Notes under the pieces: generated by a model
Seen by the model: the letters and a program-made list of their open reading frames with translations, nothing else
The model's database searches: none
What the model was told of the DNA's origin: nothing
NCBI GenBank assembly: GCA_964511265.1
Contig: CAZEES010000003.1
Span: 836 to 64,835 of the forward strand
DNA: 64,000 nucleotides
Direction of reading: 5' to 3'
DNA from: an uncultured Candidatus Nitrosopelagicus sp.
GTDB taxonomy: Archaea > Thermoproteota > Nitrososphaeria > Nitrososphaerales > Nitrosopumilaceae
Program-made: the position numbers and the translations under genes
In this document: piece by piece, positions 1-64,000 of the stretch
Layout of the letters: each line of letters starts with the position of its first letter
How positions within the stretch are numbered: the first letter of the stretch is position 1

Positions 1-166
1 ATGGATAAGTTCTCAGTGGATTTTATATCTAAAAATTAGTTAAACTATTCATGAAAAGCGGTTCTAATAACAACCTACAAAATTTTTGCCGTCATAGCCA
101 ACCCTTACAAAAATTGTCATTTTGTATGTAGGATTTTTTGTTGTTAAGGACCGCTTTTTAGGAAAT

Positions 167-1798
167 TTATCCCATTGGAGGCATTCCAGGAGGCATTCCA
201 CCACCAGAACCACCAGAGATTGCAATTACATCATCAATTCTTAGAATCATCGATGCAGCTTCAGTTGCAGATTTGATAATTTGTTCTTTAACAACTACTG
301 GTTCAACAATGTTTTGTGACAACATGTCAGCAACTTTGCCTTCTCTAGCATTAATTCCTGTCCATTTTTTACCTTCACTTTGTTTTGCACGAAGTTTAAC
401 CATCGTGTCAATTGGATCCATTCCTGCATTTTCAGCAATTGTTAGTGGAATAATTTCTAAGGCTTCAGCAAATTTGTTAATAGCCAATTGTTGTCTTCCT
501 TCAAATCTTTCAGACCAATCTTTCAAAAATGCAGCTAGAACTGCTTCTGGTGCACCACCACCTGCAACAATCTCTGGTTTTTCAATTACATCTTTTACAA
601 CCATCAATGAATCATGTATGGAACGGTCAACTTCATCAACTACTCTTTGTGAACCACCACGAATTAGTAATGTTACAGATTGTGGGTTCTTACAACCCTC
701 AATGAAGACCCATTTATCAGATTCAACTTTCTTTTGCTGAACTAGATTAGCTGCTCCTAGATCCTTTTCAGAAATATCGTCAATATTTGATGTGATACGT
801 CCACCTGTTGCTTTTGCAAGTTTAGTCATATCACTTTCTTTTACGCGTCTAACTGCCAAGATTCCATGTTTTGACAAAAAGTGTTGTGCCATGTCATCAA
901 TTCCTTTTTGACAAATTACAACATTTGCGCCAATTGAGTGGATCTTATCTACCATAGTTTTGATCATTCTGTTTTCTTCTTCGAGGAACATTTGCATTTG
1001 TGTTGGATCATTAATTCTAATTTCAGCACTCATCTCGGTTTTTTCAATTTCCATTGCAGTGTTTAGTAAGGCAATTTTTGCTTGTTGAATTTTAGTTGGC
1101 ATTCCAGAATGAACTACTTCTTTATCCAAAACAATTCCTTTAATCAATGCAGTGTCTTGAATTGAACCACCAGCCTTTTTCTCAACTTTGATGTTCTCAA
1201 GATCTACAGAGGATTTGTTATCTTTTGTTTCAGTAATGTTCATAATTGAATCAACAACAATTTTTGAAAGTGAGTCGCTATCTTCAGAGATTAATTTTGA
1301 TTCCATACTTGTTTTTGCAATTTTCATTAAAGTTTCTCTATCGTTTGAAGTGACTTTTTTTGAAATTTCAGCTAAGATTTCTAATGCTTTTTCAGATGCG
1401 GCTTGAAAGCCTTCTATGATAACTGAAGAATGTACATCTTTTTTGAGTAATTCTTCTGCTTTAGCCAAAAGTGTACCAGCAAAGATAACAGAGGAAGTTG
1501 TTCCATCTCCAACTTCAGTGTCAATTGTTTTGGAAATTTCAACCATCATTTTAGCAGCTGGATGTTGTGCATCAATTTCTTTTAGAATTGTAGCACCATC
1601 ATTTGTAATTGTAACATCGCCTAGAGAATCAACAAGCATTTTGTCTAGTCCACGAGGGCCCAAACTTGACTTGACAATATCTGCAACCAATTTGGCAGCC
1701 ATGATATTATTTTTTTGTGCATCTTTTCCTTTCTCTTGTAAGGCACTTTCCTTTAGGACTAAAACAGGTCCGTTTGGTGTTTGTTGGATTGATGCCAT
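167..1798 (-). CDS. ths: Thermosome (group II chaperonin) subunit
   Basis: GDGTTS and ITNDGATIL motifs, [11 protein letters not shown] tail, 543 aa. Confidence 0.97.
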
Positions 1799-1823
1799 GG
1801 AAATTTTTTATTAAATCCCCTTT

Positions 1824-3596
1824 TTATACTGTCGTCTGGATCGTTGGGATGAATTTTCTAGATTTTACATCTACTATCCCATTATACAGTATTCGAATAT
1901 CAGGCAGAGCCAAGAAAGGTAAGAATAAAGGAATCAGATGTGGTTTTTTGAATTTACAGCCAGCATCCAATAAGACATCATTAATTTTTGTAAAATTCTT
2001 TGTTACTTTGTCAACTGCATCAGTAGAGATAATCCCAGCCATTTGAAAAGGTAGTGATGCCAGTGTTTTTCCATCTTTGATAACAATCATTCCACCTTGA
2101 GATTTAACGAGTTTGTTTGCTGCATCAATCATGTCTTTTTCATTTGAACCAATAACAATCATATCATTTTCATGGAAACTCCATGTGGATGCAAATGCAC
2201 CTATATCAGCACCAAAATTTTCCAAAAAGCCAACAGTGTGAGTGCCACTACCAAATGTTCTGTCCATTGCCGCTACTTTCCAAATATCTTTATCATGTGA
2301 TGAGAGAACGTTCGAGTCTTTTACACTCAAATTAGCTGTGGACTTTTTTGTTACAATCTCAGTGTTCATAGAGATGATATTTACAGTTTCAGTGTTGTTT
2401 TTTGAATGTACATGGAAATTTTTATTTGATAATTTTGGAAGTTTGACAGTTTTTGTAATCCAGTTTGGTACTTTAGGGGAATGAATTGTTTCTAGGATTT
2501 TTCCATTAGAAACAACAATTTTCCCACCAAGAATTACTTTGTTAATTTTTATTTTTTTATAGTCATCTAGAATCAAAATATCTGCAATTTTTCCAGGACC
2601 AATTCCTCCAAAATCATTTCCCATTTTATAATAATCAAAGCAATTTTTTGATGCCAAAGAAATTGCATCAATTGGATTCATTCCAAGTTTAATTGATTCT
2701 CTAACACAATGATCAATGTGACCAATGTTTGATATGTCAAACGGATCTAATCCATCTGAACAAAACATTAATCGATTTTTGTAGGTACCATGAGATAACA
2801 CCAGAGGGATGATTTCTTTCAAGTCTCTACGAATTGAACCTTCTCTAACCATTATCCACATTCCAAGACGTAGTCTTTCTAACACCTGATCAAAATTTAT
2901 TGGTTCATGGCAAGAGAATATACCGGAAGAGATGTAAGAGTTTAATTTTTTACCACTTGCCCCAGCTGTGTGACCATTAATTATACAGTGATTCTCATGC
3001 ATTTGCTTTAGTGACTTTATGGTTCTAGGATCTCTTTTGGTAACTTTTGTCCAAGAAAATACTTCTCCTAGTCCAACAACAGACTGGAAACCAATCGCTT
3101 GTTTCTCTTCTTCAATACTGAGAGTTTTTCCATGACTAAATTTTCGGTCAACAGGCAAACCACCGGGTATAGTATGAAAAAATCTCATTGGTAAATTTTG
3201 AGTTTGTCGTAGAAATTCCTTAAACCCACGATAGCCACATACACTAACAATATCAATAGAATCTGGAAAGAGTGAGGTCACCCCACAGAGTAGTGATTTT
3301 TTTACAAATTCTGCAGGCGTTAAAAAATGATCAATGTGAATGTGAGGATCAACAAAACTTGGACAAACATGCTTATTTTTTACATCAAGAATTTTGGTTT
3401 TTGGACCACGTGTATGAGATGCATCTTCGCCAACAAATGCAATTCTATCATTTTTAATTGATATCTGAGTTTTTTCTTGGATTTCATTTGTATAGACATT
3501 GATTAGAGAGCAGTTTTGTAAAATCAGATCTGCAAAATCATCTCCAATAGCTACTGAATTAATTTCAGATAATACTGAAGAGAATTTAGAATGCAC
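1824..3596 (-). CDS. ade: Adenine deaminase
   Basis: DPHIHID, HECPI-like SCHEP, FCSDG motifs and C-terminal adenine deaminase domain (HENDMIVIG); 590 aa. Confidence 0.9.
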   Translation of the reverse strand: MHSKFSSVLSEINSVAIGDDFADLILQNCSLINVYTNEIQEKTQISIKNDRIAFVGEDASHTRGPKTKILDVKNKHVCPSFVDPHIHIDHFLTPAEFVKKSLLCGVTSLFPDSIDIVSVCGYRGFKEFLRQTQNLPMRFFHTIPGGLPVDRKFSHGKTLSIEEEKQAIGFQSVVGLGEVFSWTKVTKRDPRTIKSLKQMHENHCIINGHTAGASGKKLNSYISSGIFSCHEPINFDQVLERLRLGMWIMVREGSIRRDLKEIIPLVLSHGTYKNRLMFCSDGLDPFDISNIGHIDHCVRESIKLGMNPIDAISLASKNCFDYYKMGNDFGGIGPGKIADILILDDYKKIKINKVILGGKIVVSNGKILETIHSPKVPNWITKTVKLPKLSNKNFHVHSKNNTETVNIISMNTEIVTKKSTANLSVKDSNVLSSHDKDIWKVAAMDRTFGSGTHTVGFLENFGADIGAFASTWSFHENDMIVIGSNEKDMIDAANKLVKSQGGMIVIKDGKTLASLPFQMAGIISTDAVDKVTKNFTKINDVLLDAGCKFKKPHLIPLFLPFLALPDIRILYNGIVDVKSRKFIPTIQTTV

Positions 3597-3668
3597 ACCT
3601 CAAGATAGCCTCAGATATTATTATACATTGAAGCGATGTTTAAATTACGGTCAGCGAGGCACAATACT

Positions 3669-3950
3669 ATGAATTTACCAAAAGAGACTAGATCATATTG
3701 CCCAAAATGCAAGAGTCATCAAACAATGAAAGTCTCAATTTACAAAGCTGGAAAAAGAAGAGGTTCAGCAGCAGGGGAGAGAAGACATGCCCTAAGGAAA
3801 AAAGGATATGGAGGACAAAAATTCCCAAAACTCGCAAAACCTGCTAAAACTACTAAAAAAGTTACATTAATTGAAACATGCACTACCTGTAAAAAGAAAA
3901 TGATGAATAAAGGAATCAGAATAAGAAAGTTTGAGTTGATAGCAGTATGA
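3669..3950 (+). CDS. rpl44e: 50S ribosomal protein L44e
   Basis: YCPKCKSH...KGYGGQKFP...CTTC; start placed at the ATG of MNLPK. Confidence 0.96.
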   Translation: MNLPKETRSYCPKCKSHQTMKVSIYKAGKRRGSAAGERRHALRKKGYGGQKFPKLAKPAKTTKKVTLIETCTTCKKKMMNKGIRIRKFELIAV

Positions 3951-4144
3951 AAAAAGATCATGTTTTGGTTCCTGAGCCAAATAGCAAATTTAACAAAGTA
4001 AAATGTCACGAATGTGAAGAAGAACAGATAGTGTATTCTCACAGTTCTACGCAAGTAATTTGTAATTCCTGTGGAAACGTTTTATCAAAAGCTACAGGTT
4101 CAATTGCTCAGATAAATGGCAAAATTTTAGAAACTACCGAGTAA
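3947..4144 (+). CDS. rps27e: 30S ribosomal protein S27e
   Basis: PEPNSKFNKVKCHEC...CNSCGNVL Zn ribbon; coupled to rpl44e. Confidence 0.95.
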   Translation: MKKDHVLVPEPNSKFNKVKCHECEEEQIVYSHSSTQVICNSCGNVLSKATGSIAQINGKILETTE

Positions 4145-4711
4145 TTCAAAATCAGTTTTTGTGTTTACATTCAAGCATACACGCTTGTCATTGATAATTA
4201 GATAATCTTCTTTTACAGATTCTAAATTTTTAATTTCACTTGCATTAACAACAGATATGCCTGTGTGAACATAGGATTCGTCATTAAATGAAACAATACA
4301 TTCAGGAGTTAGACCCAGAGATGATTGAAAAGAATTTGTAGTAACAACACTAGTCCATATTTTATCAGAATTTACGGCATCTACTATTTGTCGCACTGTA
4401 CTTTCATCTAAAAGAGGCAAATCACCAGAAGTGACAAACACATAATCATCCAATCCTTTTAGAATTTGATTTAGATCTGTAACAAAATTTTCTCCTAGAG
4501 TTTCAAATACAGTTACGTTGTTTTCAGCTATAATTTTTTGAGTTTGGGGAGAATTAGGACTGGTTGCAGCAATAATTTTTTCAAAACAATTTGAGTCTTT
4601 TAATGCATCAATAACATGCAGGATAAGTGGCTTTTTGTATTCAAGTAATAGCTTTTCTTCATTACTTTGCATTCTGGTTCCTTTTCCACCAGCCATGATT
4701 AGACCAATCAT
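4127..4711 (-). CDS. cobY: Adenosylcobinamide-phosphate guanylyltransferase (NTP transferase)
   Basis: IMAGGKGTRM N-terminus, NVNT C-terminal motif, position after cobS. Confidence 0.88.
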   Translation of the reverse strand: MIGLIMAGGKGTRMQSNEEKLLLEYKKPLILHVIDALKDSNCFEKIIAATSPNSPQTQKIIAENNVTVFETLGENFVTDLNQILKGLDDYVFVTSGDLPLLDESTVRQIVDAVNSDKIWTSVVTTNSFQSSLGLTPECIVSFNDESYVHTGISVVNASEIKNLESVKEDYLIINDKRVCLNVNTKTDFELLGSF

Positions 4712-5433
4712 AGTGAAACAAAGATTAGTAGTGATGAGAGTCTGGTTATTTCATTACTTGCACCCATTACATCACCGGTAATTCCGCCAAAACTCCTAGT
4801 AGATAATCCAACCAAAAACATTGTGACAACAATTCCAGTTGCAAAAACTATGAATCCACTCATTTCACCGATAATAATGAATGGAATAATTGTAATTATT
4901 CCAGCCACCAATAGACGTTTCTTGTCTTTCATAGAGTCCATGAAAGGAGAGTTTGAACCTATGGAGGCAGAATTTCCTAATCCAGCCATCAAAACCATTG
5001 AAAATTTCGCCATAATTTCACTAAGCAATATTATCTTGAATAATTCCATTCCACTGCTAAGCGATAATGCAATGATTACACCAATTGCATACATTACTAT
5101 TGAAAATATTCCAGCAGAGCCTACGGATAGATCCTTCATGGCTTTGCGCTTTTTTTCTTTTGAACCTTTAGTCATTAGACCATCGGCAAAGTCAGCAAGA
5201 CCATCAGTATGATGTATTCCAGTGATTACTGCTAAAGATGCAACAACAACCAAGGAAACAACTAATGGTTCTAAATATAGAGATAGACCATAACCTAGAG
5301 AACCGATAATAAGTCCAATTACAATTCCGACAATTGGAAAGAGGTACATGTGTTTAGCAATAGAGTCAAGATCGGAATTAGATGTTGGAATAATTGTCAG
5401 GAATGAAAAAACAGACCCAATTTGTTTAAGCAA
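4708..5433 (-). CDS. cobS: Cobalamin synthase
   Basis: FSFLTIIP, GIHHTDGLADFADG, GGITGDVMGA motifs. Confidence 0.95.
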   Translation of the reverse strand: MLKQIGSVFSFLTIIPTSNSDLDSIAKHMYLFPIVGIVIGLIIGSLGYGLSLYLEPLVVSLVVVASLAVITGIHHTDGLADFADGLMTKGSKEKKRKAMKDLSVGSAGIFSIVMYAIGVIIALSLSSGMELFKIILLSEIMAKFSMVLMAGLGNSASIGSNSPFMDSMKDKKRLLVAGIITIIPFIIIGEMSGFIVFATGIVVTMFLVGLSTRSFGGITGDVMGASNEITRLSSLLIFVSL

Positions 5434-6400
5434 TCAAAATCGACTCCATTAATGAAATAAACAAGATTATAGGAATAGATACGATTCCAAAGAAAAGTAG
5501 TGATGTAACTTTCATCAAAGTAATTGCATCTGTTACTTTTTTTGAGGTAATCTCTTGATTACCAGTTCCTAATGAATAATGTTCAATTTTTTCAAACGTT
5601 GTACCTAATGCACCAGCTAAAGCAGCCATCGGATAGCCTGCATTTGGACTATCTGTTTTTTTACCATCACGTTTGAAGATTTCATAACAATTTCTCCAAT
5701 CATGACCTAATAGCATTGCACCTAGTACCATGGTTAATCCAGTCAATCGTGAAGGAATGTAATTTAGGATGTTGTCACAATTTGCCCCAAACCAACCCAG
5801 ATTTTTGAACATTTCAGTTTTGTAGCCAATCATCGAATCAATTGTATTGATTACACGGTAAACAAATGCGCCTGGGAGACCAAATAATGCAAAATAAAAC
5901 AGCGGGCCTGTAACACCATCAACTGTATTTTCGCTGATACTTTCTAGAACTCCAGATAAAATATGATTTTTATCTAAATTTTTTGTTTTACGTTTTGTAA
6001 TCATAGCCAGATTTGTTCTTGCTTTATCAATGTCGTTATTTTCTAGTGCATTAGAAACTGCTAATGCATGCTTTTCCATACCTCTAATTGCAATTGTAGT
6101 CTTTAACAAAATGGCACTAACTAGAATTATCACTATTATGCTAACAAACTCATTTACAATTATTGAATCAAGTTTTAGATTTAGTATTAGCAATAATGTA
6201 GCAACAACAGTAGCGGAGATTAATACGATAAGTATGCCACCAAATTTCTCCAAGTGTGTATTTTCATTTTTAAATAATGGTACTAAATTGCTGACAAATT
6301 TACCAATCCATGCAGTTGGATGGTATTTATTTCTTGGATCACCAAAAACAAGATCTAGGAATATAGCGAGCCCAATTACAACAATTGATTCCAAGATCAT
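5426..6400 (-). CDS. cbiB: Adenosylcobinamide-phosphate synthase
   Basis: GDP...HP, ESISENTVDG, YRVINTIDSMIGY, SPNAGYP motifs. Confidence 0.95.
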   Translation of the reverse strand: MILESIVVIGLAIFLDLVFGDPRNKYHPTAWIGKFVSNLVPLFKNENTHLEKFGGILIVLISATVVATLLLILNLKLDSIIVNEFVSIIVIILVSAILLKTTIAIRGMEKHALAVSNALENNDIDKARTNLAMITKRKTKNLDKNHILSGVLESISENTVDGVTGPLFYFALFGLPGAFVYRVINTIDSMIGYKTEMFKNLGWFGANCDNILNYIPSRLTGLTMVLGAMLLGHDWRNCYEIFKRDGKKTDSPNAGYPMAALAGALGTTFEKIEHYSLGTGNQEITSKKVTDAITLMKVTSLLFFGIVSIPIILFISLMESILIA

Positions 6401-7239
6401 TTCAAAAGTTTCTCCACTTTTCGAATATTAAGACTTGACTTAACAACTTTGGCAATTTTGTTTATTTCAATGTCTAATTTTTTTAAATTTGAAGTATTCC
6501 AATTCAGATTTTTCGGTGAATTTCCAATAGAATCCTCATCAGGTATTTTAAATTCAGTCATTGGAATTGTCCCAAATACCGGTATGCCTGTTTTTTGTTT
6601 TAATTTTCTGTAACCTGGCTTTAGAATTTCAATATCTCCTCGAAATTTGTTTATAATGAATCCTTTAACAAGTTCAACATATTTTTTTTCAATTAATTCC
6701 ATGGTTCCTACAATACTTGCAAATGCACCACCTCTTTCAATATCAGTGATTAGTAAAACAGGGGATTTTGTTTTTTTAGCAATTTTCATGTTTGTAATAT
6801 CAAATTTCTGTAGATTAATTTCAGCTGGGGATCCAGCACCTTCAAGAAATATAATTTCATGCGATTGTGCAATTTTGTTGAAAGAATCAACAGCTGTATT
6901 AAAACCACTTTTTAGAACAAAGTTTTCATAGTAATTACTTGCATGCATTTTTTTGAAAAATTTTCCATTTACAAATACAGAACTACGATAATTTCCTAAT
7001 GGTTTTAGTAAAATTGGATTCTGAAGTGGGGTTATGCTGGTTCGGGCAGCTACCGCTTGTATAGCCTGTGCTCTAGAGATTTCAAAGTTTTTTCCAACAT
7101 ATGAAAAATTTGACATGTTTTGTGCTTTGAATGGAGAAACCGTGTAACCCAGATCAGAGAAAATTCTACAAAGTGCTGTAACAAGTATTGTTTTTCCAGC
7201 TCCGGAAGAAGTTCCTTGTATCATTAATGATTTGACCAT
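6397..7239 (-). CDS. cbiP: Cobyric acid synthase, synthetase domain only
   Basis: IQGTSSGAGKT, PFKAQNMS, EGAGSPAEINL, DIERGG motifs; only 280 aa. Confidence 0.88.
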   Translation of the reverse strand: MVKSLMIQGTSSGAGKTILVTALCRIFSDLGYTVSPFKAQNMSNFSYVGKNFEISRAQAIQAVAARTSITPLQNPILLKPLGNYRSSVFVNGKFFKKMHASNYYENFVLKSGFNTAVDSFNKIAQSHEIIFLEGAGSPAEINLQKFDITNMKIAKKTKSPVLLITDIERGGAFASIVGTMELIEKKYVELVKGFIINKFRGDIEILKPGYRKLKQKTGIPVFGTIPMTEFKIPDEDSIGNSPKNLNWNTSNLKKLDIEINKIAKVVKSSLNIRKVEKLLK

Positions 7240-8318
7240 TTTATTTCTCCAAGTGCTTTGACTAGTATTTTATTTTCTTTTCTATTTTTTATAGCTATTC
7301 GAATATAATTTTCATCAAGACCACAAAAAGTGCTGCAATCTCTAACAAGAATATTTTTTTTAAGTAATTTTTTTTGTAGGATTTTTGAATTAATTTTTGT
7401 CTTAATGAGAATAAAGTTTGTAGAGGAGTTGAAACAAGACATCCATTCTAATTTTGATAGAGAGTTCATTAAAAATGAATTTTCTTTTTTTATATTTTCT
7501 CTAGATTTCTCTAGAAAATCTGAATAACATAATGCTGCACTTGCCGCAGTTTGTGCAACGTAATTTACATTCCAAGGAATTTTAATTCTTTGAAGAATCT
7601 CAATAATTTTTTTACTTCCAAGACCATAACCAATACGTAATCCAGCTAATCCAAATGATTTTGTAAAGGAACGTAGAATGAATAAGTTCTCATGAGATTT
7701 GATGGTTTTAACAAGTGATGGGTAAGAATCCGGCACAAGTTCAATGAATGTTTCATCAACAAATACCAATGTAGATTTTTTTTCAGCAGTTTTTATAATT
7801 TGTTCCATATCCTTTTTTGAGAGGATTTCACCTGTAGGATTATTTGGATTGCAAAAAAAGACAATACCTTTTGTCGGTATTTTTGCTAGAAATTTTTCAA
7901 GATCTTTATTAAAATTCAAAGATTTGAAATGGATTATTTTGCCGCCAAAAAATTTCACTGCGTTTTCATATTCAGAAAAGGTTGGACATGGAATCAGAAC
8001 TTTGGATTTTTTATTTACAAATGTACTACAGAAATTATAGATTATTTCAGTAGCGCCATTACCAACCAAAATTTGTGATTTATTGATTCCTGTAAACCAT
8101 TTTAAATTTGAGCGCAATTTTGTCGATTCAGAATCTGGGTAAACATTGATTTGATTTAGTTGTTTTTTTAGATATTTTTTTACACCTGGATGACATCCTA
8201 GAGGATTAACATTTGAGCTAAAATCAATTATTTTCTCATTTGGATTCTTAATTGAAAATATACCTCCATGATAAGCTGGAATGTGTGAAATTGCGTTGAT
8301 ATTTGGGGTTATTTTCAT
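7224..8318 (-). CDS. cobD: L-threonine-O-3-phosphate decarboxylase (PLP class I/II)
   Basis: YHGG, DFSSNVNP, CNPNNPTG, RSFTKSFGLAGLRIGY; first gene of the cob operon. Confidence 0.85.
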   Translation of the reverse strand: MKITPNINAISHIPAYHGGIFSIKNPNEKIIDFSSNVNPLGCHPGVKKYLKKQLNQINVYPDSESTKLRSNLKWFTGINKSQILVGNGATEIIYNFCSTFVNKKSKVLIPCPTFSEYENAVKFFGGKIIHFKSLNFNKDLEKFLAKIPTKGIVFFCNPNNPTGEILSKKDMEQIIKTAEKKSTLVFVDETFIELVPDSYPSLVKTIKSHENLFILRSFTKSFGLAGLRIGYGLGSKKIIEILQRIKIPWNVNYVAQTAASAALCYSDFLEKSRENIKKENSFLMNSLSKLEWMSCFNSSTNFILIKTKINSKILQKKLLKKNILVRDCSTFCGLDENYIRIAIKNRKENKILVKALGEIKWSNH

Positions 8319-8402
8319 AGTTTGAAATAAACTAATTCAGTATAGTATTCTTTTGGTTATTTTTCTAAAGGAATATTAACAGAAAATTACCAAATTGGAT
8401 CT

Positions 8403-9476
8403 ATGAAAAAAAGAGTTGCAATAGTAGGAGTTACAGGTTCTGTGGGTCAAGAATTTGTACAATCGTTAGATAATCACCCATGGTTTGAAGTAACTCAGAT
8501 TGCAGCATCTGAACGTTCAGCTGGAAAAATGTATCTGGATGCAATTAGAGATTCTAGTGGAATTATTGCATGGGATGTGGGTGGAGAAATTCCAGAATAT
8601 ATCAAAAATATGAAAGTTTTGAAAATAGACGAAGTCAATGTTCAAGAATTAGATTTAATCTTCTCAGCAGTGGAATCAGAAGCTGCTAGAGATATAGAAA
8701 CTAAATTTGCAAAGGATTTACCAGTAATTTCAACATCATCAGCCTATAGATATGAAGAAGATGTGCCAATTCTAATTCCGGGAATAAATGATGAACAAGC
8801 CGAATTGTTAGAGATTCAAAAAAAGAATCGAGATTGGAAAGGATGGGTTGCACCACTTCCAAACTGTACCACTACCGGTTTAGTAATTACACTAAAGCCA
8901 TTACTAGAAGAATACGGTGCAAAAAAAGTAATGATGACTTCAATGCAAGCAATTTCAGGTGGAGGAAAAACTGGAGTGTCAGCAATGGGAATTACAGATA
9001 ATATTTTGCCATATATACCAAAAGAAGAGAAAAAAGTTAGAATTGAAACTAGAAAAATTCTTGGTAAACTAAAAGATGGAAAGATTGAAGATGCAGACAT
9101 CAAAGTGAGTTGCACCTGTACAAGAGTTCCAGTAATTGATGGACATACAGAATCGGTATTTGTCGAGACAGAAAAAGAGATTGACCCTAGCGTAGCAAAA
9201 GATACGTACAATGAGTATAACAAAGAAATTTCAGTTGCAGGATTACCTTCTGCACCTGAAAAATATTATGCATTTCATGAAGATCCAACAAGACCACAGC
9301 CTAGAATGGAAAGAGAAGTTGGAGATGGCATGACTACTTCAATCGGTAGAGTTGAAAAAGAAGAATTGTTTGAAAATGGATTAAAGTATATGTTATTTTC
9401 ACATAATAAAAAAATGGGCTCTGCAAAAGGAGCAGTTCTTTTGGCAGAAATGCTTTACAAGAAAGAGAAGATTTAG
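8403..9476 (+). CDS. asd: Aspartate-semialdehyde dehydrogenase
   Basis: GVTGSVGQ, PNCTT catalytic Cys, QAISGGG, RVPVIDGH. Confidence 0.95.
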   Translation: MKKRVAIVGVTGSVGQEFVQSLDNHPWFEVTQIAASERSAGKMYLDAIRDSSGIIAWDVGGEIPEYIKNMKVLKIDEVNVQELDLIFSAVESEAARDIETKFAKDLPVISTSSAYRYEEDVPILIPGINDEQAELLEIQKKNRDWKGWVAPLPNCTTTGLVITLKPLLEEYGAKKVMMTSMQAISGGGKTGVSAMGITDNILPYIPKEEKKVRIETRKILGKLKDGKIEDADIKVSCTCTRVPVIDGHTESVFVETEKEIDPSVAKDTYNEYNKEISVAGLPSAPEKYYAFHEDPTRPQPRMEREVGDGMTTSIGRVEKEELFENGLKYMLFSHNKKMGSAKGAVLLAEMLYKKEKI

Positions 9477-9547
9477 TCTAAAATTTTAGAAATCTTCCAA
9501 TAATATCTTTATTAAAGGTAGTAATTTCTAAAATGCCGGTGAATTAA

Positions 9548-10003
9548 ATGGCGAAGATAGACGATCTTGATTTAAAAATTCTTTCAGAATTGAGTAATGA
9601 TGCATCAGTATCAGTTCCAAAATTATCAGATAAAATTAACATCAATTCGTCTGTTGTTTATAGCAGAATTAAACGTCTTTTAAAACAAAAATTAATTCAG
9701 AGATATACAATAGATGTTAATGATAAAGAATTAGGATATGTAGTAAAATCTGTTACAGGAATTAACATGGATTCCAAAAGACGAGATACGATAATTGAGG
9801 AGTTATTCAAAATTGAAGGTGTTAGAGAGATTTCAGAAGTTACGGGAAGATTTGACATCATGGTTACAATGTATGCAAGATCATTAAATGATATGCACAA
9901 GGTAGTTTCGGAGAATATTGGTAAAATTGAAGGGATCTTAGGTTCTGAGAGCTTCATAGAGATGAAAAGAAGGACGAAACCAATGCCTTACATGCCAGAG
10001 TAA
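9548..10003 (+). CDS. Lrp/AsnC family transcriptional regulator
   Basis: DDLDLKILSEL HTH start; VTGRFDI RAM domain. Confidence 0.92.
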   Translation: MAKIDDLDLKILSELSNDASVSVPKLSDKININSSVVYSRIKRLLKQKLIQRYTIDVNDKELGYVVKSVTGINMDSKRRDTIIEELFKIEGVREISEVTGRFDIMVTMYARSLNDMHKVVSENIGKIEGILGSESFIEMKRRTKPMPYMPE

Positions 10004-10040
10004 ACGCGTGATATTTATTTTTCCGAGGAAAAGAGACTAC

Positions 10041-10970
10041 ATGCAAGAAACAACTACAAAAATCAAAGTAAAAACATACTATGAATTAACAAAACCAAAA
10101 ATTTGGTACCTCTTAGTTTTTACAGCATTTGGAACTGCAATAACTGCATCAAATATCTATAACATTGAGATTTCAATTGCGACCTGGGCCTTGATGCTTT
10201 TTGGAGTTGCTGCAGGTTCTGCAGCAGCTAATACTTTGACGAATTATCATGATAGAGATATTGATGAGGTTATGGAAAGAACAAAAGGCAGACCAATTCC
10301 AAGTAAGAGAATTTTTCCTGCTGAAAAAGCAAGAGACTTTGGATTAGTTTTAGCAGGGATTTCAATTGCATGTGCATTTGGAATTGCATTCACTACATCA
10401 TTTTGGAATGGGATGTGGTGCGGTATTTTTATGGTGTTTGGTTTGGCAGATAACATTTTGATTTATAGTCATGCATTGAAAAGAAAGAGCCAACTTAACA
10501 TCATACTTGGAGGATTTTCGGGTGGTGCACCAGCAATGATTGGATATGCCGCAGTTACACTAACTGGATTGTGGGACTTTGGGTTAATCATGGCAGGATT
10601 AGTATTCATTTGGATTCCAATGCACATTTGGGCATTGACATTACACTTTAGAGATGATTATCAAAAAGTAAATGTTCCAATGTTAACTGCAGTATTATCT
10701 GAAAAAACATCAGCTAGGGTAATTGCTGCAACTACAGTTATGATGGTAGTATTTAGCATAGTGCCATTCTTTTTGACAACGGATACAGGTGAGCCAGTTA
10801 TGAGTGAAGTTTACCTCTATACTGCGATAGCATCAGGTGTGTTGATGGTAGTACTTAGTGCATGGGTCGTATCAAAACCAACTGAAAAGGCGTCATGGGT
10901 TTTATTCAAATTTTCAAGTCCATATCTTGCAGTGTTGTTTATTGCATTAATGGTAGACTCTGCGCTTTAA
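10041..10970 (+). CDS. cyoE: Protoheme IX farnesyltransferase (heme o synthase)
   Basis: LTKPKI, NYHDRDIDEVMERTKGRPIP, WIPMHIWAL, DDY..VNVPML. Confidence 0.92.
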   Translation: MQETTTKIKVKTYYELTKPKIWYLLVFTAFGTAITASNIYNIEISIATWALMLFGVAAGSAAANTLTNYHDRDIDEVMERTKGRPIPSKRIFPAEKARDFGLVLAGISIACAFGIAFTTSFWNGMWCGIFMVFGLADNILIYSHALKRKSQLNIILGGFSGGAPAMIGYAAVTLTGLWDFGLIMAGLVFIWIPMHIWALTLHFRDDYQKVNVPMLTAVLSEKTSARVIAATTVMMVVFSIVPFFLTTDTGEPVMSEVYLYTAIASGVLMVVLSAWVVSKPTEKASWVLFKFSSPYLAVLFIALMVDSAL

Positions 10971-11013
10971 CAGAAATAGAATCATTTTATTACTCGATTT
11001 TATTTGGAAACAT

Positions 11014-11190
11014 ATGGGGATTCGCCTACGCTGTAAAGATTATGGATACGATTGTGAATTTGTAGTAGAGGCAGATGATGCTCAAGAAGTTATGAAAGAA
11101 TTTGGGAAACATTCTGATGAGGAACATGGCATATGGTATTCAGATGAATCACTAAAGCAAATAGTTCAAAACAAGTACAATCTCAAATAA
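11014..11190 (+). CDS. Small DUF1059-like Cys/His protein (58 aa, not in ORF track)
   Basis: Hand translation MGIRLRCKDYGYDCEFVVEADDAQEVMKEFGKHSDEEHGIWYSDESLKQIVQNKYNLK; C..GYDC...H...EHG pattern. Confidence 0.8.
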   Translation: MGIRLRCKDYGYDCEFVVEADDAQEVMKEFGKHSDEEHGIWYSDESLKQIVQNKYNLK

Positions 11191-12264
11191 TCAGTTAGGT
11201 TTCAGTATTATTTTCCCAACTAATCCTTTTCCGTTTAACATTTTGTTATGAGCATCAACGGCATTTTCAAATGTGAAAATAGAGTCAATTATGACCTTGA
11301 TTTTGCCTTGACCCATCCAATAGAATCCATCTTCTAGCTCAGCACGAGTTCCTTGTGTTGAACCTAAAATGTTGATTCCTTTGAAAAATATATGTCGTAA
11401 ATCGGCAGGAGCATCATAGCCAGTTGTAGCCCCAGTAGTGACAATTGTTGCACCATATTTGAGTAAAGTTAGTTCTTTGTTAAAATGTGAGCCACCAATA
11501 TGCTCAAAAATTACATCAATTCCTGGCGCTTCATTATTCTTTTTTGCCAATTCTTTTGATATCTTGAAAACTTCTTTGTGCCAGTCTTCTTTTCTATGAT
11601 CTACTGCATAATCAGCACCAAGTTCTTTTAATTGTTCTAGTTTTTCTGGGCTTGCAGTTGCAATTACAGTACAACCGTACAATTTTGCAATTTGAATACC
11701 AAAAATACCAACACCAGAACTACCTCCCATTACAAGAACAATTTGTCCTGGTTTGATCTTAGCTCTTCCAACCAACATATGCCAGGACGTTAAAAGCGTC
11801 ATGGAAGCAGCAGCTGCGTCTTCATAAGAAATTGAATCTGGAATTTTTAAGACATTGATTTCAGGTAAATGTGCAATTTCACAATATCCACCCCAAAGAG
11901 GTCCTGTTTGAAATCCCCAGATTATTCTTTTTTTACAATCAAATTCTCTTCCAGAAGTACATCTAGAACAAACACGACAAGACATGTTTCCATGCGAAAC
12001 AACTCTATCACCAACTTTGATAGTTTTTACATCTTCACCAACTGCAATTACTTCACCAGCTGCATCAGTACCAGAGATATGTGGTAAAGGTACTGCAAGA
12101 GGTTTGCCTCGCATTCCCCATATGTCATCATAGTTTAATGCAGCAGCTTTCACACGGAATAATACTTCATTTGGTTTTGGAACAGGGTCAGGAACTTCTT
12201 TTAGTTGTAAGATTGATTCAAAATCATTATTTTCTGCATATTTTTCATAAACTAAAGCTTTCAT
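11191..12264 (-). CDS. MDR-superfamily NAD(P)H oxidoreductase, paralog 1
   Basis: GroES-like domain, structural Zn CRVCSRC...C, GGSSGVG nucleotide-binding motif. Confidence 0.9.
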   Translation of the reverse strand: MKALVYEKYAENNDFESILQLKEVPDPVPKPNEVLFRVKAAALNYDDIWGMRGKPLAVPLPHISGTDAAGEVIAVGEDVKTIKVGDRVVSHGNMSCRVCSRCTSGREFDCKKRIIWGFQTGPLWGGYCEIAHLPEINVLKIPDSISYEDAAAASMTLLTSWHMLVGRAKIKPGQIVLVMGGSSGVGIFGIQIAKLYGCTVIATASPEKLEQLKELGADYAVDHRKEDWHKEVFKISKELAKKNNEAPGIDVIFEHIGGSHFNKELTLLKYGATIVTTGATTGYDAPADLRHIFFKGINILGSTQGTRAELEDGFYWMGQGKIKVIIDSIFTFENAVDAHNKMLNGKGLVGKIILKPN

Positions 12265-12268
12265 TTTG

Positions 12269-13597
12269 TTAGTAATTGTCTAGAGAGATTTTATCAAGTT
12301 TTGGAATTTTTGCAATTTCAAATCCTTCTTTTCTTTTATTTAGTGGTCTCGTTGCATCAATTCCAAGTTTGGCTGTCTTTAGATTTTTTTGATCACTGGA
12401 AGGATCCAAACTGGAACCACGTACATTTTTTATTAATACCATATCTTTGTCAGCCTGGAATCTTGTTGCCATAGCATATTCAACCTGATCAGAATTTGAT
12501 GGTTCAATATCATCGTCTACAATAGTAACCATTTTCAAAGAGCGATGAGATGCAAAAATTTCATTAATTATTTTTTTAACATTGGTTGAAGGTTTTTTTG
12601 AAATTTGTGCTACAGCGTGAAGCCAGTGCGAGCCACCATTAGACAAGATCACCTGGTTAGTTGAAGGGAACTTTTTCTTTATTATTCCATTAAGTTTTGA
12701 CTCTATTGGCATTCCCATTAACAAATGATGTTCCCCAAATCCAGACAGAATGTCATGGAAAATTGGATTATTTCTATAATACATTTTTTCTAGTTCAAAG
12801 AGTGGTTGCTCTCTAGGATGATCATATGTACGCAGCATTTCAACCATCCATTCTTTGTCCGTCTTATCTTGGAGAATTTTACCTTCCATGACAATCTCAG
12901 TACCTGATGGAACATGCATTCCAGAGTATGGGCATTTTGTTAAAGTCAATTTATTTCTCAATAAGGAATTAGCTATATGCAATTCATCTTTTCCCCAATC
13001 TGCTTGATATGCACCAGCAATTGATATTGCAGGATGGACACCTACAGTGATTGCAACTTTTAGATCTTCACCATGTTCTTTTGCATTAATGAAATTTCTA
13101 TGGGAATGACGTCCCTCAACCATTCTAATTGAGAAATGGTTTCTATCAATCGGCATTAATCTATGAAATGCAGAGTTCTGTGTTTTGAATTCATGGTTTT
13201 GAGAATAAACTATAGCAGATGTGATAAATGGGCCAGATTCTTTCTCAAAATGTGTAACAATAGGAAGTTCGGAAAGATCACTTGAAGAATTTTCAAAGAA
13301 TTTTCCATTGGATGTGGTTTTTGGTTTTTTTGCATTTTTTATTGAAGAGTAGATTGATTCGTGTATTTTATTTTCTTTTGCATTTACTGCAAGTGCAAAT
13401 CTTTTTCGTGTACCAACTAAATTACTAACTAATTTGAAATTGTTTTGTTTTATGTTTTCAAAAAGTAATGCTGAACCTCCATCGGCTTTTGCAGTAATTC
13501 CCGCGATTTCAAATTTTGTTGAAACTTTTTTTTGAATGATTTTAATTCCTTTAGATTTTTTTAGTTTGGATATGTAATCACGCAAGTCTCCAGTCAT
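12269..13597 (-). CDS. UbiD-family prFMN-dependent decarboxylase
   Basis: DLRDYISKL start, HFEKESGPFITS, VDDDI, TAKLGIDATRP. Confidence 0.9.
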   Translation of the reverse strand: MTGDLRDYISKLKKSKGIKIIQKKVSTKFEIAGITAKADGGSALLFENIKQNNFKLVSNLVGTRKRFALAVNAKENKIHESIYSSIKNAKKPKTTSNGKFFENSSSDLSELPIVTHFEKESGPFITSAIVYSQNHEFKTQNSAFHRLMPIDRNHFSIRMVEGRHSHRNFINAKEHGEDLKVAITVGVHPAISIAGAYQADWGKDELHIANSLLRNKLTLTKCPYSGMHVPSGTEIVMEGKILQDKTDKEWMVEMLRTYDHPREQPLFELEKMYYRNNPIFHDILSGFGEHHLLMGMPIESKLNGIIKKKFPSTNQVILSNGGSHWLHAVAQISKKPSTNVKKIINEIFASHRSLKMVTIVDDDIEPSNSDQVEYAMATRFQADKDMVLIKNVRGSSLDPSSDQKNLKTAKLGIDATRPLNKRKEGFEIAKIPKLDKISLDNY

Positions 13598-13926
13598 TGT
13601 GTAATTTCTCCCATAATTTCATGCATTAATTGTTTTGTAGTATTATTATCTAATGATTTTTCAAAATTCGCAGTGACAAGACATATGCCTTTTAAAAAAG
13701 ACGAGATTTTTTCAGATAATAATTTCAAAAAAAGTTCTTCAGATTTAGTTGGTATGATTATAGAGGTGGATGGAACAGGTCCAGAGCTAACAGATATTAG
13801 CATTGGACCAATTTTAGGAGAGTTTTCTGAGATGGATATTATTATTCCATTATCAAAATTTAGCATATTCACTAGAAAAGTACGATTCTCGTATGCAATT
13901 GTCTTTGTATTACAACCAGTTTCCAC
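13594..13926 (-). CDS. Conserved hypothetical protein
   Basis: 110-aa ORF coupled to ubiD. Confidence 0.7.
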   Translation of the reverse strand: METGCNTKTIAYENRTFLVNMLNFDNGIIISISENSPKIGPMLISVSSGPVPSTSIIIPTKSEELFLKLLSEKISSFLKGICLVTANFEKSLDNNTTKQLMHEIMGEITQ

Positions 13927-13942
13927 AAAAAGACTTTTTTAA

Positions 13943-14566
13943 TTATGCCTTTATTGCTATCGGTTCAGACTTTGCGTCGAATGCTTCTTTGACTAGATCT
14001 CTTGCCTTTTTGATAGTTATACGTTCTTCAGATTTTCTGAGTTCTTGAACGGTCTTTGTTTTTGTCCATCCTTCAGAGACAGCAGTTGCTAATGTTGTTT
14101 TAACAAAATCAGATGATGATGCTGCAACTTCAACAGGAGTCTCAACTGGTGCATTCTTTGCATCAAATGCCTCTTTAGTTAATTCTCTTGCCCTTTTGAT
14201 GGTCATGCCTTCAGATTTTCTGAGTTCTTGAACGGTCTTTGTTTTTGTCCATCCTTCAGAGACAGCAGTTGCTAATGTTGTTTTAACAAAATCAGATGAT
14301 TCTGCCGAAACTGTTGCAACTTGTGCCACCTCAATAGTTCGAGATTTGAGAGATGCTGCGTCAGCTTCAACTCTTGCTCGGAGTTTTGCTTTGTACTTCA
14401 AGTTACGTGGTTTAGTTCTTAATCGGTAACCACAGCATGGGCACCAAAGTCCTTCCCAATTAATGAAGATTTCACAGATTTGACAACGTCTTTGACCAGA
14501 TGCATAACGTCCAGTGCCTACTGGTTTTTGTGCTTTGTATCTAGAACAGATTCCTTTACATGTCAT
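13943..14566 (-). CDS. Cys-rich Zn-finger protein with duplicated C-terminal helical module
   Basis: CKGIC...CQIC...CPCC N-terminus; two copies of SDFVKTTLATAVSEGWTKTKTVQELRKSE. Confidence 0.85.
   Translation of the reverse strand: MTCKGICSRYKAQKPVGTGRYASGQRRCQICEIFINWEGLWCPCCGYRLRTKPRNLKYKAKLRARVEADAASLKSRTIEVAQVATVSAESSDFVKTTLATAVSEGWTKTKTVQELRKSEGMTIKRARELTKEAFDAKNAPVETPVEVAASSSDFVKTTLATAVSEGWTKTKTVQELRKSEERITIKKARDLVKEAFDAKSEPIAIKA
14026..14300. repeat. Perfect 92-bp direct repeat (14026-14117 and 14209-14300)
   Basis: Base-by-base identity read from the sequence; period 183 bp. Confidence 0.95.
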
Positions 14567-14737
14567 TTTGTATCCAAATATTGTAGAATTTACAACTATA
14601 TAAAAGAGATCTAGTGATTTTTTACAAAAAAATTGATTTTTTATGTAAAAATTTTATTGATTTATATAGAAAAACTAATCAATTTCAAGAAAAAAGGGAT
14701 TATCTATAAATATCTTTGTGTATTTTCGGACTTTGTA

Positions 14738-15382
14738 CTAACCAATAATTGAGAGTGGTAAGACAGATTTTGGAATTCCACTTCTTTGTGAAATGAATTG
14801 GGCGGACAACATGTCCCGTTTTCCACGCTGATTATGATTTTTGATTTTGAGTGAAGTACTTGATTCATCAACAAATTCAATTTCAAACTTGGAACAAAAT
14901 TTCAAATTTAACATTTGAAGAATTCTATTAGCAGTTTTCATATCACCATTGCCAATTTTAACAATTTTTCTAGATGCAGGTAATTCAGCCAGAATTGAGA
15001 TTAGATAAAGAATTAGTTTATCAATAGATACAAAAAATGTTCTTGCAATCTCGTTTTCTAGATATGTAACTGAAACACCAATTCTTTCACCAGGATCAAT
15101 TCCTAAAATCAACCTAGATGAATTAGTCGGTGAATTAAGCATTTTTGTAATAATTCCCTTAACAACTATTGGATCCTTACTAATTATTTCATCAAATAAC
15201 ATGGGCATTGCAATTTGTTTTGGGGCCTCTTTTTCTGTAGTAATGACTAGATCACCATCAAAATCCCCAATTTCACTAGGCAATATGGAATCAAATGGAA
15301 TTGATAATTCCTTGAAAATTTTAGATAATTTGAAATATGGTTTGCCATACTCGGTGGCGATTGCAATTTTTTTATTTTCTAT
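14738..15382 (-). CDS. Hypothetical protein with RNase H-like (ILGIDPG) domain; start uncertain
   Basis: ORF track starts at TTG 15283, but the frame stays open and coding-like to about 15391; ILGIDPGERIG and FVDESSTS motifs. Confidence 0.7.
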   Translation of the reverse strand: MENKKIAIATEYGKPYFKLSKIFKELSIPFDSILPSEIGDFDGDLVITTEKEAPKQIAMPMLFDEIISKDPIVVKGIITKMLNSPTNSSRLILGIDPGERIGVSVTYLENEIARTFFVSIDKLILYLISILAELPASRKIVKIGNGDMKTANRILQMLNLKFCSKFEIEFVDESSTSLKIKNHNQRGKRDMLSAQFISQRSGIPKSVLPLSIIG

Positions 15383-15502
15383 ACGAGTGATAATTCAGGT
15401 ATGGTTTGTACAAATTTAGTACTTTTGGGAGTAAATTTCCTACACAATTGGTCAAAAATGTCTCTAAACAGGTAGAAGATGTTGAATTTAGTGGCTGATA
15501 AC

Positions 15503-15832
15503 TTAGGATTTTAGAATTGTAGATACAGCATTTTCTACAGCAGAATCAAAGTTAGAATCAATATTTTGCTGGATTTCAGTGATTTTTGCCTCTCCCTCTT
15601 GGGAAATTTTCTGAGATTCAGATTCTGCTTTTGATTTAGAGTCAGAAATGAGGGATTCTGCCTCAGAGTTGGCTATTTTTCTTGTCTGTTCAAGAAGAGA
15701 ATCAATCTCCTTTTGGGCAATTGAATTTAATGATTTTTTCATATCGGCCAAACCGAGATTTATAGAGTCAATTTCAGATTCCAGTTCCGATAAGGATTTG
15801 ATAATTCCATCGACTTTGGTAGTTTGGCTCAT
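15503..15832 (-). CDS. Coiled-coil protein resembling A/V-ATPase subunit H/G
   Basis: 109 aa, heptad-rich, EAESLISDSKSKAE pattern. Confidence 0.6.
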   Translation of the reverse strand: MSQTTKVDGIIKSLSELESEIDSINLGLADMKKSLNSIAQKEIDSLLEQTRKIANSEAESLISDSKSKAESESQKISQEGEAKITEIQQNIDSNFDSAVENAVSTILKS

Positions 15833-15867
15833 TTTGATTTTTTCCTCTTACTCCATTATTAAAATCT

Positions 15868-16215
15868 TCAATTTGTAGTTAACAATAAGATCGCTCTTGC
15901 CAGATCGCCTTCAGCCTCAGCTAGTGCATTTTTTGCTGTTTCCTCATCAACATTGGCCTGTTGACATACAAGTGAAATATCCTCATCGCTGAAAATTGGA
16001 ATGTCTAGTTCTTTTTCTTCTATATTATCAGCTACTACCTGGAAAATTGAGTTTTCTTTAGTTTTCATCTCAGTTACTGCTGGTTTGCTAATTATGATCT
16101 CTTTTTTGTCTGTCTTAATTATGACTTCTTGGACATTATTCACCTCTTCCATGTCCATTCCCATCTTGTCCATCATTCTTCTCATTTGGCGATTTCCGCC
16201 ACGTCCGCCCATCAT
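15868..16215 (-). CDS. nac: Nascent polypeptide-associated complex protein
   Basis: NRQMRRMMDKMG, C-terminal UBA domain (GDLARAILLL). Confidence 0.95.
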   Translation of the reverse strand: MMGGRGGNRQMRRMMDKMGMDMEEVNNVQEVIIKTDKKEIIISKPAVTEMKTKENSIFQVVADNIEEKELDIPIFSDEDISLVCQQANVDEETAKNALAEAEGDLARAILLLTTN

Positions 16216-16691
16216 TATGATTCCTCTCCATCATTCTGAGATTTTAAACTATCTCGAATTTTGATTGCTACGCCTCTAGATTGGGTTTTAATCATGTTTG
16301 AAGAAAGAATGGATTTTCCAACGGCAATTATTTGCTTTTTGAAGAATATAGGCACGTCTGAGCCGATTTCTATCTTTGAGCCACATCTTTTCACATGTTG
16401 ACAGAATACTGATTTTCCCTGTTCTACAAATGGCTTTGAATCAGCATCAACTTCAATACAATAATTTTCTACGAATTTCTTATTTTTTGAAAAACGTTCA
16501 GCACAATAAATCGACATGGCAATTCCGCCATCTGTACGAGGAGTGAATAGTAAAAGGTCATTATGATAGACGGCTCTAATTCTGCCGGTCTTTTTTGACA
16601 TTTTGAAATCTACATCTTTTGGAATTTGTTTGGATACTCCAGCACCATAAAGTGCATCAACTGTATGGGAGATTTTTTCAAACTTGTCCAT
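16215..16691 (-). CDS. PUA-domain protein (archaeosine TGT C-terminal-like)
   Basis: SKKTGRIR, PFVEQGKSVFCQHV, RGVAIKIR. Confidence 0.85.
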   Translation of the reverse strand: MDKFEKISHTVDALYGAGVSKQIPKDVDFKMSKKTGRIRAVYHNDLLLFTPRTDGGIAMSIYCAERFSKNKKFVENYCIEVDADSKPFVEQGKSVFCQHVKRCGSKIEIGSDVPIFFKKQIIAVGKSILSSNMIKTQSRGVAIKIRDSLKSQNDGEES

Positions 16692-16831
16692 TGATTTTAG
16701 AGAATTATACCGGAAATATTAGTCTGAGTGAAAAATGTGATGGTCATCTTAAATATACAACACCTAATGTTGAGCCTAGAAAAACACATAGATCACTCAA
16801 AAAACCATATATTTAATAATTCTATATAGTA

Positions 16832-17884
16832 ATGCCGAACATGGCAGATAAGGACCAAATTAGAAAAATCCAGTTTACTGGAAAATCATCTTACATAGTC
16901 TCATTACCAAAGGATTGGATTAAAGACCAAGGTCTAAAACAAGGAGACCAAGTTACAGTTGGAAGAAATGGGAGTAAGACCTTAGAAGTCAGACCAGTAA
17001 ATTTTTCAAAATCTTCAGGAGATGAAGTTTCAAATCTCATTATTTCACCTGATGATGAAAAATCTGCCATTGTAAGAAAACTCATTGCACTATACTTTTT
17101 GAATGCAAAAACTATCAATGTCAAACCAAAAGCAGGAACTAGAATTTCTCCAACTCATAGAATTGCAATTCGAAATACTGTCAAAAAGGTTCTAATGGGT
17201 TCAGAGATTACAGCAGATTCTACAGATGGCATAACTATTCAAGTATTGATTAATCTGGTAGAATTATCAGTTGATGGTGCTTTCAAAAGAATGCTATCAA
17301 TGGCAAAATCCATGCAAACAGATGCACTATTATCTCTCAAAGAAGGAAATGAAGAACTTGCACAAGAAGTCATTAATTCAGATGATGATGTAGATAGATT
17401 TGGATTTTACATTATACGACAATTAACAATAGCAATAGAAAATCAACACATGTTAGAAGAAATGGGATTCAAGAATTCAAGAGATTGCTTAGGATATCGT
17501 GTAATTGTAAAAAACATAGAAAGAATTGGAGATCATGCAGTCACTTTAGCCCAAGATGCCATAGACATCAAAAAGCCAATCAAGGGAAAGATTATGACAA
17601 GCATTGAAAAAATGAATGAATTTGCACTTACAGCAATAGATAACACATGTTTAGCATTATTCAAAAATGACTATCAAGAAGCTGAAAAAGCAATCAGTGA
17701 ATCTCACAATATCAAAAGATACGAAGACAGTGTATTAAAAGCCCTAGAGCAAGCAAAAAACTCTGAAGAAGTTTTCAGAGTTAGAAGAATTGCTGAAAAT
17801 ATTAGAAGAATTGCTGAATATGCCAGCGATATAGGTGAAATCGTGCTAAACATGAATATTGAGAAAATCGCCAAGAAAAACTAG
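16832..17884 (+). CDS. AbrB-PhoU phosphate uptake regulator
   Basis: [19 protein letters not shown] AbrB domain plus PhoU repeats ([15 protein letters not shown]). Confidence 0.92.
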
Positions 17885-17892
17885 GTATAATT

Positions 17893-18963
17893 TTGAAATC
17901 TTGTATTTTAATTACATATGACAATCAGGACGTGATTTCAGAGGCAGAATCACTGTGTGAGGCTGCACAATATAACGTACTATTCACAATTAGAGAAAAC
18001 GAACTTCACTTTACAAAATATGGAATTAGTGAAGGAAAAATGCCAAATTTGGAAGAGATGATTGAGAAATATCAACCAGATGTTATCGTATTCGATGAGA
18101 TACTAAAGCCAAATCAAAATTACAGTCTCGCTTCAAAGTTAAAGTTAGAAATTCTAGATAGAGAGTCATTAATTTTAGAAATTTTTGAAAGTAGAGCAAG
18201 TAGTTCTGAATCAAAATTACAAGTAAAACTAGCTCAATTGCGTTATGAAAGATCACGTGCTAAAGAGCGAGTTAGACTATCAAGGATGGGCGAACAGCCA
18301 GGTTTTATGGGAATTGGTAAATTCGAAGTTGATGTTTACTATAACGATATTCAAAATAGAGTCAATAATGTAAAATCAAAATTAAAAAAAGCAGGAAAGC
18401 AACGAGCATTACACCGACAAGGAAGAGACAGATTAGGATTTAAAACAATCTCACTAGCGGGCTATACATCTGCAGGAAAAACTACACTATTCAATAGCTT
18501 AACTGGAGAATCAAAAGAAAAAAGTGCAGAACTATTCACAACACTAACAACCACAACACGAAGATTAAAGCTTGGAAGAGAAATTGCGTTAATTACAGAT
18601 ACTGTTGGATTTATCAGTAAACTACCTGCTTATTTGATTGAGGCATTCAAATCTACACTAGAAGAATTGATCTTTACAGACATTGTGTTGGTAGTGATTG
18701 ATTCATTAGATAATGATCATCAAATGAGAAAGAAATTTTCTAGTTGTTACAAAACACTAGCTGAACTAGGTGTAGAAAGAAAGAATATGATTTTTCTGTT
18801 TAACAAGTCAGAATCAATCGATGATAAGAAATTGTTACATATTATGAATAATTTAAAAATTGATGAAATAGAAAGTTGTGTAGACATATCAGCAATAACT
18901 GGAAAAAATCTCACAGAATTGAAAAAACTATTAGAAGAAAGATTTTATGGAAAAATAGATTGA
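17893..18963 (+). CDS. hflX: GTPase HflX
   Basis: [25 protein letters not shown] motifs. Confidence 0.93.
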
Positions 18964-18965
18964 AG

Positions 18966-19484
18966 ATGAAGATAGAAGTTTTAAGAATTGGTCAGAGAGT
19001 AATTCGAGATGACAGAGTAACAACACATGTTGCATTAGTTGCAAGAGCGTTTGGAGCATCAAAAATTTACATGAATGAAGTTGATCCTGAGATTGAAAAC
19101 ACCATTAAAAAAATGAACAAAACCTGGGGTGGAGAATTTGAAGTGGAATTTTTTGACGATTGGAAGAAGGTTATAAAATCAAAGAGTGATGATTACAAAA
19201 TTGTCCATTTGACAATGTATGGAGAGAAAATTGATGATGTTGCAAAAGATATTAGAAAAAATCAGAACATCTTGATTGTGGTAGGTGCTGAGAAGGTGCC
19301 TAGAACAATTTATGAAAAATCGGATTTTAACGTCTCAGTGTCAAATCAACCTCATTCGGAGATTAGTGCATTAGCAATTATCTTGGATCGATTACACAAA
19401 GGAAAGCAATTTGACATGAAATTTGATAACTCAACAAGGCGAATCATTCCTACTAAAAAAGGGAAAAAAGTGATTTCAAAGTAA
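18966..19484 (+). CDS. trm56: tRNA (cytidine56-2'-O)-methyltransferase
   Basis: RDDRVTTHVALVARAFGA, VHLTMYG, VGAEKVP, NQPHSEI; start at MKIEV. Confidence 0.95.
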   Translation: MKIEVLRIGQRVIRDDRVTTHVALVARAFGASKIYMNEVDPEIENTIKKMNKTWGGEFEVEFFDDWKKVIKSKSDDYKIVHLTMYGEKIDDVAKDIRKNQNILIVVGAEKVPRTIYEKSDFNVSVSNQPHSEISALAIILDRLHKGKQFDMKFDNSTRRIIPTKKGKKVISK

Positions 19485-19510
19485 AAATAGAGGACAGAAT
19501 GTGAGAGAAT

Positions 19511-20020
19511 ATGGTTGACAAGTATGAAGACCCTTTTGTGAAAATTGCAGCAATGATTGGCGGAGATGAGTATCTCAAAGTTGCACGTTCTCTATTAAAG
19601 ACAGAAGATGCAACAGATGAAGAAATTGCTAGTTCGACAGGACTTCGTATCAACATGGTAAGGCGAGTATTATACGATTTATTTGGAAAAGGTTTGATAA
19701 CTGGCGTTCGTGTAAAAGACGAAAGAAAAGGTTGGTTTGTTTACAGATGGCGTTCAAGAAGAGATGAAGTTGAAAATTTCATAGAAAACCAAAAAAAGAA
19801 GATCCTTGACAGACTACAAAAGAGATTGGATTATGAAAACTCATCTGATTTTTACCATTGCGGAAATGAAGATTGTTCAAGATCAACATTTGAAGATGCA
19901 TTAGAATTATTTTTCAAATGTCCATCATGTGGACAAGTTCTTAATCTTAAGAAAAATGAAAAAATTCGAAAGAATTTTACAAAAAAAATTGATCAGATTA
20001 AAGGCGACATACGAGTTTAA
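19511..20020 (+). CDS. tfe: Transcription factor E (TFIIE alpha)
   Basis: wHTH VRRVLYDL, GWFVYRW, Zn ribbon CPSCG. Confidence 0.95.
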   Translation: MVDKYEDPFVKIAAMIGGDEYLKVARSLLKTEDATDEEIASSTGLRINMVRRVLYDLFGKGLITGVRVKDERKGWFVYRWRSRRDEVENFIENQKKKILDRLQKRLDYENSSDFYHCGNEDCSRSTFEDALELFFKCPSCGQVLNLKKNEKIRKNFTKKIDQIKGDIRV

Positions 20021-20670
20021 ATTTTATAATTTAAAATAATCTCATTACCACTTTTATGTACTTTTTTTAATTTTAAAGATGGCTTGATTTTTGATGATGT
20101 TAAAGAAGGTCCTTCAAATAGATTGACAGTATTTTTTGAGCCTAAAACATAAGGAGTAAGTGCAATAATCATTTCATCAATAAGATTTTTCTTCAAAAAA
20201 GAGTGGTTTAGTGTCCCACCGCCCTCTAGAAGGATAGTCTTGATTCCTTTTTTGTACAAAATAGATAGAAGTTTTGTTATATTTACTTGGTTTTTTCCAC
20301 ATACAATTACATCTAGAGATAATTTTTGTAACCGATGTAGATTTGAATTTGATACAAGTTCGGATGTAACAATGATGGTTGAAACACTTTTACAAGTTTT
20401 AATTATTCGAGAATTATTCTTGATTGTTCCACGAGAATCTAAAATAATTCGAATAGGGTTTTTTCCTTTGACATGTCTGACTGTTAAAAGAGGATCATCC
20501 TGTTCTACCGTGTTTTTTCCAACTAGTATAGCATCTGACTTTGAACGAAGTTTATGAACTCGTATCTTATCAGATTTTGATGACAATACAATTTTTTTGT
20601 TTTTTTGGCCAATTTTCCCATCAAGAGTTATTGCAGCACTCAGAATAATTTGAGGTTTAGATTTTTCCAT
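20017..20670 (-). CDS. 2,5-diamino-6-ribosylamino-pyrimidinone 5'-phosphate reductase (RibD C-terminal-like)
   Basis: AITLDGKI, VHKLRSKSDAILVG, LLEGGGTLN. Confidence 0.92.
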   Translation of the reverse strand: MEKSKPQIILSAAITLDGKIGQKNKKIVLSSKSDKIRVHKLRSKSDAILVGKNTVEQDDPLLTVRHVKGKNPIRIILDSRGTIKNNSRIIKTCKSVSTIIVTSELVSNSNLHRLQKLSLDVIVCGKNQVNITKLLSILYKKGIKTILLEGGGTLNHSFLKKNLIDEMIIALTPYVLGSKNTVNLFEGPSLTSSKIKPSLKLKKVHKSGNEIILNYKI

Positions 20671-21841
20671 TTACAATTTTTCCTCCAATCATTACAGCCT
20701 TAATTGATTTTTCAGAAGCACGATGAACTATGGATGCATGAACATTATTCATTGGATCCAGATCAATTGAATTTTTATCAATGAATATGCAATCTGCAAG
20801 ATAATTTTCTTTAATAGATCCAATCTTTTGATTGAGAATTTTTCCGGCATTAACAGTAGCCATTTTTAGTATTTGTTTTGGATCAAATCTGTTTTGAGAT
20901 ATGCCCATTGTTACTTTCCATAGATAATCCATCTCTCTAAAAATATCGGGGGAATTAATCATTACATTATCAGTTCCAATTGCAATGTTACAACCTAGTT
21001 TTTGCATAAGTACAATGTTAGGAATTCCTTCAGCCAATGAAGAATTTGCGCGTGGACACACAACTATACCTCTAGTGTTTTTTGCTGCTAATTTTAGATC
21101 ATTTTTTGTTGCAAAAGTCATATGAATTAGGAAAGTTGGTTTTAGTAACATCGCTCTTTGGATTTCGGATTTTGCAGTTAGTTTTTTTGAAACGTTTACA
21201 CTTTCCATGGTTTCAGCTGCATGGATCACACGCATTTTTTTTGTTTTTGAGAATGATTGAAGATTAGAATTACTGTTTTCGTTTGTTCCACTAATTCCAA
21301 TTCCATCACAATTTTTTAATAATTGGGTTAATTGTTCACAATTTGCCTCAGGTAGTGGCATGTTACTCTTAATTTCAGTCCTAGTGTTGTAATGCTCAAT
21401 TCTACCTAGAATGACACATCGAATAGGTACATCAATTAAGGATTTTTTCAGTAATAGTACGCCATCTAGGCCACCTTCTCTAAAATCAACAAAAGTTGTA
21501 ATTCCTTTTTTGATCATAGATTTTGCAGAATTTTTTATATATTTTGATAAAACTTTACTGGGAGTTTCTTTTAGAAGTTTTTGTTTGAGACCAATCATTG
21601 GATGAATTTTTGAATTTACATCAGCATCAATAGATAGATCTTTTCCAATTGAATCAGCTATATGTGTATGTGAGTTGATTAATCCAGGAATTAATAATAA
21701 ATTTGAACAATCAATAGATTTCTCTTTTGATGATATGTGTTTGGAGATTTTTTCAAACTTTCCATTTTTAATTTGTACATTAGTTGATTCGACAAATTTT
21801 AAGTGGTTTCCATATAGTATACTAATATTTTTTAGAATCAA
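20657..21841 (-). CDS. Metal-dependent amidohydrolase within riboflavin operon
   Basis: NSHTHIAD, IHAAET, IHMT, VVCPRAN, GTDN. Confidence 0.88.
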   Translation of the reverse strand: MILKNISILYGNHLKFVESTNVQIKNGKFEKISKHISSKEKSIDCSNLLLIPGLINSHTHIADSIGKDLSIDADVNSKIHPMIGLKQKLLKETPSKVLSKYIKNSAKSMIKKGITTFVDFREGGLDGVLLLKKSLIDVPIRCVILGRIEHYNTRTEIKSNMPLPEANCEQLTQLLKNCDGIGISGTNENSNSNLQSFSKTKKMRVIHAAETMESVNVSKKLTAKSEIQRAMLLKPTFLIHMTFATKNDLKLAAKNTRGIVVCPRANSSLAEGIPNIVLMQKLGCNIAIGTDNVMINSPDIFREMDYLWKVTMGISQNRFDPKQILKMATVNAGKILNQKIGSIKENYLADCIFIDKNSIDLDPMNNVHASIVHRASEKSIKAVMIGGKIVNGKI

Positions 21842-22587
21842 TTTAATTCATAAATATCAGGTTTTTCTTTTCCTGAATCTCTAATTTCTCTTATGGTGTC
21901 AAGAGATTTTGTTGCAAGCTTTACAGCATTTCTAGATGTTTGTGCAGTACCTATTCCACAGTTCAATACAACTTGAAATTCATCTTTACACATTTTGATA
22001 AATTCTTTTGCAAAATTTTTGAATTCAGAATTAGTTACTACCATAAAATTATCTCCACCCATAAAAAATGTGAGTGAGTTTTTTGAGAGAAAGTATTCTG
22101 ACATTCTCGAATATATTTTGAACATTAAAGAAGATGTGTCATAAGGAGACATTTTTTTCCGTTTGGATGTTAAATCATCTACATCTAGATGCATTATAGT
22201 AACAGAGTGTTCTGAGTGACCATTTAATGTTCCAAAAATAGAATATTGCTCATTGAGAAATTTTTGTGATTTTTTTGCTTCATATGCATCGAGATTTGCA
22301 TCGTATGGGTTTTCCCCAAAACCAATTGACATTGAAAGTTTTACATCAAAAGAAGTTTCTAGTTCTTTTTGTATTGTTATATGATCATCAAGTGTAAGAC
22401 CATTTGTAACTGAAAAGTATTCATCAGAACGATTAAGAAAAACAAGGCAGTTTTTCTTAGAAAATGATTCTTGTAATTTATGATATAATCTTGATTGTAA
22501 CATTTGTAATTCATGTTCACGATCACTTCCCAATGTAAGAGTCCAAGGACCATATCCAGTAATTTTCATTATTGTTAGTTGTATCAT
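21838..22587 (-). CDS. gch3: GTP cyclohydrolase III (IIa)
   Basis: GYGPWTLTLGSDREHELQMLQ, FMGGDNF. Confidence 0.93.
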   Translation of the reverse strand: MIQLTIMKITGYGPWTLTLGSDREHELQMLQSRLYHKLQESFSKKNCLVFLNRSDEYFSVTNGLTLDDHITIQKELETSFDVKLSMSIGFGENPYDANLDAYEAKKSQKFLNEQYSIFGTLNGHSEHSVTIMHLDVDDLTSKRKKMSPYDTSSLMFKIYSRMSEYFLSKNSLTFFMGGDNFMVVTNSEFKNFAKEFIKMCKDEFQVVLNCGIGTAQTSRNAVKLATKSLDTIREIRDSGKEKPDIYELN

Positions 22588-23000
22588 TTTTCTATTTCCT
22601 TAATCTCATTATCAAGTTTGAGTACTGCATTTACTGCATTTTCAGATACCGGTCTGATTCTTGCATATGCTTGTCTTACAGCCATACCTGGTCCAGATAT
22701 TCCAAGTGATACGGGTTTTTGATGTTTTATTGCTAATTTAGTAAGATTTCTTGCAGTTGAATTAGCTATTACTTCATCGTGTTTTGTTTGACCTTTGATG
22801 ACAGCACCTAAAGTTACTACAGCGTCAATATCATCTCTTTGCAATAACTTATCAATAATTAAAGGCATGTCGAAGATTCCTGGTACATGACTTGTATGAA
22901 TTACATCAAGATTTAGCTTTTCTGCAGTTTCTATTGCAACGTCATACATACGTGATGTGATTTTTTGATTAAAATCCGCGACAACTATTGCAATTTTCAA
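22584..23000 (-). CDS. ribH: 6,7-dimethyl-8-ribityllumazine synthase
   Basis: IVVADFN, VPGIFDMP, GAVIKGQTKHD. Confidence 0.95.
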   Translation of the reverse strand: MKIAIVVADFNQKITSRMYDVAIETAEKLNLDVIHTSHVPGIFDMPLIIDKLLQRDDIDAVVTLGAVIKGQTKHDEVIANSTARNLTKLAIKHQKPVSLGISGPGMAVRQAYARIRPVSENAVNAVLKLDNEIKEIEK

Positions 23001-23002
23001 AA

Positions 23003-23677
23003 TTAATTCACCTTAGAAAATTCAAGTAATTCTTTACCATTAATGAAAGGAATCGCGTTTTCTTTTGCATATTTTTCTGCTTTATCAACTGATAATGCAG
23101 AATATGTTTCAGCGTCCATCATTTCACAGATAGCAGTAATTGGTGAGAGGTTTGCCAATTGAGTCAAGTATACTGACATTTCAGTGTGACCAGTTCTAGA
23201 AGAGAGAAGACCATTTGACGCTATCAGCAGAGGAATATGACCAGGAGTTTTGAAGGTTGAGTTGAAAATGTGTTTTGGATTTTCTTTTTTATATAAAGTG
23301 GACATCTCTTTGATAGTTAATGCTCTATCTCGATCAGTGATTCCAGTGTAAGTTTGTTTATGGTTTATACTAATTGAAAATGTTGGATGATCTCCATATG
23401 GAGCAGTTCCCATAACCATTTTTTTGGATTCTTCATCTAGATGATTTGATTGAGACAACATGTTGTGCATGTATTTTAGTTGTAATTGTTCTGCAAGAGA
23501 GTTATCAATTGCAAGACAAATTAATCCACCTGCGTGTTTTCTCATTCTTACAATATGTTCAGGGGTGATAAATTCTGCTGCAACAACCATATCGATTTCA
23601 TTTTCACGGCCATCAGAATCGTGAATCATTACAAATTCGCCACGTTTTAATGATGAAATTGCAGAATCAAATGTCAT
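23003..23677 (-). CDS. ribB: 3,4-dihydroxy-2-butanone 4-phosphate synthase
   Basis: DSDGRENEID, GLICLA, TGITDRDR, PGHI, RTGHTE. Confidence 0.95.
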   Translation of the reverse strand: MTFDSAISSLKRGEFVMIHDSDGRENEIDMVVAAEFITPEHIVRMRKHAGGLICLAIDNSLAEQLQLKYMHNMLSQSNHLDEESKKMVMGTAPYGDHPTFSISINHKQTYTGITDRDRALTIKEMSTLYKKENPKHIFNSTFKTPGHIPLLIASNGLLSSRTGHTEMSVYLTQLANLSPITAICEMMDAETYSALSVDKAEKYAKENAIPFINGKELLEFSKVN

Positions 23678-23751
23678 AATAAAAATAATTTTTTAGTTAT
23701 TATAAAGTTTACTAGATTTTTAGTTATTACCAATTTATTGGTAATTATTAG

Positions 23752-24336
23752 TCATTTTAAAATGTATTTTCCTAGCACATCAGTCTCAATGTTCAACTTA
23801 TCATCAATGTTTTTTGTTTTAAAATTAGTAATTTGTATTGTATGAGGTATGAGACAAACAGAACCTAGATCATTTTTTACATCAACAACTGTCAAGCTTA
23901 TTCCATCTAAAGCAATAGAACCTTTTTTGACTACATATTTTTTGAGACTTTTTGGAATTTTAAACCAAACTTTTACTTCTTTTGGTTTTTTTTCTATTTT
24001 TTTAATTTGTGCAACACCATCAACATGACCCAATACAAAATGCCCCTCTAATCTTTCTCCAACTTTAAGACTACGTTCAACATTAACAATACTTCCAACT
24101 TTAAGATTTCCTAAATCTGTTTTTTTCATTGTTTCATCAATCATTTCAAACGTACAGATATTTTTCACAATTTTAGTTGCACTAAGACATACACCGTTCA
24201 GTGCAACACTCTGACCGATTTTTAGTCCTTTAGAATCTTTACCTAGATCAACAGATACTTTGATTGCACTACGATTTTTTGTGTTTTGTTCTATTTTTTT
24301 GATTTTTCCAGTGCTAGTAATTATTCCAGTAAACAT
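23752..24336 (-). CDS. ribE: Riboflavin synthase, bacterial alpha-chain type
   Basis: MFTGII N-terminus, SVALNGVCLS, GHFVLGHVD, KGSIALDGISLTV. Confidence 0.95.
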   Translation of the reverse strand: MFTGIITSTGKIKKIEQNTKNRSAIKVSVDLGKDSKGLKIGQSVALNGVCLSATKIVKNICTFEMIDETMKKTDLGNLKVGSIVNVERSLKVGERLEGHFVLGHVDGVAQIKKIEKKPKEVKVWFKIPKSLKKYVVKKGSIALDGISLTVVDVKNDLGSVCLIPHTIQITNFKTKNIDDKLNIETDVLGKYILK

Positions 24337-24369
24337 GTTAGTGTAAGATATTTTGTGTATAAATAATGT

Positions 24370-25224
24370 TTAGATAATTTCGAGTAGGGCTTTGGCTCGT
24401 TTATAATGAACTTCATCAATCATTTTTCCATCAACTACAATTGCTCCTTTTCCTTTCTTTGTTGATTTTTCATATTCTTGTACTACTAATTTTGACCAAG
24501 TTATTTCAGAGGAATTTGGATGAAATATTTTGTGCGTTATTTTGAGTTGATCAGGATGGATTATACTTTTTCCTGTATAGCCTAATTCTTTACCTAATTT
24601 ACAATCTTGTTGTAAGCCTTTTTCATCTTTGATTTCTTGCCATATTCCATCAATAGCAGCAACTCCTGCAGCGGCAGCTGCAACTGGTACTTTATATCTA
24701 GAATATTTTGCACCAATTGGATTTCCTTTTGTGTATTCAATTTGCATATCATTCAATAAATCAAATATTCCAAATACTATAGCATCAACTCTCTTACTTG
24801 CTGATGCAATTTCATAGCAATTAATCACACCTAGAGCGGATTCTATGGAAGGAATTAGACGTATTTTTTTGAGTTTTCTTTTCTTTTCTAAATTTGAGAT
24901 AATTTTTTCAATTTTTTTCAATTCTTTTGCAGAATCCACTTTTGGGATGACAATTCCATCTAATCCTTTTTGAACTACTTTTTCTAAATCGCTAGGAATT
25001 TTGCCTGATTGAGGTGAGTTAGTTCTTACAAATACAGATGCAGAAAAATCTTTGCGTTCTTTTAATTTTTTTGAAATTAATGTTCTAGCATTTTGTTTTT
25101 CGTTATCAGGAACTGAATCTTCTAAATCAAAACAAACTATGTCACCAGAAAGTGATTTTGCTTTTTCTAGAAATCTTGGATTATTTCCAGGTACAAAAAC
25201 TAGACTACGAAAAAGATTTGTCAT
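24370..25224 (-). CDS. CitE/HpcH-family CoA-ester lyase
   Basis: RSLVFVPGNN, DLEDSV, IPKVDS, GYTGKSIIHPDQ. Confidence 0.9.
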   Translation of the reverse strand: MTNLFRSLVFVPGNNPRFLEKAKSLSGDIVCFDLEDSVPDNEKQNARTLISKKLKERKDFSASVFVRTNSPQSGKIPSDLEKVVQKGLDGIVIPKVDSAKELKKIEKIISNLEKKRKLKKIRLIPSIESALGVINCYEIASASKRVDAIVFGIFDLLNDMQIEYTKGNPIGAKYSRYKVPVAAAAAGVAAIDGIWQEIKDEKGLQQDCKLGKELGYTGKSIIHPDQLKITHKIFHPNSSEITWSKLVVQEYEKSTKKGKGAIVVDGKMIDEVHYKRAKALLEII

Positions 25225-25231
25225 TAAATGA

Positions 25232-26308
25232 CTATGCGCCTTCAGGCTTCATTAAGATTTTGCCAAAGAACTTGCCAGATAGCATCTTGGTGTGAGCCTC
25301 TGCTGCTTGTTCGAATGTATGGATTGAGTCAACTGCTGCTTTAATTTTTCCTTGTCCCATCCAGTATAGACCTTCATCAAGTTCAGCTTTTGTTCCTTGT
25401 GTTGAACCTAGGACGTTAATTCCTTTGAAGAATATGTGTCTAAGATCTATTTGTGCGTCATAACCTGTTGTTGCACCACATGAAACTAGAGTTGCTCCAT
25501 ATTTGAGTAAGGTTAGTTGCTTATTGAAATGGGTTTGACCAATGTGGTCAAATGCAACATCAATTCCAGGTGCTTGATTCTTTGTTTTAGCGATTTCTTT
25601 TGAGATTTTGAAGACTTCTTTATTCCAATCGTCTTTTCGGTGATCTACTGCATGATCTGCACCAAGTTCAAGACATTTATCTAATTTATCAGGACTAGCA
25701 GTTGCAATTACATCACAGTTGTATAATTTGGCAATTTGAATTGCAAAACTTCCTACACCAGAACCACCACCCATTACAAGTACGGTTTGACCTGGAGTGA
25801 TTTTTGCTCTGCCAACTAACATGTGCCATGAGGTTAGAATTGTCATAGATGCTGCTGCTGCGTCTTCATAAGAAACTGAATCAGGAATATGTGAAACATT
25901 AACTTCTGGTAAATGAATTTCTTCGCTGTATGCACCCCATAGTGGACCAGTTTGGAATCCCCAGACTTGTCTTTTCACACAATCAAATTCTCTACCACTT
26001 GTACAAGCACTACAAACTCTACATGCTAAATTAGAATGTGAAACAACTCTATCGCCAACTTTGAAACCTTTTACATCCTCACCAACTGCAATCACATCTC
26101 CTGCAACATCTGAACCAGATACGTGTGGTAGTGGAACTGGAACTGGGTTTCCTCTCATTCCCCAGATATCATTATAGTTTAGAGCAGATGCTTTGTTTGT
26201 GAAAATTACCTCATCTGGTTTTGGTTTTGGTGAATCAATATCTTCAACCTTGAGGATTTTAGCATAATCGTCATCAGGTGCATATTCACGGTATACAACT
26301 GCTTTCAT
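25232..26308 (-). CDS. MDR-superfamily NAD(P)H oxidoreductase, paralog 2
   Basis: Closely similar to 11191-12264; CRVCSAC...C, GGGSGVG. Confidence 0.9.
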   Translation of the reverse strand: MKAVVYREYAPDDDYAKILKVEDIDSPKPKPDEVIFTNKASALNYNDIWGMRGNPVPVPLPHVSGSDVAGDVIAVGEDVKGFKVGDRVVSHSNLACRVCSACTSGREFDCVKRQVWGFQTGPLWGAYSEEIHLPEVNVSHIPDSVSYEDAAAASMTILTSWHMLVGRAKITPGQTVLVMGGGSGVGSFAIQIAKLYNCDVIATASPDKLDKCLELGADHAVDHRKDDWNKEVFKISKEIAKTKNQAPGIDVAFDHIGQTHFNKQLTLLKYGATLVSCGATTGYDAQIDLRHIFFKGINVLGSTQGTKAELDEGLYWMGQGKIKAAVDSIHTFEQAAEAHTKMLSGKFFGKILMKPEGA

Positions 26309-26348
26309 AATTTCGAGCCAATTTACCCCTAATTATATTTTTTTGAGA

Positions 26349-26636
26349 TCAGATTCTATTAATTTTGAAATCTCTTTTTGGCTGTTGAGCTGATAATAGA
26401 ATTTTCTTTAACTGATCGTCCGTGATTTGACCAGGAGATCTGCCCTGAGATGCAAGACCTAGTAGATAATTTTCAACCATATTTGCCAATTCGGGTTTTA
26501 CCAGTTTGACATTGTTTAGTCTCAATCTAGCTTCAGAACTAAGAATTTGTTTTAATAGCATGTCTTTTTGTGCGTTGATCTGATCTTCATTAGGTTGATC
26601 ATTTGCGTCAGGTGCAGGTTCACTCATTTCAAACAC
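26349..26636 (-). CDS. PDCD5-like DNA-binding protein
   Basis: QILSSEARLRLNNVKLVKPELA, ITDDQLKKIL, DFKINRI. Confidence 0.9.
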   Translation of the reverse strand: MFEMSEPAPDANDQPNEDQINAQKDMLLKQILSSEARLRLNNVKLVKPELANMVENYLLGLASQGRSPGQITDDQLKKILLSAQQPKRDFKINRI

Positions 26637-27091
26637 TAAGAATAAATTTTTAGTTTTGGTGTTGCTTGGATTAATTCGCCTAGAATTTCAGTTGCAAGTT
26701 TATCTAATTTTTGCATTCCTTGACGACTTAGAATTCTGCCTTTTTTCTCTACTTGTTCAACATAACCCAATTTTTCTAATCCATGAATTGCATTTCTAAT
26801 TATGGCACCGCTTGCATCTCTATGATGACGTGCACCGTAGTACATTTTGCGTTTGCCATCACCATAAATGGTTCTAAGATCATTTATGGTAAGAGGACCA
26901 TGAAGGTAGATTTTTCTCATTATTGATGCACATCTAGTATACCACCAATCAGGTTGTTGTGGAGGTTTGTCAGCATGTGCTCCAGTTTTGACAAAGGATG
27001 ACCAAACAGGTGCAGGAATTTCTTCATTTTTCAAAATCTCAGTAAGTCTTGAGATGAATTCCTGTGCAGGTACATCATAAACTTTAGCCAT
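26636..27091 (-). CDS. rps19e: 30S ribosomal protein S19e
   Basis: VYDVP, FVKTGAH, WWYTRCASIMRKIY. Confidence 0.97.
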   Translation of the reverse strand: MAKVYDVPAQEFISRLTEILKNEEIPAPVWSSFVKTGAHADKPPQQPDWWYTRCASIMRKIYLHGPLTINDLRTIYGDGKRKMYYGARHHRDASGAIIRNAIHGLEKLGYVEQVEKKGRILSRQGMQKLDKLATEILGELIQATPKLKIYS

Positions 27092-27179
27092 TGGAAAAAA
27101 TTTCGATAATCGTCTTATAAATCATTGAGATATTTGGTCAAGTTTGTCAAACATAACTTTCATTCCCATACGTGAGATC

Positions 27180-27332
27180 TTAGCCCAGATCCGATGAATC
27201 ATCACACTGGCACTCCTTATTTGATTTGCCACATTCCACACAGATCAACAATTTTCCTCGTGGTTCTCGTAAGAATTTCTTGGTTTGAAAATTTTGTGTA
27301 GATGTCATGTCATCCATACATGAAAACGACAT
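27180..27332 (-). CDS. Small Cys-rich protein
   Basis: LICVECGKSNKECQC motif; start among ATGs 27308-27368 uncertain. Confidence 0.55.
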   Translation of the reverse strand: MSFSCMDDMTSTQNFQTKKFLREPRGKLLICVECGKSNKECQCDDSSDLG

Positions 27333-27427
27333 ATAACGAGCAGGTATGCATTGTATTGCTGATTTCACAGTTGAAAATCATCTCAAGTATTTTTTAGTTA
27401 TTTTTTCCTGCAATACATATCGATTGA

Positions 27428-27503
27428 CAATTCGCGACTGCATTTCGGGAAATGTTCAATTGCCTGAAGTGGGGGGTCATTGTCAACCTTCAAGACCCCT
27501 CAC
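27428..27503. other. GC-rich two-hairpin intergenic element (candidate structured RNA)
   Basis: CAATT/AATTG enclosing CATTT-cggg-AAATG, then 10-bp stem GTGGGGGGTC/GACCCCTCAC. Confidence 0.4.
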
Positions 27504-27507
27504 AAAT

Positions 27508-27663
27508 TCATCCCGATTTTAGAGATGGTTTTTTCTGCTGCCCAATATCTCTTAGTTGGTCTGGTGACAAATCGCCATGTTTTTGTTTAATGTGACTCAT
27601 AAATGATACAATATCTGTAAAATTTTCTAAACATACAGGACACTTTTTTGAAAAATTAGCCAT
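27508..27663 (-). CDS. C2H2 zinc-finger microprotein (51 aa, not in ORF track)
   Basis: MANFSKKCPVCLENFTDIVSFMSHIKQKHGDLSPDQLRDIGQQKKPSLKSG; CxxC-x12-HxxxxH. Confidence 0.8.
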   Translation of the reverse strand: MANFSKKCPVCLENFTDIVSFMSHIKQKHGDLSPDQLRDIGQQKKPSLKSG

Positions 27664-27785
27664 AAATGGAATTTTTAAACATATGATAAAACATGCATCT
27701 AGATTCTCATCTGTAAAAATAATGTAATTCTCATAAATCGGAATCTACATTTGATATTAAATTACAAAACCTGACATTTTGATTA

Positions 27786-28295
27786 ATGAAACTTTTAGTT
27801 AAATTCTCATTAATTGCAGTATCACTCACAGCAATTGTTTCTGGTTTGATGCAAGTTGATGCAGATAGTAATTCTGTTCCTGACTGGATAAAAAATACTG
27901 CAAAATGGTATGGAGAAGGCAATACCTCTGAATCTGACTTTCTGCATGCAATAAAATTTTTGATTCAACAAAAAATCATCATAATTGATGACAATGAATT
28001 GTCAACTGAACCCTACATTGTCATCCCAAATGGAAATGCACAAAAAGGAAGTCATGGATTTTACGAGCCGATTCATCTTGATATAACGACTGGAACTACT
28101 GTTACTTGGAAAAATCAAGATGATTATGGACACACAGTCCAAAGTCAAGATGACACTGGACGTGTAATTCCACTTTTCAACAGTGATATTTTGCTTACAG
28201 GACAAACATTTGAACATACATTCCTAGAGTCTGGAGACTTTCAATACTTTTGCACGTTGCATCCTTGGCGAGTAGGCACAATCTCTGTTTTTTGA
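27786..28295 (+). CDS. Secreted cupredoxin (blue-copper-like) with N-terminal W..N.AKW module
   Basis: Signal peptide, PDWIKNTAKWY, GHTV, YFCTLHPW. Confidence 0.88.
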   Translation: MKLLVKFSLIAVSLTAIVSGLMQVDADSNSVPDWIKNTAKWYGEGNTSESDFLHAIKFLIQQKIIIIDDNELSTEPYIVIPNGNAQKGSHGFYEPIHLDITTGTTVTWKNQDDYGHTVQSQDDTGRVIPLFNSDILLTGQTFEHTFLESGDFQYFCTLHPWRVGTISVF

Positions 28296-28353
28296 TTCTC
28301 ATAAATGAAAATCGTCATTTTTGTTTTTAACCAATATAAAAAAATCAATCTAG

Positions 28354-28506
28354 ATGAAAAAATGTAAGGGATGTGGAAAAATTCTAAAAGATGTGACTGC
28401 AACACATTGCTCTGATGAATGTCTCTTCAAGGGAATCGAAAAAAGCAAGTCTCTTGAGCAAGGAACAGCACTTGATACACAAATTTCAAAATCATCTGAT
28501 GACTAA
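28354..28506 (+). CDS. Small Zn-ribbon protein (50 aa, not in ORF track)
   Basis: MKKCKGCGKILKDVTATHCSDECLFKGIEKSKSLEQGTALDTQISKSSDD; CxxC...CSxxC. Confidence 0.7.
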   Translation: MKKCKGCGKILKDVTATHCSDECLFKGIEKSKSLEQGTALDTQISKSSDD

Positions 28507-28511
28507 ATTAA

Positions 28512-28601
28512 TCATTCTGAGAGATCATATGCAACTATGACGGTTTTCTTTTTTCTTTTAGATCCCCATTCATCTTCTGTATGTCCTAAATGACTTGACA
28601 T
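28512..28601 (-). CDS. Putative 29-aa peptide
   Basis: MSSHLGHTEDEWGSKRKKKTVIVAYDLSE; fills the gap convergent with 28354-28506. Confidence 0.4.
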   Translation of the reverse strand: MSSHLGHTEDEWGSKRKKKTVIVAYDLSE

Positions 28602-28630
28602 ATCAATTGTGTTTTCTTGCTCCTTTTAAT

Positions 28631-28666
28631 TATGCAGTCAGCATTGCATTGCAGTGCATACATGCT
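28631..28666. promoter_or_regulatory. Pentamer-phased GCA repeats upstream of wHTH gene promoter
   Basis: gcagt-cagcatt-gcatt-gcagt-gcata-catgc just upstream of TTATAT (about 28669-28674). Confidence 0.35.
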
Positions 28667-28696
28667 TGTTATATCTGCCTAAACTGAAATCCATTT

Positions 28697-29041
28697 GTGC
28701 AATCACTTGAAAGAGGGAGATTTATAGAAAACGATGATCAGAAGAACGGGCTCTTAAATGTCCTAGCAGATGACTATTGCAGGCAGATAATTAATCAAAT
28801 TATGGAAGAAAAAAAATCTGCAATTCAAATTAGTCGGCAAACTGGAATCCCTCCAAGTACCGTTTACCGAAAAATTACGATAATGTCTAACCTGAAATTA
28901 TTGAAAACTTCGGGGATTATTAGCCAAGAAGGAAAGAAAATTTTCCTATATCAATCAAAAATTAAGTCTGTTAACGCAAAATTTGAGTGTGGCTTTGTAA
29001 ACATGGAGATAATCCCAAATTCATTTACATCCAATCTTTAA
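28697..29041 (+). CDS. Winged-helix (ArsR-like) transcriptional regulator
   Basis: LADDYCRQII...SRQTGIPPSTVYRKI...GKKIFLYQSKI. Confidence 0.85.
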   Translation: MQSLERGRFIENDDQKNGLLNVLADDYCRQIINQIMEEKKSAIQISRQTGIPPSTVYRKITIMSNLKLLKTSGIISQEGKKIFLYQSKIKSVNAKFECGFVNMEIIPNSFTSNL

Positions 29042-29045
29042 TATT

Positions 29046-29648
29046 TTGGATAAAACACCTCCCATTGTGGAAGATATAATTAGAAAAAAACATTCCATTG
29101 AAAAAAAACGGACACGTAGTACAAGTTACAGACTTCCTGAAGAAATCTTAGACGAACTACAAACTGAGGCACAAGAAAAAAATATTTCAGAAAATGTCTT
29201 GGTAAAACAGATCTTAGAAAAATACGTAAAATGGAACCGAATTGAAGAGTTAGTTGGAATGGTTCAGGTTCCTCAAGGATTACTAAAACTGGTAGGAAAA
29301 GAGATCTCTGAAAAACAACTTGATAATTTGGTGGATGTCATTTATCCAATTATATCAGATTCAACAATATTTGCAAAAGGAAGTACGGACATAGAACAGA
29401 CTATCGAAATGTTGGAAGATTATATGCGTGCATCTCATATGAAATCTGATCATAGAATTGAAGGTACAATTCATCATTTTGTCATACAACATGGACTTGG
29501 AATGACATGGTCTGTCTTTGTAGAAAAATTAATGCGAAGAATCTTCTCAGAAAAGACACCAAACCTAGAACTAAAATGCCAACTAACAGGATCTGCGGTA
29601 ATTGCTTCAATTCCTCTTGGTTCAGACTTTGACGAGCATAGTTATTGA
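29046..29648 (+). CDS. Ribbon-helix-helix protein with C-terminal alpha/beta domain
   Basis: STSYRLPEEILDELQTEAQEKNISENVLVKQILEKYV. Confidence 0.75.
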   Translation: MDKTPPIVEDIIRKKHSIEKKRTRSTSYRLPEEILDELQTEAQEKNISENVLVKQILEKYVKWNRIEELVGMVQVPQGLLKLVGKEISEKQLDNLVDVIYPIISDSTIFAKGSTDIEQTIEMLEDYMRASHMKSDHRIEGTIHHFVIQHGLGMTWSVFVEKLMRRIFSEKTPNLELKCQLTGSAVIASIPLGSDFDEHSY

Positions 29649-29941
29649 GAAATTATCTTACGATACGTGTGATTACAATACGTACAAGTTATTCGTATAG
29701 ATTTTGGTTTTGAGCCAAGACGGATTTTCGATGCGATCCCAGGAGCAATGAATTTTTTGCAATTTTTACAAAAACTGGAACTAATTTCAAAAGGCATCTT
29801 AATTTTAAATTTCAGACTAATTTTTTTAGCTATTTCAGCCTGTCTTTGAGCCAACCCAGGATTATTTTTTGCATTAGATAATGCATTGTTAAATAGAATT
29901 TCTATACGTCTTGTGGCAATCTGCTTTTTGGAATTTTTCAT
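29642..29941 (-). CDS. rnp4: RNase P protein component 4 (Rpp21)
   Basis: IATRRIEIL, FCKNC, ITCTYCNHTYR; start at MKNSKK. Confidence 0.92.
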   Translation of the reverse strand: MKNSKKQIATRRIEILFNNALSNAKNNPGLAQRQAEIAKKISLKFKIKMPFEISSSFCKNCKKFIAPGIASKIRLGSKPKSIRITCTYCNHTYRKIISQ

Positions 29942-29980
29942 TATGTATCTATTTGATATGTTATAGAATAAATTAATAGA

Positions 29981-30054
29981 TGCAGTCAGCGGGATTCGAA
30001 CCCGCGTCACAGGGTTGGAAACCCCGAATACTAACCAGGCTATACTATGACTGC
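29981..30054 (-). tRNA. tRNA-Gly (anticodon TCC), intron-less
   Basis: GCAGTCA acceptor stem, CGGGG-TTTCCAA-CCCTG anticodon arm, GGTTCGAATCC T-arm. Confidence 0.96.
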
Positions 30055-30076
30055 ATAAGGATAAAAAAAATTTTAC

Positions 30077-30745
30077 CTAAATAAAAATGGTTTTTTCATA
30101 TTCATAAGCAAGTCTACTTGCAACAAGGTGAGCTTCTAAAGATGAATTATTTATTGAAAATGATTCTTCTATGATTTTTTCGGTTTCATTACTAAAATGA
30201 CCTTTTTGAAATCCACCTAATATGATACATGAGTTTTCTTCAATTTGTTCAACCAATTTATCAAGACTGGTTTTTTGACCTTGGGTTGTTAGTCCAATTA
30301 TCCGAGTTGGTTTAATTTTTGAGATCAATTGAGACAATGAGGAATTTTTCATTTCCATTAAAATTTCATCTTCCGATTCAATTTTTTTGGTAAGGAATAA
30401 TTTTTCCATCAATCCTTGAAATCTGTGGTAAGATTTTGGTAAACGAGTGTTATTGTTAATAGAAATAACTTCATTATTTACAGTATGGACGAAGACTTTG
30501 ATTTTATTTTCATAAAAGACAGGAGTTGTGCAAAGAGACAGTAATGTTAAATGTATAATATCAGGTCGTCCACGTTTAATTTCATTATCAAGCCCTTTCA
30601 TAGCACCAAAATGCCAAGAATTATCGAGTAGTGTGTTAGAAGAATTTTTTTTGAATTTTTTTGAATATGATACAACAGAAGGATGATTGCAGATTTGTTT
30701 AGGTATTAGTTCAAGAGATGATTCTGCAAGGATGATGTAAAGCAT
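30077..30745 (-). CDS. nep1: 16S rRNA pseudouridine methyltransferase Nep1
   Basis: ILAESSLE, RGRPDIIH, RLPKSYHRFQGL, GGFQKGHF. Confidence 0.93.
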   Translation of the reverse strand: MLYIILAESSLELIPKQICNHPSVVSYSKKFKKNSSNTLLDNSWHFGAMKGLDNEIKRGRPDIIHLTLLSLCTTPVFYENKIKVFVHTVNNEVISINNNTRLPKSYHRFQGLMEKLFLTKKIESEDEILMEMKNSSLSQLISKIKPTRIIGLTTQGQKTSLDKLVEQIEENSCIILGGFQKGHFSNETEKIIEESFSINNSSLEAHLVASRLAYEYEKTIFI

Positions 30746-30749
30746 TTGA

Positions 30750-31874
30750 TTATTGTGGGATATTTGTTTTTAGTTGTTCCCATGCTGGTTTTGCGTTTTG
30801 GTTTTTATCTATTAAGCCAGAATTACAGAGATATTCATCAATTCTTTCTAAACGAAATGAATTACTTGAAAAACCAGAACCTCCTATGCTTTGTATGTCT
30901 TGAGAGACACAACTTCCTTTTGGTTTATCAAACAATCTGGAAATGGTAAAAAATTCTATTTGAGATTCATTTTCTTCAAAAAAGTTTAAGCTGGATTTGA
31001 TGAAAGATTCTTGATGTATATTATACCCATTAACAAATTCAGAGGTACTCCAACTAATTTCAAAAAATGCCAATTTTTGTGAAGGAAATATTTCCAGAGA
31101 TTTTTCAAGATCACCTGTAGCCTCCAGTGGAGTTCTGTCAATATCACCAACTACATCTGTAGGTTTGTATGAGAGAGCTATAAAATCACCCATTTCTAAT
31201 TGAGGGGTTAGTTCACGCACACCATTTGGAACCAAGTCTTTGTTTATGATGTTTTCAAGTGATATACTGTTTCCAATTTTTACATTAGGATGATTTGATT
31301 TGGTTTCTGATGAGACATTATTAAAAAATTCTACATAGGACGGAATTGTACCAGTTCCTCTCTGAAAGTAATAATCAATATCTGCTGCAAATATTACATA
31401 ATCGATATTTTCATATCTAGAGAGAATTGCATCCAACACTCTAACAGTGTCAGTCTCAAGAGATTTTCCAATTATTTGGTTACCCATCCATGATGGAAAT
31501 GGACCTAACCTATCTGCGTTAATTACTGAAAGATATAATGTTGTTTTGAGATTATATTTTTCATTTAGTTTCATCATGATATCAGTAACACGCCAATCAA
31601 AGTTTCCTTTTTCAGGTTCAAGATAATCCCAATGCACATACAAATTTGTTCGTCCAATTCCAGATGTCGAGGCAATTTTGTATGAGTCTTCTAGATCAGC
31701 AACACCTGTTGGTGGATTTATGGTATTAATCACCAAGCCAATCTTTTCATTTTGAGATATCTGATCACTCGGTGATGAGACAGTATCAACTGAATCACTT
31801 TTTGTTAGAAAATAAGCAGATGAACCACCTATTGCAACAATTAGGATTACAATTCCAATAATTTTACTATTCAA
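30750..31874 (-). CDS. Membrane-anchored glycoside-hydrolase-like TIM-barrel protein
   Basis: N-terminal TM helix; VHWDYLEPEKGNFDW; LAFFEISW. Confidence 0.6.
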   Translation of the reverse strand: MNSKIIGIVILIVAIGGSSAYFLTKSDSVDTVSSPSDQISQNEKIGLVINTINPPTGVADLEDSYKIASTSGIGRTNLYVHWDYLEPEKGNFDWRVTDIMMKLNEKYNLKTTLYLSVINADRLGPFPSWMGNQIIGKSLETDTVRVLDAILSRYENIDYVIFAADIDYYFQRGTGTIPSYVEFFNNVSSETKSNHPNVKIGNSISLENIINKDLVPNGVRELTPQLEMGDFIALSYKPTDVVGDIDRTPLEATGDLEKSLEIFPSQKLAFFEISWSTSEFVNGYNIHQESFIKSSLNFFEENESQIEFFTISRLFDKPKGSCVSQDIQSIGGSGFSSNSFRLERIDEYLCNSGLIDKNQNAKPAWEQLKTNIPQ

Positions 31875-31917
31875 TATGTGTTGAGATGAACTTGTATTCT
31901 AAAATGTTGTTATTTCA

Positions 31918-34572
31918 TTATCCAGATGTACATCCACTATATCCACATTCAATACAGATGTGGCAGCCCTCAGTTAAGACAAGAGTGTTCTTACAAGTAG
32001 GGCATAACTTTTCTTCTATTTCAGGTTCTGCCATTACATGATTTTCTCGAGGAAGTTCTTGTGGGGCAGTCACTTTGAGTGCATTGTTAATCTGCTTTAA
32101 GATGTATGGATTTTTGATATTACTTGTGATGTAATCGTATAGATAGTCAGTGGCGGTAACTTCAAAGGTTTTCTCAGAGTTTTCACTTGTCATATGAAGT
32201 ACTTGTTTGTGTCTTGAACCATCACGATAAACAGTGATTCCTTTAAGGCCTAATTCATGTGCCAACAAATAGGCTGCTTTTACGTCGTCTGCAGAGACAT
32301 CGTTTGGCATATTGATTGTCTTTGCAATAGCATTTCCAATCCAGTCTTGCCACACTGCTTGAGCCATTAGATGATCAGTCCAATGAATATCCATTGCAGT
32401 GACAAAGATGTTTTGAATCCATTCTGGTATTTCATCAATTCCTTTCACTGAACCATAGTTATCAGCAACTTTTGCTAGTAATTCTTCACTGTAAAGACCA
32501 TTTTCCTTTAGAACCTCTTCAAACACTTTGTTTGTGTAAAAGAATCTTCCAACAGTGACACGTTTTTCAAATACTAGTGCAAAGGTTGGTTCCATTCCAT
32601 TTGAACAATCAGATAGCATAGATAATGTTCCAGTTGGTGCAACAGTTGTTGTGAGAACATTTCTAATTCCATATTTCTCAATTTTCGTGATTAAAGCATC
32701 CCAATCGTAATAGTGTCTTTGTCGTGGTTTTTCATAATAGCCAGCAATTGGGATCTTACCTTCAGGATATTCTGTCTTTGAACAAAGTGGGAATGCACCA
32801 CGAGATTGTGCTAAAGCAACACTTTCTTCCATGGAGTAATATGATAGTGCTTCTGATAATTTAGCCATAAACTCGTAACCTTCTCTTGAGTTGTATGAAA
32901 TTCGTAATTTGTATAATAAATCCGCAACTCCCATTACACCAAGACCAATTCTTCTCGATTCTTTTGATGCAACATTAATCTCTGGAACTGGATAATGATT
33001 TACGTCAATTACATTGTCTAAGAATCGTGTTGTCTTTCTAACAATTTCTTCATATTTTTGCCAGTCAAATTCGTATTGACCATCTGCTTTTCGTTTTGTA
33101 AGATTAGATAAATTGATTGATCCTAAATTACATGATTCGTAAGGATACAAACTTTGTTCGCCACATGGATTTGTTGCACGAAGTGGTCCGCCACGTGCTT
33201 TTGCAAATACATTGTATTTGTTAATTAGATCAAAGAAGATTAAACCAGGTTCTGCACTTTTCCATGCAGATGTTGCAATTAGATCAATAAGATGATGTGC
33301 ATTTATTTCGCGTACTGGGCTATCATCTCTAGTACTTCGAAGTGTATATGCACCATCTTCACTATTTACAAGTGCATTCCAAAAGTCACCCCACACTCCC
33401 ACACTGACATTAAAGTTCTCTAAAACTCCTGGTTCTGTCTTGTTAGTAATGAATTTCTCAATATCGGGGTGTGATACATCCATGATTCCCATATTTGCAC
33501 CCCTTCTCTTTCCTCCTTGTTTAATGACATCTGTAACAGTATTGATGATATTCATGAATGATACAGGACCAGATGCAACACCAGATGTAGATGCAACAAT
33601 GTCACCTTCCTCTCTTAATTCTGAATAGTTAATTCCAACACCACCACCTGATTTGAAAATTAATGCTGCATCAGAAGTAGTCTTCATGATTTGTGCCATG
33701 TCATCAGGCATTCCTAGTACAAAGCATGCAGATAGTTGTCCGAGACGTCCACCAGCATTCATCATAGTAGGAGAATTTGGTAAGAAGACTTGATTTACCA
33801 TTAGTTCAAGGTATTCTGTAATTCTTGTACCGTATTCAGTAAATTGTTTTGCTGCAAGTTTTGTTAATAATTCTTTAAAGCTGATTTTTGCTTGACCTCT
33901 TTCTGCAATATCGATATATCCATTAACTAAACCTCTAAAGTGGTATTGATTTAGATAATATTCATCAATTTTGAATTTATAATTGAATTGTTCTAATTTT
34001 GAAAGATATTCTTTTGCTTCGTCCACATTTTGTGGAGTATTTCCAGCTGCGTTGAATATTGAAGAGTCATGTAAGAGATCACCAATTCCAATTAGGATTG
34101 CAACTCTTTCAAATAATTGAGTTGGGCTTTCAATTATCTCATTTTTATTGTTTCTTAGAAGATATCTGGATGCTAATACGCGAAGGCAGTTAAGATCAAA
34201 GTGTTTTGAGACGGGATCAAGCGTTTTTGTGTTAAGAACTTTCATCTTCTCATCACGAATCTTTCTTCTCTCATGTCTATACAGAATGTATGATTTTGCA
34301 ATCTCACTGTGCCCTTGTTCTATCAAGGTTGATTCAACCATATCTTGGATATCTTCAACAGATGGGGGGTTTTCAGTACCAAATCCTTGAGTTGCTAATT
34401 TGTTTAGAACACCATCCGTTAGAGTTTGTGCAAGATCACGATCGCCTTCACTTGTAGCAAGTAATGCCTTATAGATCGCGTTTGTAATTTTATTCTGATC
34501 AAACTTCGTTGTGTCACCATTTCTCTTTCGGATCTCCGCGAAAGACGACTCTATTTGTGAATTTTCAACCAA
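31918..34572 (-). CDS. nrdJ: Class II (adenosylcobalamin-dependent) ribonucleotide reductase
   Basis: N-terminal ATP cone, FLPNSPT, LSACFV, TNPCGEQ, VAPTGT, GITVYRDGSR, C-terminal Zn ribbon. Confidence 0.96.
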   Translation of the reverse strand: MVENSQIESSFAEIRKRNGDTTKFDQNKITNAIYKALLATSEGDRDLAQTLTDGVLNKLATQGFGTENPPSVEDIQDMVESTLIEQGHSEIAKSYILYRHERRKIRDEKMKVLNTKTLDPVSKHFDLNCLRVLASRYLLRNNKNEIIESPTQLFERVAILIGIGDLLHDSSIFNAAGNTPQNVDEAKEYLSKLEQFNYKFKIDEYYLNQYHFRGLVNGYIDIAERGQAKISFKELLTKLAAKQFTEYGTRITEYLELMVNQVFLPNSPTMMNAGGRLGQLSACFVLGMPDDMAQIMKTTSDAALIFKSGGGVGINYSELREEGDIVASTSGVASGPVSFMNIINTVTDVIKQGGKRRGANMGIMDVSHPDIEKFITNKTEPGVLENFNVSVGVWGDFWNALVNSEDGAYTLRSTRDDSPVREINAHHLIDLIATSAWKSAEPGLIFFDLINKYNVFAKARGGPLRATNPCGEQSLYPYESCNLGSINLSNLTKRKADGQYEFDWQKYEEIVRKTTRFLDNVIDVNHYPVPEINVASKESRRIGLGVMGVADLLYKLRISYNSREGYEFMAKLSEALSYYSMEESVALAQSRGAFPLCSKTEYPEGKIPIAGYYEKPRQRHYYDWDALITKIEKYGIRNVLTTTVAPTGTLSMLSDCSNGMEPTFALVFEKRVTVGRFFYTNKVFEEVLKENGLYSEELLAKVADNYGSVKGIDEIPEWIQNIFVTAMDIHWTDHLMAQAVWQDWIGNAIAKTINMPNDVSADDVKAAYLLAHELGLKGITVYRDGSRHKQVLHMTSENSEKTFEVTATDYLYDYITSNIKNPYILKQINNALKVTAPQELPRENHVMAEPEIEEKLCPTCKNTLVLTEGCHICIECGYSGCTSG

Positions 34573-34658
34573 TTATAATCCCCAAGAACATCTTATTCTA
34601 AACAGCTTAAAAATTCTTTGGCAATAGTTTTTCCAACAATGAGTAAATTAATTTCACA

Positions 34659-34753
34659 ACGAAAAATTTCGTAGCATTTTATGGATTTTCATAGTGCTAA
34701 TTGTAAGATCAAGATTTTGTTCTTGTTTTCAAATTGATCGAAACGAATTTCGA
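34659..34753. promoter_or_regulatory. Two related palindromes upstream of nrdJ
   Basis: ACGAAA-aa-TTTCGT (34659-34672) and TCGAAA-cgaa-TTTCGA (34738-34753). Confidence 0.4.
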
Positions 34754-34826
34754 ACCAGAAGATACTACAATAAGCAAAACACTATTTCCTTGAAAAGTTT
34801 CATGCCTAGAAGTTCCTAAGGAGATT

Positions 34827-36905
34827 TTATTTTGTGTGTTTAATTGGTTTGAATGACGAAATTAGCGAAGATGCTTTTTCAATTGCCTTTTTTATATCGT
34901 CGTCCTTTGCTTTTGGATCAAATGGCAATTTTACGAGCAGACCACCATCTAATGTCTTTGAAATCTTGTTATACTCAGATATGATGTCACTTTTAGCAGT
35001 TAATTTACCAAGTTCTGCATAGTTTAATTCCAATCCTTGAGAATAAAGATCACCATCTAAGACATCCATGATTGAGTTCTTGCCATATTTTTCACTATCA
35101 AGTGTAACAAATCTTGTTAATTCATCACTATCAACCATTGCAATAGAGACATCAATTCCCATCTCTTGACCTTTTTTATGTACAATATCAACGGCAGTTT
35201 CTAAGACTTTGTTTAGAATTTCCTTTCCTTCTTTGTCATCTTTATGTCCAAGTATTTTGTAAACTGCTTCTTTTAGTCCAACAAGATTAAGAATTAAAGA
35301 AGAATTATTTTTTTGCATGAATTGAGTTTTTTCTGCAAGTATTGGATTTACACCACGTCTAATTAGATCAGACACATCTTTTTTGCGTGTTGCCATTGCA
35401 GCAATTGCAGGTTTCAGTAGTAAAGCAAGTCTAGCTCTGAAGTATGTTTCATCTTTACTTGATTCAAGTGCTAAACGTGGAAGGTTAATGGATAATGATC
35501 CTAGTTTTATTGAGGGTTCAGAAGTTTTACTAGAATGTCTAATTGCATTAGTTGAACACATTCCTTTGGAGAAGGTTACATTTCCACCATGAGATACAGT
35601 TTGTGAAAGTATTTCGGAGTGATCACTAACTTTTCCTTTCTCATAATCAACAACTAAACCAATTTTTGGTGCAGGAGTTGCTTTGACAAAAGTATTGTAT
35701 GCAGAGAAGATTGTATTAATTAATTTTTTATCACCTGAGAGTGGAACTCTGAAGGACAGTATAGTTGGAGATTTATCAAGACTAATAGATGTAGACGACA
35801 TTGTAAAGACATCTACAAGCATTTTTTCAATATCAGAATGTGTTTTTGAGAATTTTCCAACTACTGCAGCTAAATCATCTATTACTATTTCTTGTGATGA
35901 TTCTTTTGATAGTAAATTAAAGATCATAGGAAGCACCTTTCCCAAGTCATGAAGTGTTTTTGGTGCAGGAACTCTTGTAACTCCAGGACACTTGCCTTTT
36001 AGATCAATTCCTTCGTCAATTAGTTCTTTGAGATTGAGGAATATAGTATCAGGTAGTAATGACCACAAACCCAGATTAGAGATATGTAATTCTCCAGAGA
36101 GGTGAGAATCAGCAATGTCTTTTGGTAATGTATTTGTGAGTAAGTATTCAGCTAGGGTGTTTTTTCCACTAGTGAACAGTATATCTTCAACACCATTTCG
36201 TATATTTTCAACATTTGTGAACATTTCTTGAATGTCAAATACAGGCATTCCAAGTCGTGCAAGTTTATTTCTATATTCTTCATGACCATGCTCCAATAGA
36301 ACATTATTCACCATTTCACGAATTAGTGAACCAGTAAGGTACGTTGTCTGAAATTTGTAGATTCTGTTTTCTACTTCTTCAGTAATTTTTTGTGATAATT
36401 CAAGTGGAAGACTTCCTTCACGTACTAAAGATTGAATGATTTTGTCAGAGTTGAATTCCTCAATGGAATCATGTGACGTTCTGACATACATCTTTCCACT
36501 TTCGATGATGGATCTCTCTTCAATTTGTCTGGCTAGACTTAGAACCAGTTTTCCAAGATTTGTGATAGTATAACGTCTTTCAGACTTGTTTAATGCCACA
36601 AGGGATTGTCTAAGAAGTTTTCTCAAATGATAGGCGAATTTACCACTCTCTTTTTTTGATTTGAATCCAGCTAGAGATTTTAATTCAGAATAAGTCAGAG
36701 GGCCTTTGGAATTTAAGATTCTTAAGATATCGATTCTGTTTGGGCTAGCCATAACAGAGAATATCATTCTGACACGTTTTGAGGTAGATTGTAGACGACC
36801 ATCACCTTTAGTATCATCATCCACTGCCAAATCTAGATCGTCATCGTCGTCGACGTCGACATCCATTACTAATTCTTCTTCAAAATCTTCGTCTTGTTTC
36901 CCCAT
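34827..36905 (-). CDS. wHTH + ATP-cone + degenerate NrdD-like fusion
   Basis: ASPNRIDILRIL...FAYHLRKL HTH; VRTSHDSIEEFNSDKI ATP cone; HLSGELHI and SINLPRLA NrdD-like motifs. Confidence 0.85.
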   Translation of the reverse strand: MGKQDEDFEEELVMDVDVDDDDDLDLAVDDDTKGDGRLQSTSKRVRMIFSVMASPNRIDILRILNSKGPLTYSELKSLAGFKSKKESGKFAYHLRKLLRQSLVALNKSERRYTITNLGKLVLSLARQIEERSIIESGKMYVRTSHDSIEEFNSDKIIQSLVREGSLPLELSQKITEEVENRIYKFQTTYLTGSLIREMVNNVLLEHGHEEYRNKLARLGMPVFDIQEMFTNVENIRNGVEDILFTSGKNTLAEYLLTNTLPKDIADSHLSGELHISNLGLWSLLPDTIFLNLKELIDEGIDLKGKCPGVTRVPAPKTLHDLGKVLPMIFNLLSKESSQEIVIDDLAAVVGKFSKTHSDIEKMLVDVFTMSSTSISLDKSPTILSFRVPLSGDKKLINTIFSAYNTFVKATPAPKIGLVVDYEKGKVSDHSEILSQTVSHGGNVTFSKGMCSTNAIRHSSKTSEPSIKLGSLSINLPRLALESSKDETYFRARLALLLKPAIAAMATRKKDVSDLIRRGVNPILAEKTQFMQKNNSSLILNLVGLKEAVYKILGHKDDKEGKEILNKVLETAVDIVHKKGQEMGIDVSIAMVDSDELTRFVTLDSEKYGKNSIMDVLDGDLYSQGLELNYAELGKLTAKSDIISEYNKISKTLDGGLLVKLPFDPKAKDDDIKKAIEKASSLISSFKPIKHTK

Positions 36906-36970
36906 TAAATAAGTAAAAAAAAATTAGCTAATAAGGATTCTTATAATTAACGTATGGATCGGGTTAGAAA

Positions 36971-37132
36971 TTACTTTTCTTCAACATCTAAAGAAAATTC
37001 TGATGTTGATAATGTCTGATTACATGATGGACATTTGTTGTTGTAATGTTTTAGAACATCTTTAACAGACTTTAGCATTTTCATTGTAGAGATCTTCTCT
37101 CCACACTTTCCACATACAACTTCTACTGACAT
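36971..37132 (-). CDS. Small Zn-ribbon protein (53 aa, not in ORF track)
   Basis: MSVEVVCGKCGEKISTMKMLKSVKDVLKHYNNKCPSCNQTLSTSEFSLDVEEK. Confidence 0.8.
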   Translation of the reverse strand: MSVEVVCGKCGEKISTMKMLKSVKDVLKHYNNKCPSCNQTLSTSEFSLDVEEK

Positions 37133-37201
37133 AATAGATCAATTCTTACAGAACAATTAAAAATTATAAAAATTTTTTTTAATAAATGCAATAAAATTGA
37201 T

Positions 37202-37567
37202 TTACTGTTTTTCTAAGACTATGCCACGTTCATCAAAGCCCACAATTTTCACAGAGGTGCCAATTGGGAGATCTTCAGGGGCTGGTATTTTTGCCAGAAA
37301 TCCCGAGATTCGTATGCCAGAGTCGTCTAATTCCATAACAACCCAAGCGTAAGGAGCCAAGTCCTCAAATCCAGCAGGCGGAACAGTCATGATTGTATAT
37401 GTGATAACCTTTCCAACTCCTTTTAGAATAGAATCTTCAAATCCCTTGTTTCCACATTTTTTACAAAAGTAAACAGTTGCAAGATGGAGCTCGCCACATT
37501 TAGTACATTTTCTAGCTAGGACATTTCCATCCTTTGCTGCTTCTATAAATTCAGGTTTTGCAGACAA
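37202..37567 (-). CDS. DUF35 Zn-ribbon/OB-fold protein
   Basis: CTKCG...CKKCG, YTIMTVPPAGF..APY; TTG start directly after thiolase stop. Confidence 0.9.
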   Translation of the reverse strand: MSAKPEFIEAAKDGNVLARKCTKCGELHLATVYFCKKCGNKGFEDSILKGVGKVITYTIMTVPPAGFEDLAPYAWVVMELDDSGIRISGFLAKIPAPEDLPIGTSVKIVGFDERGIVLEKQ

Positions 37568-37568
37568 T

Positions 37569-38729
37569 TTACACACTTTGGAATATGTGAACTGCACAAC
37601 TTGCTCCAGTAGCACCAAAGTTTTGTGTCAACCCAATCTTTGCGTCATTAACGGTTCTTTCACCAGATTTTCCAGTTAGTTGCTCAAATACTTCAACAAC
37701 TTGGCCAACACCAGTTGCACCAATTGGATGTCCTTTTGATTTTAAACCGCCAGAGGGATTAATAGAAATTGAACCATTTAATTTAGTCTCACCATTTCTT
37801 GCAGCTGTTGCACCAGTGCCTTTCTCAAAGAAACCTAGATCTTCACTGTCAACTACTTCTGCAACAGTAAAGCAATCGTGAACTTCTGCAAAGTCAACAT
37901 TTTTTGCAGTAATTCCAGCCATCTTGTATGCTGCTTCTGCTGCAATCTTAGTACTTGGAATGGTTGTTAATTTTTCACGTCCTTGTAGTGCTGCAGGAGA
38001 ACCACCACGTCCAGAACCAATGACTTTAACATAATCTTTTGAATGTTCTTTAGCAAATTTTTCATTACAAAGTATGACAGAGCTTGCTCCATCAGAGAAT
38101 GGACAGCAATCATATAATTTTAAAGGACTTGCAACTACTGCAGAGTTCATTACATCATCAATACTAATTTTTTTTCTCAAGTGTGCTTTAGGATTTAATA
38201 TTCCATTTTCATGATTCTTAACTGCAACACTTGCAAGATCTTCTTCGGTTGCATCAAATTCATGTAGATATGCACGTGCCATTGATGCAAACAGACCAGG
38301 GAATGACGCACCTGCTTGACCTTCATAAAAGAAATCAGAACAATAAGAAAAGTAAGTTGTTGTCCAATCAGTACCTGTATGTGTAACCTTCTCAGTACCA
38401 GTAACCAGTACGGCATCATAGAATCCTGCTGCAACATTTGCAAATGCTTCTCTGAAAGAAACAGAACCACTTCCACACGCGGATTCAATAGAAAGTGAAG
38501 GACACTCAGAAATCCCTAGATTACTCATAACAACAGGACCCAAATGAACTTGCTTGTCTGCTACACCAAATACATTAGAGATGTAACCTGCTTGGATCTC
38601 TTTAGGTTCAATACCAGCACTTTCAATTGCACCAACAGATGCTTGTAATGTGATATCAGAAATACTATCATCAAGTTTACCATATTTTGTACTGCCTCCA
38701 CCTAAAACACAAACACTTTCTCTTTCCAC
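37569..38729 (-). CDS. Acetyl-CoA C-acetyltransferase (archaeal thiolase)
   Basis: ESACGSG, EVHDCF, GHPIGATG. Confidence 0.93.
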   Translation of the reverse strand: MERESVCVLGGGSTKYGKLDDSISDITLQASVGAIESAGIEPKEIQAGYISNVFGVADKQVHLGPVVMSNLGISECPSLSIESACGSGSVSFREAFANVAAGFYDAVLVTGTEKVTHTGTDWTTTYFSYCSDFFYEGQAGASFPGLFASMARAYLHEFDATEEDLASVAVKNHENGILNPKAHLRKKISIDDVMNSAVVASPLKLYDCCPFSDGASSVILCNEKFAKEHSKDYVKVIGSGRGGSPAALQGREKLTTIPSTKIAAEAAYKMAGITAKNVDFAEVHDCFTVAEVVDSEDLGFFEKGTGATAARNGETKLNGSISINPSGGLKSKGHPIGATGVGQVVEVFEQLTGKSGERTVNDAKIGLTQNFGATGASCAVHIFQSV

Positions 38730-38789
38730 GAAAATTTGCTGACCTAGTCCCTATAAAAATTGATCAAGTAATTTCATTAACTTGAGACA

Positions 38790-39242
38790 TTGTCAAAAGA
38801 TATGAGAAAAAAAATGCAGGTTTCTATTACAAAGTCTGAAAAACGAAACGTTACAAAATCAACTAAAAAAATTGTAAGTAATTTTAAAACAGAGATTGAT
38901 CAATACTATGATGAAAATGGATTTGTTTCGTTTTCTGCAAAGAGTAAAAAATACATAATTTTAGGAACAAATTCTCCAAAAGAAGGAATATGTGAGTGTC
39001 CAGAATGTCATATAGGACAGTTATCAGTCATAAAATCAATCACAACAAAGAAACGATTCATAGGATGTACGAATTATCAAAATGGCTGTAAGGCATCAGC
39101 CCCACTTTTACAAAAGGCAATGCTAAAAGTTCTAAAAACTAAATGTCCGGAATGTCAATGGCCTACCGTAATTTTCAGGTATACAAGAAAACAAGAGTGG
39201 AGAAGGCAATGCGCAAACATGAAATGTAAAACTAGATCTTAA
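38790..39242 (+). CDS. Stand-alone topoisomerase IA-type Zn-ribbon protein
   Basis: CPECHIGQL...RFIGCTNYQNGC...CPEC...CANMKC. Confidence 0.75.
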   Translation: MSKDMRKKMQVSITKSEKRNVTKSTKKIVSNFKTEIDQYYDENGFVSFSAKSKKYIILGTNSPKEGICECPECHIGQLSVIKSITTKKRFIGCTNYQNGCKASAPLLQKAMLKVLKTKCPECQWPTVIFRYTRKQEWRRQCANMKCKTRS

Positions 39243-40041
39243 AATCAGAGTAGATGTCTGTTCGTCTATTTTTTAGTAGTGGAAGTTTTTTTCTAACTTC
39301 ATGAACCTTATCCAAAGAGATGTTAACATAACCAATTCCCTGTCGCTTTTTCATATCAAGTAAGATACGGCCATATGGATCAATTGCTAGACTTCGTCCT
39401 GAATAGACATGCCCTAGATGATCAGGCGCTATTACATAACATCCATTTTCAATTGCACGAGATTTGTTTAATGTTAACCAATGTTCTTCCTTCATAGGAC
39501 CATTCACCCATGCAGATGGTGCAACTAAAACTTCTGTGCCAGATGATGCTAGTGCCCTTGACATTTCCGGGAATCGTAAATCATAGCAAATGAGCATTCC
39601 AATTTTTCCAACGGAAGTTTTTGTAGGCAAGGGTATTACAGAACCAGATGACATTTTATCAGATTCTTTAAAACCCAAAGCATCGTAAAGATGGATTTTT
39701 CTATATTTTCCTGTAACTTCTCCTTTTTTGTTAATGACAAATGATGTGTCATACACACGATCTTTTTTTCTACTTTTTTCATACATTGTACCAACAATAC
39801 TGATTGAGTGTTGCTTTGCAGATCCTGCAACAGCAGAAACAAATTCTCCATTTATTGTTTCAGCTTCGTGTGCAACTTGTTTTGCTGTTTGTGTTGATGG
39901 AGTGTAAAACATCATGTATTCGGGGAAGGTAACCATGTCAGCATTGTTCTTTGCTGCTTGTTTTATGTAGTCTAGAATTTTTGGAAGATTTTTTTTCTTA
40001 TCAGTTGATGCTTTAAACTGAACAATTGCAATCTTTGACAT
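39232..40041 (-). CDS. Carbon-nitrogen hydrolase (Nit1/amidase-like)
   Basis: FPE, YRKIHLYD, ICYDLRFPE catalytic triad; RAIENG. Confidence 0.93.
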   Translation of the reverse strand: MSKIAIVQFKASTDKKKNLPKILDYIKQAAKNNADMVTFPEYMMFYTPSTQTAKQVAHEAETINGEFVSAVAGSAKQHSISIVGTMYEKSRKKDRVYDTSFVINKKGEVTGKYRKIHLYDALGFKESDKMSSGSVIPLPTKTSVGKIGMLICYDLRFPEMSRALASSGTEVLVAPSAWVNGPMKEEHWLTLNKSRAIENGCYVIAPDHLGHVYSGRSLAIDPYGRILLDMKKRQGIGYVNISLDKVHEVRKKLPLLKNRRTDIYSDFKI

Positions 40042-40076
40042 GATTTATGTAAAAAATATTAAAATAAAAAGATAGA

Positions 40077-40253
40077 TTAGAGTTGTTTTCCTGCAAGGAA
40101 CCAGTTCTCTTTTGGATTTTCGTCAAAGACAATGATCACATGATCTTCTTTTGTTTTTAGAATTTCAACTGCAGATTTTGTGATAGCCTTTGCAAATTCC
40201 TGTTTTTGTTCTTCAGAACGTCCAGGATATAGTGATACCTGTATGTACGGCAT
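40077..40253 (-). CDS. 4-oxalocrotonate tautomerase family (58 aa, not in ORF track)
   Basis: MPYIQVSLYPGRSEEQKQEFAKAITKSAVEILKTKEDHVIIVFDENPKENWFLAGKQL; Pro1 and GRS.EQK. Confidence 0.9.
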   Translation of the reverse strand: MPYIQVSLYPGRSEEQKQEFAKAITKSAVEILKTKEDHVIIVFDENPKENWFLAGKQL

Positions 40254-40291
40254 GAATTGAAATCATATCTATGATAATTTAATTGATTGAA

Positions 40292-41062
40292 TCAACGCCA
40301 ATCACCTTTGTATCCATACCTAGAACCGTAGGCATAATCAGATTTGTTAGTTTTCTTATAGAAATAACCAACTCCTAATCCCAAAAAGAATCCACCAATG
40401 TGTGCCAAAAATGCAACACCGCCACCTGCAACACCAAATCCTCCTATGAAGAATGGTAACAAGTTTTGGAAGATTAGCCAAAATGGTAAGAAGAATTTTG
40501 CAGGAATGTGCATCATTCGCCAGAAAAATCCCAACATAACGAACGTCATGACCTTAGCTCGTGGGAACATTACCAAATATGCACCAAGAATTCCAGCAAT
40601 TGCACCAGATGCACCAACTGCAGGAATTCCGCTTCCTGCATCACCATAAATGTGAATTAACCCTGCACCGACTCCCCACATTAGATAAATTCCAATGTAT
40701 TTGACTCTACCAAACTTGGCTTCAATGTTGTCACCAAAGATCCACAGAAACAACATGTTTCCTCCAAGATGCATTATTCCTCCATGCATGAATGTCGAGG
40801 TAATCAGAGTAATTTCAGGAATTGCAGGACAATTAATAATTTCAGCACCGGTATTGATTCCATCAATCTGACCTGTAACACATCCTGGAACTGCACCCCA
40901 AGTCAGAAACATGTTCATTGCTTCATAATTTGAAAACTCGATAAATTGTCCAGTAATTGAAACCTCAATTCCAAATACTATAACGTTCATAATGATTAGC
41001 GCAATTGTTAGTTTTGGTTTAAATCCTGGCGGATGTGGATTTTCATCTCTTAATGGAAGCAT
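40292..41062 (-). CDS. Rhomboid intramembrane serine protease
   Basis: HLGGNMLFLWIFG, VGASGAI, AHIGGF. Confidence 0.95.
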   Translation of the reverse strand: MLPLRDENPHPPGFKPKLTIALIIMNVIVFGIEVSITGQFIEFSNYEAMNMFLTWGAVPGCVTGQIDGINTGAEIINCPAIPEITLITSTFMHGGIMHLGGNMLFLWIFGDNIEAKFGRVKYIGIYLMWGVGAGLIHIYGDAGSGIPAVGASGAIAGILGAYLVMFPRAKVMTFVMLGFFWRMMHIPAKFFLPFWLIFQNLLPFFIGGFGVAGGGVAFLAHIGGFFLGLGVGYFYKKTNKSDYAYGSRYGYKGDWR

Positions 41063-41104
41063 GAATCAATCTGATTGTGTTTAATTTGTATAAGAATTTT
41101 CAGT

Positions 41105-42757
41105 CTAGACTGCAATTATTCCTTCTTTAATGAGGAATTGAATTCCGGATGCAAATGTATTATCGTCTATTTGACCGTCAGCCCACCATGCAGCATTATT
41201 TCTGACCCAATCAGGAATTGTTGCATTTTCATTTTGTGCACCACTTCCAGTGGTTGGTACAGAAATAATTCCTTGTTTTATCATAAATTCAATTCCGGAT
41301 GCAAATGTATTATCGTCAATTTCACCATTTGACCACCATTTTGCATTGTTCTTTACCCAATCAGGAATACTAACAGATTGTTCTGCAGATGGAGTTGGGG
41401 TAAATGAGCTACTAGTAGATACACCTACTTCAAACATCTGAGATGTTTGTATAAATTCATCATAATTAGAAAAGCCCTCTCCAGTCAATACCAAATTCAG
41501 AGTATACATGCCATCGTCAGGTATTGTTATCAAATGTGTGGCAATTCCTTCTATTGATTTTACACCTACAAATTGTTCAGGAGTATCACCAGTAACCAAA
41601 TTAAATTGATTGCCTTGTGGATCAACTAGACCAAATGCATAGATTACATCTTTTACCAAACCTCCATTATTATCAAAGAAGGAAAACTCAAATGGAATTT
41701 CGTCTCCAATTCCATATTTAGAATCCCAAGCAATAATTGCTGTATAGCCATTATCAAATGACATATCAAATGAATTTTTTTCAGTATTGCCTTGTGGAAT
41801 TAATTCAAAGTTCATTGTCTTAGAAGATTCATGAGATGGACCCAAAACTTCGTTAATTCTCTGTAATTCAGTTCCAGTTACTAAAAAGTGAACAATATTT
41901 TCAGTCTCAGATGAATATGGATCCATTATCAGAACTCTTTGATCAACTTCAATGCCATCTACATAACCCTTGAATGATGTTTCAGTACTGTATGGATCAA
42001 ATGATTTTGGAACCCGAATCTCTTCATGAACCATTTGAACTAATTCTACATATTCAGGTGCCCAATCAAAAGGCATGTCGAACGATATGGCGTTATTACT
42101 TTGAGCATATGTGAAATTTTCTATGTCGTCATAATAGGTTTTTACTGTTACAGGAATTTCTGCTGCTGCAGTTTTGATAAAGAAATTTTGATCTTGGGCA
42201 ACACTAACGAAAGTATCAAAGTTTAGTGGTTCAGCTACTAATGTTCTAGGACTTGTAGCACCTTCAATTGAAACTTTGACATTATACAATCCGCCTTTTT
42301 CAAAGATTGGACCATCAATAATTGGTACACTGTCACCTCGTGCAAACAATCCACCAGCTGTACTATGGACTTCACCATAATATTGAGTACACTTCCAAGG
42401 CTTTGCCTCATAACAATCAGTTTGTGGTCTGACCTCAACATTTAGTGTACCATCTTGATCATAGAAATAATTTCTAGCTAAAAGATCTCCACTTCTCCAG
42501 ATTTCAACACGATAAGTAACTTGTTCTAAATTTTGATCAGTTAATGTGTCGTAAAAACGAATTGCAATATTTGCAGAATCAACTTCACCTGCAGTCATAT
42601 CAGAAGGGTCTAACTGAGTAAACACAGTGACTTGCATGCCACCAAAACTAATTGGAGGTGCAGCATCGCCACCTAAACCATGACCAAATGCATCTTCACT
42701 TAGAAATGGCAAAGTAACAAAGATAGCTGCAATGAATAATAGACTTGTATAGTACAA
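41105..42757 (-). CDS. Secreted surface protein with two C-terminal IPxWVKNNA-WW modules
   Basis: Signal peptide ...DAFG-HG; paralog of 49017-50567. Confidence 0.8.
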
Positions 42758-42852
42758 TTATCATTTTTAGCTGTAAAGCACCTATTAATGATTCGATGAA
42801 TTTTCACATGTGTTACGAGATGATTTTTATATTATCTCACAAAATTCACGTT

Positions 42853-43677
42853 ATGAAATATTTTCTGGGCTTGATGTTACTTCCATTATTGTTAACGCCT
42901 GCTTTTGCCGAAAGTGCAGAAGACTTTGATCAAGTTTTACCTTCAGAAAATGATACATTAAACATTGGATTATCAGTAGTCCCTCATGCAGAAGCTAACT
43001 CAGTGTCAAAATTGCACATTGGATGGATAAAGCCAGGATTCAACAAGATTCAAGAGCATATTGATTACAAAATTACAGTCATCAAAGATGGTCAGAACAT
43101 CTTTGGGCCAATTCCACTTACACATACATCTTTGGGAACGGTAAAAATTCCTGTAGAGTTTACGTCAGAAGGGGAACATCAAGTAAAAATTGAGATGGAA
43201 GGAATTTTGTTCCAACCAATCCCATTAGAAACTACATACTTTACAATTAACGTTGGAGGAGAAAAGACTACTCAACCAGTACAAGAGAACGAGAACGAAG
43301 GAGGAGGATGTTTAATTGCAACTGCGGCATTTGGTTCAGAAATGGCACCACAGGTTCAACAACTTAGAGAAATTCGTGACAATGTTGTGATGCAAACAAA
43401 CTCAGGAAAATCTTTCATGACAGGATTCAATCAAGTTTACTATTCGTTCTCACCATATGTTGCTGACTATGAAAGAGAAAATCCACTATTCAAAGAAATT
43501 GTCAAAGTAACATTAACACCAATGCTAACATCATTTACAATTTTGGCTCATGTTCCAGTTGACACAGAACAAGAAATGCTAGGTTATGGAATTGGCGTTA
43601 TACTACTAAACATTGGAATGTACTTTGTCGCGCCAGCAGTATTGTTTACAGCAATCAAAAAGAAACTTGGAAAGTAG
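42853..43677 (+). CDS. Secreted protein with CFI-box-CTERM-like domain
   Basis: Signal peptide MKYFLG...AFA; GGCLIATAAFGSE; C-terminal TM. Confidence 0.8.
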   Translation: MKYFLGLMLLPLLLTPAFAESAEDFDQVLPSENDTLNIGLSVVPHAEANSVSKLHIGWIKPGFNKIQEHIDYKITVIKDGQNIFGPIPLTHTSLGTVKIPVEFTSEGEHQVKIEMEGILFQPIPLETTYFTINVGGEKTTQPVQENENEGGGCLIATAAFGSEMAPQVQQLREIRDNVVMQTNSGKSFMTGFNQVYYSFSPYVADYERENPLFKEIVKVTLTPMLTSFTILAHVPVDTEQEMLGYGIGVILLNIGMYFVAPAVLFTAIKKKLGK

Positions 43678-43679
43678 AA

Positions 43680-44327
43680 TTATTTTCTCTTTGCAAATGA
43701 TGCAATAGCAATTACAATTCCTATGATACCTAATCCTATTGCAACGTAGCTTAACATAGAAGTGTCATTTGATGGTTGATCTTTTAATTCATTTACGGTT
43801 TGTTGTAATTCTCTAATATCACCACGTAAATCATTAATTTCACGCTCAAAATCTCCAGATTCCACAATAGTTGATTCAACAGGAGGGAATTGCAAAACTT
43901 CTTGCTCTTCAACTTTTAGTGGATGTAATGCCAAGTTGACATTTTGTTCATTGATTTTTCCAAGAAAGTTTAGTTGCGACCAACCAGAAAATGTTGGTGT
44001 GATTGGCGATTCGTATTTACCTGAAATATCTGTTGGTTGTAATGGAAGTGTTATAGATTCAGTTTCAACAACTAGTTGTATCTTCAAAGTTTTTCTTAAA
44101 CCATCGATTCCTTTTTCAGGATCAAATGGCTGATCTGCAGCCTCCTTACTTGTGTCCATTTCACTAACATAAACAATTATGGCATTTGACTCGCCAGTAA
44201 CTATTGGCTTGTTTTTCCAGTCAATCTCAATTCTGTAATCTCCTACCGAGTCAGATTGGTGGGCAAATACACTACTAAGGAATAAAGGAGATATCAAAAG
44301 AATTACAATTATGGATACACTTTTCAC
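43680..44327 (-). CDS. Secreted, C-terminally anchored His1 protein
   Basis: VFA-HQSD, coiled coil, TM, KRK tail; paralog of 45473-46123. Confidence 0.75.
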   Translation of the reverse strand: MKSVSIIVILLISPLFLSSVFAHQSDSVGDYRIEIDWKNKPIVTGESNAIIVYVSEMDTSKEAADQPFDPEKGIDGLRKTLKIQLVVETESITLPLQPTDISGKYESPITPTFSGWSQLNFLGKINEQNVNLALHPLKVEEQEVLQFPPVESTIVESGDFEREINDLRGDIRELQQTVNELKDQPSNDTSMLSYVAIGLGIIGIVIAIASFAKRK

Positions 44328-44434
44328 AGTATTTTCAGAGAATTGTTTGAATAAAAATCAAGGTAGTACATTTATCGATAAAATAGGCATGAATCTGGAG
44401 ATCATTTTTATTGTCCAAATTTGGAATTTACCTA

Positions 44435-45304
44435 ATGAATAACAAGACTCTAAGTTCCTTATTCGTTCTTTTTGCAATTGTTTCAATCGGAATGACTGCA
44501 GCACCTGGTGCATTTGCTGAACACTCAATGAATGCAACAGTAGAGAACGCACAAGGTTCTTCGTCTCCGGGATGTGAACCAGATTGTTTCATCCCAGCTA
44601 CAGTTACCATTGGTGTTGGCGGTCAAGTTACATTTGCTAACAACGATAATGCAGCACACACATCTACAGCTGGAAGTCCAGCAGATGGACCAAGTGGGGT
44701 ATGGGACAGCTCATTAGTTATGGTTGGACAATCATACACAACTCCACCACTAGATGCAGGAGAATATCCTTACTTTTGCATGGTTCACCCATGGATGGTA
44801 GGATTGGTAATTGTTGAAGAAGAAAGTCATGACGATCACGGTGATGAACACGCTGAAGAAGCAGAAGATCATAGTGGTATGGAAATGCAAACACTAACTG
44901 CAGCAGATATTGCAATTAGTGTAAATGATGGTGCAAAAGCAGGTGAGAAAGTAGCAATTGACGTAACAATTAGCGGTGAACACGTTAACTATGATATTGT
45001 TGCAACTCACAATGGTGAAACAATCCTAGATGAGAGTGGCAATCATTCACATACAGGAGAAGGTAGTCACACTACATCAGCACTCAGTGCAGATGCATCT
45101 GATGACAACCCAATTGATGTTACAGTAACATTCCAAGGATTTGGTATGCCAGGTGACGACAAGACAGGTCCAATTGGATTAACAAACACAGCACAAGCAG
45201 TTCCAGAATTTGGTGCAATAGCAGCAGTGATTCTTGCAGTAGCAATTGTTTCAATAATTGCAGTATCAGCAAAATCAAGACTTAGCTTTATGCCAAGACT
45301 CTAG
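44435..45304 (+). CDS. Blue-copper (type 1) protein with His-rich linker and PEFG-CTERM anchor
   Basis: AAHT, YFCMVHPWM, SHDDHGDEH, VPEFGAIAAVIL. Confidence 0.92.
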   Translation: MNNKTLSSLFVLFAIVSIGMTAAPGAFAEHSMNATVENAQGSSSPGCEPDCFIPATVTIGVGGQVTFANNDNAAHTSTAGSPADGPSGVWDSSLVMVGQSYTTPPLDAGEYPYFCMVHPWMVGLVIVEEESHDDHGDEHAEEAEDHSGMEMQTLTAADIAISVNDGAKAGEKVAIDVTISGEHVNYDIVATHNGETILDESGNHSHTGEGSHTTSALSADASDDNPIDVTVTFQGFGMPGDDKTGPIGLTNTAQAVPEFGAIAAVILAVAIVSIIAVSAKSRLSFMPRL

Positions 45305-45310
45305 ACAAGA

Positions 45311-45338
45311 CTTTTTTTCCTTTTATTTTTATTTTTTA
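45311..45338 (+). terminator. U-tract terminator of the PEFG cupredoxin gene
   Basis: Long T-rich tract right after the stop codon. Confidence 0.6.
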
Positions 45339-45396
45339 TCTAGTACAACTGTAGTATGTACCAATTTGTATAATAATGAAAAGTGTAGAAACAAAG

Positions 45397-45474
45397 TGAT
45401 AGACAGTTCCCTTAACGTGTCATAAGATAGGAACTTCATCGTCTAACCAGAAATTCTGTCTATCAGTTTTTTTT
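45397..45474 (+). ncRNA. Candidate structured small RNA
   Basis: Perfect 10-bp terminal stem, inner hairpin, upstream TATA-like box and downstream T8; strand not certain. Confidence 0.45.
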
Positions 45475-46123
45475 ATTTTCGACGAATCATAGCAATTACA
45501 GCTAAGATTACACCAGCCGCGCCTAAGCACAAACCAAATACACCAAAGTTGTAAGCATTTTGTATATCTACACCACCTGCAGTAAGACTGACATCACCAA
45601 CATTTGATTTTAGATTTGAGACGTCCTTTTGCAATGAGGATAATGCATTTTTTACTGCGCCTATTTCGCCTGCAGAAGATGATCCACTAACTGGTGGAAA
45701 TGCAATGACTGATTGACTCTCAACATCTTCAATAGGAATAACAGCATCAATTGCTAAGCCGTTAAGTTCACCTACTAATTTTACAGACATTGAACCTGTT
45801 TTAGTTGGTAAAATTTTTGCATAGTAATGTCCAGGTCTTGGATCAGAATTAATGTCAAGTGTTTTAGTTGCACCACCTGAGATTAGAGTTGCAGTCATGC
45901 TTTTGAAAGCACTGTTAATTCCTGTTCGAAGACCTTCTTTTTCTCCAGATTCAGCCACTTCAACAACAATAGTATTAGGTAATCCAACTACTGGAGGTTC
46001 ATCTCCCCAGCCAGCCTCAATCTCATATTGTTCAATATGGATAGTAGTATGCGCAAATGCAGAAGACATTCCAAATCCGGATATCAAGAGCATACTCAAA
46101 AAGAGAAAAGATTTTTTCAACAT
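45473..46123 (-). CDS. Secreted, C-terminally anchored His1 protein
   Basis: AFA-HTTIH, GWGDEPP, coiled coil, TM, RRK tail. Confidence 0.78.
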   Translation of the reverse strand: MLKKSFLFLSMLLISGFGMSSAFAHTTIHIEQYEIEAGWGDEPPVVGLPNTIVVEVAESGEKEGLRTGINSAFKSMTATLISGGATKTLDINSDPRPGHYYAKILPTKTGSMSVKLVGELNGLAIDAVIPIEDVESQSVIAFPPVSGSSSAGEIGAVKNALSSLQKDVSNLKSNVGDVSLTAGGVDIQNAYNFGVFGLCLGAAGVILAVIAMIRRK

Positions 46124-46218
46124 GTTTTATTTCAATTCTTACATTATTATCTTTACTAAAATAGTACAACTTTAAAACACGTATTTCTTTAAATTACAAG
46201 AATGCAGATTTCATATTA

Positions 46219-48990
46219 TTGAATAAAATTTGGATTCTTCCAGTCATAATATTTTTTTTAGGATTTCCTCTAGCCAGTGCACACCCATTTTTGTTAGATT
46301 CTGAACCAGGACAAGGACAAAATGTGCCAGCAGGCACTACCCAAATCATTACAAATTATTCCGAAGCAGTTGAAATTGATTTTTCTGAATTAAAAGTGTA
46401 TGACGCAAATGGAAATCAGATAGACAATAGAGACACCATGTATAATGACGGAGAGACGTCACTTGTTGTTACAACATCACCCCTTGAAGATGGGGTTTAT
46501 ACAATAACTAGCAAAGTTTTATCAAAAGTTGATGGTCATCTAGTTCAAGCAGCAATAGTTTTCGGAGTTGGAGATGTAAAAATTGATTCATCATTACTAG
46601 AAAAACAACAAAGTTCAGAGACTACATTTATTCCAGAATCAGTTGCTAGATTTCCCGGATTAGTGGGACAAACAATAATTCTTGGAGGAGTAATAGTTTC
46701 AATTACGATCTGGTCATCACAGCAAACTAGATTTAGAGAAGTTTTTAGTGACATAAATGAACAATTCAAAATAAAATTTTCAAAGATTATTGGATATGGA
46801 GTGATTGCTACATTTGCATCAAATTTTATAATGCTTGGAGTTCAGACATGGAGATTAGAAGTTTCACCATTAGATGTTATTGGAACTACATTTGGTACAA
46901 CGTGGCTAATTCGAATGATCATTACCATCATCATTATTGGAATTTGGTTTTGGATGGAAAAGAAAAAAGAGATTACAATGAAAGGACAAATTCCTTTGTT
47001 AGTAGTATCACTAATTTTGATTGCTACAACTACAATGATGGGACATGGAGCATCGACTGAATTACAAGCACCATGGGTTTTGGATTATGCTCACAATTTG
47101 TTGTCATCAATCTGGATTGGCGGAGTGATATTTTTTGCCTTTGTTGTACTCCCCACAATTACAAAAGCTGATAATTCTACGAAAGAGAAAATTGCACTAA
47201 GTTTGATTCCAAGATTTTCAGGATTATTCATCATAGCAATTGGGATTTTAATCATAACAGGCCCAACTTTGCTATGGTTCTTAGATGATAACGTATCATC
47301 CCTTACAGATTCAACATATGGCAAGTTAATTTTAATCAAGATTGGAATTGCCGCCATAATGATAGCGTTTGGCGGATTATACCAAGTGAAGTATTTAGGA
47401 AAGATGAAAGATTTTGAGAAATTAAATATTTCAAGAAAAATTAGCAAGCCACTGAAATTTGAAGCAGGGTTAGGAATTGCATTATTAGCAGTAGTTGCAC
47501 TTTTGGTAAATTCTTCATTGCCTGCTGGAGAGATTCAATCAGCTGATGCGATACAAGGAACGTTTGGTTACGAGTCAGTTTTATTTTCTGAAAATGCAAA
47601 ATTTGATGTTAAAATAGAACCAGCAGGAATTGGTTCAAATACAATTTCAGTTATAGTTTCATCATTTGATGATAAACCGCTTGCAGATATTTCTGGATTG
47701 AAGATCAAAGTTTCAAATCCACAAAAGAACATCTCTCCAATAGGAGCTGAGGTAATTGAGAACGTACAAAATTCAGTCACCAGATATACTGCAGACACAA
47801 CATTTGGATTTGCAGGTAACTGGCAAATTGAGTTAGAAGCTCAAAGAATAGAGACCTCTAATGAAAATGTAATTTTCAACATTCAGATAAAACCATCGCT
47901 AAACGATGTCAGAACAGAGATTACGGAATATGATTTACCTGCAGATGATACTGCACCACTCTTTCCAGTTTATGATGGAAAGAACATTTGGATTTCTGAT
48001 GCACAAAAACCACGTCTATGGAAATTTTCAATAGAAGATGAACAGTTTACATCATACACATTTGATGGAATGACTACAATTTTTATGGACATCGGTAAAG
48101 ATGGGAAGATTTGGTTTACTGACACACCAAATTCAAAAATTGGAAGTTTTGATCCAAAAACTGAGAAATTTGAGACAATCAAATTGCCACAATTTACTTT
48201 GGTGAGTAAAAAATCACTTCCAACCTCAGTTGCAGTCGATAGTGAAGATGATGTTTGGGTTGCAGTCATTGACCGTTCGATAATTTTAGAGTATAACCAA
48301 TCAACTGAGAAATTCAAGATAATGAATACAATCACGCCTGAAGCAGGACCAACTGCATTAGAGATTGATGGTTCAGATAACGTATGGTTTGCCGAATCAC
48401 TGGTAGGAAAACTTGGAAAAATTGATGCAGAAACAAAAGAGATGAGTGAATTTGTTCCACAAACAGAGCCAATGGCAGAACCATTTGCGCTAATGATTGA
48501 TAAAGAAGAAAATATTTGGATTGCGGAGCATATTGGACCTGCAGTAACAAAGTTTAATCCAATCTTAGAAGATTTTCAGAAAGTTCCGATTGCAAATCCA
48601 GAATCATTGCCCTTCGGAATGGCCATTGACAAATATGATAACATGTGGGTAGCACAACACGTCATAGATAGTTTAGTGGTGTATGATCAGAGTAGCGGAC
48701 AGATGACTCAAGTTGCAATACCAACTGAAGGATCATTTACGCAGTTTGTGATTGCAGATGATAATGGAGACATTTGGTTTGTAGAACAACGTGGAGGAAA
48801 ACTTGGTAAAGTTTCAATCAGTGCGGTACCTAGTCAGAGAACAGCAATTCAGGAAGAATCAACTGAAAGTATGATGTATGTTGAATTGGTAGCGCCGATT
48901 ATTGCTGCAGGAATTATTGCCACATCATTATTTTACGTTAAAAGTGTGAGAGATAAGAGAAAAGTTGACGAGATGATCTCCACTAAGTAA
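46219..48990 (+). CDS. CopC-CopD-Ig-like-beta-propeller (Vgb/NHL) fusion, copper uptake/resistance
   Basis: ASA-HPFLLDSEP and DGH (CopC); GHG, HNLLSSIWIGG (CopD); repeated DG.IWFT/DN.W..E blades. Confidence 0.9.
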   Translation: MNKIWILPVIIFFLGFPLASAHPFLLDSEPGQGQNVPAGTTQIITNYSEAVEIDFSELKVYDANGNQIDNRDTMYNDGETSLVVTTSPLEDGVYTITSKVLSKVDGHLVQAAIVFGVGDVKIDSSLLEKQQSSETTFIPESVARFPGLVGQTIILGGVIVSITIWSSQQTRFREVFSDINEQFKIKFSKIIGYGVIATFASNFIMLGVQTWRLEVSPLDVIGTTFGTTWLIRMIITIIIIGIWFWMEKKKEITMKGQIPLLVVSLILIATTTMMGHGASTELQAPWVLDYAHNLLSSIWIGGVIFFAFVVLPTITKADNSTKEKIALSLIPRFSGLFIIAIGILIITGPTLLWFLDDNVSSLTDSTYGKLILIKIGIAAIMIAFGGLYQVKYLGKMKDFEKLNISRKISKPLKFEAGLGIALLAVVALLVNSSLPAGEIQSADAIQGTFGYESVLFSENAKFDVKIEPAGIGSNTISVIVSSFDDKPLADISGLKIKVSNPQKNISPIGAEVIENVQNSVTRYTADTTFGFAGNWQIELEAQRIETSNENVIFNIQIKPSLNDVRTEITEYDLPADDTAPLFPVYDGKNIWISDAQKPRLWKFSIEDEQFTSYTFDGMTTIFMDIGKDGKIWFTDTPNSKIGSFDPKTEKFETIKLPQFTLVSKKSLPTSVAVDSEDDVWVAVIDRSIILEYNQSTEKFKIMNTITPEAGPTALEIDGSDNVWFAESLVGKLGKIDAETKEMSEFVPQTEPMAEPFALMIDKEENIWIAEHIGPAVTKFNPILEDFQKVPIANPESLPFGMAIDKYDNMWVAQHVIDSLVVYDQSSGQMTQVAIPTEGSFTQFVIADDNGDIWFVEQRGGKLGKVSISAVPSQRTAIQEESTESMMYVELVAPIIAAGIIATSLFYVKSVRDKRKVDEMISTK

Positions 48991-49016
48991 AATAAGAGTG
49001 AAATTAATTTCAAAAC

Positions 49017-50567
49017 ATGAAGATCATATTGGGATTATTCTTTGCATTTGTCTTAACATTTTCAATTGGCAGTGCATTTGGTCACGGTGCAGGAATTGAA
49101 GCATCACCACTAGTTTTTACAAATGACAGACAAGTCAAAGTTACAGTAGAATTACTTCCATCAGACTTTTACAAATCTGATCAAAAGATGATAAAAATTG
49201 ATGCCTACGACCATACAAATCGCGAGACAATCACAAATGTTAGTTTCAAAGTTGAAATTTTTAATGAAGGACAATTATTGTTAGATGAATGGTTTTACAC
49301 ACAAGACGGAATTTTAATTTTAGAAGTTGACCCAGAAATAATTCTAGCAGACAAAAACAGTGTTGAGGTTTTTGGAGAGAAGAATGATTTTGGATTATGG
49401 GAGAAAACTGGAGAGTCACCATTAATAATAGCAGGACCAATTTTTGATAAAGGCGGAATATACACATTCAAAATTACACTTGATGCACAAGATGAGGTTG
49501 GAATAATTAGTGATGAAGAATTCGAGGTGCAAGTAAGTGTGACGGATGTATCACATCATCAGGAAACTGTTGGTCAAAAAGAAACAGAATTTAGAGTAAA
49601 ATCCTACTATGATAAGATTAGCAATTTTGAGTATGACGCTAAAAAGAATATAGCGAAGATTAATTTCCCGTTTGACTTTTCCGAGTCAAACATTTCACAT
49701 ACAAGTGTGGTACATACTGAGATAATGTTTCCAAAAAATACACTCGAATTTCTTTCACCAAATTATTCTGGAACGGCAAATAATATTGAATTATTCAAAT
49801 CATCTATCTTCATAGATGATTATTCTGAGGAAGACAATCGAATAGTTCACTTTGTGTTATTGCCAGATCATCTAAGACACATTAAAAATCAGTTAAAAAA
49901 GACAATGGATGAATTACCAAATTCAGTTGAATTAATTCTTAACAAAGGAGAAGAGATAGAATTTCCACTAAGAACTCTAACACTCAGTGAGGAGTATCAA
50001 GTGGATCTAACATGGGACCCAAAAGTAATCACTCCTGGAGAAAGTATTAGATTCATTTACACATTTAGAGATACAACAGATTTAGGACCAATTAGGAATT
50101 CGGATTATACAATTACATTGTTACAAAATGGTCAAACAATTTTTTCTGAAGACAGATTTGCAAAAATTGGTGCGGATTATACCGACTTTACATTTGCAGA
50201 AGGACAAACAGGTTTGACAGTTGCCAGATTTTCAAACATCTCAGGAAGTGGACAACAGACAGAATTTGCATTTGCAGTTGGATTACAAGTAGATTCATCA
50301 TTAGTTCCGGAATGGGTGAAGAACAATGCAGGATGGTGGGCAGACGGTCAGATACCTGACTCGGCATTCATAGATGGAATTGAATTCTTGATAAAAGATG
50401 GAATAATTGTTGTTTCAGATATGCAGCAAAGTGAGTCACAAACAGATGGGATTCCGGAATGGGTGAAGAACAATGCAGGATGGTGGGCAGACGGTCAGAT
50501 ACCTGACTCGGCATTCATAGATGGAATTGAATTCTTGATAAAAGATGGAATAATAAAAATTAGTTAA
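49017..50567 (+). CDS. Secreted surface protein with two identical C-terminal WW modules
   Basis: AFG-HGAG; paralog of 41105-42757. Confidence 0.8.
   Translation: MKIILGLFFAFVLTFSIGSAFGHGAGIEASPLVFTNDRQVKVTVELLPSDFYKSDQKMIKIDAYDHTNRETITNVSFKVEIFNEGQLLLDEWFYTQDGILILEVDPEIILADKNSVEVFGEKNDFGLWEKTGESPLIIAGPIFDKGGIYTFKITLDAQDEVGIISDEEFEVQVSVTDVSHHQETVGQKETEFRVKSYYDKISNFEYDAKKNIAKINFPFDFSESNISHTSVVHTEIMFPKNTLEFLSPNYSGTANNIELFKSSIFIDDYSEEDNRIVHFVLLPDHLRHIKNQLKKTMDELPNSVELILNKGEEIEFPLRTLTLSEEYQVDLTWDPKVITPGESIRFIYTFRDTTDLGPIRNSDYTITLLQNGQTIFSEDRFAKIGADYTDFTFAEGQTGLTVARFSNISGSGQQTEFAFAVGLQVDSSLVPEWVKNNAGWWADGQIPDSAFIDGIEFLIKDGIIVVSDMQQSESQTDGIPEWVKNNAGWWADGQIPDSAFIDGIEFLIKDGIIKIS
50305..50554. repeat. 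Perfect 103-bp direct repeat (50305-50407 and 50452-50554)
   Basis: Base-by-base identity; period 147 bp. Confidence 0.95.
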
Positions 50568-50776
50568 AAAAATCTTGGTTACTCAAAAGCTGAAACAAAA
50601 CTAGATTCTTCAACTTTTGTTTTTGTACACTTGCATTGAATTGAGGCTTCCCCACACTCGAAGCAGACCAGAAGATTTCCTTTCTTGTAATCGTAAAGTG
50701 ACATTTCCATGTTTATTTACAAAATTTGTATTTAATGCTAATTGGGTACATAGATCACATGGGGCTATAGTGTTTT

Positions 50777-51694
50777 TTATTGTAAAAGCAGACTTAAAAT
50801 TGCTGCACGAGTAAATTTTCCATACTCAGCCTGCTTGAAGTATTTTGCTTGTTTTTTAGAATCAACATCAGTAGAAATTTCATCAATTCTTGGAAGCGGG
50901 TGAAGTAAAATTGCATCTTCTTTCATTTTGTTTACAACATCTTGTCCAATTACATAACTGCCCTTAACTTTGACATATTCTTCTTCATCTGGAAATCTTT
51001 CTTTTTGAATTCTTGTTACATACAAAACATCTAGATCCTCAATACATTCATCCAAGTTTTCAGATTCTGTATATGATAGATTCTCTTTGAGATTGTATGT
51101 AGAGTCACTTCGAATTTTCAAAGACTCGGGTGAAATTAGATGGACATTAACATCATAGTTGCATAATCCATACAATAAAGAATAAACTGTTCGGCCATAC
51201 TTGAGGTCACCAACAATTCCAATGTTTTTTCCATCAATGTTACCTAGTTCCTTTTTTATTGTGTACAAGTCTTGAATTGCTTGTGTTGGATGTTCTTCTG
51301 TTCCACTACCTCCATTTATGACAGGTTTTGTAGATACTTCAGCAGCAAATTTACTGGAGCCATCTAGAGAATGACGCAGGACAATTGCATCAGTGTATCC
51401 AGACATTATTCTTACGGTGTCAGCTAAACTTTCACCTTTCTGAATGGATGATGATGATGCATCTGCGATTCCAAATGATGTTCCTCCAATCAAGGCCATT
51501 GCAGATTGAAAACTAAGTCTAGTTCTAGTACTTGGTTCAAAGAAGAGATAACCCAAGGTTTTGCCTCTAGCTAGCTCACGTCTTTGTTCTGCTTTCATTT
51601 CTATAATTTCATCAGTTTTAGTATAGATTTGTTCAAGATCGTCTTTTGACAAGTCTCGTATAGAGATAATGTTATTTTGAGAAAAATTATTCAT
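50777..51694 (-). CDS. pyrB: Aspartate carbamoyltransferase catalytic subunit
   Basis: FFEPSTRTRLSF, EHPTQ, GDLKYGRTV, LHPLPR; start may be 51706. Confidence 0.97.
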   Translation of the reverse strand: MNNFSQNNIISIRDLSKDDLEQIYTKTDEIIEMKAEQRRELARGKTLGYLFFEPSTRTRLSFQSAMALIGGTSFGIADASSSSIQKGESLADTVRIMSGYTDAIVLRHSLDGSSKFAAEVSTKPVINGGSGTEEHPTQAIQDLYTIKKELGNIDGKNIGIVGDLKYGRTVYSLLYGLCNYDVNVHLISPESLKIRSDSTYNLKENLSYTESENLDECIEDLDVLYVTRIQKERFPDEEEYVKVKGSYVIGQDVVNKMKEDAILLHPLPRIDEISTDVDSKKQAKYFKQAEYGKFTRAAILSLLLQ

Positions 51695-51734
51695 TCTTTG
51701 AATCATATATAGTGGCAGATATACAAACTATTCT

Positions 51735-52208
51735 ATGGAACAATCCGATTTGATAGTCAGGCGTATCAAAGATGGCACAGTAATTGATCATATCAATGAA
51801 GGAAAAGGTCTCAAAGTACTAGAAGCACTAGAAATTGATGGTAGTCGTGGAAATGTCATAACCATTGCTCTAAACATGCCTAGTGGAAAATTAAAGAAGA
51901 AAGACATGATAAAGGTAGAAGGCAGATTTTTAGAAGATGATGATACTAGTAAACTTGCAGTAATTGCACCATCATCGACTGTGAATATTATCAAGAATTA
52001 CAAATTAGTTGAAAAAAGAAGAGTTTCACTTCCAAATGAGATTGACAGGATTTTTAGATGTTCAAACCCCGATTGTATATCAAATAGCAGTGAACATATG
52101 GATTCAATTATGGATGTTATTGATAAAGAGAATCTAGTTCTGAAATGTAGATATTGTAGTAGAATTTTAGATGTGAATAAAATTAATTACAAAAGACCAA
52201 CAATTTAG
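51735..52208 (+). CDS. pyrI: Aspartate carbamoyltransferase regulatory subunit
   Basis: GTVIDHI, KDMIKVE, CSNPDCIS...CRYC. Confidence 0.96.
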   Translation: MEQSDLIVRRIKDGTVIDHINEGKGLKVLEALEIDGSRGNVITIALNMPSGKLKKKDMIKVEGRFLEDDDTSKLAVIAPSSTVNIIKNYKLVEKRRVSLPNEIDRIFRCSNPDCISNSSEHMDSIMDVIDKENLVLKCRYCSRILDVNKINYKRPTI

Positions 52209-52212
52209 TTAA

Positions 52213-54288
52213 TTACGATTTTTTCTTTTTTACTAAATGTGGTTCTTCAGATTTGTATTGATTTTCAGTGAATCTTCTCATTGAACCGAAGGGTTTGAAT
52301 GCACGTCCATTTCCTTTGTAGAATTTTGAGAAAAACTCCACATAGATCAGTCTAGATCCCTGGATTCCGGGTTCAAACACTCCAATTATTATGTTGAATA
52401 GATGCCCGACAACTAAAATAATCGCTCCAAGAGCTGCCAACGGGAGTCCAATGTTAATTGATTTTAAGAAAATGTAATCAATAGTATGAGCAAGTATTAC
52501 TGACGCAAGTAAGATTCCAACCAGTCGTGTATAAGAAAGAACGTGACTCACAATTGTAGCTAATTCCATTATTGCCATTGGACCTTGTCCAAGTATCATC
52601 ATACCAACACCTCCAAAGATTAACCCATAGTATCCAAATGCCATAGGATTGACTTCAATAAGTCGCGGCCATGTCGGATTAATAGCATCGCCATTGATTA
52701 GAGCTAAACCAAGAAGGACAACTCCCCAAGCAAATGCTAACCAACCAGCTTTTCCAATTGCTTCTTTCTTGTCACCTTCTGCAATACATTGTATAATGCC
52801 AATGATAAGACCAAATGAAACAAAGCCAATTCCAATATAGCCAGCAATTAGCAAAAGTTTACTTGCATCATGAATAGGATCAAGAAATGCCTGTGAGGGT
52901 CGATTTAAGATCTCACCTGGTTCTGGAAAACCAGTAATACCAACACTTGCCAGATAATCAAAAACGTAGCCATTTAGGTGAAAACCAAAGTGTAGATCAA
53001 AGATTACTCCTAAGATTATTCCTATTACACAGCCAGGAATCATTGCTTTTGCCAGTTTTACCATTTGCCGTTTCTTCAAAATATTCAACGCAAAACTACG
53101 TAATGGCTTTGGCATAATATTGAAATTACGTTTTCCTTTCTCTACACGCCTAATTACCCATAAACAAACTAGAAGGATGACAAGACAATAACCAGTATCT
53201 CCAATCATTAGACCATAAAAGACTGGAAAGACTAGTGCGAACACCATAGTTGGATCAAATTCTTTGCTTTGCGGTAATGAATAAAATCGAATGAATGCTT
53301 CAAATAATCTGAATTTTGATGGGTTACTCATTAAAGTTGGAGGCATATCTTCAGTTTTCAGTTTGTAGATGGTTACACTGTCAGTAAATTTTTTTAATGT
53401 TGATTCAATCTGTTCAAGTTTTGATTTTGGAGCCCATCCTTCCATTGCAAATGCATCTTTTGTTGCACCAGAATTTGAAATTACTTCCAATTTTTTATTT
53501 TCAATTTGCAGTTGTTCTTCAATTTCGATTAGAGTGGCATAATGGCTTTCAGAGATTTTAGTTAATTCTTTATTAATCTCATCTAGTCGTTGATTTTCTG
53601 ATTGTAGTTTAGTTTTTAAATCTGTGATAATTTTATTTGGCTTACCATTCAAATTTGGTACAACTTCCATCTTTACATCATGTGTTTGGATAATATTTGC
53701 AAATTTATCTGATGGAATTGAGTTAAAGACTACTAAGATCAAGTGTGTAATTTTTTTTTCAGCCTTTGTGTAAAGCATAATGTCTTTCTTATGCACATCT
53801 ATGGATTTCTTAAACTCCTCAAACTTGTCAGATTGGATTCTACCAAAATATGAGGTTGCAGATGTAAGTTTGAGAATCTTCAGATCTTCAGGAAAGAAGC
53901 TAAACTCCTCGACAAGTTTTAGATTATTCTCAGTATCTTTGATTTGAGTTAGGAGTGATTCTTTTTCCTTTTCAAAATTTGCTACAGATTCATCAATATC
54001 AATTGTACTCGCAATTTGCAAAACTTCATCAACAGAATCAAAGCGCTTTTTAGTAGACATTTTGGTTGAGGGCAATACCGTCAGTAATGCTCTAACACGA
54101 AGTAATTCGTCTGAAACATGTCGAGATAAATCATTATCACGCTCACTCTTTAAAATTGCTGAAATATCTTTTGATAATGGTTCTAATTGTAGAACTTCCA
54201 TATCATGTAAAACAGATACAGTAGTTTGCTGGTTTTTTCGTAGACCCAGAATGGCTATTTTAGACATAGGAACTGGTCTTAGAACCAT
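52213..54288 (-). CDS. atpI: V-type-like ATPase subunit I (a), second operon
   Basis: DPT...FPVFYGLMIGDTGY, SHVLSYTRL, RLIYVEFFSKFYKG.G..F.PF. Confidence 0.95.
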   Translation of the reverse strand: MVLRPVPMSKIAILGLRKNQQTTVSVLHDMEVLQLEPLSKDISAILKSERDNDLSRHVSDELLRVRALLTVLPSTKMSTKKRFDSVDEVLQIASTIDIDESVANFEKEKESLLTQIKDTENNLKLVEEFSFFPEDLKILKLTSATSYFGRIQSDKFEEFKKSIDVHKKDIMLYTKAEKKITHLILVVFNSIPSDKFANIIQTHDVKMEVVPNLNGKPNKIITDLKTKLQSENQRLDEINKELTKISESHYATLIEIEEQLQIENKKLEVISNSGATKDAFAMEGWAPKSKLEQIESTLKKFTDSVTIYKLKTEDMPPTLMSNPSKFRLFEAFIRFYSLPQSKEFDPTMVFALVFPVFYGLMIGDTGYCLVILLVCLWVIRRVEKGKRNFNIMPKPLRSFALNILKKRQMVKLAKAMIPGCVIGIILGVIFDLHFGFHLNGYVFDYLASVGITGFPEPGEILNRPSQAFLDPIHDASKLLLIAGYIGIGFVSFGLIIGIIQCIAEGDKKEAIGKAGWLAFAWGVVLLGLALINGDAINPTWPRLIEVNPMAFGYYGLIFGGVGMMILGQGPMAIMELATIVSHVLSYTRLVGILLASVILAHTIDYIFLKSINIGLPLAALGAIILVVGHLFNIIIGVFEPGIQGSRLIYVEFFSKFYKGNGRAFKPFGSMRRFTENQYKSEEPHLVKKKKS

Positions 54289-54617
54289 TATTCAACACCT
54301 TTTAACAAAATTTCTAGGATTTTCTTACTATTCTGTGCATGAATTTCTGAAGTAATATTTTCAGATTTTGTCTTTGCATCTTCAATGAGAGTAGCTGTTT
54401 GAGAAGTTGCATTATTCCTTGCAGTCTCTATGCTAGAATCAACTAGTTCTTCACCTTGTTGTTTTGCAGATGTAATAGCACTTTCTAGATCAGATTGTAA
54501 TTGATTAATTTCAGACTCAATTTTTTTTCTGTAATCTTCAATTTCTTTTTGTGCATTTTCTTCCACTTTTTTGATTTTTTTCAGTGATTGTAAATAGTGT
54601 TCTTGATTTTCCAACAT
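54288..54617 (-). CDS. atpH: V-type-like ATPase subunit H (G)
   Basis: Coiled coil directly before atpI; SD GGAGGA. Confidence 0.75.
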   Translation of the reverse strand: MLENQEHYLQSLKKIKKVEENAQKEIEDYRKKIESEINQLQSDLESAITSAKQQGEELVDSSIETARNNATSQTATLIEDAKTKSENITSEIHAQNSKKILEILLKGVE

Positions 54618-54748
54618 TATAATCCTCCAATGAAATCCTTTGCGAAGAAGAGTCCTAATCCTAGTGCAATTCCAATGTTTGCCATCTTAATTATTACTTT
54701 AATGTAATAGAATTTTTTTTGCTGTGCATTTGCAAAATCAGTCTGCAA
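54617..54748 (-). CDS. Putative 43-aa membrane microprotein between atpD and atpH
   Basis: TTG start 9 nt after GAGGAGG; TAATG overlap with atpH; hydrophobic C-terminus. Confidence 0.45.
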   Translation of the reverse strand: MQTDFANAQQKKFYYIKVIIKMANIGIALGLGLFFAKDFIGGL

Positions 54749-55394
54749 TTATTTTTTCCTCCTCTTTTTCTCTTTCACCCATCTTTCGTTTTACAGTCTT
54801 AAGCATTGTGAAAGTATCGCGTTCCATTTCTTCCAATCTGAAAGTAATGAATTTTACTGCAGACTGTAAATTAGGAATAAACACATTTTCAATTGCGTTA
54901 GCCTTTCGCTTTGTTTTATCAATTTCGTAAAGAAGTTTACGCAATGTCGTTTCTTTTTCTGCTACATCTAATACAATTTTATGAACTTCTTGAAATGCCT
55001 TCATAGCTTCGCTAATTGATACAGGAATCTCTAAGAGATATTCTGTAAGAGCTTGTTCTCTTGTTCCTCCTTCTAATTTCGGAATACTAACTCCCATGAC
55101 ATTTTTTGGCATAATAAGTAATTTTTTTAGTTGAGGTATCTTCATGGCCTCATTTTCTAATCTCATTTCTCCATCAAGCATCTCTGCCATTCTAATACTT
55201 TGATAGCCTTTTTTCAATTCAGATTGTAATTCACTTCGTAATCGTGATGATGCTTTACTAATGCTGAAAAATTCTAAAATCAATGCTTGGCGTTTTAGTT
55301 TTAATAGCTTCAGTCCTTTCTCTGCAATTTTGATTCGTCTTTTTGCACGCAGATATTCAAGCCGTGTTGGGCGAATATCAGAACCAGATGGAAT
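54738..55394 (-). CDS. atpD: V-type-like ATPase subunit D; non-canonical start
   Basis: Frame extends upstream of the tracked ORF to DIRPTRLEYL...GLKLLKLKR; NVMGV.IP, KTKRKANAIE. Confidence 0.9.
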   Translation of the reverse strand: MPSGSDIRPTRLEYLRAKRRIKIAEKGLKLLKLKRQALILEFFSISKASSRLRSELQSELKKGYQSIRMAEMLDGEMRLENEAMKIPQLKKLLIMPKNVMGVSIPKLEGGTREQALTEYLLEIPVSISEAMKAFQEVHKIVLDVAEKETTLRKLLYEIDKTKRKANAIENVFIPNLQSAVKFITFRLEEMERDTFTMLKTVKRKMGEREKEEEKIIAD

Positions 55395-55399
55395 TTTAA

Positions 55400-56809
55400 T
55401 TACCTCCTGTCATGTGATTTTTTCCACCACTGTGTATCAGATTTAGCATATTTTGCAATAAATTCTGGTTTGATTCTAGTAAGGTCAGATTCATCCAAGT
55501 CACTTAGTAATTCCCATCCTAATGCAAGTGTCTGTTCGATTGTGCGGTTTTCATCTATTCCTTGATTGACAAATTTCTGTTCAAAGTTATTTGCTACATC
55601 AAGGAATTTTCTGTCCAAGTCACTTAATGCACCTTCGCCGACAATAGCAGCTAATGCACGTGCATCTTTTCCTTGTGCATAAGCAGAATAAAGTTGGTCT
55701 GCTAGTTGCCTGTGATCTTCTCTTGTTCGTCCTTCACCTATACCTTGATTCATGAGCCGTGACAAACTTGTTAAAACATCAACTGGCGGTTGAACGTTAT
55801 TTCTATGCAATTCTCTACTCATTACTATCTGACCTTCTGTGATGTATCCAGTAAGATCTGGAATTGGGTGTGTGATGTCGTCAGCTGGCATTGTTAAAAT
55901 TGGCAGTTGTGTAACTGAGCCTTTTCTACCCTTAATTTTTCCTGCACGTTCGTAAATGGAAGCTAAATCTGTGTATAGATAACCAGGATATCCTCTTCGA
56001 CCGGGTACTTCTTCTCTAGCTGCAGAGATTTCTCTTAATGCTTCACAATAATTTGTCATGTCTGTCAAAATTACAAGAACATGCATCTCTTTTTCATATG
56101 CAAGATATTCTGCCGTAGTTAATGCCAATCTTGGAGTAAGAATTCTCTCCATTGAAGGATCAGATGAGAGATTTAGAAACAAAACAGTTCTTTCTAGTGC
56201 ACCACTTTCTTCAAATTGTTTTATGAAAAAGTTTGATTCCTCACTAGTGATTCCTATTGCTGCAAAGACCACAGAAAAGTTTTCTTCGGTTCCAAGAACT
56301 TTTGCTTGTCTTGCAATTTGTGATGCAAGAAGATTGTGTGGTAATCCTGATGCAGACATTATTGGAAGTTTTTGTCCGCGTACCAGAGTATTCATTCCGT
56401 CAATATTTGACACGCCAGTTTGAATGAATTCGGATGGTTCCTCTCTAGAATATGGATTTATTCCCGAGCCTACAAGATCATATTTTTCCTTAGAGATAAT
56501 CTTTGGACCATTATCTCTTGGATTTCCAAGTCCATCAAAAACTCGTCCAAGCATTTCATCAGATACTGCCAATGTTGCTGTTTCTCCAAGAAAAGTTGTT
56601 GAAGTGCCAGTAGTTGTTAAACCAAGTGTTTGACCAAATACCTGAACAATAGCTAGTCCTTGACTAGTATCCAACACTTGACCTTGTCTTCTTTCACCGT
56701 TTGGGAGTTTGATTTCTACCATCTCACCGTATGCTGCATCGTCAACACCTTTTACAAAGATTAATGGTCCTGCCACTTTGTCAAGTGATTTGAATGAGAC
56801 ATTAGTCAT
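55400..56809 (-). CDS. atpB: V-type-like ATPase subunit B
   Basis: [43 protein letters not shown]; start MTNVSF. Confidence 0.96.
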
Positions 56810-58571
56810 TACCAGAAGCCTCCACAGATAGACTGCCAAATTCAGTTTTCATGGTAGATTTAATGTTATCAAGTAATTGTTCAAGCTCATCTTCTTTTGT
56901 CCATTTCATTTTTGGAATCATTTTTCTAGATTCAAGGGAGCTGATTTTTGCTGCAGTAATTCCTTTCTTTATACTTTCATCTGCTTTTTTACCAAATTCT
57001 ATTATGGTAGATAGCATTTCTGATTGTTTCTTAATTGATGTGTAAGTATCAACTTCATCAAAGGAATTTTGTTGTAAATAATCTTCTCTAATTGAACGAG
57101 CAGTATCTAAGATGCCTTTTTCTGGTTCAGGTAGTGCATCGTAACCAACTAGCTGCACAATTTCTTGCAGTTCTGATTCTTTTTGTAAGATATCAAGTGC
57201 GGTAGTTCTATTATCTATCCACTCCTTTGAAACATTGGTTCTGTACCAATCAGCCAAGTCATCAACATACAGTGAGTAGCTAGTTAACCAATTGATTGAT
57301 GGGAAATGTCTTCTAGATGCAAGACTAGCATCAAGTCCCCAGAATACACGTGTTACCCTCAATGTGTTTTGTGAAACAGGCTCGGAAAAGTCTCCGCCAG
57401 GTGGTGAAACTGCACCCACTAGAGATAAAGAACCTTGACGGTTTTCAGGAGAAATAACAATACTTTTTCCTCCACGCTCATAGAATTCAGCTAATCTTCT
57501 TCCCAGATATGCAGGATATCCTTCTTCTCCGGGCATTTCCTCTAATCTGCCTGAGATTTCTCTTAATGCTTCTGCCCATCTTGAAGTACTATCAGCCATC
57601 AATGCAACACCATATCCCATGTCACGATAATATTCACCCATTGTAATTCCAGTGTAGACACTTGCTTCTCTTGCTGCTACTGGCATGTTACTTGTATTTG
57701 CAACTAGTATAGTTCGTTCCATTAGAGGTCTCTTTGTTTTTGGATCTTCTAATTTTGGAAATGATGAAAGAACATCACACATTTCATTTCCTCTTTCTCC
57801 ACAACCAACATAGACAATTACTTCACTGTCTGCCCATTTTGCAAGTTGTTGTTGAGTAACTGTTTTTCCACTTCCAAAAGGACCAGGTATAGCAGCGGTT
57901 CCACCTTTTGCAACTGGGAAAAATGTATCAATTACTCGTTGACCTGTAAGTAGTGGCTCTTCTGGAGGAAGTTTTCGAAGTACTGGTCTTGGAATTCTAA
58001 CAGTCCACCAACTTGATAATCCAACATCTGTTGTTTTTCCATTCTTTACAGATGCAATGTTTTCATTTACGTTGAATTGTCCTTCTGATATATCTCCAAG
58101 AGTTCCAGAGATGTTATGTGGGATCATAATTTTGTGTTTGATTAATGGTGTTTCTTGAACTTCACCAATAATATCACCAGGTTCAACTTGATCACCATTC
58201 TTCTTAGTTGGAATGAATTCCCATTTTTTTGTCTGATCTAATGCAGGGATAACTTTTCCTCTACTAATGAAATCTCCACTTTCTTTTTGTAAGACATCTA
58301 ATGGTCTTTGAATGCCGTCATAGATAGACGTCAATAATCCAGGACCTAATTGTAATGAAAGTGGTTTATTCGTATTGACGACTTTCTCGCCTGGTTTAAG
58401 ACCAGTTGTATCTTCATAAACCTGAATCATTGCACTGTTTCCTTCTAGACGAATAATTTCACCAACAAGACCCATTTCACCAATACGTACAATATCAAAA
58501 AGTTGAGCACCATCAAGATCTTTAGCTACTACAACAGGACCAGAAATTCTTGCAACAGTTGAGTCTACCAT
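56802..58571 (-). CDS. atpA: V-type-like ATPase subunit A (catalytic)
   Basis: GPFGSGKT P-loop, [19 protein letters not shown]; no intein. Confidence 0.97.
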
Positions 58572-58578
58572 GATTTCA

Positions 58579-58929
58579 TCAACTTACCTCAATCTTAATC
58601 CCGAGTATTCGCTTTGCTAATGCAGCGATTGACTCTTCTTCTTTACTTTCCTTTTGAGATGGCATAAACAAAACTAATGGTTCAATTGATTCTTCGATGC
58701 TTGACAAAAATGTTGTGGGGAGACTTGAACGGACAGAATCACTTGCTATGATCAAGCCAAATTCTCCAGATGAATAGAGTTCTTGAATTTTTTTACTTGC
58801 TTCATCATCATCTACAATGAAAGTGTCATCAATTCCAATTAGACGATAACCGATAACGAGTTCACGATCTCCAACTATTGCTAATTTGCCAGAAGCATCT
58901 GAGATTTGTTTTGAAAGTTGCTCACTCAA
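58579..58929 (-). CDS. atpF: V-type-like ATPase subunit F
   Basis: AIVGDRELVIGYRLIGI, ILGIKI. Confidence 0.9.
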   Translation of the reverse strand: MSEQLSKQISDASGKLAIVGDRELVIGYRLIGIDDTFIVDDDEASKKIQELYSSGEFGLIIASDSVRSSLPTTFLSSIEESIEPLVLFMPSQKESKEEESIAALAKRILGIKIEVS

Positions 58930-59990
58930 ATCAAAAGCATCTCCTTAATTTTATCTAATGATAGATCATAACGTTTTCCATACGTTATTCTTTTTAGATT
59001 TTCATATTCATATTCGGCATGAAAAATGAAATAGAAAATTGTACCTATCGATAATGCTATGTTTCTTAGTTTTTTGACATAATTTGTGTTGATTAGTTTT
59101 GTAAGCTCTATTTCAAAAATTATCAAACTGTTTTCGGTTTTATATTGTTCAAGTGCTTCGTTTAGTTTGTAGTATGATTCTATTCTTCCGACAATTTCTG
59201 CAACATCTTTAGTTTCGTAAATATCAAGTAATTCTTTTGCAGGTATTCTTCCAATGTCTATCAGGTGTTCAGATAAAATTTCTTTGCCAATGTTTGACTC
59301 TTTTGCTTTTAGTAAATTTAGAATATTTTTCTTGTCAATTTCTGCACGAATCAATTCTCTAATGACACCTTCATCCCCTTGAAAAAATTTTAGAGATTCT
59401 AAGAGTTTTTGATAGTATGCTTCATGTATTGCAGACATCATTGGTCCTAGATCACCTGTCTTTTGATAATCATCTAGATGCTTCATTAGTATTGCACCAT
59501 AATCATATTTTGCAAGCTTGTTTACAACTCCTTCAACACTTGTTTCAGATAGAATAATTTTGATTTCATCATGAGGAATTACGCCTGCTTCAATTCCTGC
59601 TGGCACATTTCTACTAGAGACTAACAGTGATTCAGTTTCAGTAATTGTTCTACCCATCATTTTTGAAGAAAGAATTAACTCAATGTTGTAGAGATCCCAT
59701 TTTGAAAGAAAAGTTCTTACTGCATTTTTTCCACTAAATGGAACTGCTTCTAAAATGATTTTATTTGTTTCAACAAGATGACGATTGAAAGCTACTTCCA
59801 AAAGTTCTGCACCACTAAACGTTGATGCTGCTTTTTTGATCTCTTGACCATACCATGTAGATTCCAATTGCTTTGTCATATCATTGATATCATTTGCCTT
59901 GAGAAGATTTTGTAAGACATCTTCAGATAAAAAATTAATTGAGATTGATTGCAGTCGCCCAAATGAAGATGAGTATTGCGATGTACCCAT
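58926..59990 (-). CDS. atpC: V-type-like ATPase subunit C (d)
   Basis: WDLYNIELIL, AEIDKKNI, AEYEYENLKRI. Confidence 0.88.
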   Translation of the reverse strand: MGTSQYSSSFGRLQSISINFLSEDVLQNLLKANDINDMTKQLESTWYGQEIKKAASTFSGAELLEVAFNRHLVETNKIILEAVPFSGKNAVRTFLSKWDLYNIELILSSKMMGRTITETESLLVSSRNVPAGIEAGVIPHDEIKIILSETSVEGVVNKLAKYDYGAILMKHLDDYQKTGDLGPMMSAIHEAYYQKLLESLKFFQGDEGVIRELIRAEIDKKNILNLLKAKESNIGKEILSEHLIDIGRIPAKELLDIYETKDVAEIVGRIESYYKLNEALEQYKTENSLIIFEIELTKLINTNYVKKLRNIALSIGTIFYFIFHAEYEYENLKRITYGKRYDLSLDKIKEMLLI

Positions 59991-60547
59991 TATAAAATCT
60001 CCTCAAGAATTGAGGTTTTGATCTCGTCTTCGTTGTTTCGTAATAATTCTTCAAAAGTTAAATCAAGTTCTTTGGTTCCATCACTATTTTCAGCAACAAT
60101 TCCTCCTAGTGTTTGGATTGTAGAACCAAGTGTAACATCAGAATCATTGAAGAGTGATTTATCCTCTTCTTTAAAATGAATTGTGATGTTTTCTCCTAGA
60201 GCATTTTTTGAAGTTTTGATCATCTTTTCTAAGACATTTTTGTATTCTGGATTTTTGGTATATTTTTCAAGATCTTTTTTTATAATTTCAAATGTTGAAT
60301 CTAGGTTTTTGTTGATTGCATCAAATAAGATTTTCTTAGCTTCTAATTTTCCTCCTTCAAGAATTCGAGCTTCCTCTCTATCAGATCTTGATTTTGCTTC
60401 TTTCTCATAATTATCTTTGAGTTCTTGAATTACAGTATTTTTTTTGTCTTCAATCTCAGATTTTTTATCATTTAATTCCTTTTCTAGCGTACTCATGTCA
60501 CTTTTTTTTCTACTTTCTATTTCTTGTATGAAAATCTCGATACTCAT
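59990..60547 (-). CDS. atpE: V-type-like ATPase subunit E
   Basis: N-terminal coiled coil, LGGIVAENSDG..ELDLTFE. Confidence 0.88.
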   Translation of the reverse strand: MSIEIFIQEIESRKKSDMSTLEKELNDKKSEIEDKKNTVIQELKDNYEKEAKSRSDREEARILEGGKLEAKKILFDAINKNLDSTFEIIKKDLEKYTKNPEYKNVLEKMIKTSKNALGENITIHFKEEDKSLFNDSDVTLGSTIQTLGGIVAENSDGTKELDLTFEELLRNNEDEIKTSILEEIL

Positions 60548-60556
60548 GAGATTCTC

Positions 60557-60898
60557 CTACAAGATATCTAGCAAGAGAATTATTCCCAGAACGAATCCAA
60601 TTATCCAAAGTGTTTCAGGAATAACAAAGAAGAATAAGACCTGACCAAATTTCTCTGGTTTTTCAGCTATAATTCCCATACCTGCTGCACCTATTCCTTG
60701 TTGTGCATTACCAGTTCCGATAAGACCTCCTGCTATGGCAATTGCTGCGGCTAATGCCAGAATTGGTTTTGTTAGATCTCCACCAGTAGAACCTTCTGCT
60801 GCAAATACTTCAGTTGGAGAGAAAACGGTAAATAGTAAAAGTACTCCTCCAAATACCCCAATCCCTACTCGGGAAGATTTGGAAAGTGAAAACATCAC
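60557..60898 (-). CDS. atpK: V-type-like ATPase proteolipid K (c), single hairpin with signal peptide
   Basis: AQQGIGAAGMG.IAEKPE...IPETLWIIG. Confidence 0.93.
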   Translation of the reverse strand: MMFSLSKSSRVGIGVFGGVLLLFTVFSPTEVFAAEGSTGGDLTKPILALAAAIAIAGGLIGTGNAQQGIGAAGMGIIAEKPEKFGQVLFFFVIPETLWIIGFVLGIILLLDIL

Positions 60899-60917
60899 TT
60901 TGAGGATCCAGTTGATC

Positions 60918-60923
60918 TTTATA
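60918..60923 (-). promoter_or_regulatory. TATA box of the second ATPase operon
   Basis: TATAAA 20-25 nt upstream of the GTG/ATG of atpK, consistent with a leaderless first gene. Confidence 0.55.
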
Positions 60924-61038
60924 GGAATTATCTTCCCTGAAAAATTTAAAAATATGTTTCAACATAATGATTGTTTAGAAAAAATTTCGATAAAATAGCG
61001 ATCAGAATAAAATAAAAATTTAAAAAATTTCTCTGTGA

Positions 61039-61377
61039 TTATTGTCCTAATATAATGAACATCATTACGATACCATAGATAGCAATTGATTCTACCATTC
61101 CGATAAAGATGAACACTTTAGACTGTAATGCTGGGTTTTCAGTAATTACTGCTAAACCTGCAGAACCGACATAACCTAAACCAATTCCTGCACCCATTGC
61201 TGCAAGTCCAAATGCAAGTCCTGCACCGATTAGTTTTGATCCATCGGACAATCCTCCTGCTGGCGATGCCTCTTCTGCAAATGCAACAGTGCCTAAGCCT
61301 GAAACAGAAACTGCAAGAGTCGCAAGTAGTAAAATTGAGAGTGGTTTCATTTTCATTTTTTGAAATCTAGAGACCAT
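61039..61377 (-). CDS. atpK: A-type ATP synthase proteolipid K (c), native operon
   Basis: GAGIGLGYVGSA...ENP...MVESIAIYG. Confidence 0.94.
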   Translation of the reverse strand: MVSRFQKMKMKPLSILLLATLAVSVSGLGTVAFAEEASPAGGLSDGSKLIGAGLAFGLAAMGAGIGLGYVGSAGLAVITENPALQSKVFIFIGMVESIAIYGIVMMFIILGQ

Positions 61378-61400
61378 ATTTAAACCAACACCTAATTTTA

Positions 61401-61532
61401 TCAGATCTGATCCAGAGTTTTCTTTTTTGCAGATTTTAATTGATCTTTAATTGTTTTTGCAGAATTTTCATATTCTTGATCTAAAGTTTTTTTAGATTTT
61501 TCAAGTAGTCTTTTTATTTCATCTTTTGCCAT
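61401..61532 (-). CDS. 43-aa charged coiled-coil microprotein (not in ORF track)
   Basis: MAKDEIKRLLEKSKKTLDQEYENSAKTIKDQLKSAKKKTLDQI; ATG abuts atpD stop. Confidence 0.65.
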   Translation of the reverse strand: MAKDEIKRLLEKSKKTLDQEYENSAKTIKDQLKSAKKKTLDQI

Positions 61533-62165
61533 TTACTGTCTTTTCTCCATTGAAGCTTTCACTTTTTTTAACCTTGCGAATTCTTCTCTTTCTCTTTCTT
61601 CTAATGTTGCTAGTATAAATCGAACTCTTTGTTTGTATTGAGGAATGATGACATTTTCCAAGGCGTTTAGTAGTTTTTGCGTCTTTTCAAGTGCTTTTGC
61701 GAGACTAAATATTGAATTTTCAAATTCAGCGGCCTTGCAGATCTTTGGAAGTAAATCTTTGATTAGTTTTGCACCACGATCAATAGATGCATTGGTATCT
61801 GCAAATCCATATGGAATTGATTTTGTATCTTTTTCAGTAACGCTTAACACAGGAATAGTTACATCAACTACACGTTTTACATCAGAATCTACCTCCATAA
61901 CACCAGGGGTTGATTGTGCTACAGAATCAACTGTTCCTACTCCTAGAGATAGGTATGATTCGTTAACTGATTGGTAGATTTCCTGTAAAGGTTCCCAAAT
62001 TCCACCTCTAGTTTTTTGTGCTTCAGTAATCATTTCTTCAATATTTTTTAGTAAAACTTTACGTTTGTCATCTAGAATTTTTTGTACCATTGAAGCAACT
62101 TGGTTAGAACGTTTGTATTTGAACAACTCAATTTTTGTTGCTGTGACGTTTTGTCCAAATGACAT
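61533..62165 (-). CDS. atpD: A-type ATP synthase subunit D
   Basis: TATKIEL, ILDDKRKVL, LNALENVIIP. Confidence 0.93.
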   Translation of the reverse strand: MSFGQNVTATKIELFKYKRSNQVASMVQKILDDKRKVLLKNIEEMITEAQKTRGGIWEPLQEIYQSVNESYLSLGVGTVDSVAQSTPGVMEVDSDVKRVVDVTIPVLSVTEKDTKSIPYGFADTNASIDRGAKLIKDLLPKICKAAEFENSIFSLAKALEKTQKLLNALENVIIPQYKQRVRFILATLEEREREEFARLKKVKASMEKRQ

Positions 62166-62170
62166 TAGAA

Positions 62171-63553
62171 TTATTCCTTGTAGTATTGTTCTACGTATTT
62201 GTCTTTAACTTTGGTTAATTCATTCTTTGGAAGTTTAGAGACACAGTTCCATTGTAATCCTAATGTTTCTTCAATTGTTCTATCTTCGTCAATTGCTTGT
62301 GACAAGAATTTCTTTTCAAATTCATCACCAAAATTCATGTAATTAAGATCAACAGGGGTTAGTCCTGCTTTTCCCACGATTCCTGCAAGGGCTCTAACTT
62401 CCTGAGCACGGGAATATGCATCATAGTTTTGATTAGATATTTCCTGATGATCAGCACGTGTACTTCCTTCACCAATTCCATCTTTCATGATTCTGCTAAG
62501 GCTCATCAAGATGTTGATAGGTGGATAAACTCCTTGTCTAAATAAATCTCGTCCAAGTACAAGTTGTCCTTCTGTAATGTATCCAGTAAGGTCTGGAATT
62601 GGATGTGTGATATCATCAGATGGCATGGTTAGGATTGGCATTTGAGTTACACTTCCTTTTTTACCTCTTAGTCTTCCTGCTCGTTCATAAATTGTAGAAA
62701 GATCAGTGTAAAGATAGCCAGGATAGCCTTTTCTTCCTGGTACTTCCTCTCGTGCAGCACTAATTTCACGAAGTGCTTCAGCATAGTTTGTCATATCAGT
62801 TAGAATAACGAGTACGTGCATTCCCAAGTCATATGCAAGATATTCTGCCACAGTTAATGCCACTCTAGGTGTGATAATTCTCTCAATTGCAGGATCGTCT
62901 GCAAGATTCAAAAATAGTACACTTCTTTTTAGTGCACCAGATTCTTCTAAACTTCTTTTGAAATATTCTGCTTCGCTGTATTGCACACCAATTGCTGCAA
63001 AGACTACAGCAAACTCATCTTTTGTTCCAACAATTGCTGCTTGACGTGCAATTTGTGCGGCCAAGATATTATGTGACATACCAGAGCCGGAAAATATTGG
63101 GAGTTTTTGTCCTCTTACCAAAGTGAGCATTCCATCAATTACAGAAACGCCTGTTTGGATGAAATCTTTTGGATATTCTCTTTGTTCAGGATTCATTGGT
63201 GCTCCGTTAATATCTAAAAATGATGTTGCAACTGGCTCTGGAAGACCGTCTTTTGCTCTTCCTAATCCATCAAAAACTCTACCTAGTACTTGTTCTGATA
63301 CTGGCATCTCCATAACTTTGCCAACAAATTTTGCATTTGTTCCAGAAACAGAAAGACCTGTTGTACCTTCAAAGACCTGAACAACTGCTTTACCATTTCC
63401 AACCTCTAAGACTTTTCCTAAACGTTTTTCACCTTCAGTTGTTTCAATTTCTACTAGCTCATCAAATGCTGCATTTTCAACACCGTCAACAATTACAAGT
63501 GGTCCTTTGATTTCAGCAATCTTGCTGTATTGAACTCCGCCTTGAGTGGTCAA
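62171..63553 (-). CDS. atpB: A-type ATP synthase subunit B
   Basis: [40 protein letters not shown]. Confidence 0.96.
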
Positions 63554-63999
63554 TTTTGAACCTTTACTCCCGTAACAGTTTTGAATTGTTCTGCCATGTC
63601 AGTTTGGATCTTATCTAATTTATCCATCTCATCATCTTTTACATCCATTCTTGCTTTAAGCAAAGATGAGACTACGTCCATGGAACGAATGTCAGCTAAT
63701 GCTGCGCCGTCTTTGAGTGCTTGTTGACCTTGATTGTAAAAGTCAACTTGTAATTTCATTAATTTGAATTGTTTTTCAGGGCTGCAATAAGTATCGACAT
63801 CATCAAAGGAGTTTTGTTGTAAGATTCCAATCTTAATCATTCTTGCAACTTCTAAGATTAGTTTTTCTTCGTCTGGAAGTGCTTCTGGTCCTAGCAGTTT
63901 AACGATTTCTTTTAGTGTGTCTTCTCTTTGTAGGATTCCGTATGTTTCACTTCGTATGTTTAGCCACTGATCACTGATGTTTTCTGACCACCATTTTGC
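63550..63999 (-). CDS. atpA: A-type ATP synthase subunit A, C-terminal part (runs off window)
   Basis: Frame open to window edge: ...[43 protein letters not shown]. Confidence 0.93.
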
Positions 64000-64000
64000 T

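Follow-up and report, generated by a model that had tools for sequence, protein, structure and literature searches.

The 64,000-nt window that we analysed, from an uncultured Candidatus Nitrosopelagicus sp., carries two genes for MDR reductases and raises the question of which reaction each of them catalyses. Through the 3HP/4HB cycle, ammonia-oxidising archaea account for a large part of the carbon fixed in the dark ocean, and the window holds a gene family now assigned to the acryloyl-CoA reductase step of that cycle. We find two intact ORFs on the minus strand, exactly where a sequence-only reading of the window had placed them: the MDR1-type reductase P0001 (11191..12264, 357 aa) and the MDR2-type reductase P0002 (25232..26308, 358 aa). 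Performing a domain search, we detected ADH_N and ADH_zinc_N domains on both proteins. The paralogs had been called near-identical; the actual identity is 73% (260/356). All the motifs listed for them were recovered: ALNYDDIW (hence NYDD) and SGTD in P0001, ALNYNDIW (NYND) and SGSD in P0002, and WGFQTG and GSTQG in both.

The structural-zinc cysteines are kept in both proteins as a CxxCxxCx7C loop, in line with the earlier claim. The other three MDRs of the genome are of the Zn-ADH type, and an alignment with these classical enzymes (GVCHSxLH, PGHE) confirmed that the catalytic-zinc Cys and His-Glu are replaced in P0001 and P0002. The comparison with Ccr motifs also held: in solved and annotated Ccr sequences, NYN-VW, WG(Y/F)E and GSH fall in the same alignment columns. 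The N versus D difference in NY(N/D)D, at the position aligned to Ccr Asn81, proved to be diagnostic of the paralogs. P0002 has Asn and Ser where the MDR1 types have Asp and Thr, a consistent difference between the two types at the positions equivalent to Asn81 and Ser119.

The fold is common to all MDRs and would not tell the candidate functions apart; we placed the two proteins within the superfamily by means of a quick tree and a careful tree. The phylogeny that the sequence-only reading had proposed as a check, against Ccr, AcuI, QOR and the Sulfolobales enzyme, put P0001 and P0002 with Ccr/ECR, away from QOR and the Sulfolobales enzyme. In the careful tree, the archaeal copies formed one clade (support 100/100), which grouped with seven annotated Ccr and five metagenomic short forms at 99/93 (97 in the quick tree). 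The Sulfolobales acryloyl-CoA reductase was far from the archaeal clade in the careful tree, while YhdH/AcuI lay outside the clade in the quick tree only, on a long, unsure branch. P0001 and P0002 are diverged paralogs from a duplication inside Nitrosopumilaceae; the MDR1-type copies group loosely and are not resolved as a single clade in the careful tree. The Ccr references for the trees and alignments were taken from a second search, separate from a plasmid tblastn with P0002, whose matches bear only generic 'zinc-binding dehydrogenase' names.

The sister lineage, Ccr/ECR (TIGR01751; PDB 4GI2, 6OWE), shares the NYN-W, GSD, WGF and G-S-x columns with the window proteins and also has no catalytic zinc, and its enoyl-CoA substrates are probably shared as well. 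The seven Ccr are longer (401-451 aa, versus ~357 aa), and the Cys4 structural-zinc loop kept in the window proteins is absent from the Ccr of M. bullatum, the one checked of the seven. P0001 and P0002 score 182.3 and 179.0 bits against TIGR01751, below its cut-off of 378.55 bits, whereas the control, M. bullatum Ccr, scores 617.8 bits. The scores are also low for AcuI/YhdH (TIGR02823, cut-off 297 bits; NF051456, 440 bits), at 84 and 69 bits for P0001 and 76 and 63 bits for P0002; E. coli YhdH is without the zinc loop. The best solved-structure match by sequence is the 'alcohol dehydrogenase' 2EIH of Thermus thermophilus HB8 (3e-66), which likewise has no catalytic-zinc ligands but retains the structural-zinc loop. 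It differs at three motifs, with NHLD for NY(N/D)D, LGEH for WGFQTG and GSTM for GSTQ. Sequences carrying 2EIH-type motifs fell outside the Ccr-plus-archaeal clade in our trees, which were built without 2EIH itself.

The Sulfolobales acryloyl-CoA reductase (Metallosphaera/Sulfolobus type) belongs to the same MDR superfamily and serves the acryloyl-CoA step in the crenarchaeal variant of the cycle. These enzymes keep the catalytic-zinc ligands (LCYRD, GHE), which are absent from P0001 and P0002, and branch near Zn-ADHs. Against their model (NF041172, cut-off 500 bits), P0001 and P0002 reach 152.6 and 146.6 bits, and no genome of the family reached the cut-off. The Sulfolobales and thaumarchaeal reductases were recruited independently. 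The genome to which the window belongs is 99.8% complete; in it we detected no rival candidate for the step: there is no acyl-CoA dehydrogenase, no OYE above the cut-off and no Sulfolobales-type enzyme (best 152 bits), and the remaining MDRs are the three of the Zn-ADH type.

We then compared the residues that form the CO2 pocket of Ccr, namely Asn81, Phe170, Glu171 and His365 (Stoffel et al. 2019, PMC6628652). The corresponding columns read D, F, Q, T in P0001 and N, F, Q, T in P0002, and thus just one or two of the four residues are present. Since neither protein carries the complete pocket, the earlier suggestion that they may be non-carboxylating enoyl-thioester reductases gains support. 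We consider it likely that P0001 and P0002 are enoyl-CoA (ene-)reductases that use NADPH and belong to a thaumarchaeal sister clade of the crotonyl-CoA carboxylase/reductase lineage. Acryloyl-CoA activity, NADPH use and lack of carboxylation would then be common to P0001 and P0002. By analogy with the ECR family, a hydride would be transferred from NADPH to the C-beta of the thioester, and, with the CO2 pocket incomplete, the resulting enolate would take up a proton instead of CO2.

Mapping to N. maritimus SCM1 connected the window genes to a characterised enzyme. The SCM1 copy at 1433389-1434459 shares 79% identity with P0001, and the one at 1477386-1478462 shares 92% with P0002; the 120 kb of SCM1 covering both mapped genes holds no further MDR. 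Counting ORFs from the sole ALDH gene (Nmar_1608) and from amoA, which we take to be Nmar_1500, gave a tag of ~1563-1569 for the MDR1-type gene and ~1622 for the MDR2-type gene. Nmar_1565 is therefore tied to the MDR1-type copy by gene counting from two anchors, not by deposited sequence. On this mapping, P0001 appears to be the ortholog of the characterised gene. It shares NYDD, SGTD, the structural-zinc loop and the loose tree grouping with the Nmar_1565 type, while P0002, also in the archaeal clade, is paralogous to Nmar_1565 (70-73% identical) and distinguished by its tie to a CitE-like gene and by Asn/Ser for Asp/Thr.

The acryloyl-CoA reductase gene of ammonia-oxidising archaea had been listed as missing for years (PMC6038301, 2018). 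As related in papers citing Bernhardsgrütter et al. 2019 (J Am Chem Soc 141:9778), Nmar_1565 was identified as an acrylyl-CoA reductase by heterologous expression, and three reports (PMC10176493, PMC7918591, PMC8252502) describe the N. maritimus enzyme as an MDR that carboxylates weakly as a side reaction. The proposal that the window genes are candidates for the thaumarchaeal acryloyl-CoA reductase is upheld by the phylogeny, the CO2-pocket residues, the distribution and the Nmar_1565 orthology. The idea is correct but was already published in 2019: the N. maritimus gene orthologous to P0001 maps to this expressed enzyme. The window MDR1 may nevertheless differ in its properties from the characterised enzyme, because it has Gln at the WGF(Q/E)TG position; Glu occupies this position in 25 of 30 orthologs, the N. 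maritimus copy among them.

We also checked how the family is distributed. Every one of the 86 genomes sampled from the ammonia-oxidiser order has it, versus 1 of 64 other Nitrososphaeria; the 86-genome tallies take in one unpublished genome (G388), on which no conclusion rests. Four single-copy genomes (G036, G373, G391 and G372) retain the CitE-linked type, and the deep-branching 1.58-Mb family f49 has this type only. The MDR2 type is the ancestral type, and the enzyme characterised from N. maritimus represents the derived copy. The published picture is extended by these points and by the long persistence of two paralogs, each retaining a different, complementary part of the Ccr CO2 pocket, of which the ancestral one is CitE-linked across all lineages sampled. 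This matters for annotation, metabolic models and the choice of enzyme to assay, and leaves the known pathway unchanged. P0002 corresponds to N. viennensis Adh4 (NVIE_024420), which, according to PMC12542715, adjoins citE (NVIE_024430), is assigned to the same acryloyl-CoA reductase step and co-varies with 3HP/4HB cycle enzymes in proteomics. The 25232-26308 copy would most likely share the Nmar_1565-type activity, because it is the sole copy in single-copy ammonia oxidisers.

The gene beside MDR2 encodes a CitE/HpcH-family acyl-CoA lyase-like protein (24370..25224, minus strand, 284 aa) and starts 7 nt after the MDR2 stop. The protein matches Pfam HpcH_HpaI (7.5e-49) and C-C_Bond_Lyase, and scores below the NCBIfam cut-offs for citE (219 bits; cut-off 443) and RipC/Ccl (160 bits; cut-off 375). 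One copy of the gene is present in 84 of the 86 sampled ammonia-oxidiser genomes; the copy is broken in G299 and G406, where the adjacent MDR is intact. The gene adjoins an MDR copy wherever we compared printed coordinates by eye. In nearly all sampled ammonia oxidisers, 7-25 nt separate MDR2 from CitE, and the two genes stay together even where the riboflavin and S19e genes around them have been rearranged. Of 80 metagenomic loci from the bacterial-like sister clade, 16 also had an HpcH/CitE-like neighbour gene. The older copy, MDR2, would be co-transcribed with this lyase.

Two readings assume other substrates. P0001 and P0002 might be zeta-crystallin/PIG3-like oxidoreductases that act on quinones or other non-thioester compounds, as automated names such as 'NADPH:quinone reductase-like' and 'zinc-binding dehydrogenase' imply, and the top NCBIfam score of P0001 is indeed to the PIG3 quinone subfamily (TIGR02824). 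That score is 198 bits against a cut-off of 296.8, its best stretch spans only residues 125-355, and the QOR model (NF008024, cut-off 348 bits) gives 96 bits. With E. coli QorA outside the Ccr-plus-archaeal clade in both trees and acrylyl-CoA activity published for an ortholog, we regard this reading as very improbable. It is just as hard to credit that one copy is the missing succinic semialdehyde reductase or takes on this role in addition to its own; for this step, PMC12542715 names Adh4 / Nmar_1565 as a putative candidate 'lacking strong evidence'. Both window proteins are without the catalytic-zinc Cys/His/Glu used by MDR carbonyl reductases, and the three Zn-ADH-type MDRs of the genome suit that chemistry better.

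The 3HP/4HB cycle in its described form offers no role to a CitE-type lyase, so the universal pairing of MDR2 with the lyase could point to another MDR2 substrate. The MDR1 type alone might then be the acryloyl-CoA reductase of the cycle, with MDR2 and the lyase acting on another CoA ester (for example mesaconyl-, itaconyl- or crotonyl-CoA) or supplying propionyl-CoA to a glyoxylate-condensing lyase, as a separate assimilation or repair branch. The tight spacing kept despite flank rearrangement, the sister-clade neighbours and the consistent differences at the Asn81 and Ser119 equivalents all agree with such a division. Against it, single-copy ammonia oxidisers, including f49, have the CitE-linked type only and still need the reductase step; the CitE-linked Adh4 co-varies with cycle enzymes in proteomics (PMC12542715); and the MDR outlives its broken CitE neighbour in two genomes. 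We therefore judge it unlikely. A related proposal, also doubtful, is that the CitE-linked MDR2 works with the lyase as a two-enzyme CoA-ester module, new to the literature and characteristic of all ammonia-oxidising archaea, with the unlinked Nmar_1565-type copy as a later specialist. Such a module could, for example, condense reductase-made propionyl-CoA with glyoxylate or cleave citramalyl-/malyl-CoA-type esters, and would represent an unrecognised assimilation or damage-control branch on the 3HP/4HB cycle.

On the MDR1 side, we considered and set aside a link to the UbiD-family decarboxylase gene 4 nt upstream or to the neighbouring UbiA-family gene, as the adjacency is limited to the genus of the window; the UbiA-family gene scores as heme O synthase. 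Codon/GC3 bias was of no use as an expression proxy, with the MDR2 gene at the 94th percentile for GC but the 41st for GC3.

Two minus-strand ORFs, each encoding both MDR domains, lie at 11191-12264 (MDR1, protein P0001, 357 aa) and 25232-26308 (MDR2, protein P0002, 358 aa), exactly where the sequence-only reading had placed its pair of reductases in the window (G+C ~34%). It called them near-identical, which was overstated, since MDR1 and MDR2 share 73% identity. All the motifs it quoted were found: ALNYDDIW and ALNYNDIW, SGTD and SGSD, WGFQTG, GSTQG, and an intact CxxCxxCx7C loop. The catalytic-zinc site is indeed gone, and in these two proteins only; the three other MDRs of the host genome (1.10 Mb, 99.8% complete) keep the classical GVCHS...GHE.

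Performing a profile search of the window proteins, we found no NCBIfam model over its cut-off. The PIG3 quinone model gave 198 bits (cut-off 297), the Ccr model 182 bits (cut-off 379), the Sulfolobales acryloyl-CoA reductase model 152 bits (cut-off 500) and the AcuI model 69 bits (cut-off 440). The closest solved structures were 2EIH (an uncharacterised Thermus MDR), 5K1S and the Ccr 4GI2, and residue-level alignment to 4GI2 reproduced the proposed motif correspondences with Ccr. A search of 1.84 billion representatives returned an isolated archaeal cluster, after which scores fell from 553 to 277 bits.

We then built the phylogeny that the sequence-only reading had proposed, with seven Sulfolobales enzymes that score above the cut-off of NF041172, seven Ccr (six annotated and an M. 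bullatum protein with 618 bits on TIGR01751), and E. coli YhdH and QorA as references. The careful tree united the archaeal sequences in one clade (support 100/100), nested in a larger one that also took in every one of the seven Ccr and five short metagenomic WGFxTG forms (99/93; the quick tree gave 97 for the archaeal and Ccr grouping). The Sulfolobales enzymes were basal, beside the Zn-ADHs, and QorA fell outside the archaeal and Ccr clade. The outcome is therefore 'Ccr-like' rather than 'QOR-like'.

The CO2 pocket of Ccr consists of Asn81, Phe170, Glu171 and His365; Thr82 and Ser119 belong to its second shell (Stoffel et al., PMC6628652). Because Thr82 comes next, Asn81 is the second Asn of NYN, and in the alignment its column is the position of the N/D difference between MDR2 and MDR1. 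Against the N, F, E, H of Ccr (4/4), MDR2 has N, F, Q, T (2/4 kept) and the window's MDR1 has D, F, Q, T (1/4 kept); 25 of 30 MDR1-type orthologs, including that of N. maritimus, have D, F, E, T (2/4 kept). By the four-residue rule of PMC6628652, both paralogs are predicted to be incapable of efficient carboxylation.

A 2018 model gave the acryloyl-CoA reductase gene of these archaea as unidentified (PMC6038301). The observation of the sequence-only reading is real and its inference of candidate acryloyl-CoA reductases correct, yet this was published in 2019. We located the characterised N. maritimus enzyme, Nmar_1565, by crude ORF counts from two anchors in the SCM1 genome. One anchor, amoA, which we take to be Nmar_1500, lies at 1,367,297. 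The other, at 1,467,389, is the sole aldehyde dehydrogenase gene, which the PMC12542715 supplement gives as Nmar_1608. The MDR1-type gene (1,433,389-1,434,459) lies 65-67 ORFs and two tRNA genes after amoA and 43-45 genes before Nmar_1608, giving a tag of 1563-1569; the MDR2-type gene falls at about 1622. There is no further MDR in the same 120 kb, so Nmar_1565 is of the MDR1 type. P0001 is 79% identical to this SCM1 protein and, by the ORF counting, is the putative ortholog of the characterised enzyme.

In a sample spread evenly across the class Nitrososphaeria, the reductase gene was present in every genome of the ammonia-oxidiser order (80/80, 3/3 and 3/3 across three families) and in 1 of 64 others, where the protein is 2EIH-like and 41% identical. 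Searching the window's genome for other candidates, we found no acyl-CoA dehydrogenase, no Sulfolobales-type or AcuI-type enzyme and no OYE over cut-off; it holds five SDRs.

MDR2 adjoins a CitE-like lyase gene (24370-25224, minus strand, 284 aa), whose product scored 219 bits on the citE model (cut-off 443) and 160 bits on the RipC/Ccl model (cut-off 375). Mapping 20 loci in 12 genomes by tblastn, we found a CitE/HpcH-family gene directly after MDR2 in every family, and the two stayed together even at loci whose riboflavin and S19e neighbours had moved off. A CitE ortholog occurs in 86/86 sampled ammonia oxidisers; coordinates compared by eye put it ~25 nt or less from an MDR copy in almost all genomes that list both (exceptions: G084, ~1.1 kb; G378, 120 nt). 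Two genomes have a broken copy, interrupted by stop codons in G299 (C1:1477184-1478031) and present as two pieces in G406, of the window's genus (C21:9513-10513); each still has an intact reductase gene beside it. Some lineages may be able to do without the lyase, or the breaks may come from faulty assembly. NVIE_024430, which adjoins the N. viennensis reductase Adh4, is annotated citE in the PMC12542715 supplement; the protein assigned to this step in N. viennensis is therefore of the CitE-linked type. This is also the sole type retained in single-copy genomes, and the tree places separate duplications in Nitrosopumilaceae and family f50. An amidohydrolase gene (20657-21841) sits inside the riboflavin operon (GCH III, RibH, RibB, RibE, RibD_C), a layout kept in all three ammonia-oxidiser families among the mapped loci.

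In the short Ccr-like sister clade (L113, L114, L116, L121, L122, L131 and other loci), two genes are often found beside the reductase: a divergent HpcH/CitE-like one with additional malate-synthase-barrel similarity (16/80 metagenomic loci) and one for a 969-aa protein that combines an FAD-linked oxidase with a 4Fe-4S domain (9/80). A glycolate/glyoxylate-linked CoA-ester module is possible at these loci. On a Halostagnicola larsenii plasmid (L082, 2921-7002), genes for an acyl-CoA dehydrogenase and a methylmalonyl-CoA-mutase-family protein directly precede that of a 35% identical MDR homolog, an order reminiscent of the ethylmalonyl-CoA pathway. Both contexts are compatible with CoA-ester chemistry, with no one pathway singled out.

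The Asd, Lrp, heme O synthase ... UbiD block (8403-13597) is syntenic with N. maritimus 1451420-1460938. Only in the window's genus does MDR1 lie between heme O synthase and UbiD; the N. maritimus MDR1 is ~17 kb off. MDR2 shares 92% protein identity with the N. maritimus copy (L096, 1477386-1478462), with which it forms a 100/100 pair in the tree, but only 83% with that of an N. maritimus congener (G012); at the DNA level, the region is 77% identical. This likeness could reflect lateral exchange or unusually strong constraint.

Follow-up and report, generated by a model that had tools for sequence, protein, structure and literature searches.

A deaminase-type amidohydrolase in the riboflavin operon of Candidatus Nitrosopelagicus as the predicted archaeal pyrimidine deaminase

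The window analysed here, a 64,000-nt stretch of DNA from the marine ammonia-oxidising archaeon Candidatus Nitrosopelagicus, harbours a riboflavin operon in which a gene coding for an amidohydrolase (AH) is placed between the gene of GTP cyclohydrolase III (GCH III) and that of the pyrimidine nucleotide reductase. The question raised by this arrangement is which step of the pathway, if any, AH performs. The deamination of the pyrimidine intermediate is of particular interest, being the last catalytic step of archaeal riboflavin/F420 precursor synthesis without an assayed enzyme in the searched literature. A sequence-only reading of the locus had proposed AH as a candidate for a missing archaeal step, either deformylation or deamination.

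All genes of the operon are encoded on the minus strand, in the order ribE-ribB-ribH-arfA-AH-arfC. The product of ribE (23752..24336) is a bacterial-type riboflavin synthase (Lum_binding; PF00677, 150 bits; NF006767, 217 bits, above the cut-off). It is followed by ribB (23003..23677; PF00926, 196 bits; TIGR00506, 221 bits), the lumazine synthase gene ribH (22584..23000; PF00885, 119 bits; TIGR00114, 126 bits), the GCH III gene arfA (21838..22587; PF05165, 172 bits), the gene of the 394-amino acid AH (20657..21841), a predicted pyrimidine deaminase, and the reductase gene arfC (20017..20670; PF01872, 163 bits; TIGR00227, 190 bits; TIGR01508, 183 bits). The ORF of AH opens with TTG, and the alignment shows this start column to be common to its homologues. 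The earlier description of a gene overlapping both gch3 (arfA) and the pyrimidine reductase gene (arfC) is borne out: the gene is real, the overlaps amount to 4 nt (TTGA) and 14 nt, respectively, and AH is translationally coupled to both neighbours. According to the Pfam and NCBIfam profiles, the product of arfC consists of RibD_C only and is devoid of a deaminase domain. As had also been claimed, the operon contains neither ArfB nor a RibD deaminase domain; profile searches detected in it no creatininase gene and, in any product including AH, no cytidine-deaminase-fold domain (PF00383). Directly upstream of ribE, at 24370-26308 (-), lie the genes for a CitE/HpcH-type CoA-ester lyase and a crotonyl-CoA reductase-like zinc dehydrogenase. 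The stop codon of the lyase gene is separated from the start of ribE by 33 bp only, and the lyase is kept upstream of ribE in one related genome as well (L059).

Comparison with profile libraries places AH among the amidohydrolases exclusively, with 135 bits to Pfam Amidohydro_1 and no match to the creatininase profiles (PF02633). The highest score, 328 bits against a curated cut-off of 294, was obtained with NCBIfam NF005552 (PRK07213, “chlorohydrolase”), and this match is full-length (residues 2–385 of AH versus positions 3–377 of the 382 in the model), while the best other named family among the NCBIfam profiles reached 130 bits. Judged by these scores, AH is a member of NF005552, a family that branches separately within the guanine/cytosine-deaminase-type amidohydrolases. 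When 44 homologues, extending down to 25% identity, were aligned, H58, H60, D63, E210, H240, C262 and D291 showed no variation at all, and no fewer than 90% of the homologues retained H207 and R264. The pairs H58/H60 and H207/E210 represent the HxH motif of strand beta-1 and the HxxE motif (here HAAE) of strand beta-5, and H240 and D291 correspond to the beta-6 His and the beta-8 Asp, respectively. The intact metal ligands noticed previously (H58, H60, H207, E210, H240, D291) are thus conserved across the family, and AH combines a (beta/alpha)8 barrel with the HxH, HxxE, His and Asp set of the deaminase-type amidohydrolases.

In the AlphaFold model built from the alignment, which is of high confidence (pLDDT 96.3, pTM 0.94), the fold of AH resembles that of deaminases. 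The top matches of a Foldseek search against the PDB are all deaminases or dechlorinases of the AH subgroup, with TM-scores of 0.79–0.86, including the isocytosine deaminase Vcz (7ww2) and bacterial, yeast and human guanine deaminases (2i9u, 2uz9, 6oha). Among proteins of solved structure, those closest to AH in sequence are adenosine/MTA/SAH deaminases, TM0936, AtzA, guanine deaminases and an 8-oxoguanine/isocytosine deaminase. The characterised HxxE enzymes of this subgroup deaminate, deiminate or dechlorinate their substrates at an sp2 carbon, and no formamide hydrolase is known among them. Guanine and isocytosine deaminases strip the 2-amino group from a 4-oxopyrimidine ring, and the same moiety is carried by the riboflavin intermediate. 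AH therefore shares with these enzymes (2i9u, 2uz9, 7ww2) the TIM-barrel fold (TM-score ∼0.8–0.86), the HxH/HxxE/His/Asp residues and, as predicted, the moiety that is attacked. On the other hand, its identity to them is 14–22% only, it is shorter (394 versus ∼430–450 amino acids), D63 and the motifs F120-R-E and C262-P-R264 are specific to its family, and its predicted substrate is a ribityl 5'-phosphate pyrimidine instead of a free base.

The association of AH with riboflavin genes extends well beyond this genome. Among the Nitrosopumilaceae loci with enough flanking sequence to judge, the order ribE-ribB-ribH-arfA-AH-arfC is found in 53 out of 53, and a match to AH at E≤1e-30 is present in 89 of the 301 sampled genomes of the phylum. 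More distant homologues (23–60% identity) are located within 1 kb of arfA, arfC, ribH or ribB at 17 of 20 loci (11 families), with no rib neighbour at the other three. As to co-occurrence, 75 of the 102 genomes bearing GCH III also have AH at E≤1e-30. The 27 that lack a match at this threshold include 20 genomes of a single family, f11 (G011, G051, G075, G131, G250; L146–L155), where arfA directly adjoins arfC and no RibD deaminase domain was found. The only relative of AH in this family is weak yet full-length (50–60 bits, ∼23% identity, 360–406 amino acids) and encoded away from the rib genes; either this protein could represent an orthologue that has diverged, or another deaminase may be in use. 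The boundary of the AH family is soft, since some homologues at 26–31% identity are embedded in gene clusters of bacterial style for catabolism or transport. No fusion of AH to the reductase occurs among the forms longer than 690 amino acids that were searched, which is weak evidence.

In two other families of the phylum (represented by G002 and G165), AH-arfC directly adjoins cofG-cofH, the genes of F0 synthase, an enzyme that consumes 5-amino-6-ribitylaminouracil, i.e. the deaminated and dephosphorylated product of the pathway. The AH-arfC-cofG-cofH clusters are located at 6063–11309 of L047 (G002:C4:59400-72700) and at 6056–10272 of L048 (G165:C9:35500-48800). Neither of these genomes gave a match to GCH III or GCH II, and no creatininase match was obtained in G002 and G117. 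A further genome (G007), which is 76% complete only, encodes AH together with RibBA (GCH II) and showed no GCH III or creatininase match; the route that starts with RibBA-type GTP cyclohydrolase II needs no deformylase. Among the control genomes, matches to NF005552 at E≤1e-80 were found in M. jannaschii, H. volcanii and M. acetivorans. The last of these had no GCH III, GCH II or creatininase profile match, and its first riboflavin steps may depend on enzymes missed by these profiles.

Taken together, the fold class, the catalytic motif, the conserved synteny and the co-occurrence indicate that AH is very probably the enzyme that deaminates the pyrimidine on the archaeal route to riboflavin (and F420). 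From the two alternatives of the sequence-only reading, deamination is the one that gains strong support from this evidence. The substrate, the order of reactions relative to the reductase and the chemistry we infer as follows. AH would be a mononuclear-metal amidohydrolase of the guanine/cytosine-deaminase type that hydrolytically takes the 2-amino group off the diaminopyrimidinone intermediate. Its substrate would most likely be the product of ArfC, 2,5-diamino-6-ribitylamino-4(3H)-pyrimidinone 5'-phosphate, and the predicted products are 5-amino-6-ribitylamino-2,4(1H,3H)-pyrimidinedione 5'-phosphate and ammonia. By analogy with the solved relatives, the metal would be held by H58, H60, H207 and D291, H240 and D291 would activate the metal-bound hydroxide for an attack on ring C2, and E210 of the HAAE motif may relay protons both to the nitrogen of the ring and to the amine that departs.

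The reverse order of the two reactions deserves some consideration. AH could act on the ribosyl intermediate prior to reduction, as in bacteria (EC 3.5.4.26 proper), leaving the deaminated compound to ArfC. This order would be consistent with the position of the AH gene upstream of arfC and with the scores of ArfC, which reaches a slightly higher value on the model of the bacterial RibD C-terminal domain (190 bits, above the cut-off) than on that of the archaeal reductase (183 bits, narrowly below the cut-off of 186). Nevertheless, the order of genes in an operon is a poor guide to the order of reactions, and in M. jannaschii the reductase goes first (Graupner 2002, as related in PMC5397151 and PMC13028884), so that action of AH on the ribosyl form seems rather improbable. 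The precedent of M. jannaschii makes the ribityl form the preferred candidate for the substrate of AH.

A different matter is whether AH might supply the deformylase. The host genome (1.10 Mb, 99.8% complete) possesses one creatininase-family gene only (G000:C2:66056-66748), an ArfB/BrbF-type candidate the product of which scores 137 bits on the MftE model, 101 bits on the creatininase model and 51 bits on the ArfB model, where the cut-off is 180. The sole gene of the cytidine-deaminase fold (PF00383) in this genome codes for a ComEB-type dCMP deaminase and is located beside PolB, and the profile search detected no RibD-type deaminase in the genome. Hence a candidate deformylase exists in this organism, whereas a conventional riboflavin deaminase does not, and deamination is left as the sole catalytic gap of the pathway. 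The creatininase gene begins 4 bp past purU (formyl-THF deformylase), with rpiA ∼1.4 kb downstream. No RbkR-like site was seen near the creatininase gene and purU (G000:C2:65200-68834, corresponding to 5200–8834 of L009).

Elsewhere, the two enzymes are encoded close together. On a 339-kb metagenome contig of a distant archaeon (L140), the genes ribB-ribH-arfA-AH-arfC-creatininase form one co-directional block with overlaps, and the creatininase of this block displays the same profile pattern as that of the host genome; on another contig (L160), the creatininase and AH genes are adjacent. This indicates that both enzymes are kept together. Creatininase-family genes were also found in f1 (43/43), f11 (20/20), f13 (6/6), f18 (5/5) and f19 (9/10), all of them families bearing GCH III. 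ArfB and BrbF, the formamide hydrolases of the creatininase family, resemble AH in belonging to the same pathway, at an adjacent step, and genes of their type co-occur with AH in operons of other genomes; they differ from it in fold and family, and the ArfB-type candidate of the host genome is a separate protein.

Against this background, it appears highly unlikely that the AH of Nitrosopumilaceae, rather than the divergent creatininase homologue, is a formamide hydrolase that deformylates the product of GCH III in place of ArfB, or that it carries out both deformylation and deamination, even if in the latter case one enzyme would close two steps of the archaeal pathway. The absence of ArfB from the operon, the score of just 51 bits (cut-off 180) reached on the ArfB model by the only creatininase-family protein of the genome, and the position of the AH gene directly after arfA could all be read in favour of such an activity. 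However, the close structural relatives of AH are without exception enzymes of deamination or dechlorination that act on a ring or amidine carbon of the sp2 type, and the family as a whole conserves the HxxE deaminase motif (H207 in at least 90% of the 44 homologues, E210 in all of them). Moreover, the operon of L140 unites AH with a creatininase of the same profile pattern, nearly every sampled family bearing GCH III has creatininase-family genes, and AH accompanies arfC-cofGH in some genomes and GCH II in another, all of them lacking a GCH III match. M. jannaschii has a strong match to the AH family in addition to its biochemically proven ArfB. The deformylation alternative of the sequence-only reading is consequently disfavoured by the creatininase gene elsewhere in the genome, by L140 and by M. 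jannaschii.

Just as doubtful is a role of AH as a purine, pterin or nucleoside deaminase of salvage or damage control that is a mere passenger of the operon, or as an enzyme for some by-product of the pathway: the solved structures most closely related to it are indeed those of adenosine/MTA/SAH and guanine deaminases and some distant homologues are found in unrelated clusters, but it falls into a separate curated family (328 bits versus at most 130 for any named deaminase family), its linkage to rib genes holds down to 23% identity in many families, its gene overlaps those on both flanks, and it is linked with cofGH.

The assignment of AH as the archaeal pyrimidine deaminase has precedents. 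According to Rodionova et al. (2017, PMC5397151), Archaea apparently lack orthologues of the deaminase domain of RibD, and a candidate named “PyrD” was put forward on the basis of clustering and co-occurrence (Osterman, Overbeek & Rodionov 2010, as cited in PMC5397151). The 2017 paper states that this proposal “remains to be tested”. Pfeiffer and Dyall-Smith (2021, PMC8305020) list HVO_2483 and MJ0699 as the PyrD candidates that need experimental confirmation, and recent reviews name no archaeal deaminase enzyme. The genomes of MJ0699 and HVO_2483 are those of M. jannaschii and H. volcanii, both of which match NF005552 (E≤1e-80); the locus tags are not part of these matches, the papers name no protein family for the candidates, and the putative identity of MJ0699 with NF005552 is drawn from the control-genome matches together with the literature. 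The assignment of AH to pyrimidine deamination in Archaea is a well-supported rediscovery of what had been predicted in print, and no new idea is offered here, since the hypothesis is already published. The notion of a missing archaeal step holds insofar as neither an assay nor a knockout of any enzyme from the AH family turned up in the searched literature, but what is probably the same family had already been proposed as “PyrD” (PMC5397151, PMC8305020). AH clusters with riboflavin genes behind an RbkR-type operator, as PyrD does, and the predicted reaction is shared; there is no substantive difference between the two, AH being probably the Nitrosopelagicus orthologue.

The putative operator is a perfect palindrome, TTACCAATAAATTGGTAA (23727..23744), which lies 50–67 bp upstream of ribB and fits the consensus of the Thaumarchaeota RbkR operator, TTAC-N10-GTAA (PMC5397151). 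Of 41 Nitrosopumilaceae loci, 33 have such a motif at the corresponding place, and many of these carry a pair of sites spaced by 18 bp, in agreement with the tandem sites described in PMC5397151. In its bare form, the pattern occurs three times in the 64-kb window, versus 0.84 expected, and 29 times in the genome, which is not significant alone. Given how frequent the bare pattern is genome-wide, the argument for RbkR is carried by the position, extension and conservation of the palindrome. Based on this motif, AH is predicted to be located downstream of an RbkR operator, as is the case for PyrD in the RbkR regulon.

The supporting context added by the present analysis comprises the operon with both creatininase and AH, the linkage to cofGH and the conserved predicted RbkR site. 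If AH is indeed the pyrimidine deaminase, a TIM-barrel amidohydrolase would be a non-orthologous replacement for the cytidine-deaminase-fold domain of RibD/RIB2. The predicted reaction of AH is the same as that of the N-terminal domain of RibD and of fungal RIB2, or its ribityl variant, and in both cases the function adjoins a RibD_C-type reductase; in contrast, the folds are unrelated and there is no sequence similarity. In that case, thousands of “chlorohydrolase” and “amidohydrolase family protein” annotations could be corrected as well. The window also encodes a second amidohydrolase at 1824-3596 (-), an adenine-deaminase-like protein of 590 amino acids, which scores 383 bits on TIGR01178, below the cut-off of 472.

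What the first reader, a model, noticed from the sequence alone, without database searches (positions are those of the whole stretch)
34827..36905. Dead class III RNR turned transcription factor? wHTH-ATP-cone-NrdD fusion beside nrdJ
Seen: acidic tail, ArsR-like wHTH, ATP cone and a long NrdD-like body that ends without a Zn ribbon or the R..GY glycyl-radical loop; no NrdG activase nearby; directly upstream of and co-directional with class II nrdJ. Established: ATP cones sense ATP/dATP, and NrdD barrels have dNTP specificity sites and need a glycyl radical. Inference: a pseudo-enzyme repurposed as an archaeal dNTP-pool sensor regulating nrdJ, an independent analogue of NrdR. It is probably mis-annotated as an anaerobic RNR in this aerobe.
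Basis: partly seen in the sequence, partly recalled or inferred. Interest (0 to 1): 0.78.

Follow-up and report, generated by a model that had tools for sequence, protein, structure and literature searches.

The report
Dead RNR turned archaeal gene regulator
This archaeal gene encodes a copy of the anaerobic ribonucleotide reductase that has lost all of its chemistry, gained a DNA-binding domain, and sits in front of whichever reductase gene its host uses, so it is most likely an undescribed regulator of DNA-precursor synthesis in archaea.

Summary
Window 34827-36905 (- strand) is one 692-aa ORF of a Ca. Nitrosopelagicus genome. It has a disordered acidic tail, an ArsR-type winged helix, an ATP-cone and an NrdD barrel (AF2 pLDDT 91; best PDB folds are all class III RNR). 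The protein stops before the Zn ribbon and glycyl-radical loop. nrdJ lies 254 bp downstream on the same strand.

It belongs to a large, unnamed family found in Nitrososphaeria, Bathyarchaeia, Aigarchaeota and Baldrarchaeia. In 91 representatives the first-strand Cys (0/91), the finger-loop Cys (at most 3/91) and the GY radical motif (0/91) are gone. All 26 genuine NrdDs encoded next to family members keep them.

The gene stays immediately upstream of an RNR whatever the class:
- nrdJ in 75 of 76 Nitrosopumilaceae loci;
- nrdH-nrdD or a class II RNR in 32 of 54 distant loci.

The long form is a full-length paralogue of its neighbouring NrdD (32% identity, E 2e-122). Conserved palindromes lie upstream of nrdJ.

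The barrel's substrate and specificity elements are also lost, so the ATP-cone is the likely sensor, not a dNTP specificity site.

I found no publication on this family. DNA binding, the ligand and the direction of regulation are untested.

The parts
34827..36905 (-). Whole gene: wHTH / ATP-cone / dead-NrdD protein, 692 aa
36786..36905 (-). N-terminal acidic, disordered tail (aa 1-40). It is specific to the Nitrosopelagicus lineage.
   Evidence: 14 D and 4 E in the first 45 aa. pLDDT below 50 for residues 1-27. About 85% gaps in the family alignment over this stretch. Present in P0001 and P0073.
36498..36779 (-). ArsR/SmtB-type winged helix (aa 43-136): a1, a2, a3, recognition helix 84-99 (SGKFAYHLRKL), two-strand wing, a5
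   Evidence: Pfam HTH_20 and DUF7347 above cut-off. The family profile hits NolR, HlyU, ArsR and NmtR in the PDB at E 4e-5 to 3e-3. Secondary-structure order in the AF2 model. The recognition helix is among the most conserved segments.
36231..36491 (-). ATP-cone (aa 139-225), variant with V-R-T-S in place of the canonical x-x-K-R
   Evidence: Pfam 38.8 bits. V141, R142, S144, E149 and F151 are kept in at least 93% of 91 relatives. Alignment with canonical cones.
34830..36230 (-). NrdD-type barrel without radical, substrate or loop-2 residues, truncated before the Zn ribbon
   Evidence: Profile against PDB NrdD, E 2e-41. Foldseek E 3e-20. Residue tables.
34573..34826 (-). Intergenic region between the regulator gene and nrdJ, holding the putative nrdJ control elements, a TATA-like box (34606-34615) and an SD-like GGGGA (34579-34583)
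34659..34672 (-). Palindrome ACGAAATTTTTCGT, about 100 bp upstream of the nrdJ start. Other genera carry ATGAAnTTCAT or another palindrome at the aligned position.
34738..34753 (-). TCGAAATTCGTTTCGA, the degenerate local form of the ACGAAnTTCGT palindrome conserved in relatives
34643..34657 (-). GTGAAATTAATTTAC, the local form of the best-conserved non-coding block (GT[CTG]AA-N5-TT[GAT]A[AC]), about 40 bp upstream of the TATA-like box
31918..34572 (-). nrdJ, class II (B12-dependent) RNR with ATP-cone and C-terminal Cys-rich tail; the presumed target gene

Best explanation
The gene encodes a transcription factor derived from a ribonucleotide reductase.

Proposed origin (inferred):
- An archaeal ATP-cone-bearing nrdD was duplicated in tandem.
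- The upstream copy acquired an N-terminal ArsR-type winged helix.
- That copy lost every residue needed for radical chemistry and substrate binding.
- It then lost its C-terminal parts stepwise: first the glycyl loop, then, in this lineage, the Zn ribbon.

What remains under strong constraint is the DNA recognition helix, the ATP-cone and the first barrel motif.

Proposed mechanism (inferred):
- The dead barrel serves as a dimerisation or oligomerisation scaffold.
- The ATP-cone reads an adenine nucleotide signal, ATP against dATP.
- The winged helices bind palindromic boxes upstream of the adjacent RNR promoter and adjust RNR transcription to the dNTP supply.
- In function this resembles bacterial NrdR, but it was built independently.

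In ammonia-oxidising archaea the original nrdD partner has been replaced by B12-dependent nrdJ, and the regulator was kept.

Shown here: domain make-up, fold, loss of catalytic and substrate residues, family breadth, conserved RNR linkage, and conserved upstream palindromes.
Inferred: DNA binding, the ligand, and the direction of regulation (repressor or activator).
For: Fold and homology:
- AF2 model with pLDDT 91 and pTM 0.82. The best 36 PDB matches are all class III RNR, E down to 3e-20.
- The family profile matches NrdD at E 2e-41 and ArsR-type factors at about 4e-5.

Dead enzyme:
- First-strand Cys 0 of 91, finger-loop Cys at most 3 of 91, GY 0 of 91.
- All 26 neighbouring genuine NrdDs keep these residues.
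- NxN flap, HxHD, loop 2 and the phosphate loop are also lost.

Selection pattern:
- Conservation peaks at GKFAYHLRxL, the ATP-cone and aa 260-285.
- Contigs from seawater metatranscriptome libraries cover the gene.

Linkage to RNR genes:
- nrdJ is directly downstream in 75 of 76 Nitrosopumilaceae loci with enough sequence.
- In 54 distant long-form loci with at least 1.5 kb downstream, 31 have a genuine nrdD and 1 a class II RNR. All lie downstream on the same strand.
- Individual look-ups found nrdD (L081, L082) and a class II RNR (L083).

Origin: long-form P0163 is 32% identical over 720 aa to its neighbour NrdD, E 2e-122, colinear up to the vestigial radical loop.

cis elements in the regulator-nrdJ spacer, compared with the rest of about 1 Mb of loci:
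- ATGAAnTTCAT in 36 of 75 loci, 371-fold enriched.
- CGATnATCG in 33 of 75, 168-fold.
- ACGAAnTTCGT in 15 of 75, 567-fold.
- The GTYAA-N5-TTRAC block, 60-fold.
- All sit at fixed distances upstream of the TATA-like box.

A separate element of about 50 nt follows the long-form gene in 26 of 71 loci, 71-fold enriched.

NrdR is rare in archaea (PMC9110341).
Against: - No experiment links the protein to DNA or to nucleotides.
- The ATP-cone has R-T-S where canonical cones have the phosphate-binding K-R, so the ligand is uncertain.
- The palindromes differ between genera although the recognition helix barely changes. They were found after looking at the data.
- ACGAAATTCGT followed by a T-run directly after the stop codon could be a terminator feature.
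- No such box lies upstream of the regulator gene itself.
- Within Nitrosopumilaceae the whole neighbourhood is syntenic, thiolase included, so linkage there is weak on its own.
- 22 of 54 distant loci have no RNR within 6 kb.
- The boxes lie 35-180 bp upstream of the TATA-like box, which does not fit simple promoter occlusion.
Confidence: 0.62

Rival explanations
1. It is a transcription factor, but with a wider or different regulon (nucleotide metabolism or replication in general) and/or a ligand other than ATP/dATP. RNR would be only one target, or an incidental neighbour.
For: - pyrB/pyrI are recurrent convergent neighbours in long-form loci: L084, L118, L125, L141, L164 and L081.
- 22 of 54 distant loci lack an adjacent RNR.
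- The ATP-cone lacks the canonical K-R.
Against: - RNR adjacency holds across two RNR classes and across distant archaeal lineages.
- The conserved boxes found in Nitrosopumilaceae are specific to the nrdJ upstream region within the 10-18 kb loci examined.
Confidence: 0.2
2. It is a pseudo-subunit that acts on RNR at the protein level, for example by heterodimerising with NrdD or by chaperoning or sequestering the enzyme. The winged helix would then serve protein contacts, not DNA.
For: - The long form is a full-length paralogue of the adjacent NrdD and keeps the Zn ribbon.
- NrdD works as a dimer, with the specificity site at the dimer interface (PMC11226230).
Against: - In ammonia oxidisers the neighbouring RNR is class II, not NrdD, and the window contains no NrdD. 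Yet the protein is conserved at 65-95% identity.
- The most conserved segment is the wHTH recognition helix.
- Loop 2 and neighbouring specificity-site elements are lost.
Confidence: 0.1
3. It is still an enzyme with different, non-radical chemistry on nucleotides.
For: The NLPR motif, GLxE, R598, D603 and the GG loop remain conserved in the barrel.
Against: - All radical residues and most substrate-binding motifs are lost.
- The barrel is the least conserved part of the protein.
- C-terminal parts have been lost repeatedly and independently: the target, P0126, P0127, P0129 and P0238.
Confidence: 0.03
4. It is a decaying relic of an ancestral nrdD with no present function.
For: There is progressive C-terminal loss, and the Zn ribbon was lost recently in this lineage: P0073 at 75% identity still has it.
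Against: - The reading frame is intact in all 80 Nitrosopumilaceae loci retrieved, out of 591 tblastn-confirmed matches in the one-genome-per-species collection.
- Some motifs are invariant across the archaeal lineages sampled.
- Contigs from metatranscriptome libraries cover the gene.
Confidence: 0.02

Closest known systems
NrdR (bacterial RNR repressor)
   Same: - An ATP-cone is coupled to a DNA-binding module.
- The gene is genetically tied to RNR operons of any class.
- Palindromic boxes lie near RNR promoters. NrdR boxes are two 16-bp partial palindromes separated by a 15-16 bp linker (PMC13584703).
   Different: - The DNA-binding module here is an ArsR-type winged helix, not a Zn ribbon.
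- The protein is 580-800 aa and carries a dead RNR barrel.
- Its ATP-cone descends from the NrdD cone, so it is not a NrdR homologue beyond that domain.
- The boxes lie upstream of the TATA-like box and have different sequences.
- It occurs in archaeal lineages, where NrdR is rare (PMC9110341).
NrdD, class III anaerobic RNR (T4, T. maritima, P. copri and S. thermophilus structures)
   Same: - Homologous ATP-cone and ten-stranded barrel.
- NLPR, GLxE and GG motifs are kept.
- Most relatives keep the Cys4 Zn ribbon.
   Different: - No glycyl radical site, no thiyl Cys, no first-strand Cys, no NxN flap, no loop-2 RGGQ, and a degenerate HxHD.
- No activase in the window.
- An extra N-terminal wHTH.
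- Far below the NCBIfam cut-offs.
Enzyme-derived transcription factors such as NrtR (Nudix-related regulator of NAD synthesis)
   Same: An enzyme fold is kept as an effector or scaffold domain and fused to a winged helix. The protein is annotated as the enzyme, and the function is deduced from genomic context (PMC2330246).
   Different: - A different enzyme family and pathway.
- In NrtR the enzyme-like domain is the effector domain. Here the ligand site of the barrel looks degraded, and a separate ATP-cone is the likely sensor.
ArsR/SmtB metalloregulators
   Same: Same winged-helix topology, with HMM similarity.
   Different: - The winged-helix domain contains no cysteine at all (the protein's only Cys are 306 and 450). 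The His/Asp/Glu metal site of helix a5 was not checked.
- Below the NCBIfam ArsR cut-off (23.7 against 55 bits).
- Fused to a body of about 550 aa.

Membership tests
NrdD (class III RNR, catalytic) | NrdD-type alpha/beta barrel homologous to solved NrdDs | tested here: met
   Profile against PDB, E 2e-41 to 3e-32. Foldseek E 3e-20, with TM up to 0.66 normalised on the target.
NrdD (class III RNR, catalytic) | C-terminal glycyl radical motif RxxGY | tested here: not met
   The protein ends before this region. Family-wide, GY occurs in 0 of 91 against 26 of 26 genuine NrdDs.
NrdD (class III RNR, catalytic) | Thiyl-radical Cys at the tip of the finger loop, and Cys on the first barrel strand | tested here: not met
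   The target has T287 and T452/N453 at these columns. The family shows 0 of 91 and at most 3 of 91. Roles of the residues are taken from PMC11226230.
NrdD (class III RNR, catalytic) | Cys4 Zn ribbon before the radical loop | tested here: not met
   Absent in the target and present in about 72 of 91 relatives.
NrdD (class III RNR, catalytic) | Substrate and specificity elements: HxHD, NxN flap, loop 2, phosphate loop | tested here: not met
NrdD (class III RNR, catalytic) | Radical-SAM activase NrdG encoded nearby | tested here: not met
   No CxxxCxxC ORF above 100 aa in the 64-kb window. The rest of the genome was not available.
NrdD (class III RNR, catalytic) | Reaches the curated NCBIfam equivalog score | tested here: not met
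   63.7 bits against a cut-off of 326 for TIGR02487.
NrdR | N-terminal Zn-ribbon DNA-binding domain | tested here: not met
   The N-terminal domain is a wHTH without Cys.
NrdR | ATP-cone | tested here: met
   Pfam 38.8 bits against a cut-off of 25.8. It is a variant with R-T-S where canonical cones have K-R.
NrdR | Nucleotide-dependent binding to paired boxes at RNR promoters | not testable with these tools
   Only conserved palindromes upstream of nrdJ were found.
ArsR/SmtB winged-helix regulators | a1-a2-a3-aR-b1-b2-a5 fold with an HMM match | tested here: met
   HTH_20 32.3 bits against a cut-off of 27. PDB profile hits to NolR, HlyU and ArsR. Topology in the model.
ArsR/SmtB winged-helix regulators | Metal- or metalloid-sensing ligand residues; curated family score | tested here: not met
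   No Cys anywhere in the winged-helix domain, since the only Cys are 306 and 450. His/Asp/Glu ligands of the a5 site were not examined. NF033788 scores 23.7 bits against a cut-off of 55.
ATP-cone domain | Binds ATP or dATP | not testable with these tools
   Family-specific residues V141, R142, S144, E149 and F151 are at least 93% conserved, but the canonical K-R is missing.

The most novel reading that the evidence does not exclude
Several archaeal lineages (Nitrososphaeria, Bathyarchaeia, Aigarchaeota, Baldrarchaeia) control dNTP synthesis with a master regulator that evolved from the reductase itself. A tandem nrdD duplicate became a wHTH/ATP-cone transcription factor. It outlived its parent enzyme and now governs the unrelated-cofactor class II RNR in the ocean's ammonia oxidisers. 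This would be an independent invention of the NrdR principle.
Probability: 0.55. Interest if true: 0.82.

Novelty: new variant of a known kind. Interest (0 to 1): 0.72.

Why it matters
**RNR regulation in archaea.** How these archaeal lineages regulate RNR is not explained by NrdR, which is rare in archaea. This family offers a concrete, testable candidate, with a defined protein and defined DNA elements.

**An unusually clear case of enzyme-to-regulator evolution.** Parent and derivative still sit side by side in some lineages. Intermediate stages of decay (long, medium and short forms) survive in others.

**Annotation.** The practical consequence is immediate. Many archaeal proteins are called 'anaerobic ribonucleoside-triphosphate reductase', including in aerobic ammonia oxidisers. 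That name can mislead metabolic reconstructions and inferences about oxygen tolerance from metagenomes.

Tried and rejected
- **Literature.** Nine full-text searches were run. RNRdb, RNR phylogeny, NrdR and PcNrdD papers were read. No description of this family turned up. A Tn7 preprint that mentions nrdD and HTH is unrelated.
- **Related-locus scan.** It was redone with 13 sequences.
- **wHTH model.** Single-sequence AF2 of the wHTH alone gave pLDDT 50, so no fold search was run on it.
- **Shared operator.** I looked for one operator shared by Nitrosopumilaceae and long-form loci. CGAA..TTCG is absent from the long-form spacers. A supposed 16-bp palindrome in long-form loci was an artefact of aligning an asymmetric element that occurs in both orientations.
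- **Autoregulation.** None of the nrdJ-type boxes lies upstream of the regulator gene.
- **Window-only motif counts.** These are at chance level. Only the cross-genome comparison carries weight.
- **Known RNAs in the spacer.** An Rfam scan of the window found only a tRNA, so no known riboswitch lies there.
- **Zn ribbon remnant.** None is present downstream of the stop codon.
- **Apparent 3.3-kb matches (L108, L111, L119).** These are the regulator plus the start of the neighbouring nrdD, not inteins.
Full report
**What is there.** The coordinates delimit one ORF on the minus strand, 34827..36905, of 692 aa. The same strand continues downstream with a class II RNR gene, 31918..34572 (TIGR02504 719 bits, with its own ATP-cone). 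Upstream lie a 53-aa zinc-ribbon ORF, an OB/Zn-ribbon protein and a thiolase. G+C is about 34%. The closest genome hit is Candidatus Nitrosopelagicus, 95% protein identity. From general knowledge, this is a marine aerobic ammonia oxidiser.

**Domains and fold.**
- Pfam places a winged helix (DUF7347 and HTH_20) at aa 48-122, an ATP-cone at 139-211 and NRDD over the rest. All are above the gathering scores.
- Every NCBIfam NrdD equivalog model is missed by a wide margin: 63.7 bits against a cut-off of 326.
- An AlphaFold2 model built on 91 family members has pLDDT 91 and pTM 0.82. Only the acidic first 27 residues are disordered.
- Its 36 best PDB matches are all class III RNRs, E down to 3e-20.
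- A profile of the family hits NrdD structures at E 2e-41 to 3e-32. Its N-terminus hits the ArsR-type factors NolR, HlyU, ArsR and NmtR.
- The modelled helix/strand order of aa 43-136 is the ArsR/SmtB topology, with aa 84-99 as the recognition helix.

**It is not an enzyme.** I aligned 91 representatives of the family with 26 genuine NrdDs that are encoded next to family members in other archaea. The genuine enzymes keep the following in 26 of 26 sequences, except the second Zn-ribbon Cys (25 of 26):
- the first-strand Cys,
- the finger-loop Cys pair,
- the Cys4 ribbon,
- the RxxGY motif.

The family has 0 of 91, at most 3 of 91 and 0 of 91 for the first-strand Cys, the finger-loop Cys and the GY motif. 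The roles of these residues are as described for Prevotella copri NrdD (PMC11226230).

The target's Cys450 is not kept even in relatives of 67-95% identity.

- the NxN flap is deleted;
- the second His and the Asp of the triphosphate-binding HxHD are replaced;
- the loop-2 RGGQ motif, which relays the specificity signal, is deleted;
- the TPAES phosphate loop is degenerate.

Column conservation is highest in the recognition helix (GKFAYHLRxL), the ATP-cone and aa 260-285. It is low through the barrel. The barrel therefore looks like a scaffold. The ATP-cone is the only plausible nucleotide sensor.

One caveat applies. This cone carries R-T-S where canonical cones have the phosphate-binding K-R. 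The neighbouring genuine archaeal NrdDs share this variant.

**A family with a readable history.**
- Source names place members in Nitrososphaerota, Bathyarchaeota, Aigarchaeota and Baldrarchaeota.
- Three forms exist:
  - Long (740-800 aa): Zn ribbon plus a vestigial radical loop lacking Gly, for example YSRSLAKYLPL.
  - Medium: ribbon, then stop. This is the form in most Nitrosopumilaceae.
  - Short: no ribbon. This covers the target lineage and several independent losses.
- A relative at 75% identity still has the ribbon, so the loss here is recent.
- Long-form P0163 is 32% identical over 720 aa to the NrdD encoded next to it (E 2e-122). The two are colinear from the ATP-cone to the dead radical loop. 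This points to a tandem duplication followed by fusion to a winged helix.

**Linkage to RNR genes.**
- In 75 of 76 Nitrosopumilaceae loci with enough sequence, nrdJ follows on the same strand. That alone is weak evidence, because the whole neighbourhood is syntenic.
- The decisive evidence comes from distant members. Of 54 metagenomic long-form loci with at least 1.5 kb downstream, 31 have a genuine, catalytically intact nrdD and one has a class II RNR. All lie downstream on the same strand, and none lies upstream.
- The spacer usually holds a glutaredoxin/NrdH-like ORF.
- Separate look-ups gave nrdD (L081, L082) and a class II RNR (L083).
- Linkage that survives a change of RNR class is what a dedicated RNR regulator predicts.
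- Loci without an RNR often have pyrB/pyrI as a convergent neighbour.

**Candidate operators.**
- The 254-bp spacer before nrdJ has a TATA-like box and an SD-like GGGGA.
- Alignment of 75 spacers shows further conserved blocks upstream of these.
- Across the loci the following are enriched 168- to 567-fold over the remaining ~1 Mb:
  - ATGAAnTTCAT in 36 of 75 loci, about 105-120 bp before the start codon;
  - CGATnATCG in 33 of 75, about 135-150 bp;
  - ACGAAnTTCGT in 15 of 75, about 180-225 bp.
- A GTYAA-N5-TTRAC block, about 80-90 bp before the start codon, is enriched 60-fold.
- The window carries ACGAAATTTTTCGT (34659-34672), TCGAAATTCGTTTCGA (34738-34753) and GTGAAATTAATTTAC (34643-34657).
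- Different genera have different palindromes at the aligned position.
- No box lies upstream of the regulator gene itself.
- Long-form loci have their own conserved element of about 50 nt after the regulator gene, in 26 of 71 loci and 71-fold enriched. It occurs in either orientation.
- These are footprints of regulation. They are not proof of who binds them. The palindrome next to the stop codon could also relate to termination.

**Expression.** Contigs from seawater metatranscriptome libraries cover both the regulator gene and nrdJ, but not the spacer. Coverage is low, and DNA carry-over cannot be excluded.

**Verdict.** It is wrong in one mechanistic detail, because the barrel's specificity site is not preserved.

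I found no paper on the family in nine searches, and the Pfam name of its wHTH is still 'domain of unknown function'.

It works like NrdR but is not a member of that family. It is a homologue of NrdD but fails every catalytic membership test.

I rate it a new variant of a known kind, namely an ATP-cone-based RNR regulator. Confidence is about 0.6 for the full mechanism and above 0.95 for 'not an RNR'.

Noticed in passing
window 36971-37132 (-): An ORF of 53 aa with CxxC-x26-CxxC (zinc ribbon) lies directly upstream of the regulator gene. tblastn found a match to it in 79 of 81 Nitrosopumilaceae sequences searched. No Pfam family is reached. Its function is unknown, and any relation to the regulator was not tested.
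   Followed up: partly
L129:8480-8870 and the equivalent spacers of L091, L109, L112, L130 and L133: In Bathyarchaeia-type loci a glutaredoxin/NrdH-like ORF (CHKC motif) sits between the regulator gene and nrdD. The unit is therefore regulator, nrdH-like, nrdD.
   Followed up: partly
L084:2886-4358; L118:8770-9690; L125:6284-7291; L141:8380-8892; L164:8207-9154; L081:10952-11881: Aspartate carbamoyltransferase genes (pyrB, pyrI) are recurrent convergent neighbours of long-form members, with or without nrdD in between. This may be plain synteny, or a hint of a wider nucleotide regulon.
   Followed up: partly
17-354 bp after the regulator stop codon in L089-L134, e.g. L129:8375-8430: A conserved non-coding element of about 50 nt (TT.TTAGAA...TAAAATT[CT]TGTAT...AAATT[AG]ACA[CT]) occurs in either orientation relative to the flanking genes. 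The reason for the inversion is unexplained.
   Followed up: partly
L024, L026, L045, L051, L055 (Nitrosotenuis-type loci), nrdJ region: nrdJ gives only a 466-aa contiguous match, and the gene region is longer than in other genera. This may be an insertion or an intein.
   Followed up: no
window 31918-32010 (-): NrdJ ends in a Cys-rich tail, CPTCKNTLVLTEGCHICIECGYSGC. The class II RNR of L083 has a similar tail.
   Followed up: no
window 37202-38729 (-): A thiolase-like gene and an OB-fold/Zn-ribbon (ChsH2/DUF35-type) gene overlap by 50 nt and are syntenic with the regulator throughout Nitrosopumilaceae.
   Followed up: no
window 29981-30054 (-): A tRNA gene is overlapped by the mechanical ORF 29642-30010, which is therefore probably not a gene at its 5' end.
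   Followed up: no
L061: This is the only Nitrosopumilus locus where nrdJ is not downstream. It lies about 5 kb upstream on the opposite strand, which suggests a local rearrangement.
   Followed up: no

Follow-up and report, generated by a model that had tools for sequence, protein, structure and literature searches.

Predicted N-terminal histidines in three protein families of a conserved gene cluster centred on a CopC-CopD fusion in ammonia-oxidizing archaea

Results

Gene content and predicted mature N-termini

The window, meaning the whole stretch of 64,000 nucleotides that was analysed from an uncultured Candidatus Nitrosopelagicus sp., contains seven clustered genes for secreted proteins, here called G1 to G7, and an adjoining gene for a membrane protein, all of which are shown in Table 1. 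G5 and G6 are transcribed divergently, G7 starts 27 nt past the stop codon of G6, and G2 and G1 form a divergent pair in almost every locus. The synteny of the cluster spans Nitrosopelagicus and Nitrosopumilus, and the rhomboid gene keeps its synteny with the cluster across genera. In a distant locus of ammonia-oxidizing archaea (AOA), designated L092 (42% GC), a CopCD gene whose product is 34% identical to G6 lies together with two long-family and two short-family homologs and a G2-like gene, and histidine is kept at mature position +1 in all five proteins in which it is expected. No homolog of G4 is present in the L092 cluster, next to which there is a gene for heme A synthase. Three different anchoring modules place the proteins of the cluster at the envelope, and shared intergenic repeats were limited to short two-copy matches. 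The claim of an earlier, sequence-only reading that the cluster is concerned with copper is borne out to the extent that a conserved copper-related unit surrounds the CopC-CopD fusion, as seen from the domains of G6, the synteny and L092.

Table 1. Genes of the cluster and its neighbour, with predicted signal-peptide cleavage (↓) and mature N-termini
Gene	Position	Strand	Product	Predicted cleavage	Mature N-terminus
Rhomboid	40292-41062	-	Rhomboid-family membrane protein, adjoins G1; family read from sequence by eye		
G1	41105-42757	-	Long His1 family	...SEDAFG↓HGLGG	His26
G2	42853-43677	+	Secreted, CFI-box-CTERM	AFA↓ESA	E-S
G3	43680-44327	-	Short His1 family	...SSVFA↓HQSDS	His23
G4	44411-45304	+	Plastocyanin-like cupredoxin with PEFG-CTERM; probable true start ATG 44435	AFA↓EHS	E-H
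G5	45473-46123	-	Short His1 family	...SSAFA↓HTTIH	His25
G6	46219-48990	+	CopC-CopD-YtkA-propeller fusion	...PLASA↓HPFLL	His22
G7	49017-50567	+	Long His1 family	...GSAFG↓HGAGI	His23

Five of the seven secreted proteins have a histidine straight after an A/G-x-A/G signal-peptidase site (Table 1), as had been read from the sequence, and so does the E-H start ascribed to the cupredoxin G4 reappear in the prediction. The cleavage sites were predicted from the (-3,-1) rule with a crude script, and stronger support comes from conservation. Among diverse sequences of the short family, position -1 is Ala in 92/99, Ala or Val occupies position -3 in 90/99 and position +1 is His in 97/99, and the orthologs of G6 read ASA↓HPF or xxA↓HPF in 17/17. 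The mature N-terminus of G2 is without His because of its predicted cleavage at AFA↓ESA. All five His1 proteins are thus present, but since G1 and G7 are paralogs (31% identity), as are G3 and G5 (27% identity), they represent only three independent families, CopC, G3/G5 and G1/G7. For CopC, a mature His1 was already known. The N-terminal His pattern exceeds chance: the other three credible secreted proteins of the window start with D, A and E, and in related loci a His start was found in only one real family among 34 other secreted-looking families. The expected conservation of His1 in alignments was found in all three families, except that one clade of long-family paralogs reads AxA↓QHH and therefore does not have His at +1.

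The CopC-CopD fusion

G6 consists of a signal peptide, CopC, CopD, a YtkA-like domain, a Vgb-lyase-like beta-propeller and a final TM helix (887-905), in that order. Its CopC domain matches Pfam PF04234 over residues 22-117 with 45.1 bits (cut-off 23.3) and its CopD domain matches PF05425 with 57.2 bits (cut-off 32.1); the NCBIfam CopC equivalog gave 47 against a cut-off of 95, and NCBIfam CopD was likewise below. By sequence, the Cu(II)-type site of CopC is complete with His22 (mature His1) and Asp105-Gly-His107, and residues 22-130 have a single internal Met and are without a Met-rich Cu(I) site. Judged from these residues, the N-terminal domain is of the CopC C0-1 class, predicted to be Cu(II)-only, and of a known kind. 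It has the His1, Asp-x-His and one internal Met of the C0-1 domain from Methylosinus trichosporium, from which only the fusion partners in G6 (YtkA-like domain, propeller, extra TM helix) set it apart. CopC is fused to CopD also in Gram-positives and other AOA (PMC7785015). The CopD domain has about 8 hydrophobic/TM segments between residues 142 and 430 and contains His276 (MGHG) and His292 (YAHNLLSSIWIGG). The propeller, at about 565-845, matches Vgb_lyase with 111 bits (cut-off 50), and the YtkA-like domain, at about 459-539, has 23.4 bits and lies below the cut-off of 25.9.

The short family

Neither Pfam (E≤0.1) nor NCBIfam gave a match for G5 or G3, and PDB sequences searched by phmmer with G5, and with a profile of the short family, brought up nothing meaningful. 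The family to which they belong has 593 representatives at 50% identity. G5 has a signal peptide, an Ig-like beta-sandwich (25-135), a helix (149-176) and a C-terminal TM anchor (187-215), and the same architecture is seen in G3. The residues H25 (97/99), W39 (97/99), P43, N50 and P143 are invariant, E42 is near-invariant (94/99), and G38, G98 and Y100 are kept in at least 90%. G3, with orthologs only in Nitrosopelagicus loci and in L022, keeps His23, Trp37 and Asn48, and Lys40 replaces the conserved Glu of the family. In the AF2 model of G5 (pLDDT 88.7), a hairpin of the strands 25-30 and 33-39 puts His25 beside Gly38/Trp39; Glu42 is in the next loop and Asn50 opens strand 3. In the model, with proximity read from the strand register, His1 of the short family adjoins the invariant Trp, the near-invariant Glu and the invariant Asn. 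A bis-histidine brace of the LPMO/CopC type was not found in this family, in which His25 is the sole invariant His. The best 50 fold matches of the model include filamin/Ig-type sandwiches, CrdA, FetP and DUF4426, and the best copper proteins among them, CrdA and FetP, reach target TM-scores of 0.5-0.65 amid generic Ig folds.

A CopC-CopD gene is adjacent or within two genes in 8/12 sampled distant relatives of the short family, which come from archaea and bacteria on contigs of 51-72% GC, and these neighbours usually have the same orientation and are separated by few bases. CopCD was absent within 5-6 kb in 2/12, and the contigs of P0155 and P0162 are too short for informative gene context. 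The proposed tie between membrane-anchored short proteins and CopC-CopD is accordingly found across distant lineages and fits a YcnI-like shuttle. The relative L084 lies between thioredoxin/redoxin genes. Weak matches to YtkA-like (PF13115) occur in 6/67 members (best E = 5.5e-5), the member P0265 overlaps such a match at E = 0.0012, and in the relative P0257 the short-family domain is accompanied in tandem by a true YtkA domain. Alignment of the short family with the YtkA-like domain of G6 gave an hhalign probability of 0.4% and homology between the short and long families a probability of 2.9%, and both were rejected at this sensitivity.

The long family, the cupredoxin and G2

G1 has a signal peptide, a chain of beta-sandwich domains (about 30-445) and, towards the C-terminus, two helical repeats (464-500 and 514-550). 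G7 has the same domain plan, with two C-terminal repeats that are identical at the DNA level. The motifs said to be shared by the two paralogs are found as VHEEI/IVHF at 243 and 288 of G1 and VHTEI/IVHF at 232 and 276 of G7. In the orthologs of G1 the residues H244 and H290 do not vary, but across the whole family they are only partly conserved (23/30 and 24/30, 77-80%), so that a bis-histidine brace is not seen in G1/G7 either. The G↓HG(L/V/A)G start is kept even in L092. Other long paralogs sit among housekeeping genes, and the C-terminal repeats are common to many unrelated secreted proteins. In the structure prediction of G1, built with database homologs, the pLDDT is 79.7 and residues 9-27 are below 50, so the N-terminus is unplaced; Foldseek with this model retrieved only Ig/macroglobulin/S-layer-type chains, with TM-scores of 0.2 or less. 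The orthologs of G1/G7 bear the NCBI product name 'peptidase', but no peptidase domain or fold was found in Pfam, NCBIfam, PDB sequences or Foldseek. The annotation of this conserved AOA surface-protein family is unfounded, and the doubt that the sequence-only reading had cast on it was justified.

G4 matches Copper-bind (PF00127) marginally, with 22.2 bits against a cut-off of 21.2, and by sequence has the type-1 ligand set His83, Cys123, His126 and Met129, as well as an acidic His-rich linker (137-155), a second small domain and a PEFG-CTERM anchor (TIGR04296, 37.8 against a cut-off of 25). Its orthologs begin with EH, DH or AH, yet also with AEV and DDS. G2 carries the CFI-box-CTERM (NF041770, 80 bits, cut-off 40) and an N-terminal beta-sandwich domain with an invariant QxH(I/V)D(Y/W). 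Both anchors are general sorting modules. G2 is linked to the N-domain of the long family only transitively, through L092, and the comparison of G2 or the second domain of G4 with the long-family profile gave a probability of 0.2% and was rejected at this sensitivity. G4 is an ordinary type-1 cupredoxin, and neither G4 nor G2 need belong to a copper relay.

Expression and copper regulation

All genes of the cluster are present in seawater metatranscriptome contigs, a record of presence only and not quantitative, and in two metatranscriptomes (contigs, not reads) G4 is covered more deeply than any other gene of the cluster. When Cu is limiting, the CopC/D fusion of N. maritimus is reported to decrease rather than increase (PMC7785015). 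In Cu-limited N. viennensis, by contrast, induction by 1.4-2.8 log2 is seen for 'exported proteins of unknown function' encoded next to copC/D (PMC7785015 Dataset S1), and these (NVIE_014250, NVIE_1457 and NVIE_014340) are putative counterparts of the cluster proteins. In the two AOA studied, CopC/D shares its regulation with complex IV (PMC7785015). The Cu-responsive motif of N. viennensis, TTCSGSMTTTGWACYANT, gave 4 matches against 3.06 expected, none of them in a promoter of the cluster.

Discussion

The closest counterpart of this arrangement is ycnKJI of Bacillus subtilis, where the site of YcnI is made up of His1, Glu and Trp in a domain anchored to the membrane, and Cu(II) is exchanged between YcnI and the CopC domain of YcnJ (PMC12154828; bioRxiv 10.1101/2021.06.11.448128). 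G6 has the CopC-CopD-YtkA fusion architecture of YcnJ, to which a beta-propeller and a terminal TM helix are added, and the short family has the signal peptide, His1, small beta domain, linker and C-terminal TM helix of YcnI. With its conserved His1, Trp and Glu, its TM anchor and its CopC-CopD neighbourhood, the short family looks like a functional analogue of YcnI and not a member of DUF1775, for which G3/G5 gave no Pfam match and 0/67 family members matched at E≤0.01. YcnI was also absent from the profile search of PDB sequences and from the best 50 fold matches of G5. In the short family, Trp is found 14 residues past His1 and Glu 17 residues past it, unlike positions 137 and 50 in YcnI, and the likeness is therefore one of analogy, not homology; the short family moreover adds an invariant Asn and has an Ig/filamin-like fold, not a cupredoxin-like one. 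Unlike ycnKJI, the AOA cluster has no YcnK-type repressor gene, and its host is an S-layer-bearing archaeon.

Signal-strapping metalloproteins (DUF4198, DUF6702, Ang-1 and Ang-2) share with the short family a secreted Ig-like domain and a mature His1; Ang-1, a neighbour of a membrane permease, uses His1 and Asn to bind Cu, and such N-terminal His proteins also bind Ni and other metals (PMC12537917). The partner of the short family is CopD and not HupE/UreJ, of which no gene or domain was found in the cluster, and the short protein is separate and tethered, not fused to a permease. Membership was rejected, as no DUF4198, DUF6702, Ang-1 or Ang-2 match was obtained in Pfam and 9GCE was not among the best 50 folds. 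MopE/CorA of methanotrophs are surface copper-acquisition proteins and embody the concept proposed for the long proteins, a copper binder anchored at the surface that aids a membrane importer where copper demand is high. Also alike in concept is Cbi1/Bim1 of Cryptococcus, a surface His-brace-type protein that feeds a copper importer (PMC9258870). The archaeal long proteins have no homology to either, and their copper binding is only putative.

The reading that we favour, and hold on balance to be probable, is a conserved cell-envelope copper-handling cluster of AOA built around G6, with short-family proteins as Cu(II) exchange partners. The His-first, membrane-tethered proteins would most likely act as copper-binding partners of CopC-CopD, as YcnI does for YcnJ. 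Removal of the signal peptide would expose the His1 amine and imidazole of G5/G3, His1 together with Glu and/or Asn would bind Cu(II) in a mono-histidine brace with Trp as cap, and the tethered domain would exchange Cu(II) with CopC in G6, from where it would go on to CopD. Such a scheme has been shown for YcnI-YcnJ in B. subtilis, there on an unrelated fold. More tentatively, the conserved N-terminal His of G1/G7 may bind metal at the cell surface, where the C-terminal repeats would hold these proteins. Counting against the favoured reading are the missing Glu of G3, the 2/12 relatives without CopCD nearby, the want of a convincing match of the short family to DUF1775 or any solved copper protein, the decrease of CopC/D in Cu-limited N. 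maritimus and the unenriched N. viennensis motif, and against the long-family part the QHH clade, the housekeeping paralogs, the unplaced N-terminus and the rejected homology with short-family proteins. It seems unlikely that AOA as a whole pass Cu(II) outside the cell along a chain of so far unrecognised His1 proteins, from multi-domain collectors tethered to the S-layer (G1/G7) through membrane-tethered Ig-like shuttles with a mono-histidine brace (G5/G3) to the CopC-CopD importer. The short-family part of that chain would extend to many other archaea and bacteria.

It is just as unlikely that only CopC-CopD is copper-related and that the short and long proteins are general structural or adhesion proteins of the envelope (S-layer or pseudo-periplasm), with His serving folding, processing or the binding of another metal such as Ni or Zn. 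The generic Ig-like domains of both families, the widespread C-terminal repeats, the general sorting anchors and the binding of Ni and other metals by signal-strapping proteins (PMC12537917) would agree with such a role, but the repeated adjacency of the short family and CopC-CopD across phyla is hard to explain without shared function, and the invariant His and Trp, together with Glu, match the make-up of the copper site in YcnI. Quite improbable is the full relay of the sequence-only reading, in which long proteins would collect Cu(II) and short proteins would hand it to CopC-CopD for import, with G4 as client. Its components are co-located and syntenic, the same families recur in L092 each with His at +1, the three anchoring modules put all components at the envelope, the repeat module of G1/G7 is also carried by a separate cupredoxin within the window, and Cbi1/Bim1 provides a precedent (PMC9258870). 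Direction and contact between the components are however assumed, one clade of the long family departs from His at +1, members of that family also turn up away from copper genes, L092 is without a G4 homolog, and G4 and G2 are without His1. AOA cupredoxins are besides generally taken as electron carriers and not as cargo, and the cupredoxin as client and a directional relay are pure conjecture. Very unlikely, finally, is a cluster that metallates complex IV, AMO and cupredoxins instead of scavenging, with the short proteins as CtaK/YtkA- or Sco-type chaperones, since the short-family profile is not significant against the YtkA-like domain of G6 and CtaK-type proteins are not known to use an N-terminal His. 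Such a role would accord with the YtkA matches among short members, the tandem relative, the YtkA-like domain in G6 itself, the neighbours of L092 and L084, the co-regulation of CopC/D with complex IV, and the support of CuA assembly by CtaK and the YtkA domain of YcnJ (PMC13344008).

Significance

The CopC part of G6 is of an already known kind, and the real find is the unannotated short family. Ammonia oxidation and electron transport in AOA depend on copper, and how these organisms acquire and distribute it has so far been largely obscure. CopC/CopD are the only recognised copper-handling genes in marine AOA (PMC9723733). With a defined and testable partner family of CopC-CopD, biochemists would have a specific protein for expression and assays. 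[quoted passage not shown] Only on the less likely reading of a hand-over chain would the short family represent a new and widespread class of copper chaperones, in which a YcnI-type site evolved independently on a different fold.

Composition of the cluster and the N-terminal histidine

Seven secreted or membrane proteins are encoded between 41.1 and 50.6 kb of the window, which has a GC content of about 34%. The window proteins share 80-95% identity with their counterparts in Candidatus Nitrosopelagicus genomes, which identifies the source as a marine ammonia-oxidizing archaeon. The sequence-only reading had listed five of them as starting with histidine after signal-peptide cleavage (His1). 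All its strings were found in the window, namely DAFG↓HGLG, VFA↓HQSD, AFA↓HTTIH, ASA↓HPFL and AFG↓HGAG (arrow, cleavage point), as were the initial E-H of the mature cupredoxin and the VHEEI/VHTEI and IVHF motifs of the two long proteins. A crude script applying the (-3,-1) rule picked the same cleavage sites, but residue conservation is the stronger argument. Among 99 diverse sequences of the short family (G3/G5), position -3 was Ala or Val in 90, -1 was Ala in 92 and +1 was His in 97, and the CopC-CopD orthologs read xx(A/G)↓HPF in 17 of 17. His1 is conserved in these two families, but not in one clade of the long family (G1/G7).

Features of the cluster and related segments of the window
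Feature	Position	Strand	Length	Description
Small secreted protein	27786-28295	+	169 aa	repeat and cupredoxin domain
Rhomboid-like membrane protein	40292-41062	-		adjoins G1
G1	41105-42757	-	550 aa	long family
G2	~42853-43677	+		CFI-box-CTERM (NF041770, 80 bits)
G2 N-domain	42853-43330
G3	43680-44327	-	215 aa	short family
G4	44411-45304	+		plastocyanin-like cupredoxin with PEFG-CTERM
G4 linker and second small domain (residues ~137-230)	44819-45100			after the cupredoxin domain
G5	45473-46123	-	216 aa	short family
G6	46219-48990	+	923 aa	CopC-CopD fusion
G6 propeller and last TM helix (~565-905)	47900-48990
G7	49017-50567	+	516 aa	long family
G7 C-terminal repeats	50305-50407, 50452-50554

His1 is rare outside the cluster: the three credible secreted proteins elsewhere in the window start with D, A and E, and only one genuine family out of 34 other secreted-looking ones, taken from related loci totalling about 1 Mb, starts with His, so the enrichment is real. 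The observation was confirmed, though with fewer independent cases, since G1 and G7 (31% identity) as well as G3 and G5 (27%) are paralogs and the five proteins therefore represent three independent families, CopC being the textbook case. A signal peptide followed by His as the mark of a metal site is a general idea already in print (PMC12537917). An unrelated Nitrosopumilaceae secreted family of 224-237 aa, flanking repeat-bearing genes in three related loci (L068, L069, L078), also has His at +1 in seven of eight copies, for example SSAFA↓HIPVVLDKEQ and PAYA↓HKLITHDD.

The CopC-CopD fusion

G6 consists of CopC, CopD, a YtkA-like domain, a beta-propeller resembling Vgb lyase and a final TM helix. 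Mature His22 and Asp105-Gly-His107, together with a single internal Met in the CopC domain, are the ligand set of the Cu(II)-only C0-1 class, and the CopD domain (57 bits) has His276 and His292 in GH and HxxLxxxWxGG contexts. This part of the protein is of an already known kind, CopC/D fusions having been reported as conserved across ammonia-oxidizing archaea (AOA; PMC7785015), and B. subtilis YcnJ has the same CopC-CopD-YtkA order (PMC12154828). G6 differs from YcnJ in the added propeller and extra TM helix, which recur in a 965-aa protein of L092, a distant AOA cluster. The propeller is of Vgb-lyase/SGL/NHL type, and Nitrosopumilus loci show the same architecture.

The short family as a probable partner of CopC-CopD

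G3 and G5 had no match in Pfam, NCBIfam or PDB sequences, and their named relatives are all called 'hypothetical protein'; an exhaustive search gave 593 representatives at 50% clustering. In an alignment of 67 sequences, 23-52% identical to G5, His25, Trp39, Pro43, Asn50 and Pro143 (G5 numbering) were invariant, and Ala24, Gly38, Glu42, Gly98, Tyr100, Pro106, Gly110, Gly118 and Phe142 were conserved in at least 90%. The AlphaFold2 model (pLDDT 88.7) has a beta-sandwich (25-135) in which strands 25-30 and 33-39 form a hairpin, a long helix (149-176) and a TM helix (187-215). Judged from the secondary-structure register, His25 would lie beside Gly38/Trp39, with Glu42-Pro43 in the next loop and Asn50 opening strand 3. 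Foldseek returned generic Ig/filamin folds, with the periplasmic copper proteins CrdA and copper-bound FetP among the top matches at modest TM-scores; YcnI and CopC were absent from the matches listed.

In B. subtilis YcnI, a signal peptide precedes His1 and a small extracellular domain, and a TM helix forms the C-terminus (PMC12154828). It binds Cu(II) through the N-terminal amine and imidazole, Glu50 and a water, capped by a conserved Trp, its gene adjoins CopC/CopD, and the protein exchanges Cu(II) with the CopC domain of YcnJ (bioRxiv 10.1101/2021.06.11.448128). The short family resembles it in architecture, in CopC/CopD neighbourhood and, as far as sequence indicates, in His/Glu/Trp chemistry, and its invariant Asn is reminiscent of Ang-1, whose site is His1+Asn41 (PMC12537917). 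It matched the YcnI family, DUF1775, neither by profile nor by fold, and is therefore an analogue of YcnI rather than a family member.

Gene context was decisive for reading the short family as a CopC-CopD partner. Twelve distant representatives were sampled from contigs of 51-72% GC, clearly of other phyla. A CopC-CopD fusion gene was adjoining or at most two genes away in eight, usually directly downstream on the same strand and sometimes with cytochrome c domains; two had none within 5-6 kb, and the contigs of the other two were too short to judge. On L088 (5715-7597), a distant archaeal-looking contig with 64% GC and TrmB regulators, the short-family gene lies between a CopC-CopD gene and two further genes with faint cupredoxin/multicopper-oxidase and PKD matches, an order resembling the CopCD, short protein, cupredoxin arrangement of the window.

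G3 has Lys in place of the conserved Glu and its orthologs are found almost only in Nitrosopelagicus, so a change of function is possible. A few short-family members gave weak YtkA-like matches and one relative has a true tandem YtkA domain, so the family may be distantly related to the copper-assembly domain of CtaK/YtkA; profiles of the short family and of the YtkA-like domain of G6, compared directly, gave no significant match.

The long family

The orthologs of G1 and G7 carry the NCBI name 'peptidase', which the sequence-only reading had doubted, taking the proteins to be copper-binding instead. The doubt was justified: neither Pfam, NCBIfam nor PDB sequences gave any match, and the AlphaFold2 model (pLDDT 79.7), with beta-sandwich domains in series and then two helical repeats, matched only complement, macroglobulin and S-layer-type chains with TM-scores of at most 0.2. 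A copper role is possible but weakly supported. In favour of a functional N-terminal His, the orthologs of G1 and of G7, a third paralog group and, with no more than 21-26% identity, both long homologs in L092 retain (A/G)↓H-G-(L/V/A/I)-G. Against it count a fourth paralog clade with AxA↓Q-H-H, where the normal rule places Gln at +1, the location of this clade and the third paralog among housekeeping genes, the failure of AlphaFold to place residues 9-27, and the histidines of VHxEI and IVHF, whose invariance is limited to G1 orthologs (77-80% conservation family-wide). The L092 contig (42% GC) holds CopCD (34% identical to G6), two long homologs, two short homologs and one G2-like gene, so the three His1 families have long been associated.

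Many unrelated secreted proteins of Nitrosopumilaceae bear the C-terminal repeats, which probably constitute a general surface-anchoring module. In the window a single copy (VPDWIKNTAKWY...FLIQQKII) stands at the N-terminus of the small secreted protein (VDA↓DSN), followed by a cupredoxin domain in which Arg comes after C-x2-H, at the position of the axial Met of G4 (FCTLHPWRVG). The two repeats of G7 are 100% identical in DNA over 103 nt (80% in G1), which suggests that G7 recently underwent an internal duplication or gene conversion. Long-family genes with AOA-type repeats were also found in 37-40% GC DNA of three records labelled 'Trueperaceae bacterium' (L036, L039, L041; contigs of 1-5 Mb), which suggests a mislabelled organism or a faulty assembly. 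The rhomboid-like gene next to G1 stays close to long-family genes in Nitrosopelagicus and Nitrosopumilus loci alike, and a role in processing the anchored proteins of the cluster is conceivable.

G2 and the cupredoxin

G2 lacks an N-terminal His, and its CFI-box is a general module, as it also terminates a cyclophilin-PsbP protein. That secreted protein (L018:12294-13835, minus strand), with a CFI-box-CTERM 77% identical to that of G2, adjoins the third long-family paralog, and the pairing of a long-family gene with a CFI-box gene recurs in L023, L025 and L051. The N-domain of G2 orthologs has an invariant Q-x-H-(I/V)-D-(Y/W), and in one ortholog (L003:3709-4779) a cupredoxin segment is apparently inserted. 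The G2-like protein of L092 (8765-9292, minus strand) gives E = 3e-15 against the G2 of the window and E = 1.7e-9 against the long-family profile, so that the G2 N-domain may derive from that of the long family, without its His.

G4 is a regular type-1 cupredoxin (His83, Cys123, His126, Met129), and its His2 is common but not universal among orthologs. Its acidic, His-rich linker (EEESHDDHGDEHAEEAEDH) and the further His clusters of a second small domain (GNHSHTGEGSH) are possible extra metal-binding segments. In two seawater metatranscriptomes no other transcript of the cluster was as abundant as that of G4, which suits an electron carrier no less than a copper 'client'.

Expression and overall interpretation

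All cluster genes were found in seawater metatranscriptome contigs, a record of presence with no bearing on copper response. Published data on AOA under Cu limitation are mixed: two copC/D genes and adjacent 'exported proteins of unknown function', of unverified homology to the window families, rose by 1.4-2.8 log2 in N. viennensis, whereas in N. maritimus the CopC/D fusion went down and a lone copD up (PMC7785015). The N. viennensis promoter motif was not enriched here.

The interpretation of the sequence-only reading is, as a whole, partly supported. A relay in which five components act in order and the cupredoxin is the client is speculative. The core, in which a CopC-CopD importer would be served by a membrane-tethered His1 partner acting like YcnI, has a good foundation in comparative evidence, and this candidate partner is a new, widespread and unannotated family.

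Follow-up and report, generated by a model that had tools for sequence, protein, structure and literature searches.

A lineage-specific element beside copper genes of Candidatus Nitrosopelagicus is a candidate archaeal small RNA gene

Introduction

Nitrosopelagicus-type thaumarchaea are among the most abundant nitrifiers of the ocean. They oxidize ammonia and are heavily dependent on copper proteins. In a 64,000-nucleotide stretch of DNA from an uncultured Candidatus Nitrosopelagicus sp. (hereafter, the window), a short block with an inverted repeat separates two convergent genes of a copper cluster. What does this block encode? The original prediction, made from the sequence of the window, proposed a novel sRNA of about 70 nt and, as a fallback, a 3' UTR element of the convergent gene on the right or an RNA antisense to that gene. 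Our literature search found neither a small RNA for the Nitrosopelagicus-type group nor a thaumarchaeal sRNA at this locus. We conclude that the element is real, conserved, and lineage-specific. Beside copper genes, a new small RNA gene of archaea or an antisense module is its most likely identity.

The locus and its neighboring genes

The host is a Candidatus Nitrosopelagicus-like marine thaumarchaeon. The close relatives of the flanking gene all belong to Nitrosopelagicus or marine group I assemblies, and a contig from a Red Sea metagenome (L035) is identical over the element. To the left of the element, a gene for a plastocyanin-like cupredoxin with a PEFG-CTERM sorting signal (44411/44435-45304, + strand; stop codon at 45302-45304) is followed by its T-rich terminator at 45313-45339. 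The real start of this gene is probably the ATG at 44435 and not the TTG at 44411, because the signal peptide follows the ATG. The product of the convergent gene to the right (45473-46123, minus strand) is 216 aa long and has both a signal peptide and a C-terminal anchor. A gene for a 923-aa CopC-CopD fusion (46219-48990, + strand) is divergent from the 216-aa gene. The fusion combines CopC, CopD, a YtkA-like domain, and a Vgb-lyase/SGL-type beta-propeller, an unusual architecture that is kept in relatives.

The flanking plastocyanin-like and CopC-CopD genes bear out the copper setting named in the original prediction. The 216-aa gene, which belongs to no recognizable family, does not demonstrably do so. 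The 216-aa protein has no sequence match in Pfam, NCBIfam, or PDB, and a YcnI-like label was dropped for this reason. A 30%-identical paralogue is encoded at 43680-44327 (minus strand). Both paralogues are about 215 aa long, with a signal peptide that ends in AFA or FA directly before a histidine; their C-terminal half is coiled-coil-like, and both have a membrane anchor. Metagenomes contain 2398 homologues, yet the three databases have no relative. Processing at this site would leave a histidine at the N-terminus, as would be expected for a histidine brace that binds copper. Elsewhere in the window, a 19-nt inverted repeat (41195-41213 and 41251-41269; 84% complementary, 37 nt between the arms) lies within the coding sequence of a 550-aa gene, at a place where the protein has two near-identical C-terminal repeats.

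Distribution of the block

The presence of the block was examined in 30 syntenic loci from distinct species-level genomes. A block of approximately 127 nt (45340-45466) is present only in the window and in four other loci among these 30. In most of the loci, the two stop codons are 25-50 nt apart and a T-rich spacer alone lies between them. The block is absent from the more distant marine group I, Nitrosopumilus, and Nitrosotenuis loci examined. The terminator of the plastocyanin-like gene (45313-45339) corresponds to the left half of the T-rich spacer of block-free relatives and the T-tract at 45467-45474 to its right half, which predates the insertion. Copies of TTTTTATTTT flank the block. 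This duplication is of low complexity and ambiguous, and it would fit either insertion into the T-rich spacer or deletion from it.

A pattern scan of metagenomes and exact-protein look-ups supplied further contigs. Approximately 70 contigs carry the block, always at one locus, and they represent 22 distinct sequence variants. The carriers form two clusters. In the DNA of the flanking gene, these diverge by up to 21%, as much as carriers do from non-carriers. One carrier (L002) combines the 216-aa gene of the type-B/C cluster (9% DNA distance) with a type-A element, and comparison with L050 and L068 places recombination breakpoints at the 3' end of the 216-aa gene or close to it. From the divergence of the carriers, the mosaic L002 locus, and the absences, the block is therefore old for these lineages, recombines, and, being missing in most close relatives, is dispensable.

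A genome-wide search for copies had been suggested as a means of excluding a miniature inverted-repeat transposable element (MITE), and searches of the window, of related loci, and of metagenome and viral collections do so. The element occurs once in the 64 kb when up to three mismatches are allowed. A covariance model built from 18 variants and run on the window with filters off detected no other copy there or in 205 kb of related loci (33 other loci). All eight of the metagenome pattern matches lie between the same two genes, and the nine matches in a viral collection are GC-rich chance hits. Like MITEs, the element is a short block with presence/absence polymorphism, an inverted repeat, and flanking T-rich direct repeats. 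Unlike them, it exists as one copy at one locus, and the ends of the block are not formed by its inverted repeat: the arms start at 45397 and 45456, leaving 56 nt of the block outside the repeat. A MITE was rejected on both grounds.

The outer stem

The 10-bp inverted repeat that drew attention to the locus consists of the 5' arm TGATAGACAG (45397-45406) and the fully complementary 3' arm CTGTCTATCA (45456-45465), separated by 49 nt. The minimum-energy fold of the + strand of the window includes this outer stem (P1) and an inner hairpin TTCC-CTTA/TAAG-GGAA. It has a free energy of -17.5 kcal/mol (z = -2.6), and 1 of 200 shuffles was equally good. The fold of the minus strand is also stable (-18.0 kcal/mol, z = -1.6), and the folding energies do not discriminate between the two strands. 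Several other spaced 10-bp inverted repeats are found in the AT-rich window, some of them within coding sequence. A repeat of this kind is within chance, and its significance comes solely from conservation in relatives.

The 22 block variants from the approximately 70 Nitrosopelagicus contigs contain 18 distinct RNA variants, which give 180 stem cells (base pairs in the alignment). P1 is paired in 99.4% of these cells. When the partner is slid by 1-3 columns, pairing drops to 23-44%. Five pairs are invariant, one shows a compensatory double change from G-C to U-A in seven sequences, and the other four vary solely as U-A/U-G, A-U/G-U, or C-G/U-G. Between the two divergent variant groups, which were compared segment by segment here and below, the 5' arm is 78% and the 3' arm 83% identical, both with 0 gap columns. 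The consensus computed by RNAalifold is the P1 helix alone. P1 is a conserved secondary structure supported by covariation, although as a single conserved helix it gives thin structural support.

The wobble pairs also bear on the strand of the RNA. The 22 wobble cells on the + strand would become A.C mismatches on the minus strand, whereas the + strand has one A.C cell. In variant L056, a folded minus-strand RNA would have 3 mismatches in the 10 bp. This pattern is suggestive of the + strand as the folded RNA, short of proof, since the asymmetry amounts to approximately four independent events against one and is not significant alone (binomial p ~0.2).

The RNA interior

The 49-nt interior (45407-45455, + strand) contains three conserved blocks without conserved pairing. 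The block CCCTTA (45409-45414) is 91% identical between the two groups and GTGTCAT (45417-45423) 99%, both with 0 gap columns, and CGTCTAACCAGAA (45440-45452) is 95% identical with 1 gap column. The indel-rich middle of 15 nt (45424-45438) is 20% identical with 6 gap columns. RNAalifold predicted no conserved helix within the interior. The inner hairpin of the original prediction, although part of the + strand fold of the window, is not conserved: its two halves are paired in 58% and 71% of cells in the 18 variants, without covariation. Conserved pairing is therefore a property of the outer stem and not of the inner hairpin.

An alternative helix had also been envisaged between TAGAC and GTCTA at 45441-45445. 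The latter is present, and TAGAC/GTCTA occurs three times in the element (45400-45404, 45441-45445, and 45459-45463). The alternative helix can form in 17 of the 18 variants. Four of its five pairs are invariant, however, which makes it uninformative as to the two conformations that had been proposed. No conserved open reading frame was found in the block among the relatives compared. A 7-codon frame on the + strand and a 37-codon frame on the minus strand of the window are not kept in relatives, the latter being interrupted in L002.

Promoter, palindrome, and terminator

A segment with a palindrome, a BRE, and a TATA box (45341-45378, + strand) is 85% identical between the groups with 1 gap column. 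The TATA box of the proposed + strand promoter, TATAATAATG (45369-45378), includes TATAATAA (45369-45376), which had been recognized as lying at archaeal promoter distance from the 5' arm. This distance is kept in the relatives: a conserved TATAATA is located exactly 28 nt upstream of the stem in 22 of 22 variants. The 18-nt spacer between the TATA box and the predicted start (45379-45396) is 34% identical with 0 gap columns, and it is nearly neutral in sequence while its length is fixed. A TATA box, a spacer free of sequence constraint but of fixed length, and then a conserved RNA are, on sequence evidence, what a promoter with its start site should look like. The nonamer ATAATAATG recurs on the minus strand, 18 nt ahead of the ATG of the neighboring 216-aa gene, and marine group I loci retain that box.

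On the 5' side of the element's own TATA box, RGTACA half-sites form the palindrome GTACA-N9-TGTAC (45343-45361, within a feature at 45341-45362). Its arms are invariant in all 22 variants, changes being confined to the 9-nt center, and the sequence is unique within the window. It may be an operator. The sequence TAGTACAAC is found exactly twice in the 64 kb, once at this palindrome and once at 46162, where the 216-aa and CopC-CopD genes have their conserved divergent promoter. At both sites, it lies at an almost equal distance from a TATA-like box. The sharing of an RGTACA-type motif across the copper cluster hints at co-regulation through a shared operator.

Related motifs were observed more widely. 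TAGTACA is over-represented in the window (13 copies against 5.8 expected), and 5 of the 13 copies fall within 3.8 kb, between 42.3 and 46.2 kb. TAGTACA/RGTACAA recurs in the intergenic regions of the copper cluster at 42750, 44364, 45341, and 46162 (+ strand). Across marine group I (L001-L089), RGTACAA is kept at a site flanked by the two TATA boxes of the divergent 216-aa/CopC-CopD promoter.

On the 3' side, the run of eight T residues that had been noted after the 3' arm is present at 45467-45474 (+ strand), separated from the stem by one G, and is a likely + strand terminator. Every variant has 6-9 consecutive T after the 3' arm. In the window, 2 nt of the run are shared with the TAA stop codon (45473-45475) of the 216-aa gene on the minus strand. 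That the tract is older than the insertion is a point against the sRNA reading.

Transcription of the region

The RNA data consist of assembled, unstranded metatranscriptome contigs, whose adapter remnants in mixed orientations give no strand call. The block is covered in at least nine metatranscriptomes, at approximately the depth of the 216-aa gene. The contigs (80-513 nt, all unstranded and each exceeding the predicted sRNA in length) extend from the element into the 3' part of the 216-aa gene, and the element is likewise contiguous with this gene in the window's own runs. Four contigs from four runs of one study begin at positions 2478-2490 of locus L032 (window 45348-45360), within the palindrome and upstream of the TATA box, and cross the T-tract into the 216-aa gene. 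The simplest reading of these four is an mRNA from the minus strand that carries about 110 nt of 3' UTR. The contig pattern as a whole fits two readings, namely such an mRNA or + strand read-through of the T-tract. Another contig (X43) ends at L032:2528 (window 45398), at the base of the stem. In X41, the depth is 16 in the element region and 3.7 in the body of the 216-aa gene.

A discrete transcript of about 75 nt is not among the unstranded contigs; an RNA of this length would be under-represented in such libraries anyway. For the proposed sRNA, covariation of the stem, spacing of the TATA box, and the T-run speak in its favor, while its discrete transcript of about 70 nt has no counterpart in the contigs. 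The fallback of a 3' UTR element or an antisense RNA is supported by the RNA data at least as well as an independent sRNA is.

The plastocyanin-like gene (L032:2300-2446) is very highly expressed, with a sharp 3' end at its T-tract. Its depth falls there from more than 1000 to 0, before the element (X43 and X46), and in X39 a coverage gap separates the gene from the element. The element is therefore not the 3' UTR of the plastocyanin-like gene, and a role as 3' UTR or terminator of this gene was rejected. The predicted position downstream of the upstream gene's own U-tract is borne out by the same drop in coverage.

Known RNA families and complementarity to tRNA-Gly

The original prediction recognized no known family, and database searches agree. 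With permissive thresholds, Rfam searches of 1.4 kb and of 96 nt gave solely sub-threshold matches, the best being eukaryotic miRNA hairpins at 17-19 bits (thresholds 54-66). A C/D-box RNA was rejected because the RUGAUGA/CUGA box pair is absent and the sole Rfam C/D match scored 8 bits against a threshold of 40. The element resembles archaeal C/D-box sRNAs in its size, its terminal helix, and a UGAU near the 5' end, but its termini are fully Watson-Crick complementary, so that a K-turn is impossible. An H/ACA RNA was rejected by inspection.

The interior (45407-45455, + strand) is collinearly complementary to the D-loop, anticodon arm, and variable region of tRNA-Gly(UCC). The predicted duplex of the element with this tRNA has an energy of -32.6 kcal/mol, compared with -19 for shuffles, of which 0-5 per 1000 were equally good, and this is the case for all variant types. 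The D-loop sequence CUGGUUAG matches exactly, and the anticodon and variable loops match partially. The element and tRNA-Gly(UCC) are also alike in total length (about 71 nt) and in being closed by a terminal helix. On the minus strand of the element, CUGGUUAG takes the place of the D-loop, and UU(U/A)CC(A/U)A(C/U) occurs at the would-be anticodon loop. Unlike a tRNA, the element has no cloverleaf, as its D, anticodon, and T stems cannot form. ARAGORN gave no tRNA call for the element at default, ps80, or ps60 and called solely the true tRNA-Gly at 29979-30055 (minus strand). Only its permissive mitochondrial mode calls the element, inconsistently across variants and strands. Rfam returned no tRNA match to the element, and BLAST-type alignment of the element with tRNA-Gly gave null-level scores. 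A scan of all 80-nt windows on both strands yielded runners-up in unrelated coding sequence at -32.2, -31.8, and -31.1 kcal/mol. Prediction of trans targets in 64 kb is therefore uninformative, and the complementarity may be due to chance. With the finders negative, the alignment at null level, and the runners-up nearly equal, an origin from a tRNA was demoted to a weak lead.

If the lead were followed, the + strand RNA would be an anti-tRNA that arose when tRNA-Gly(UCC) was copied in inverted orientation. The exposed D-, anticodon, and variable loops of tRNA-Gly or its precursor would be bound by the conserved unpaired blocks of this RNA, with GGA or GGU (glycine codons). We consider this a very long shot; if true, a copper-gene promoter would be linked to how much of one tRNA is available.

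Proposed mechanism

The reading we prefer, with a probability of roughly 0.5, is that the block is a lineage-specific small non-coding RNA gene of the + strand, carried with its own promoter on the 127-nt cassette. Transcription would be directed by the BRE/TATA element at approximately -30, with the RGTACA palindrome as a possible operator, and would start at approximately 45396-45399, at the base of the 10-bp helix that would clamp the 5' and 3' ends of the RNA. The interior would expose the three conserved unpaired blocks CCCUUA, GUGUCAU, and CGUCUAACCAGAA as a functional surface. Termination would take place at the tract of 6-9 U that overlaps the stop codon of the 216-aa gene.

The sRNA so defined would lie within the 3' UTR of the convergent 216-aa gene. 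Either the transcript of the 216-aa gene or read-through from the element crosses the cassette, and the sRNA would therefore be antisense to the 3' end or 3' UTR of this gene. The most likely action would be control of the 216-aa mRNA by base pairing with its fully complementary 3' end. Other RNAs or a protein could also be partners of the conserved unpaired blocks. Copper may regulate the sRNA.

In Sulfolobus, Pyrobaculum, Methanosarcina, and Haloferax, cis-antisense and intergenic sRNAs are described whose sequences overlap convergent genes at the 3' end or in the 3' UTR. The element shares with archaeal antisense sRNAs a predicted length of about 70-80 nt, its own TATA-type promoter, an oligo-U terminator, and a tail-to-tail arrangement with a protein gene. 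It differs from the known ones in having no sequence or Rfam relationship to them, in being confined to part of one thaumarchaeal genus, and in that its discrete RNA is only predicted.

Competing readings

The RNA contigs themselves are best accounted for by a structured 3' UTR of the 216-aa mRNA on the minus strand, with no separate sRNA. The stem, a U-rich stretch, and a GUACA-N9-UGUAC hairpin would then define or protect the 3' end of the mRNA. Contigs from eight runs join the element to the 3' half of the gene at similar depth, the outer ends of these contigs are grouped at the palindrome or at the stem base, and the minus-strand fold is as stable as stated above. Sequence variation in the relatives is harder to reconcile with this reading. 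The loss of pairing on the minus strand (22 of 180 stem cells, and three pairs out of ten in L056) argues against a minus-strand fold, the conserved TATA box at a fixed distance across a neutral spacer would be left unexplained, and the minus strand has no run of five or more U where the contigs end. A structured 3' UTR is a possibility that we take seriously but hold to be unlikely. The DNA could also act as such, with the RNA incidental: the block would be a regulatory module in which the TAGAC/GTCTA motifs and the RGTACA palindrome bind a protein, for example a metal-responsive regulator or an insulator between the convergent genes. The three occurrences of TAGAC/GTCTA, the retention of RGTACAA by marine group I loci in the divergent promoter of the cluster, and the excess of TAGTACA would suit such a module. 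However, variation in the stem arms keeps G-U pairs of the RNA type, which would be meaningless for a DNA palindrome, and a spacing of 49 nt between the arms is unusual if they form a single binding site. We regard a DNA-level module as highly improbable.

The small RNA reading must also be set against the view that the block has no function and is a decaying relic of an insertion, for example a degenerate inverted copy of tRNA-Gly, whose conservation would reflect recent ancestry and recombination. The polymorphism among close relatives, the absence from all outgroups, and the T-rich direct repeats are compatible with a relic, and recombination does occur, as L002 with its type-A element beside a type-B/C-like gene indicates. 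The minus strand is collinear with positions 7-55 of tRNA-Gly(UCC) (shuffle p 0.004-0.08), but this similarity is no better than chance in the whole-window scan. Conservation within the block is uneven, at 20-34% in two segments compared with 85-99% in five others, which therefore argues for selection rather than uniform decay. The divergence of the carriers in adjacent coding DNA, up to 21%, likewise speaks against recent ancestry. A relic is improbable in our estimation.

Significance

If the block turns out to be no more than a 3' UTR or a relic, its interest will be local. As a plausible new lineage-specific archaeal sRNA gene, it is at present a candidate. Should the small RNA be confirmed, the locus would represent a strain-variable, promoter-bearing RNA cassette that abuts a neighbor of the CopC-CopD and plastocyanin-like genes. 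The cassette would then provide a concrete example of RNA-level regulation in this group of marine archaea, with natural carriers and non-carriers.
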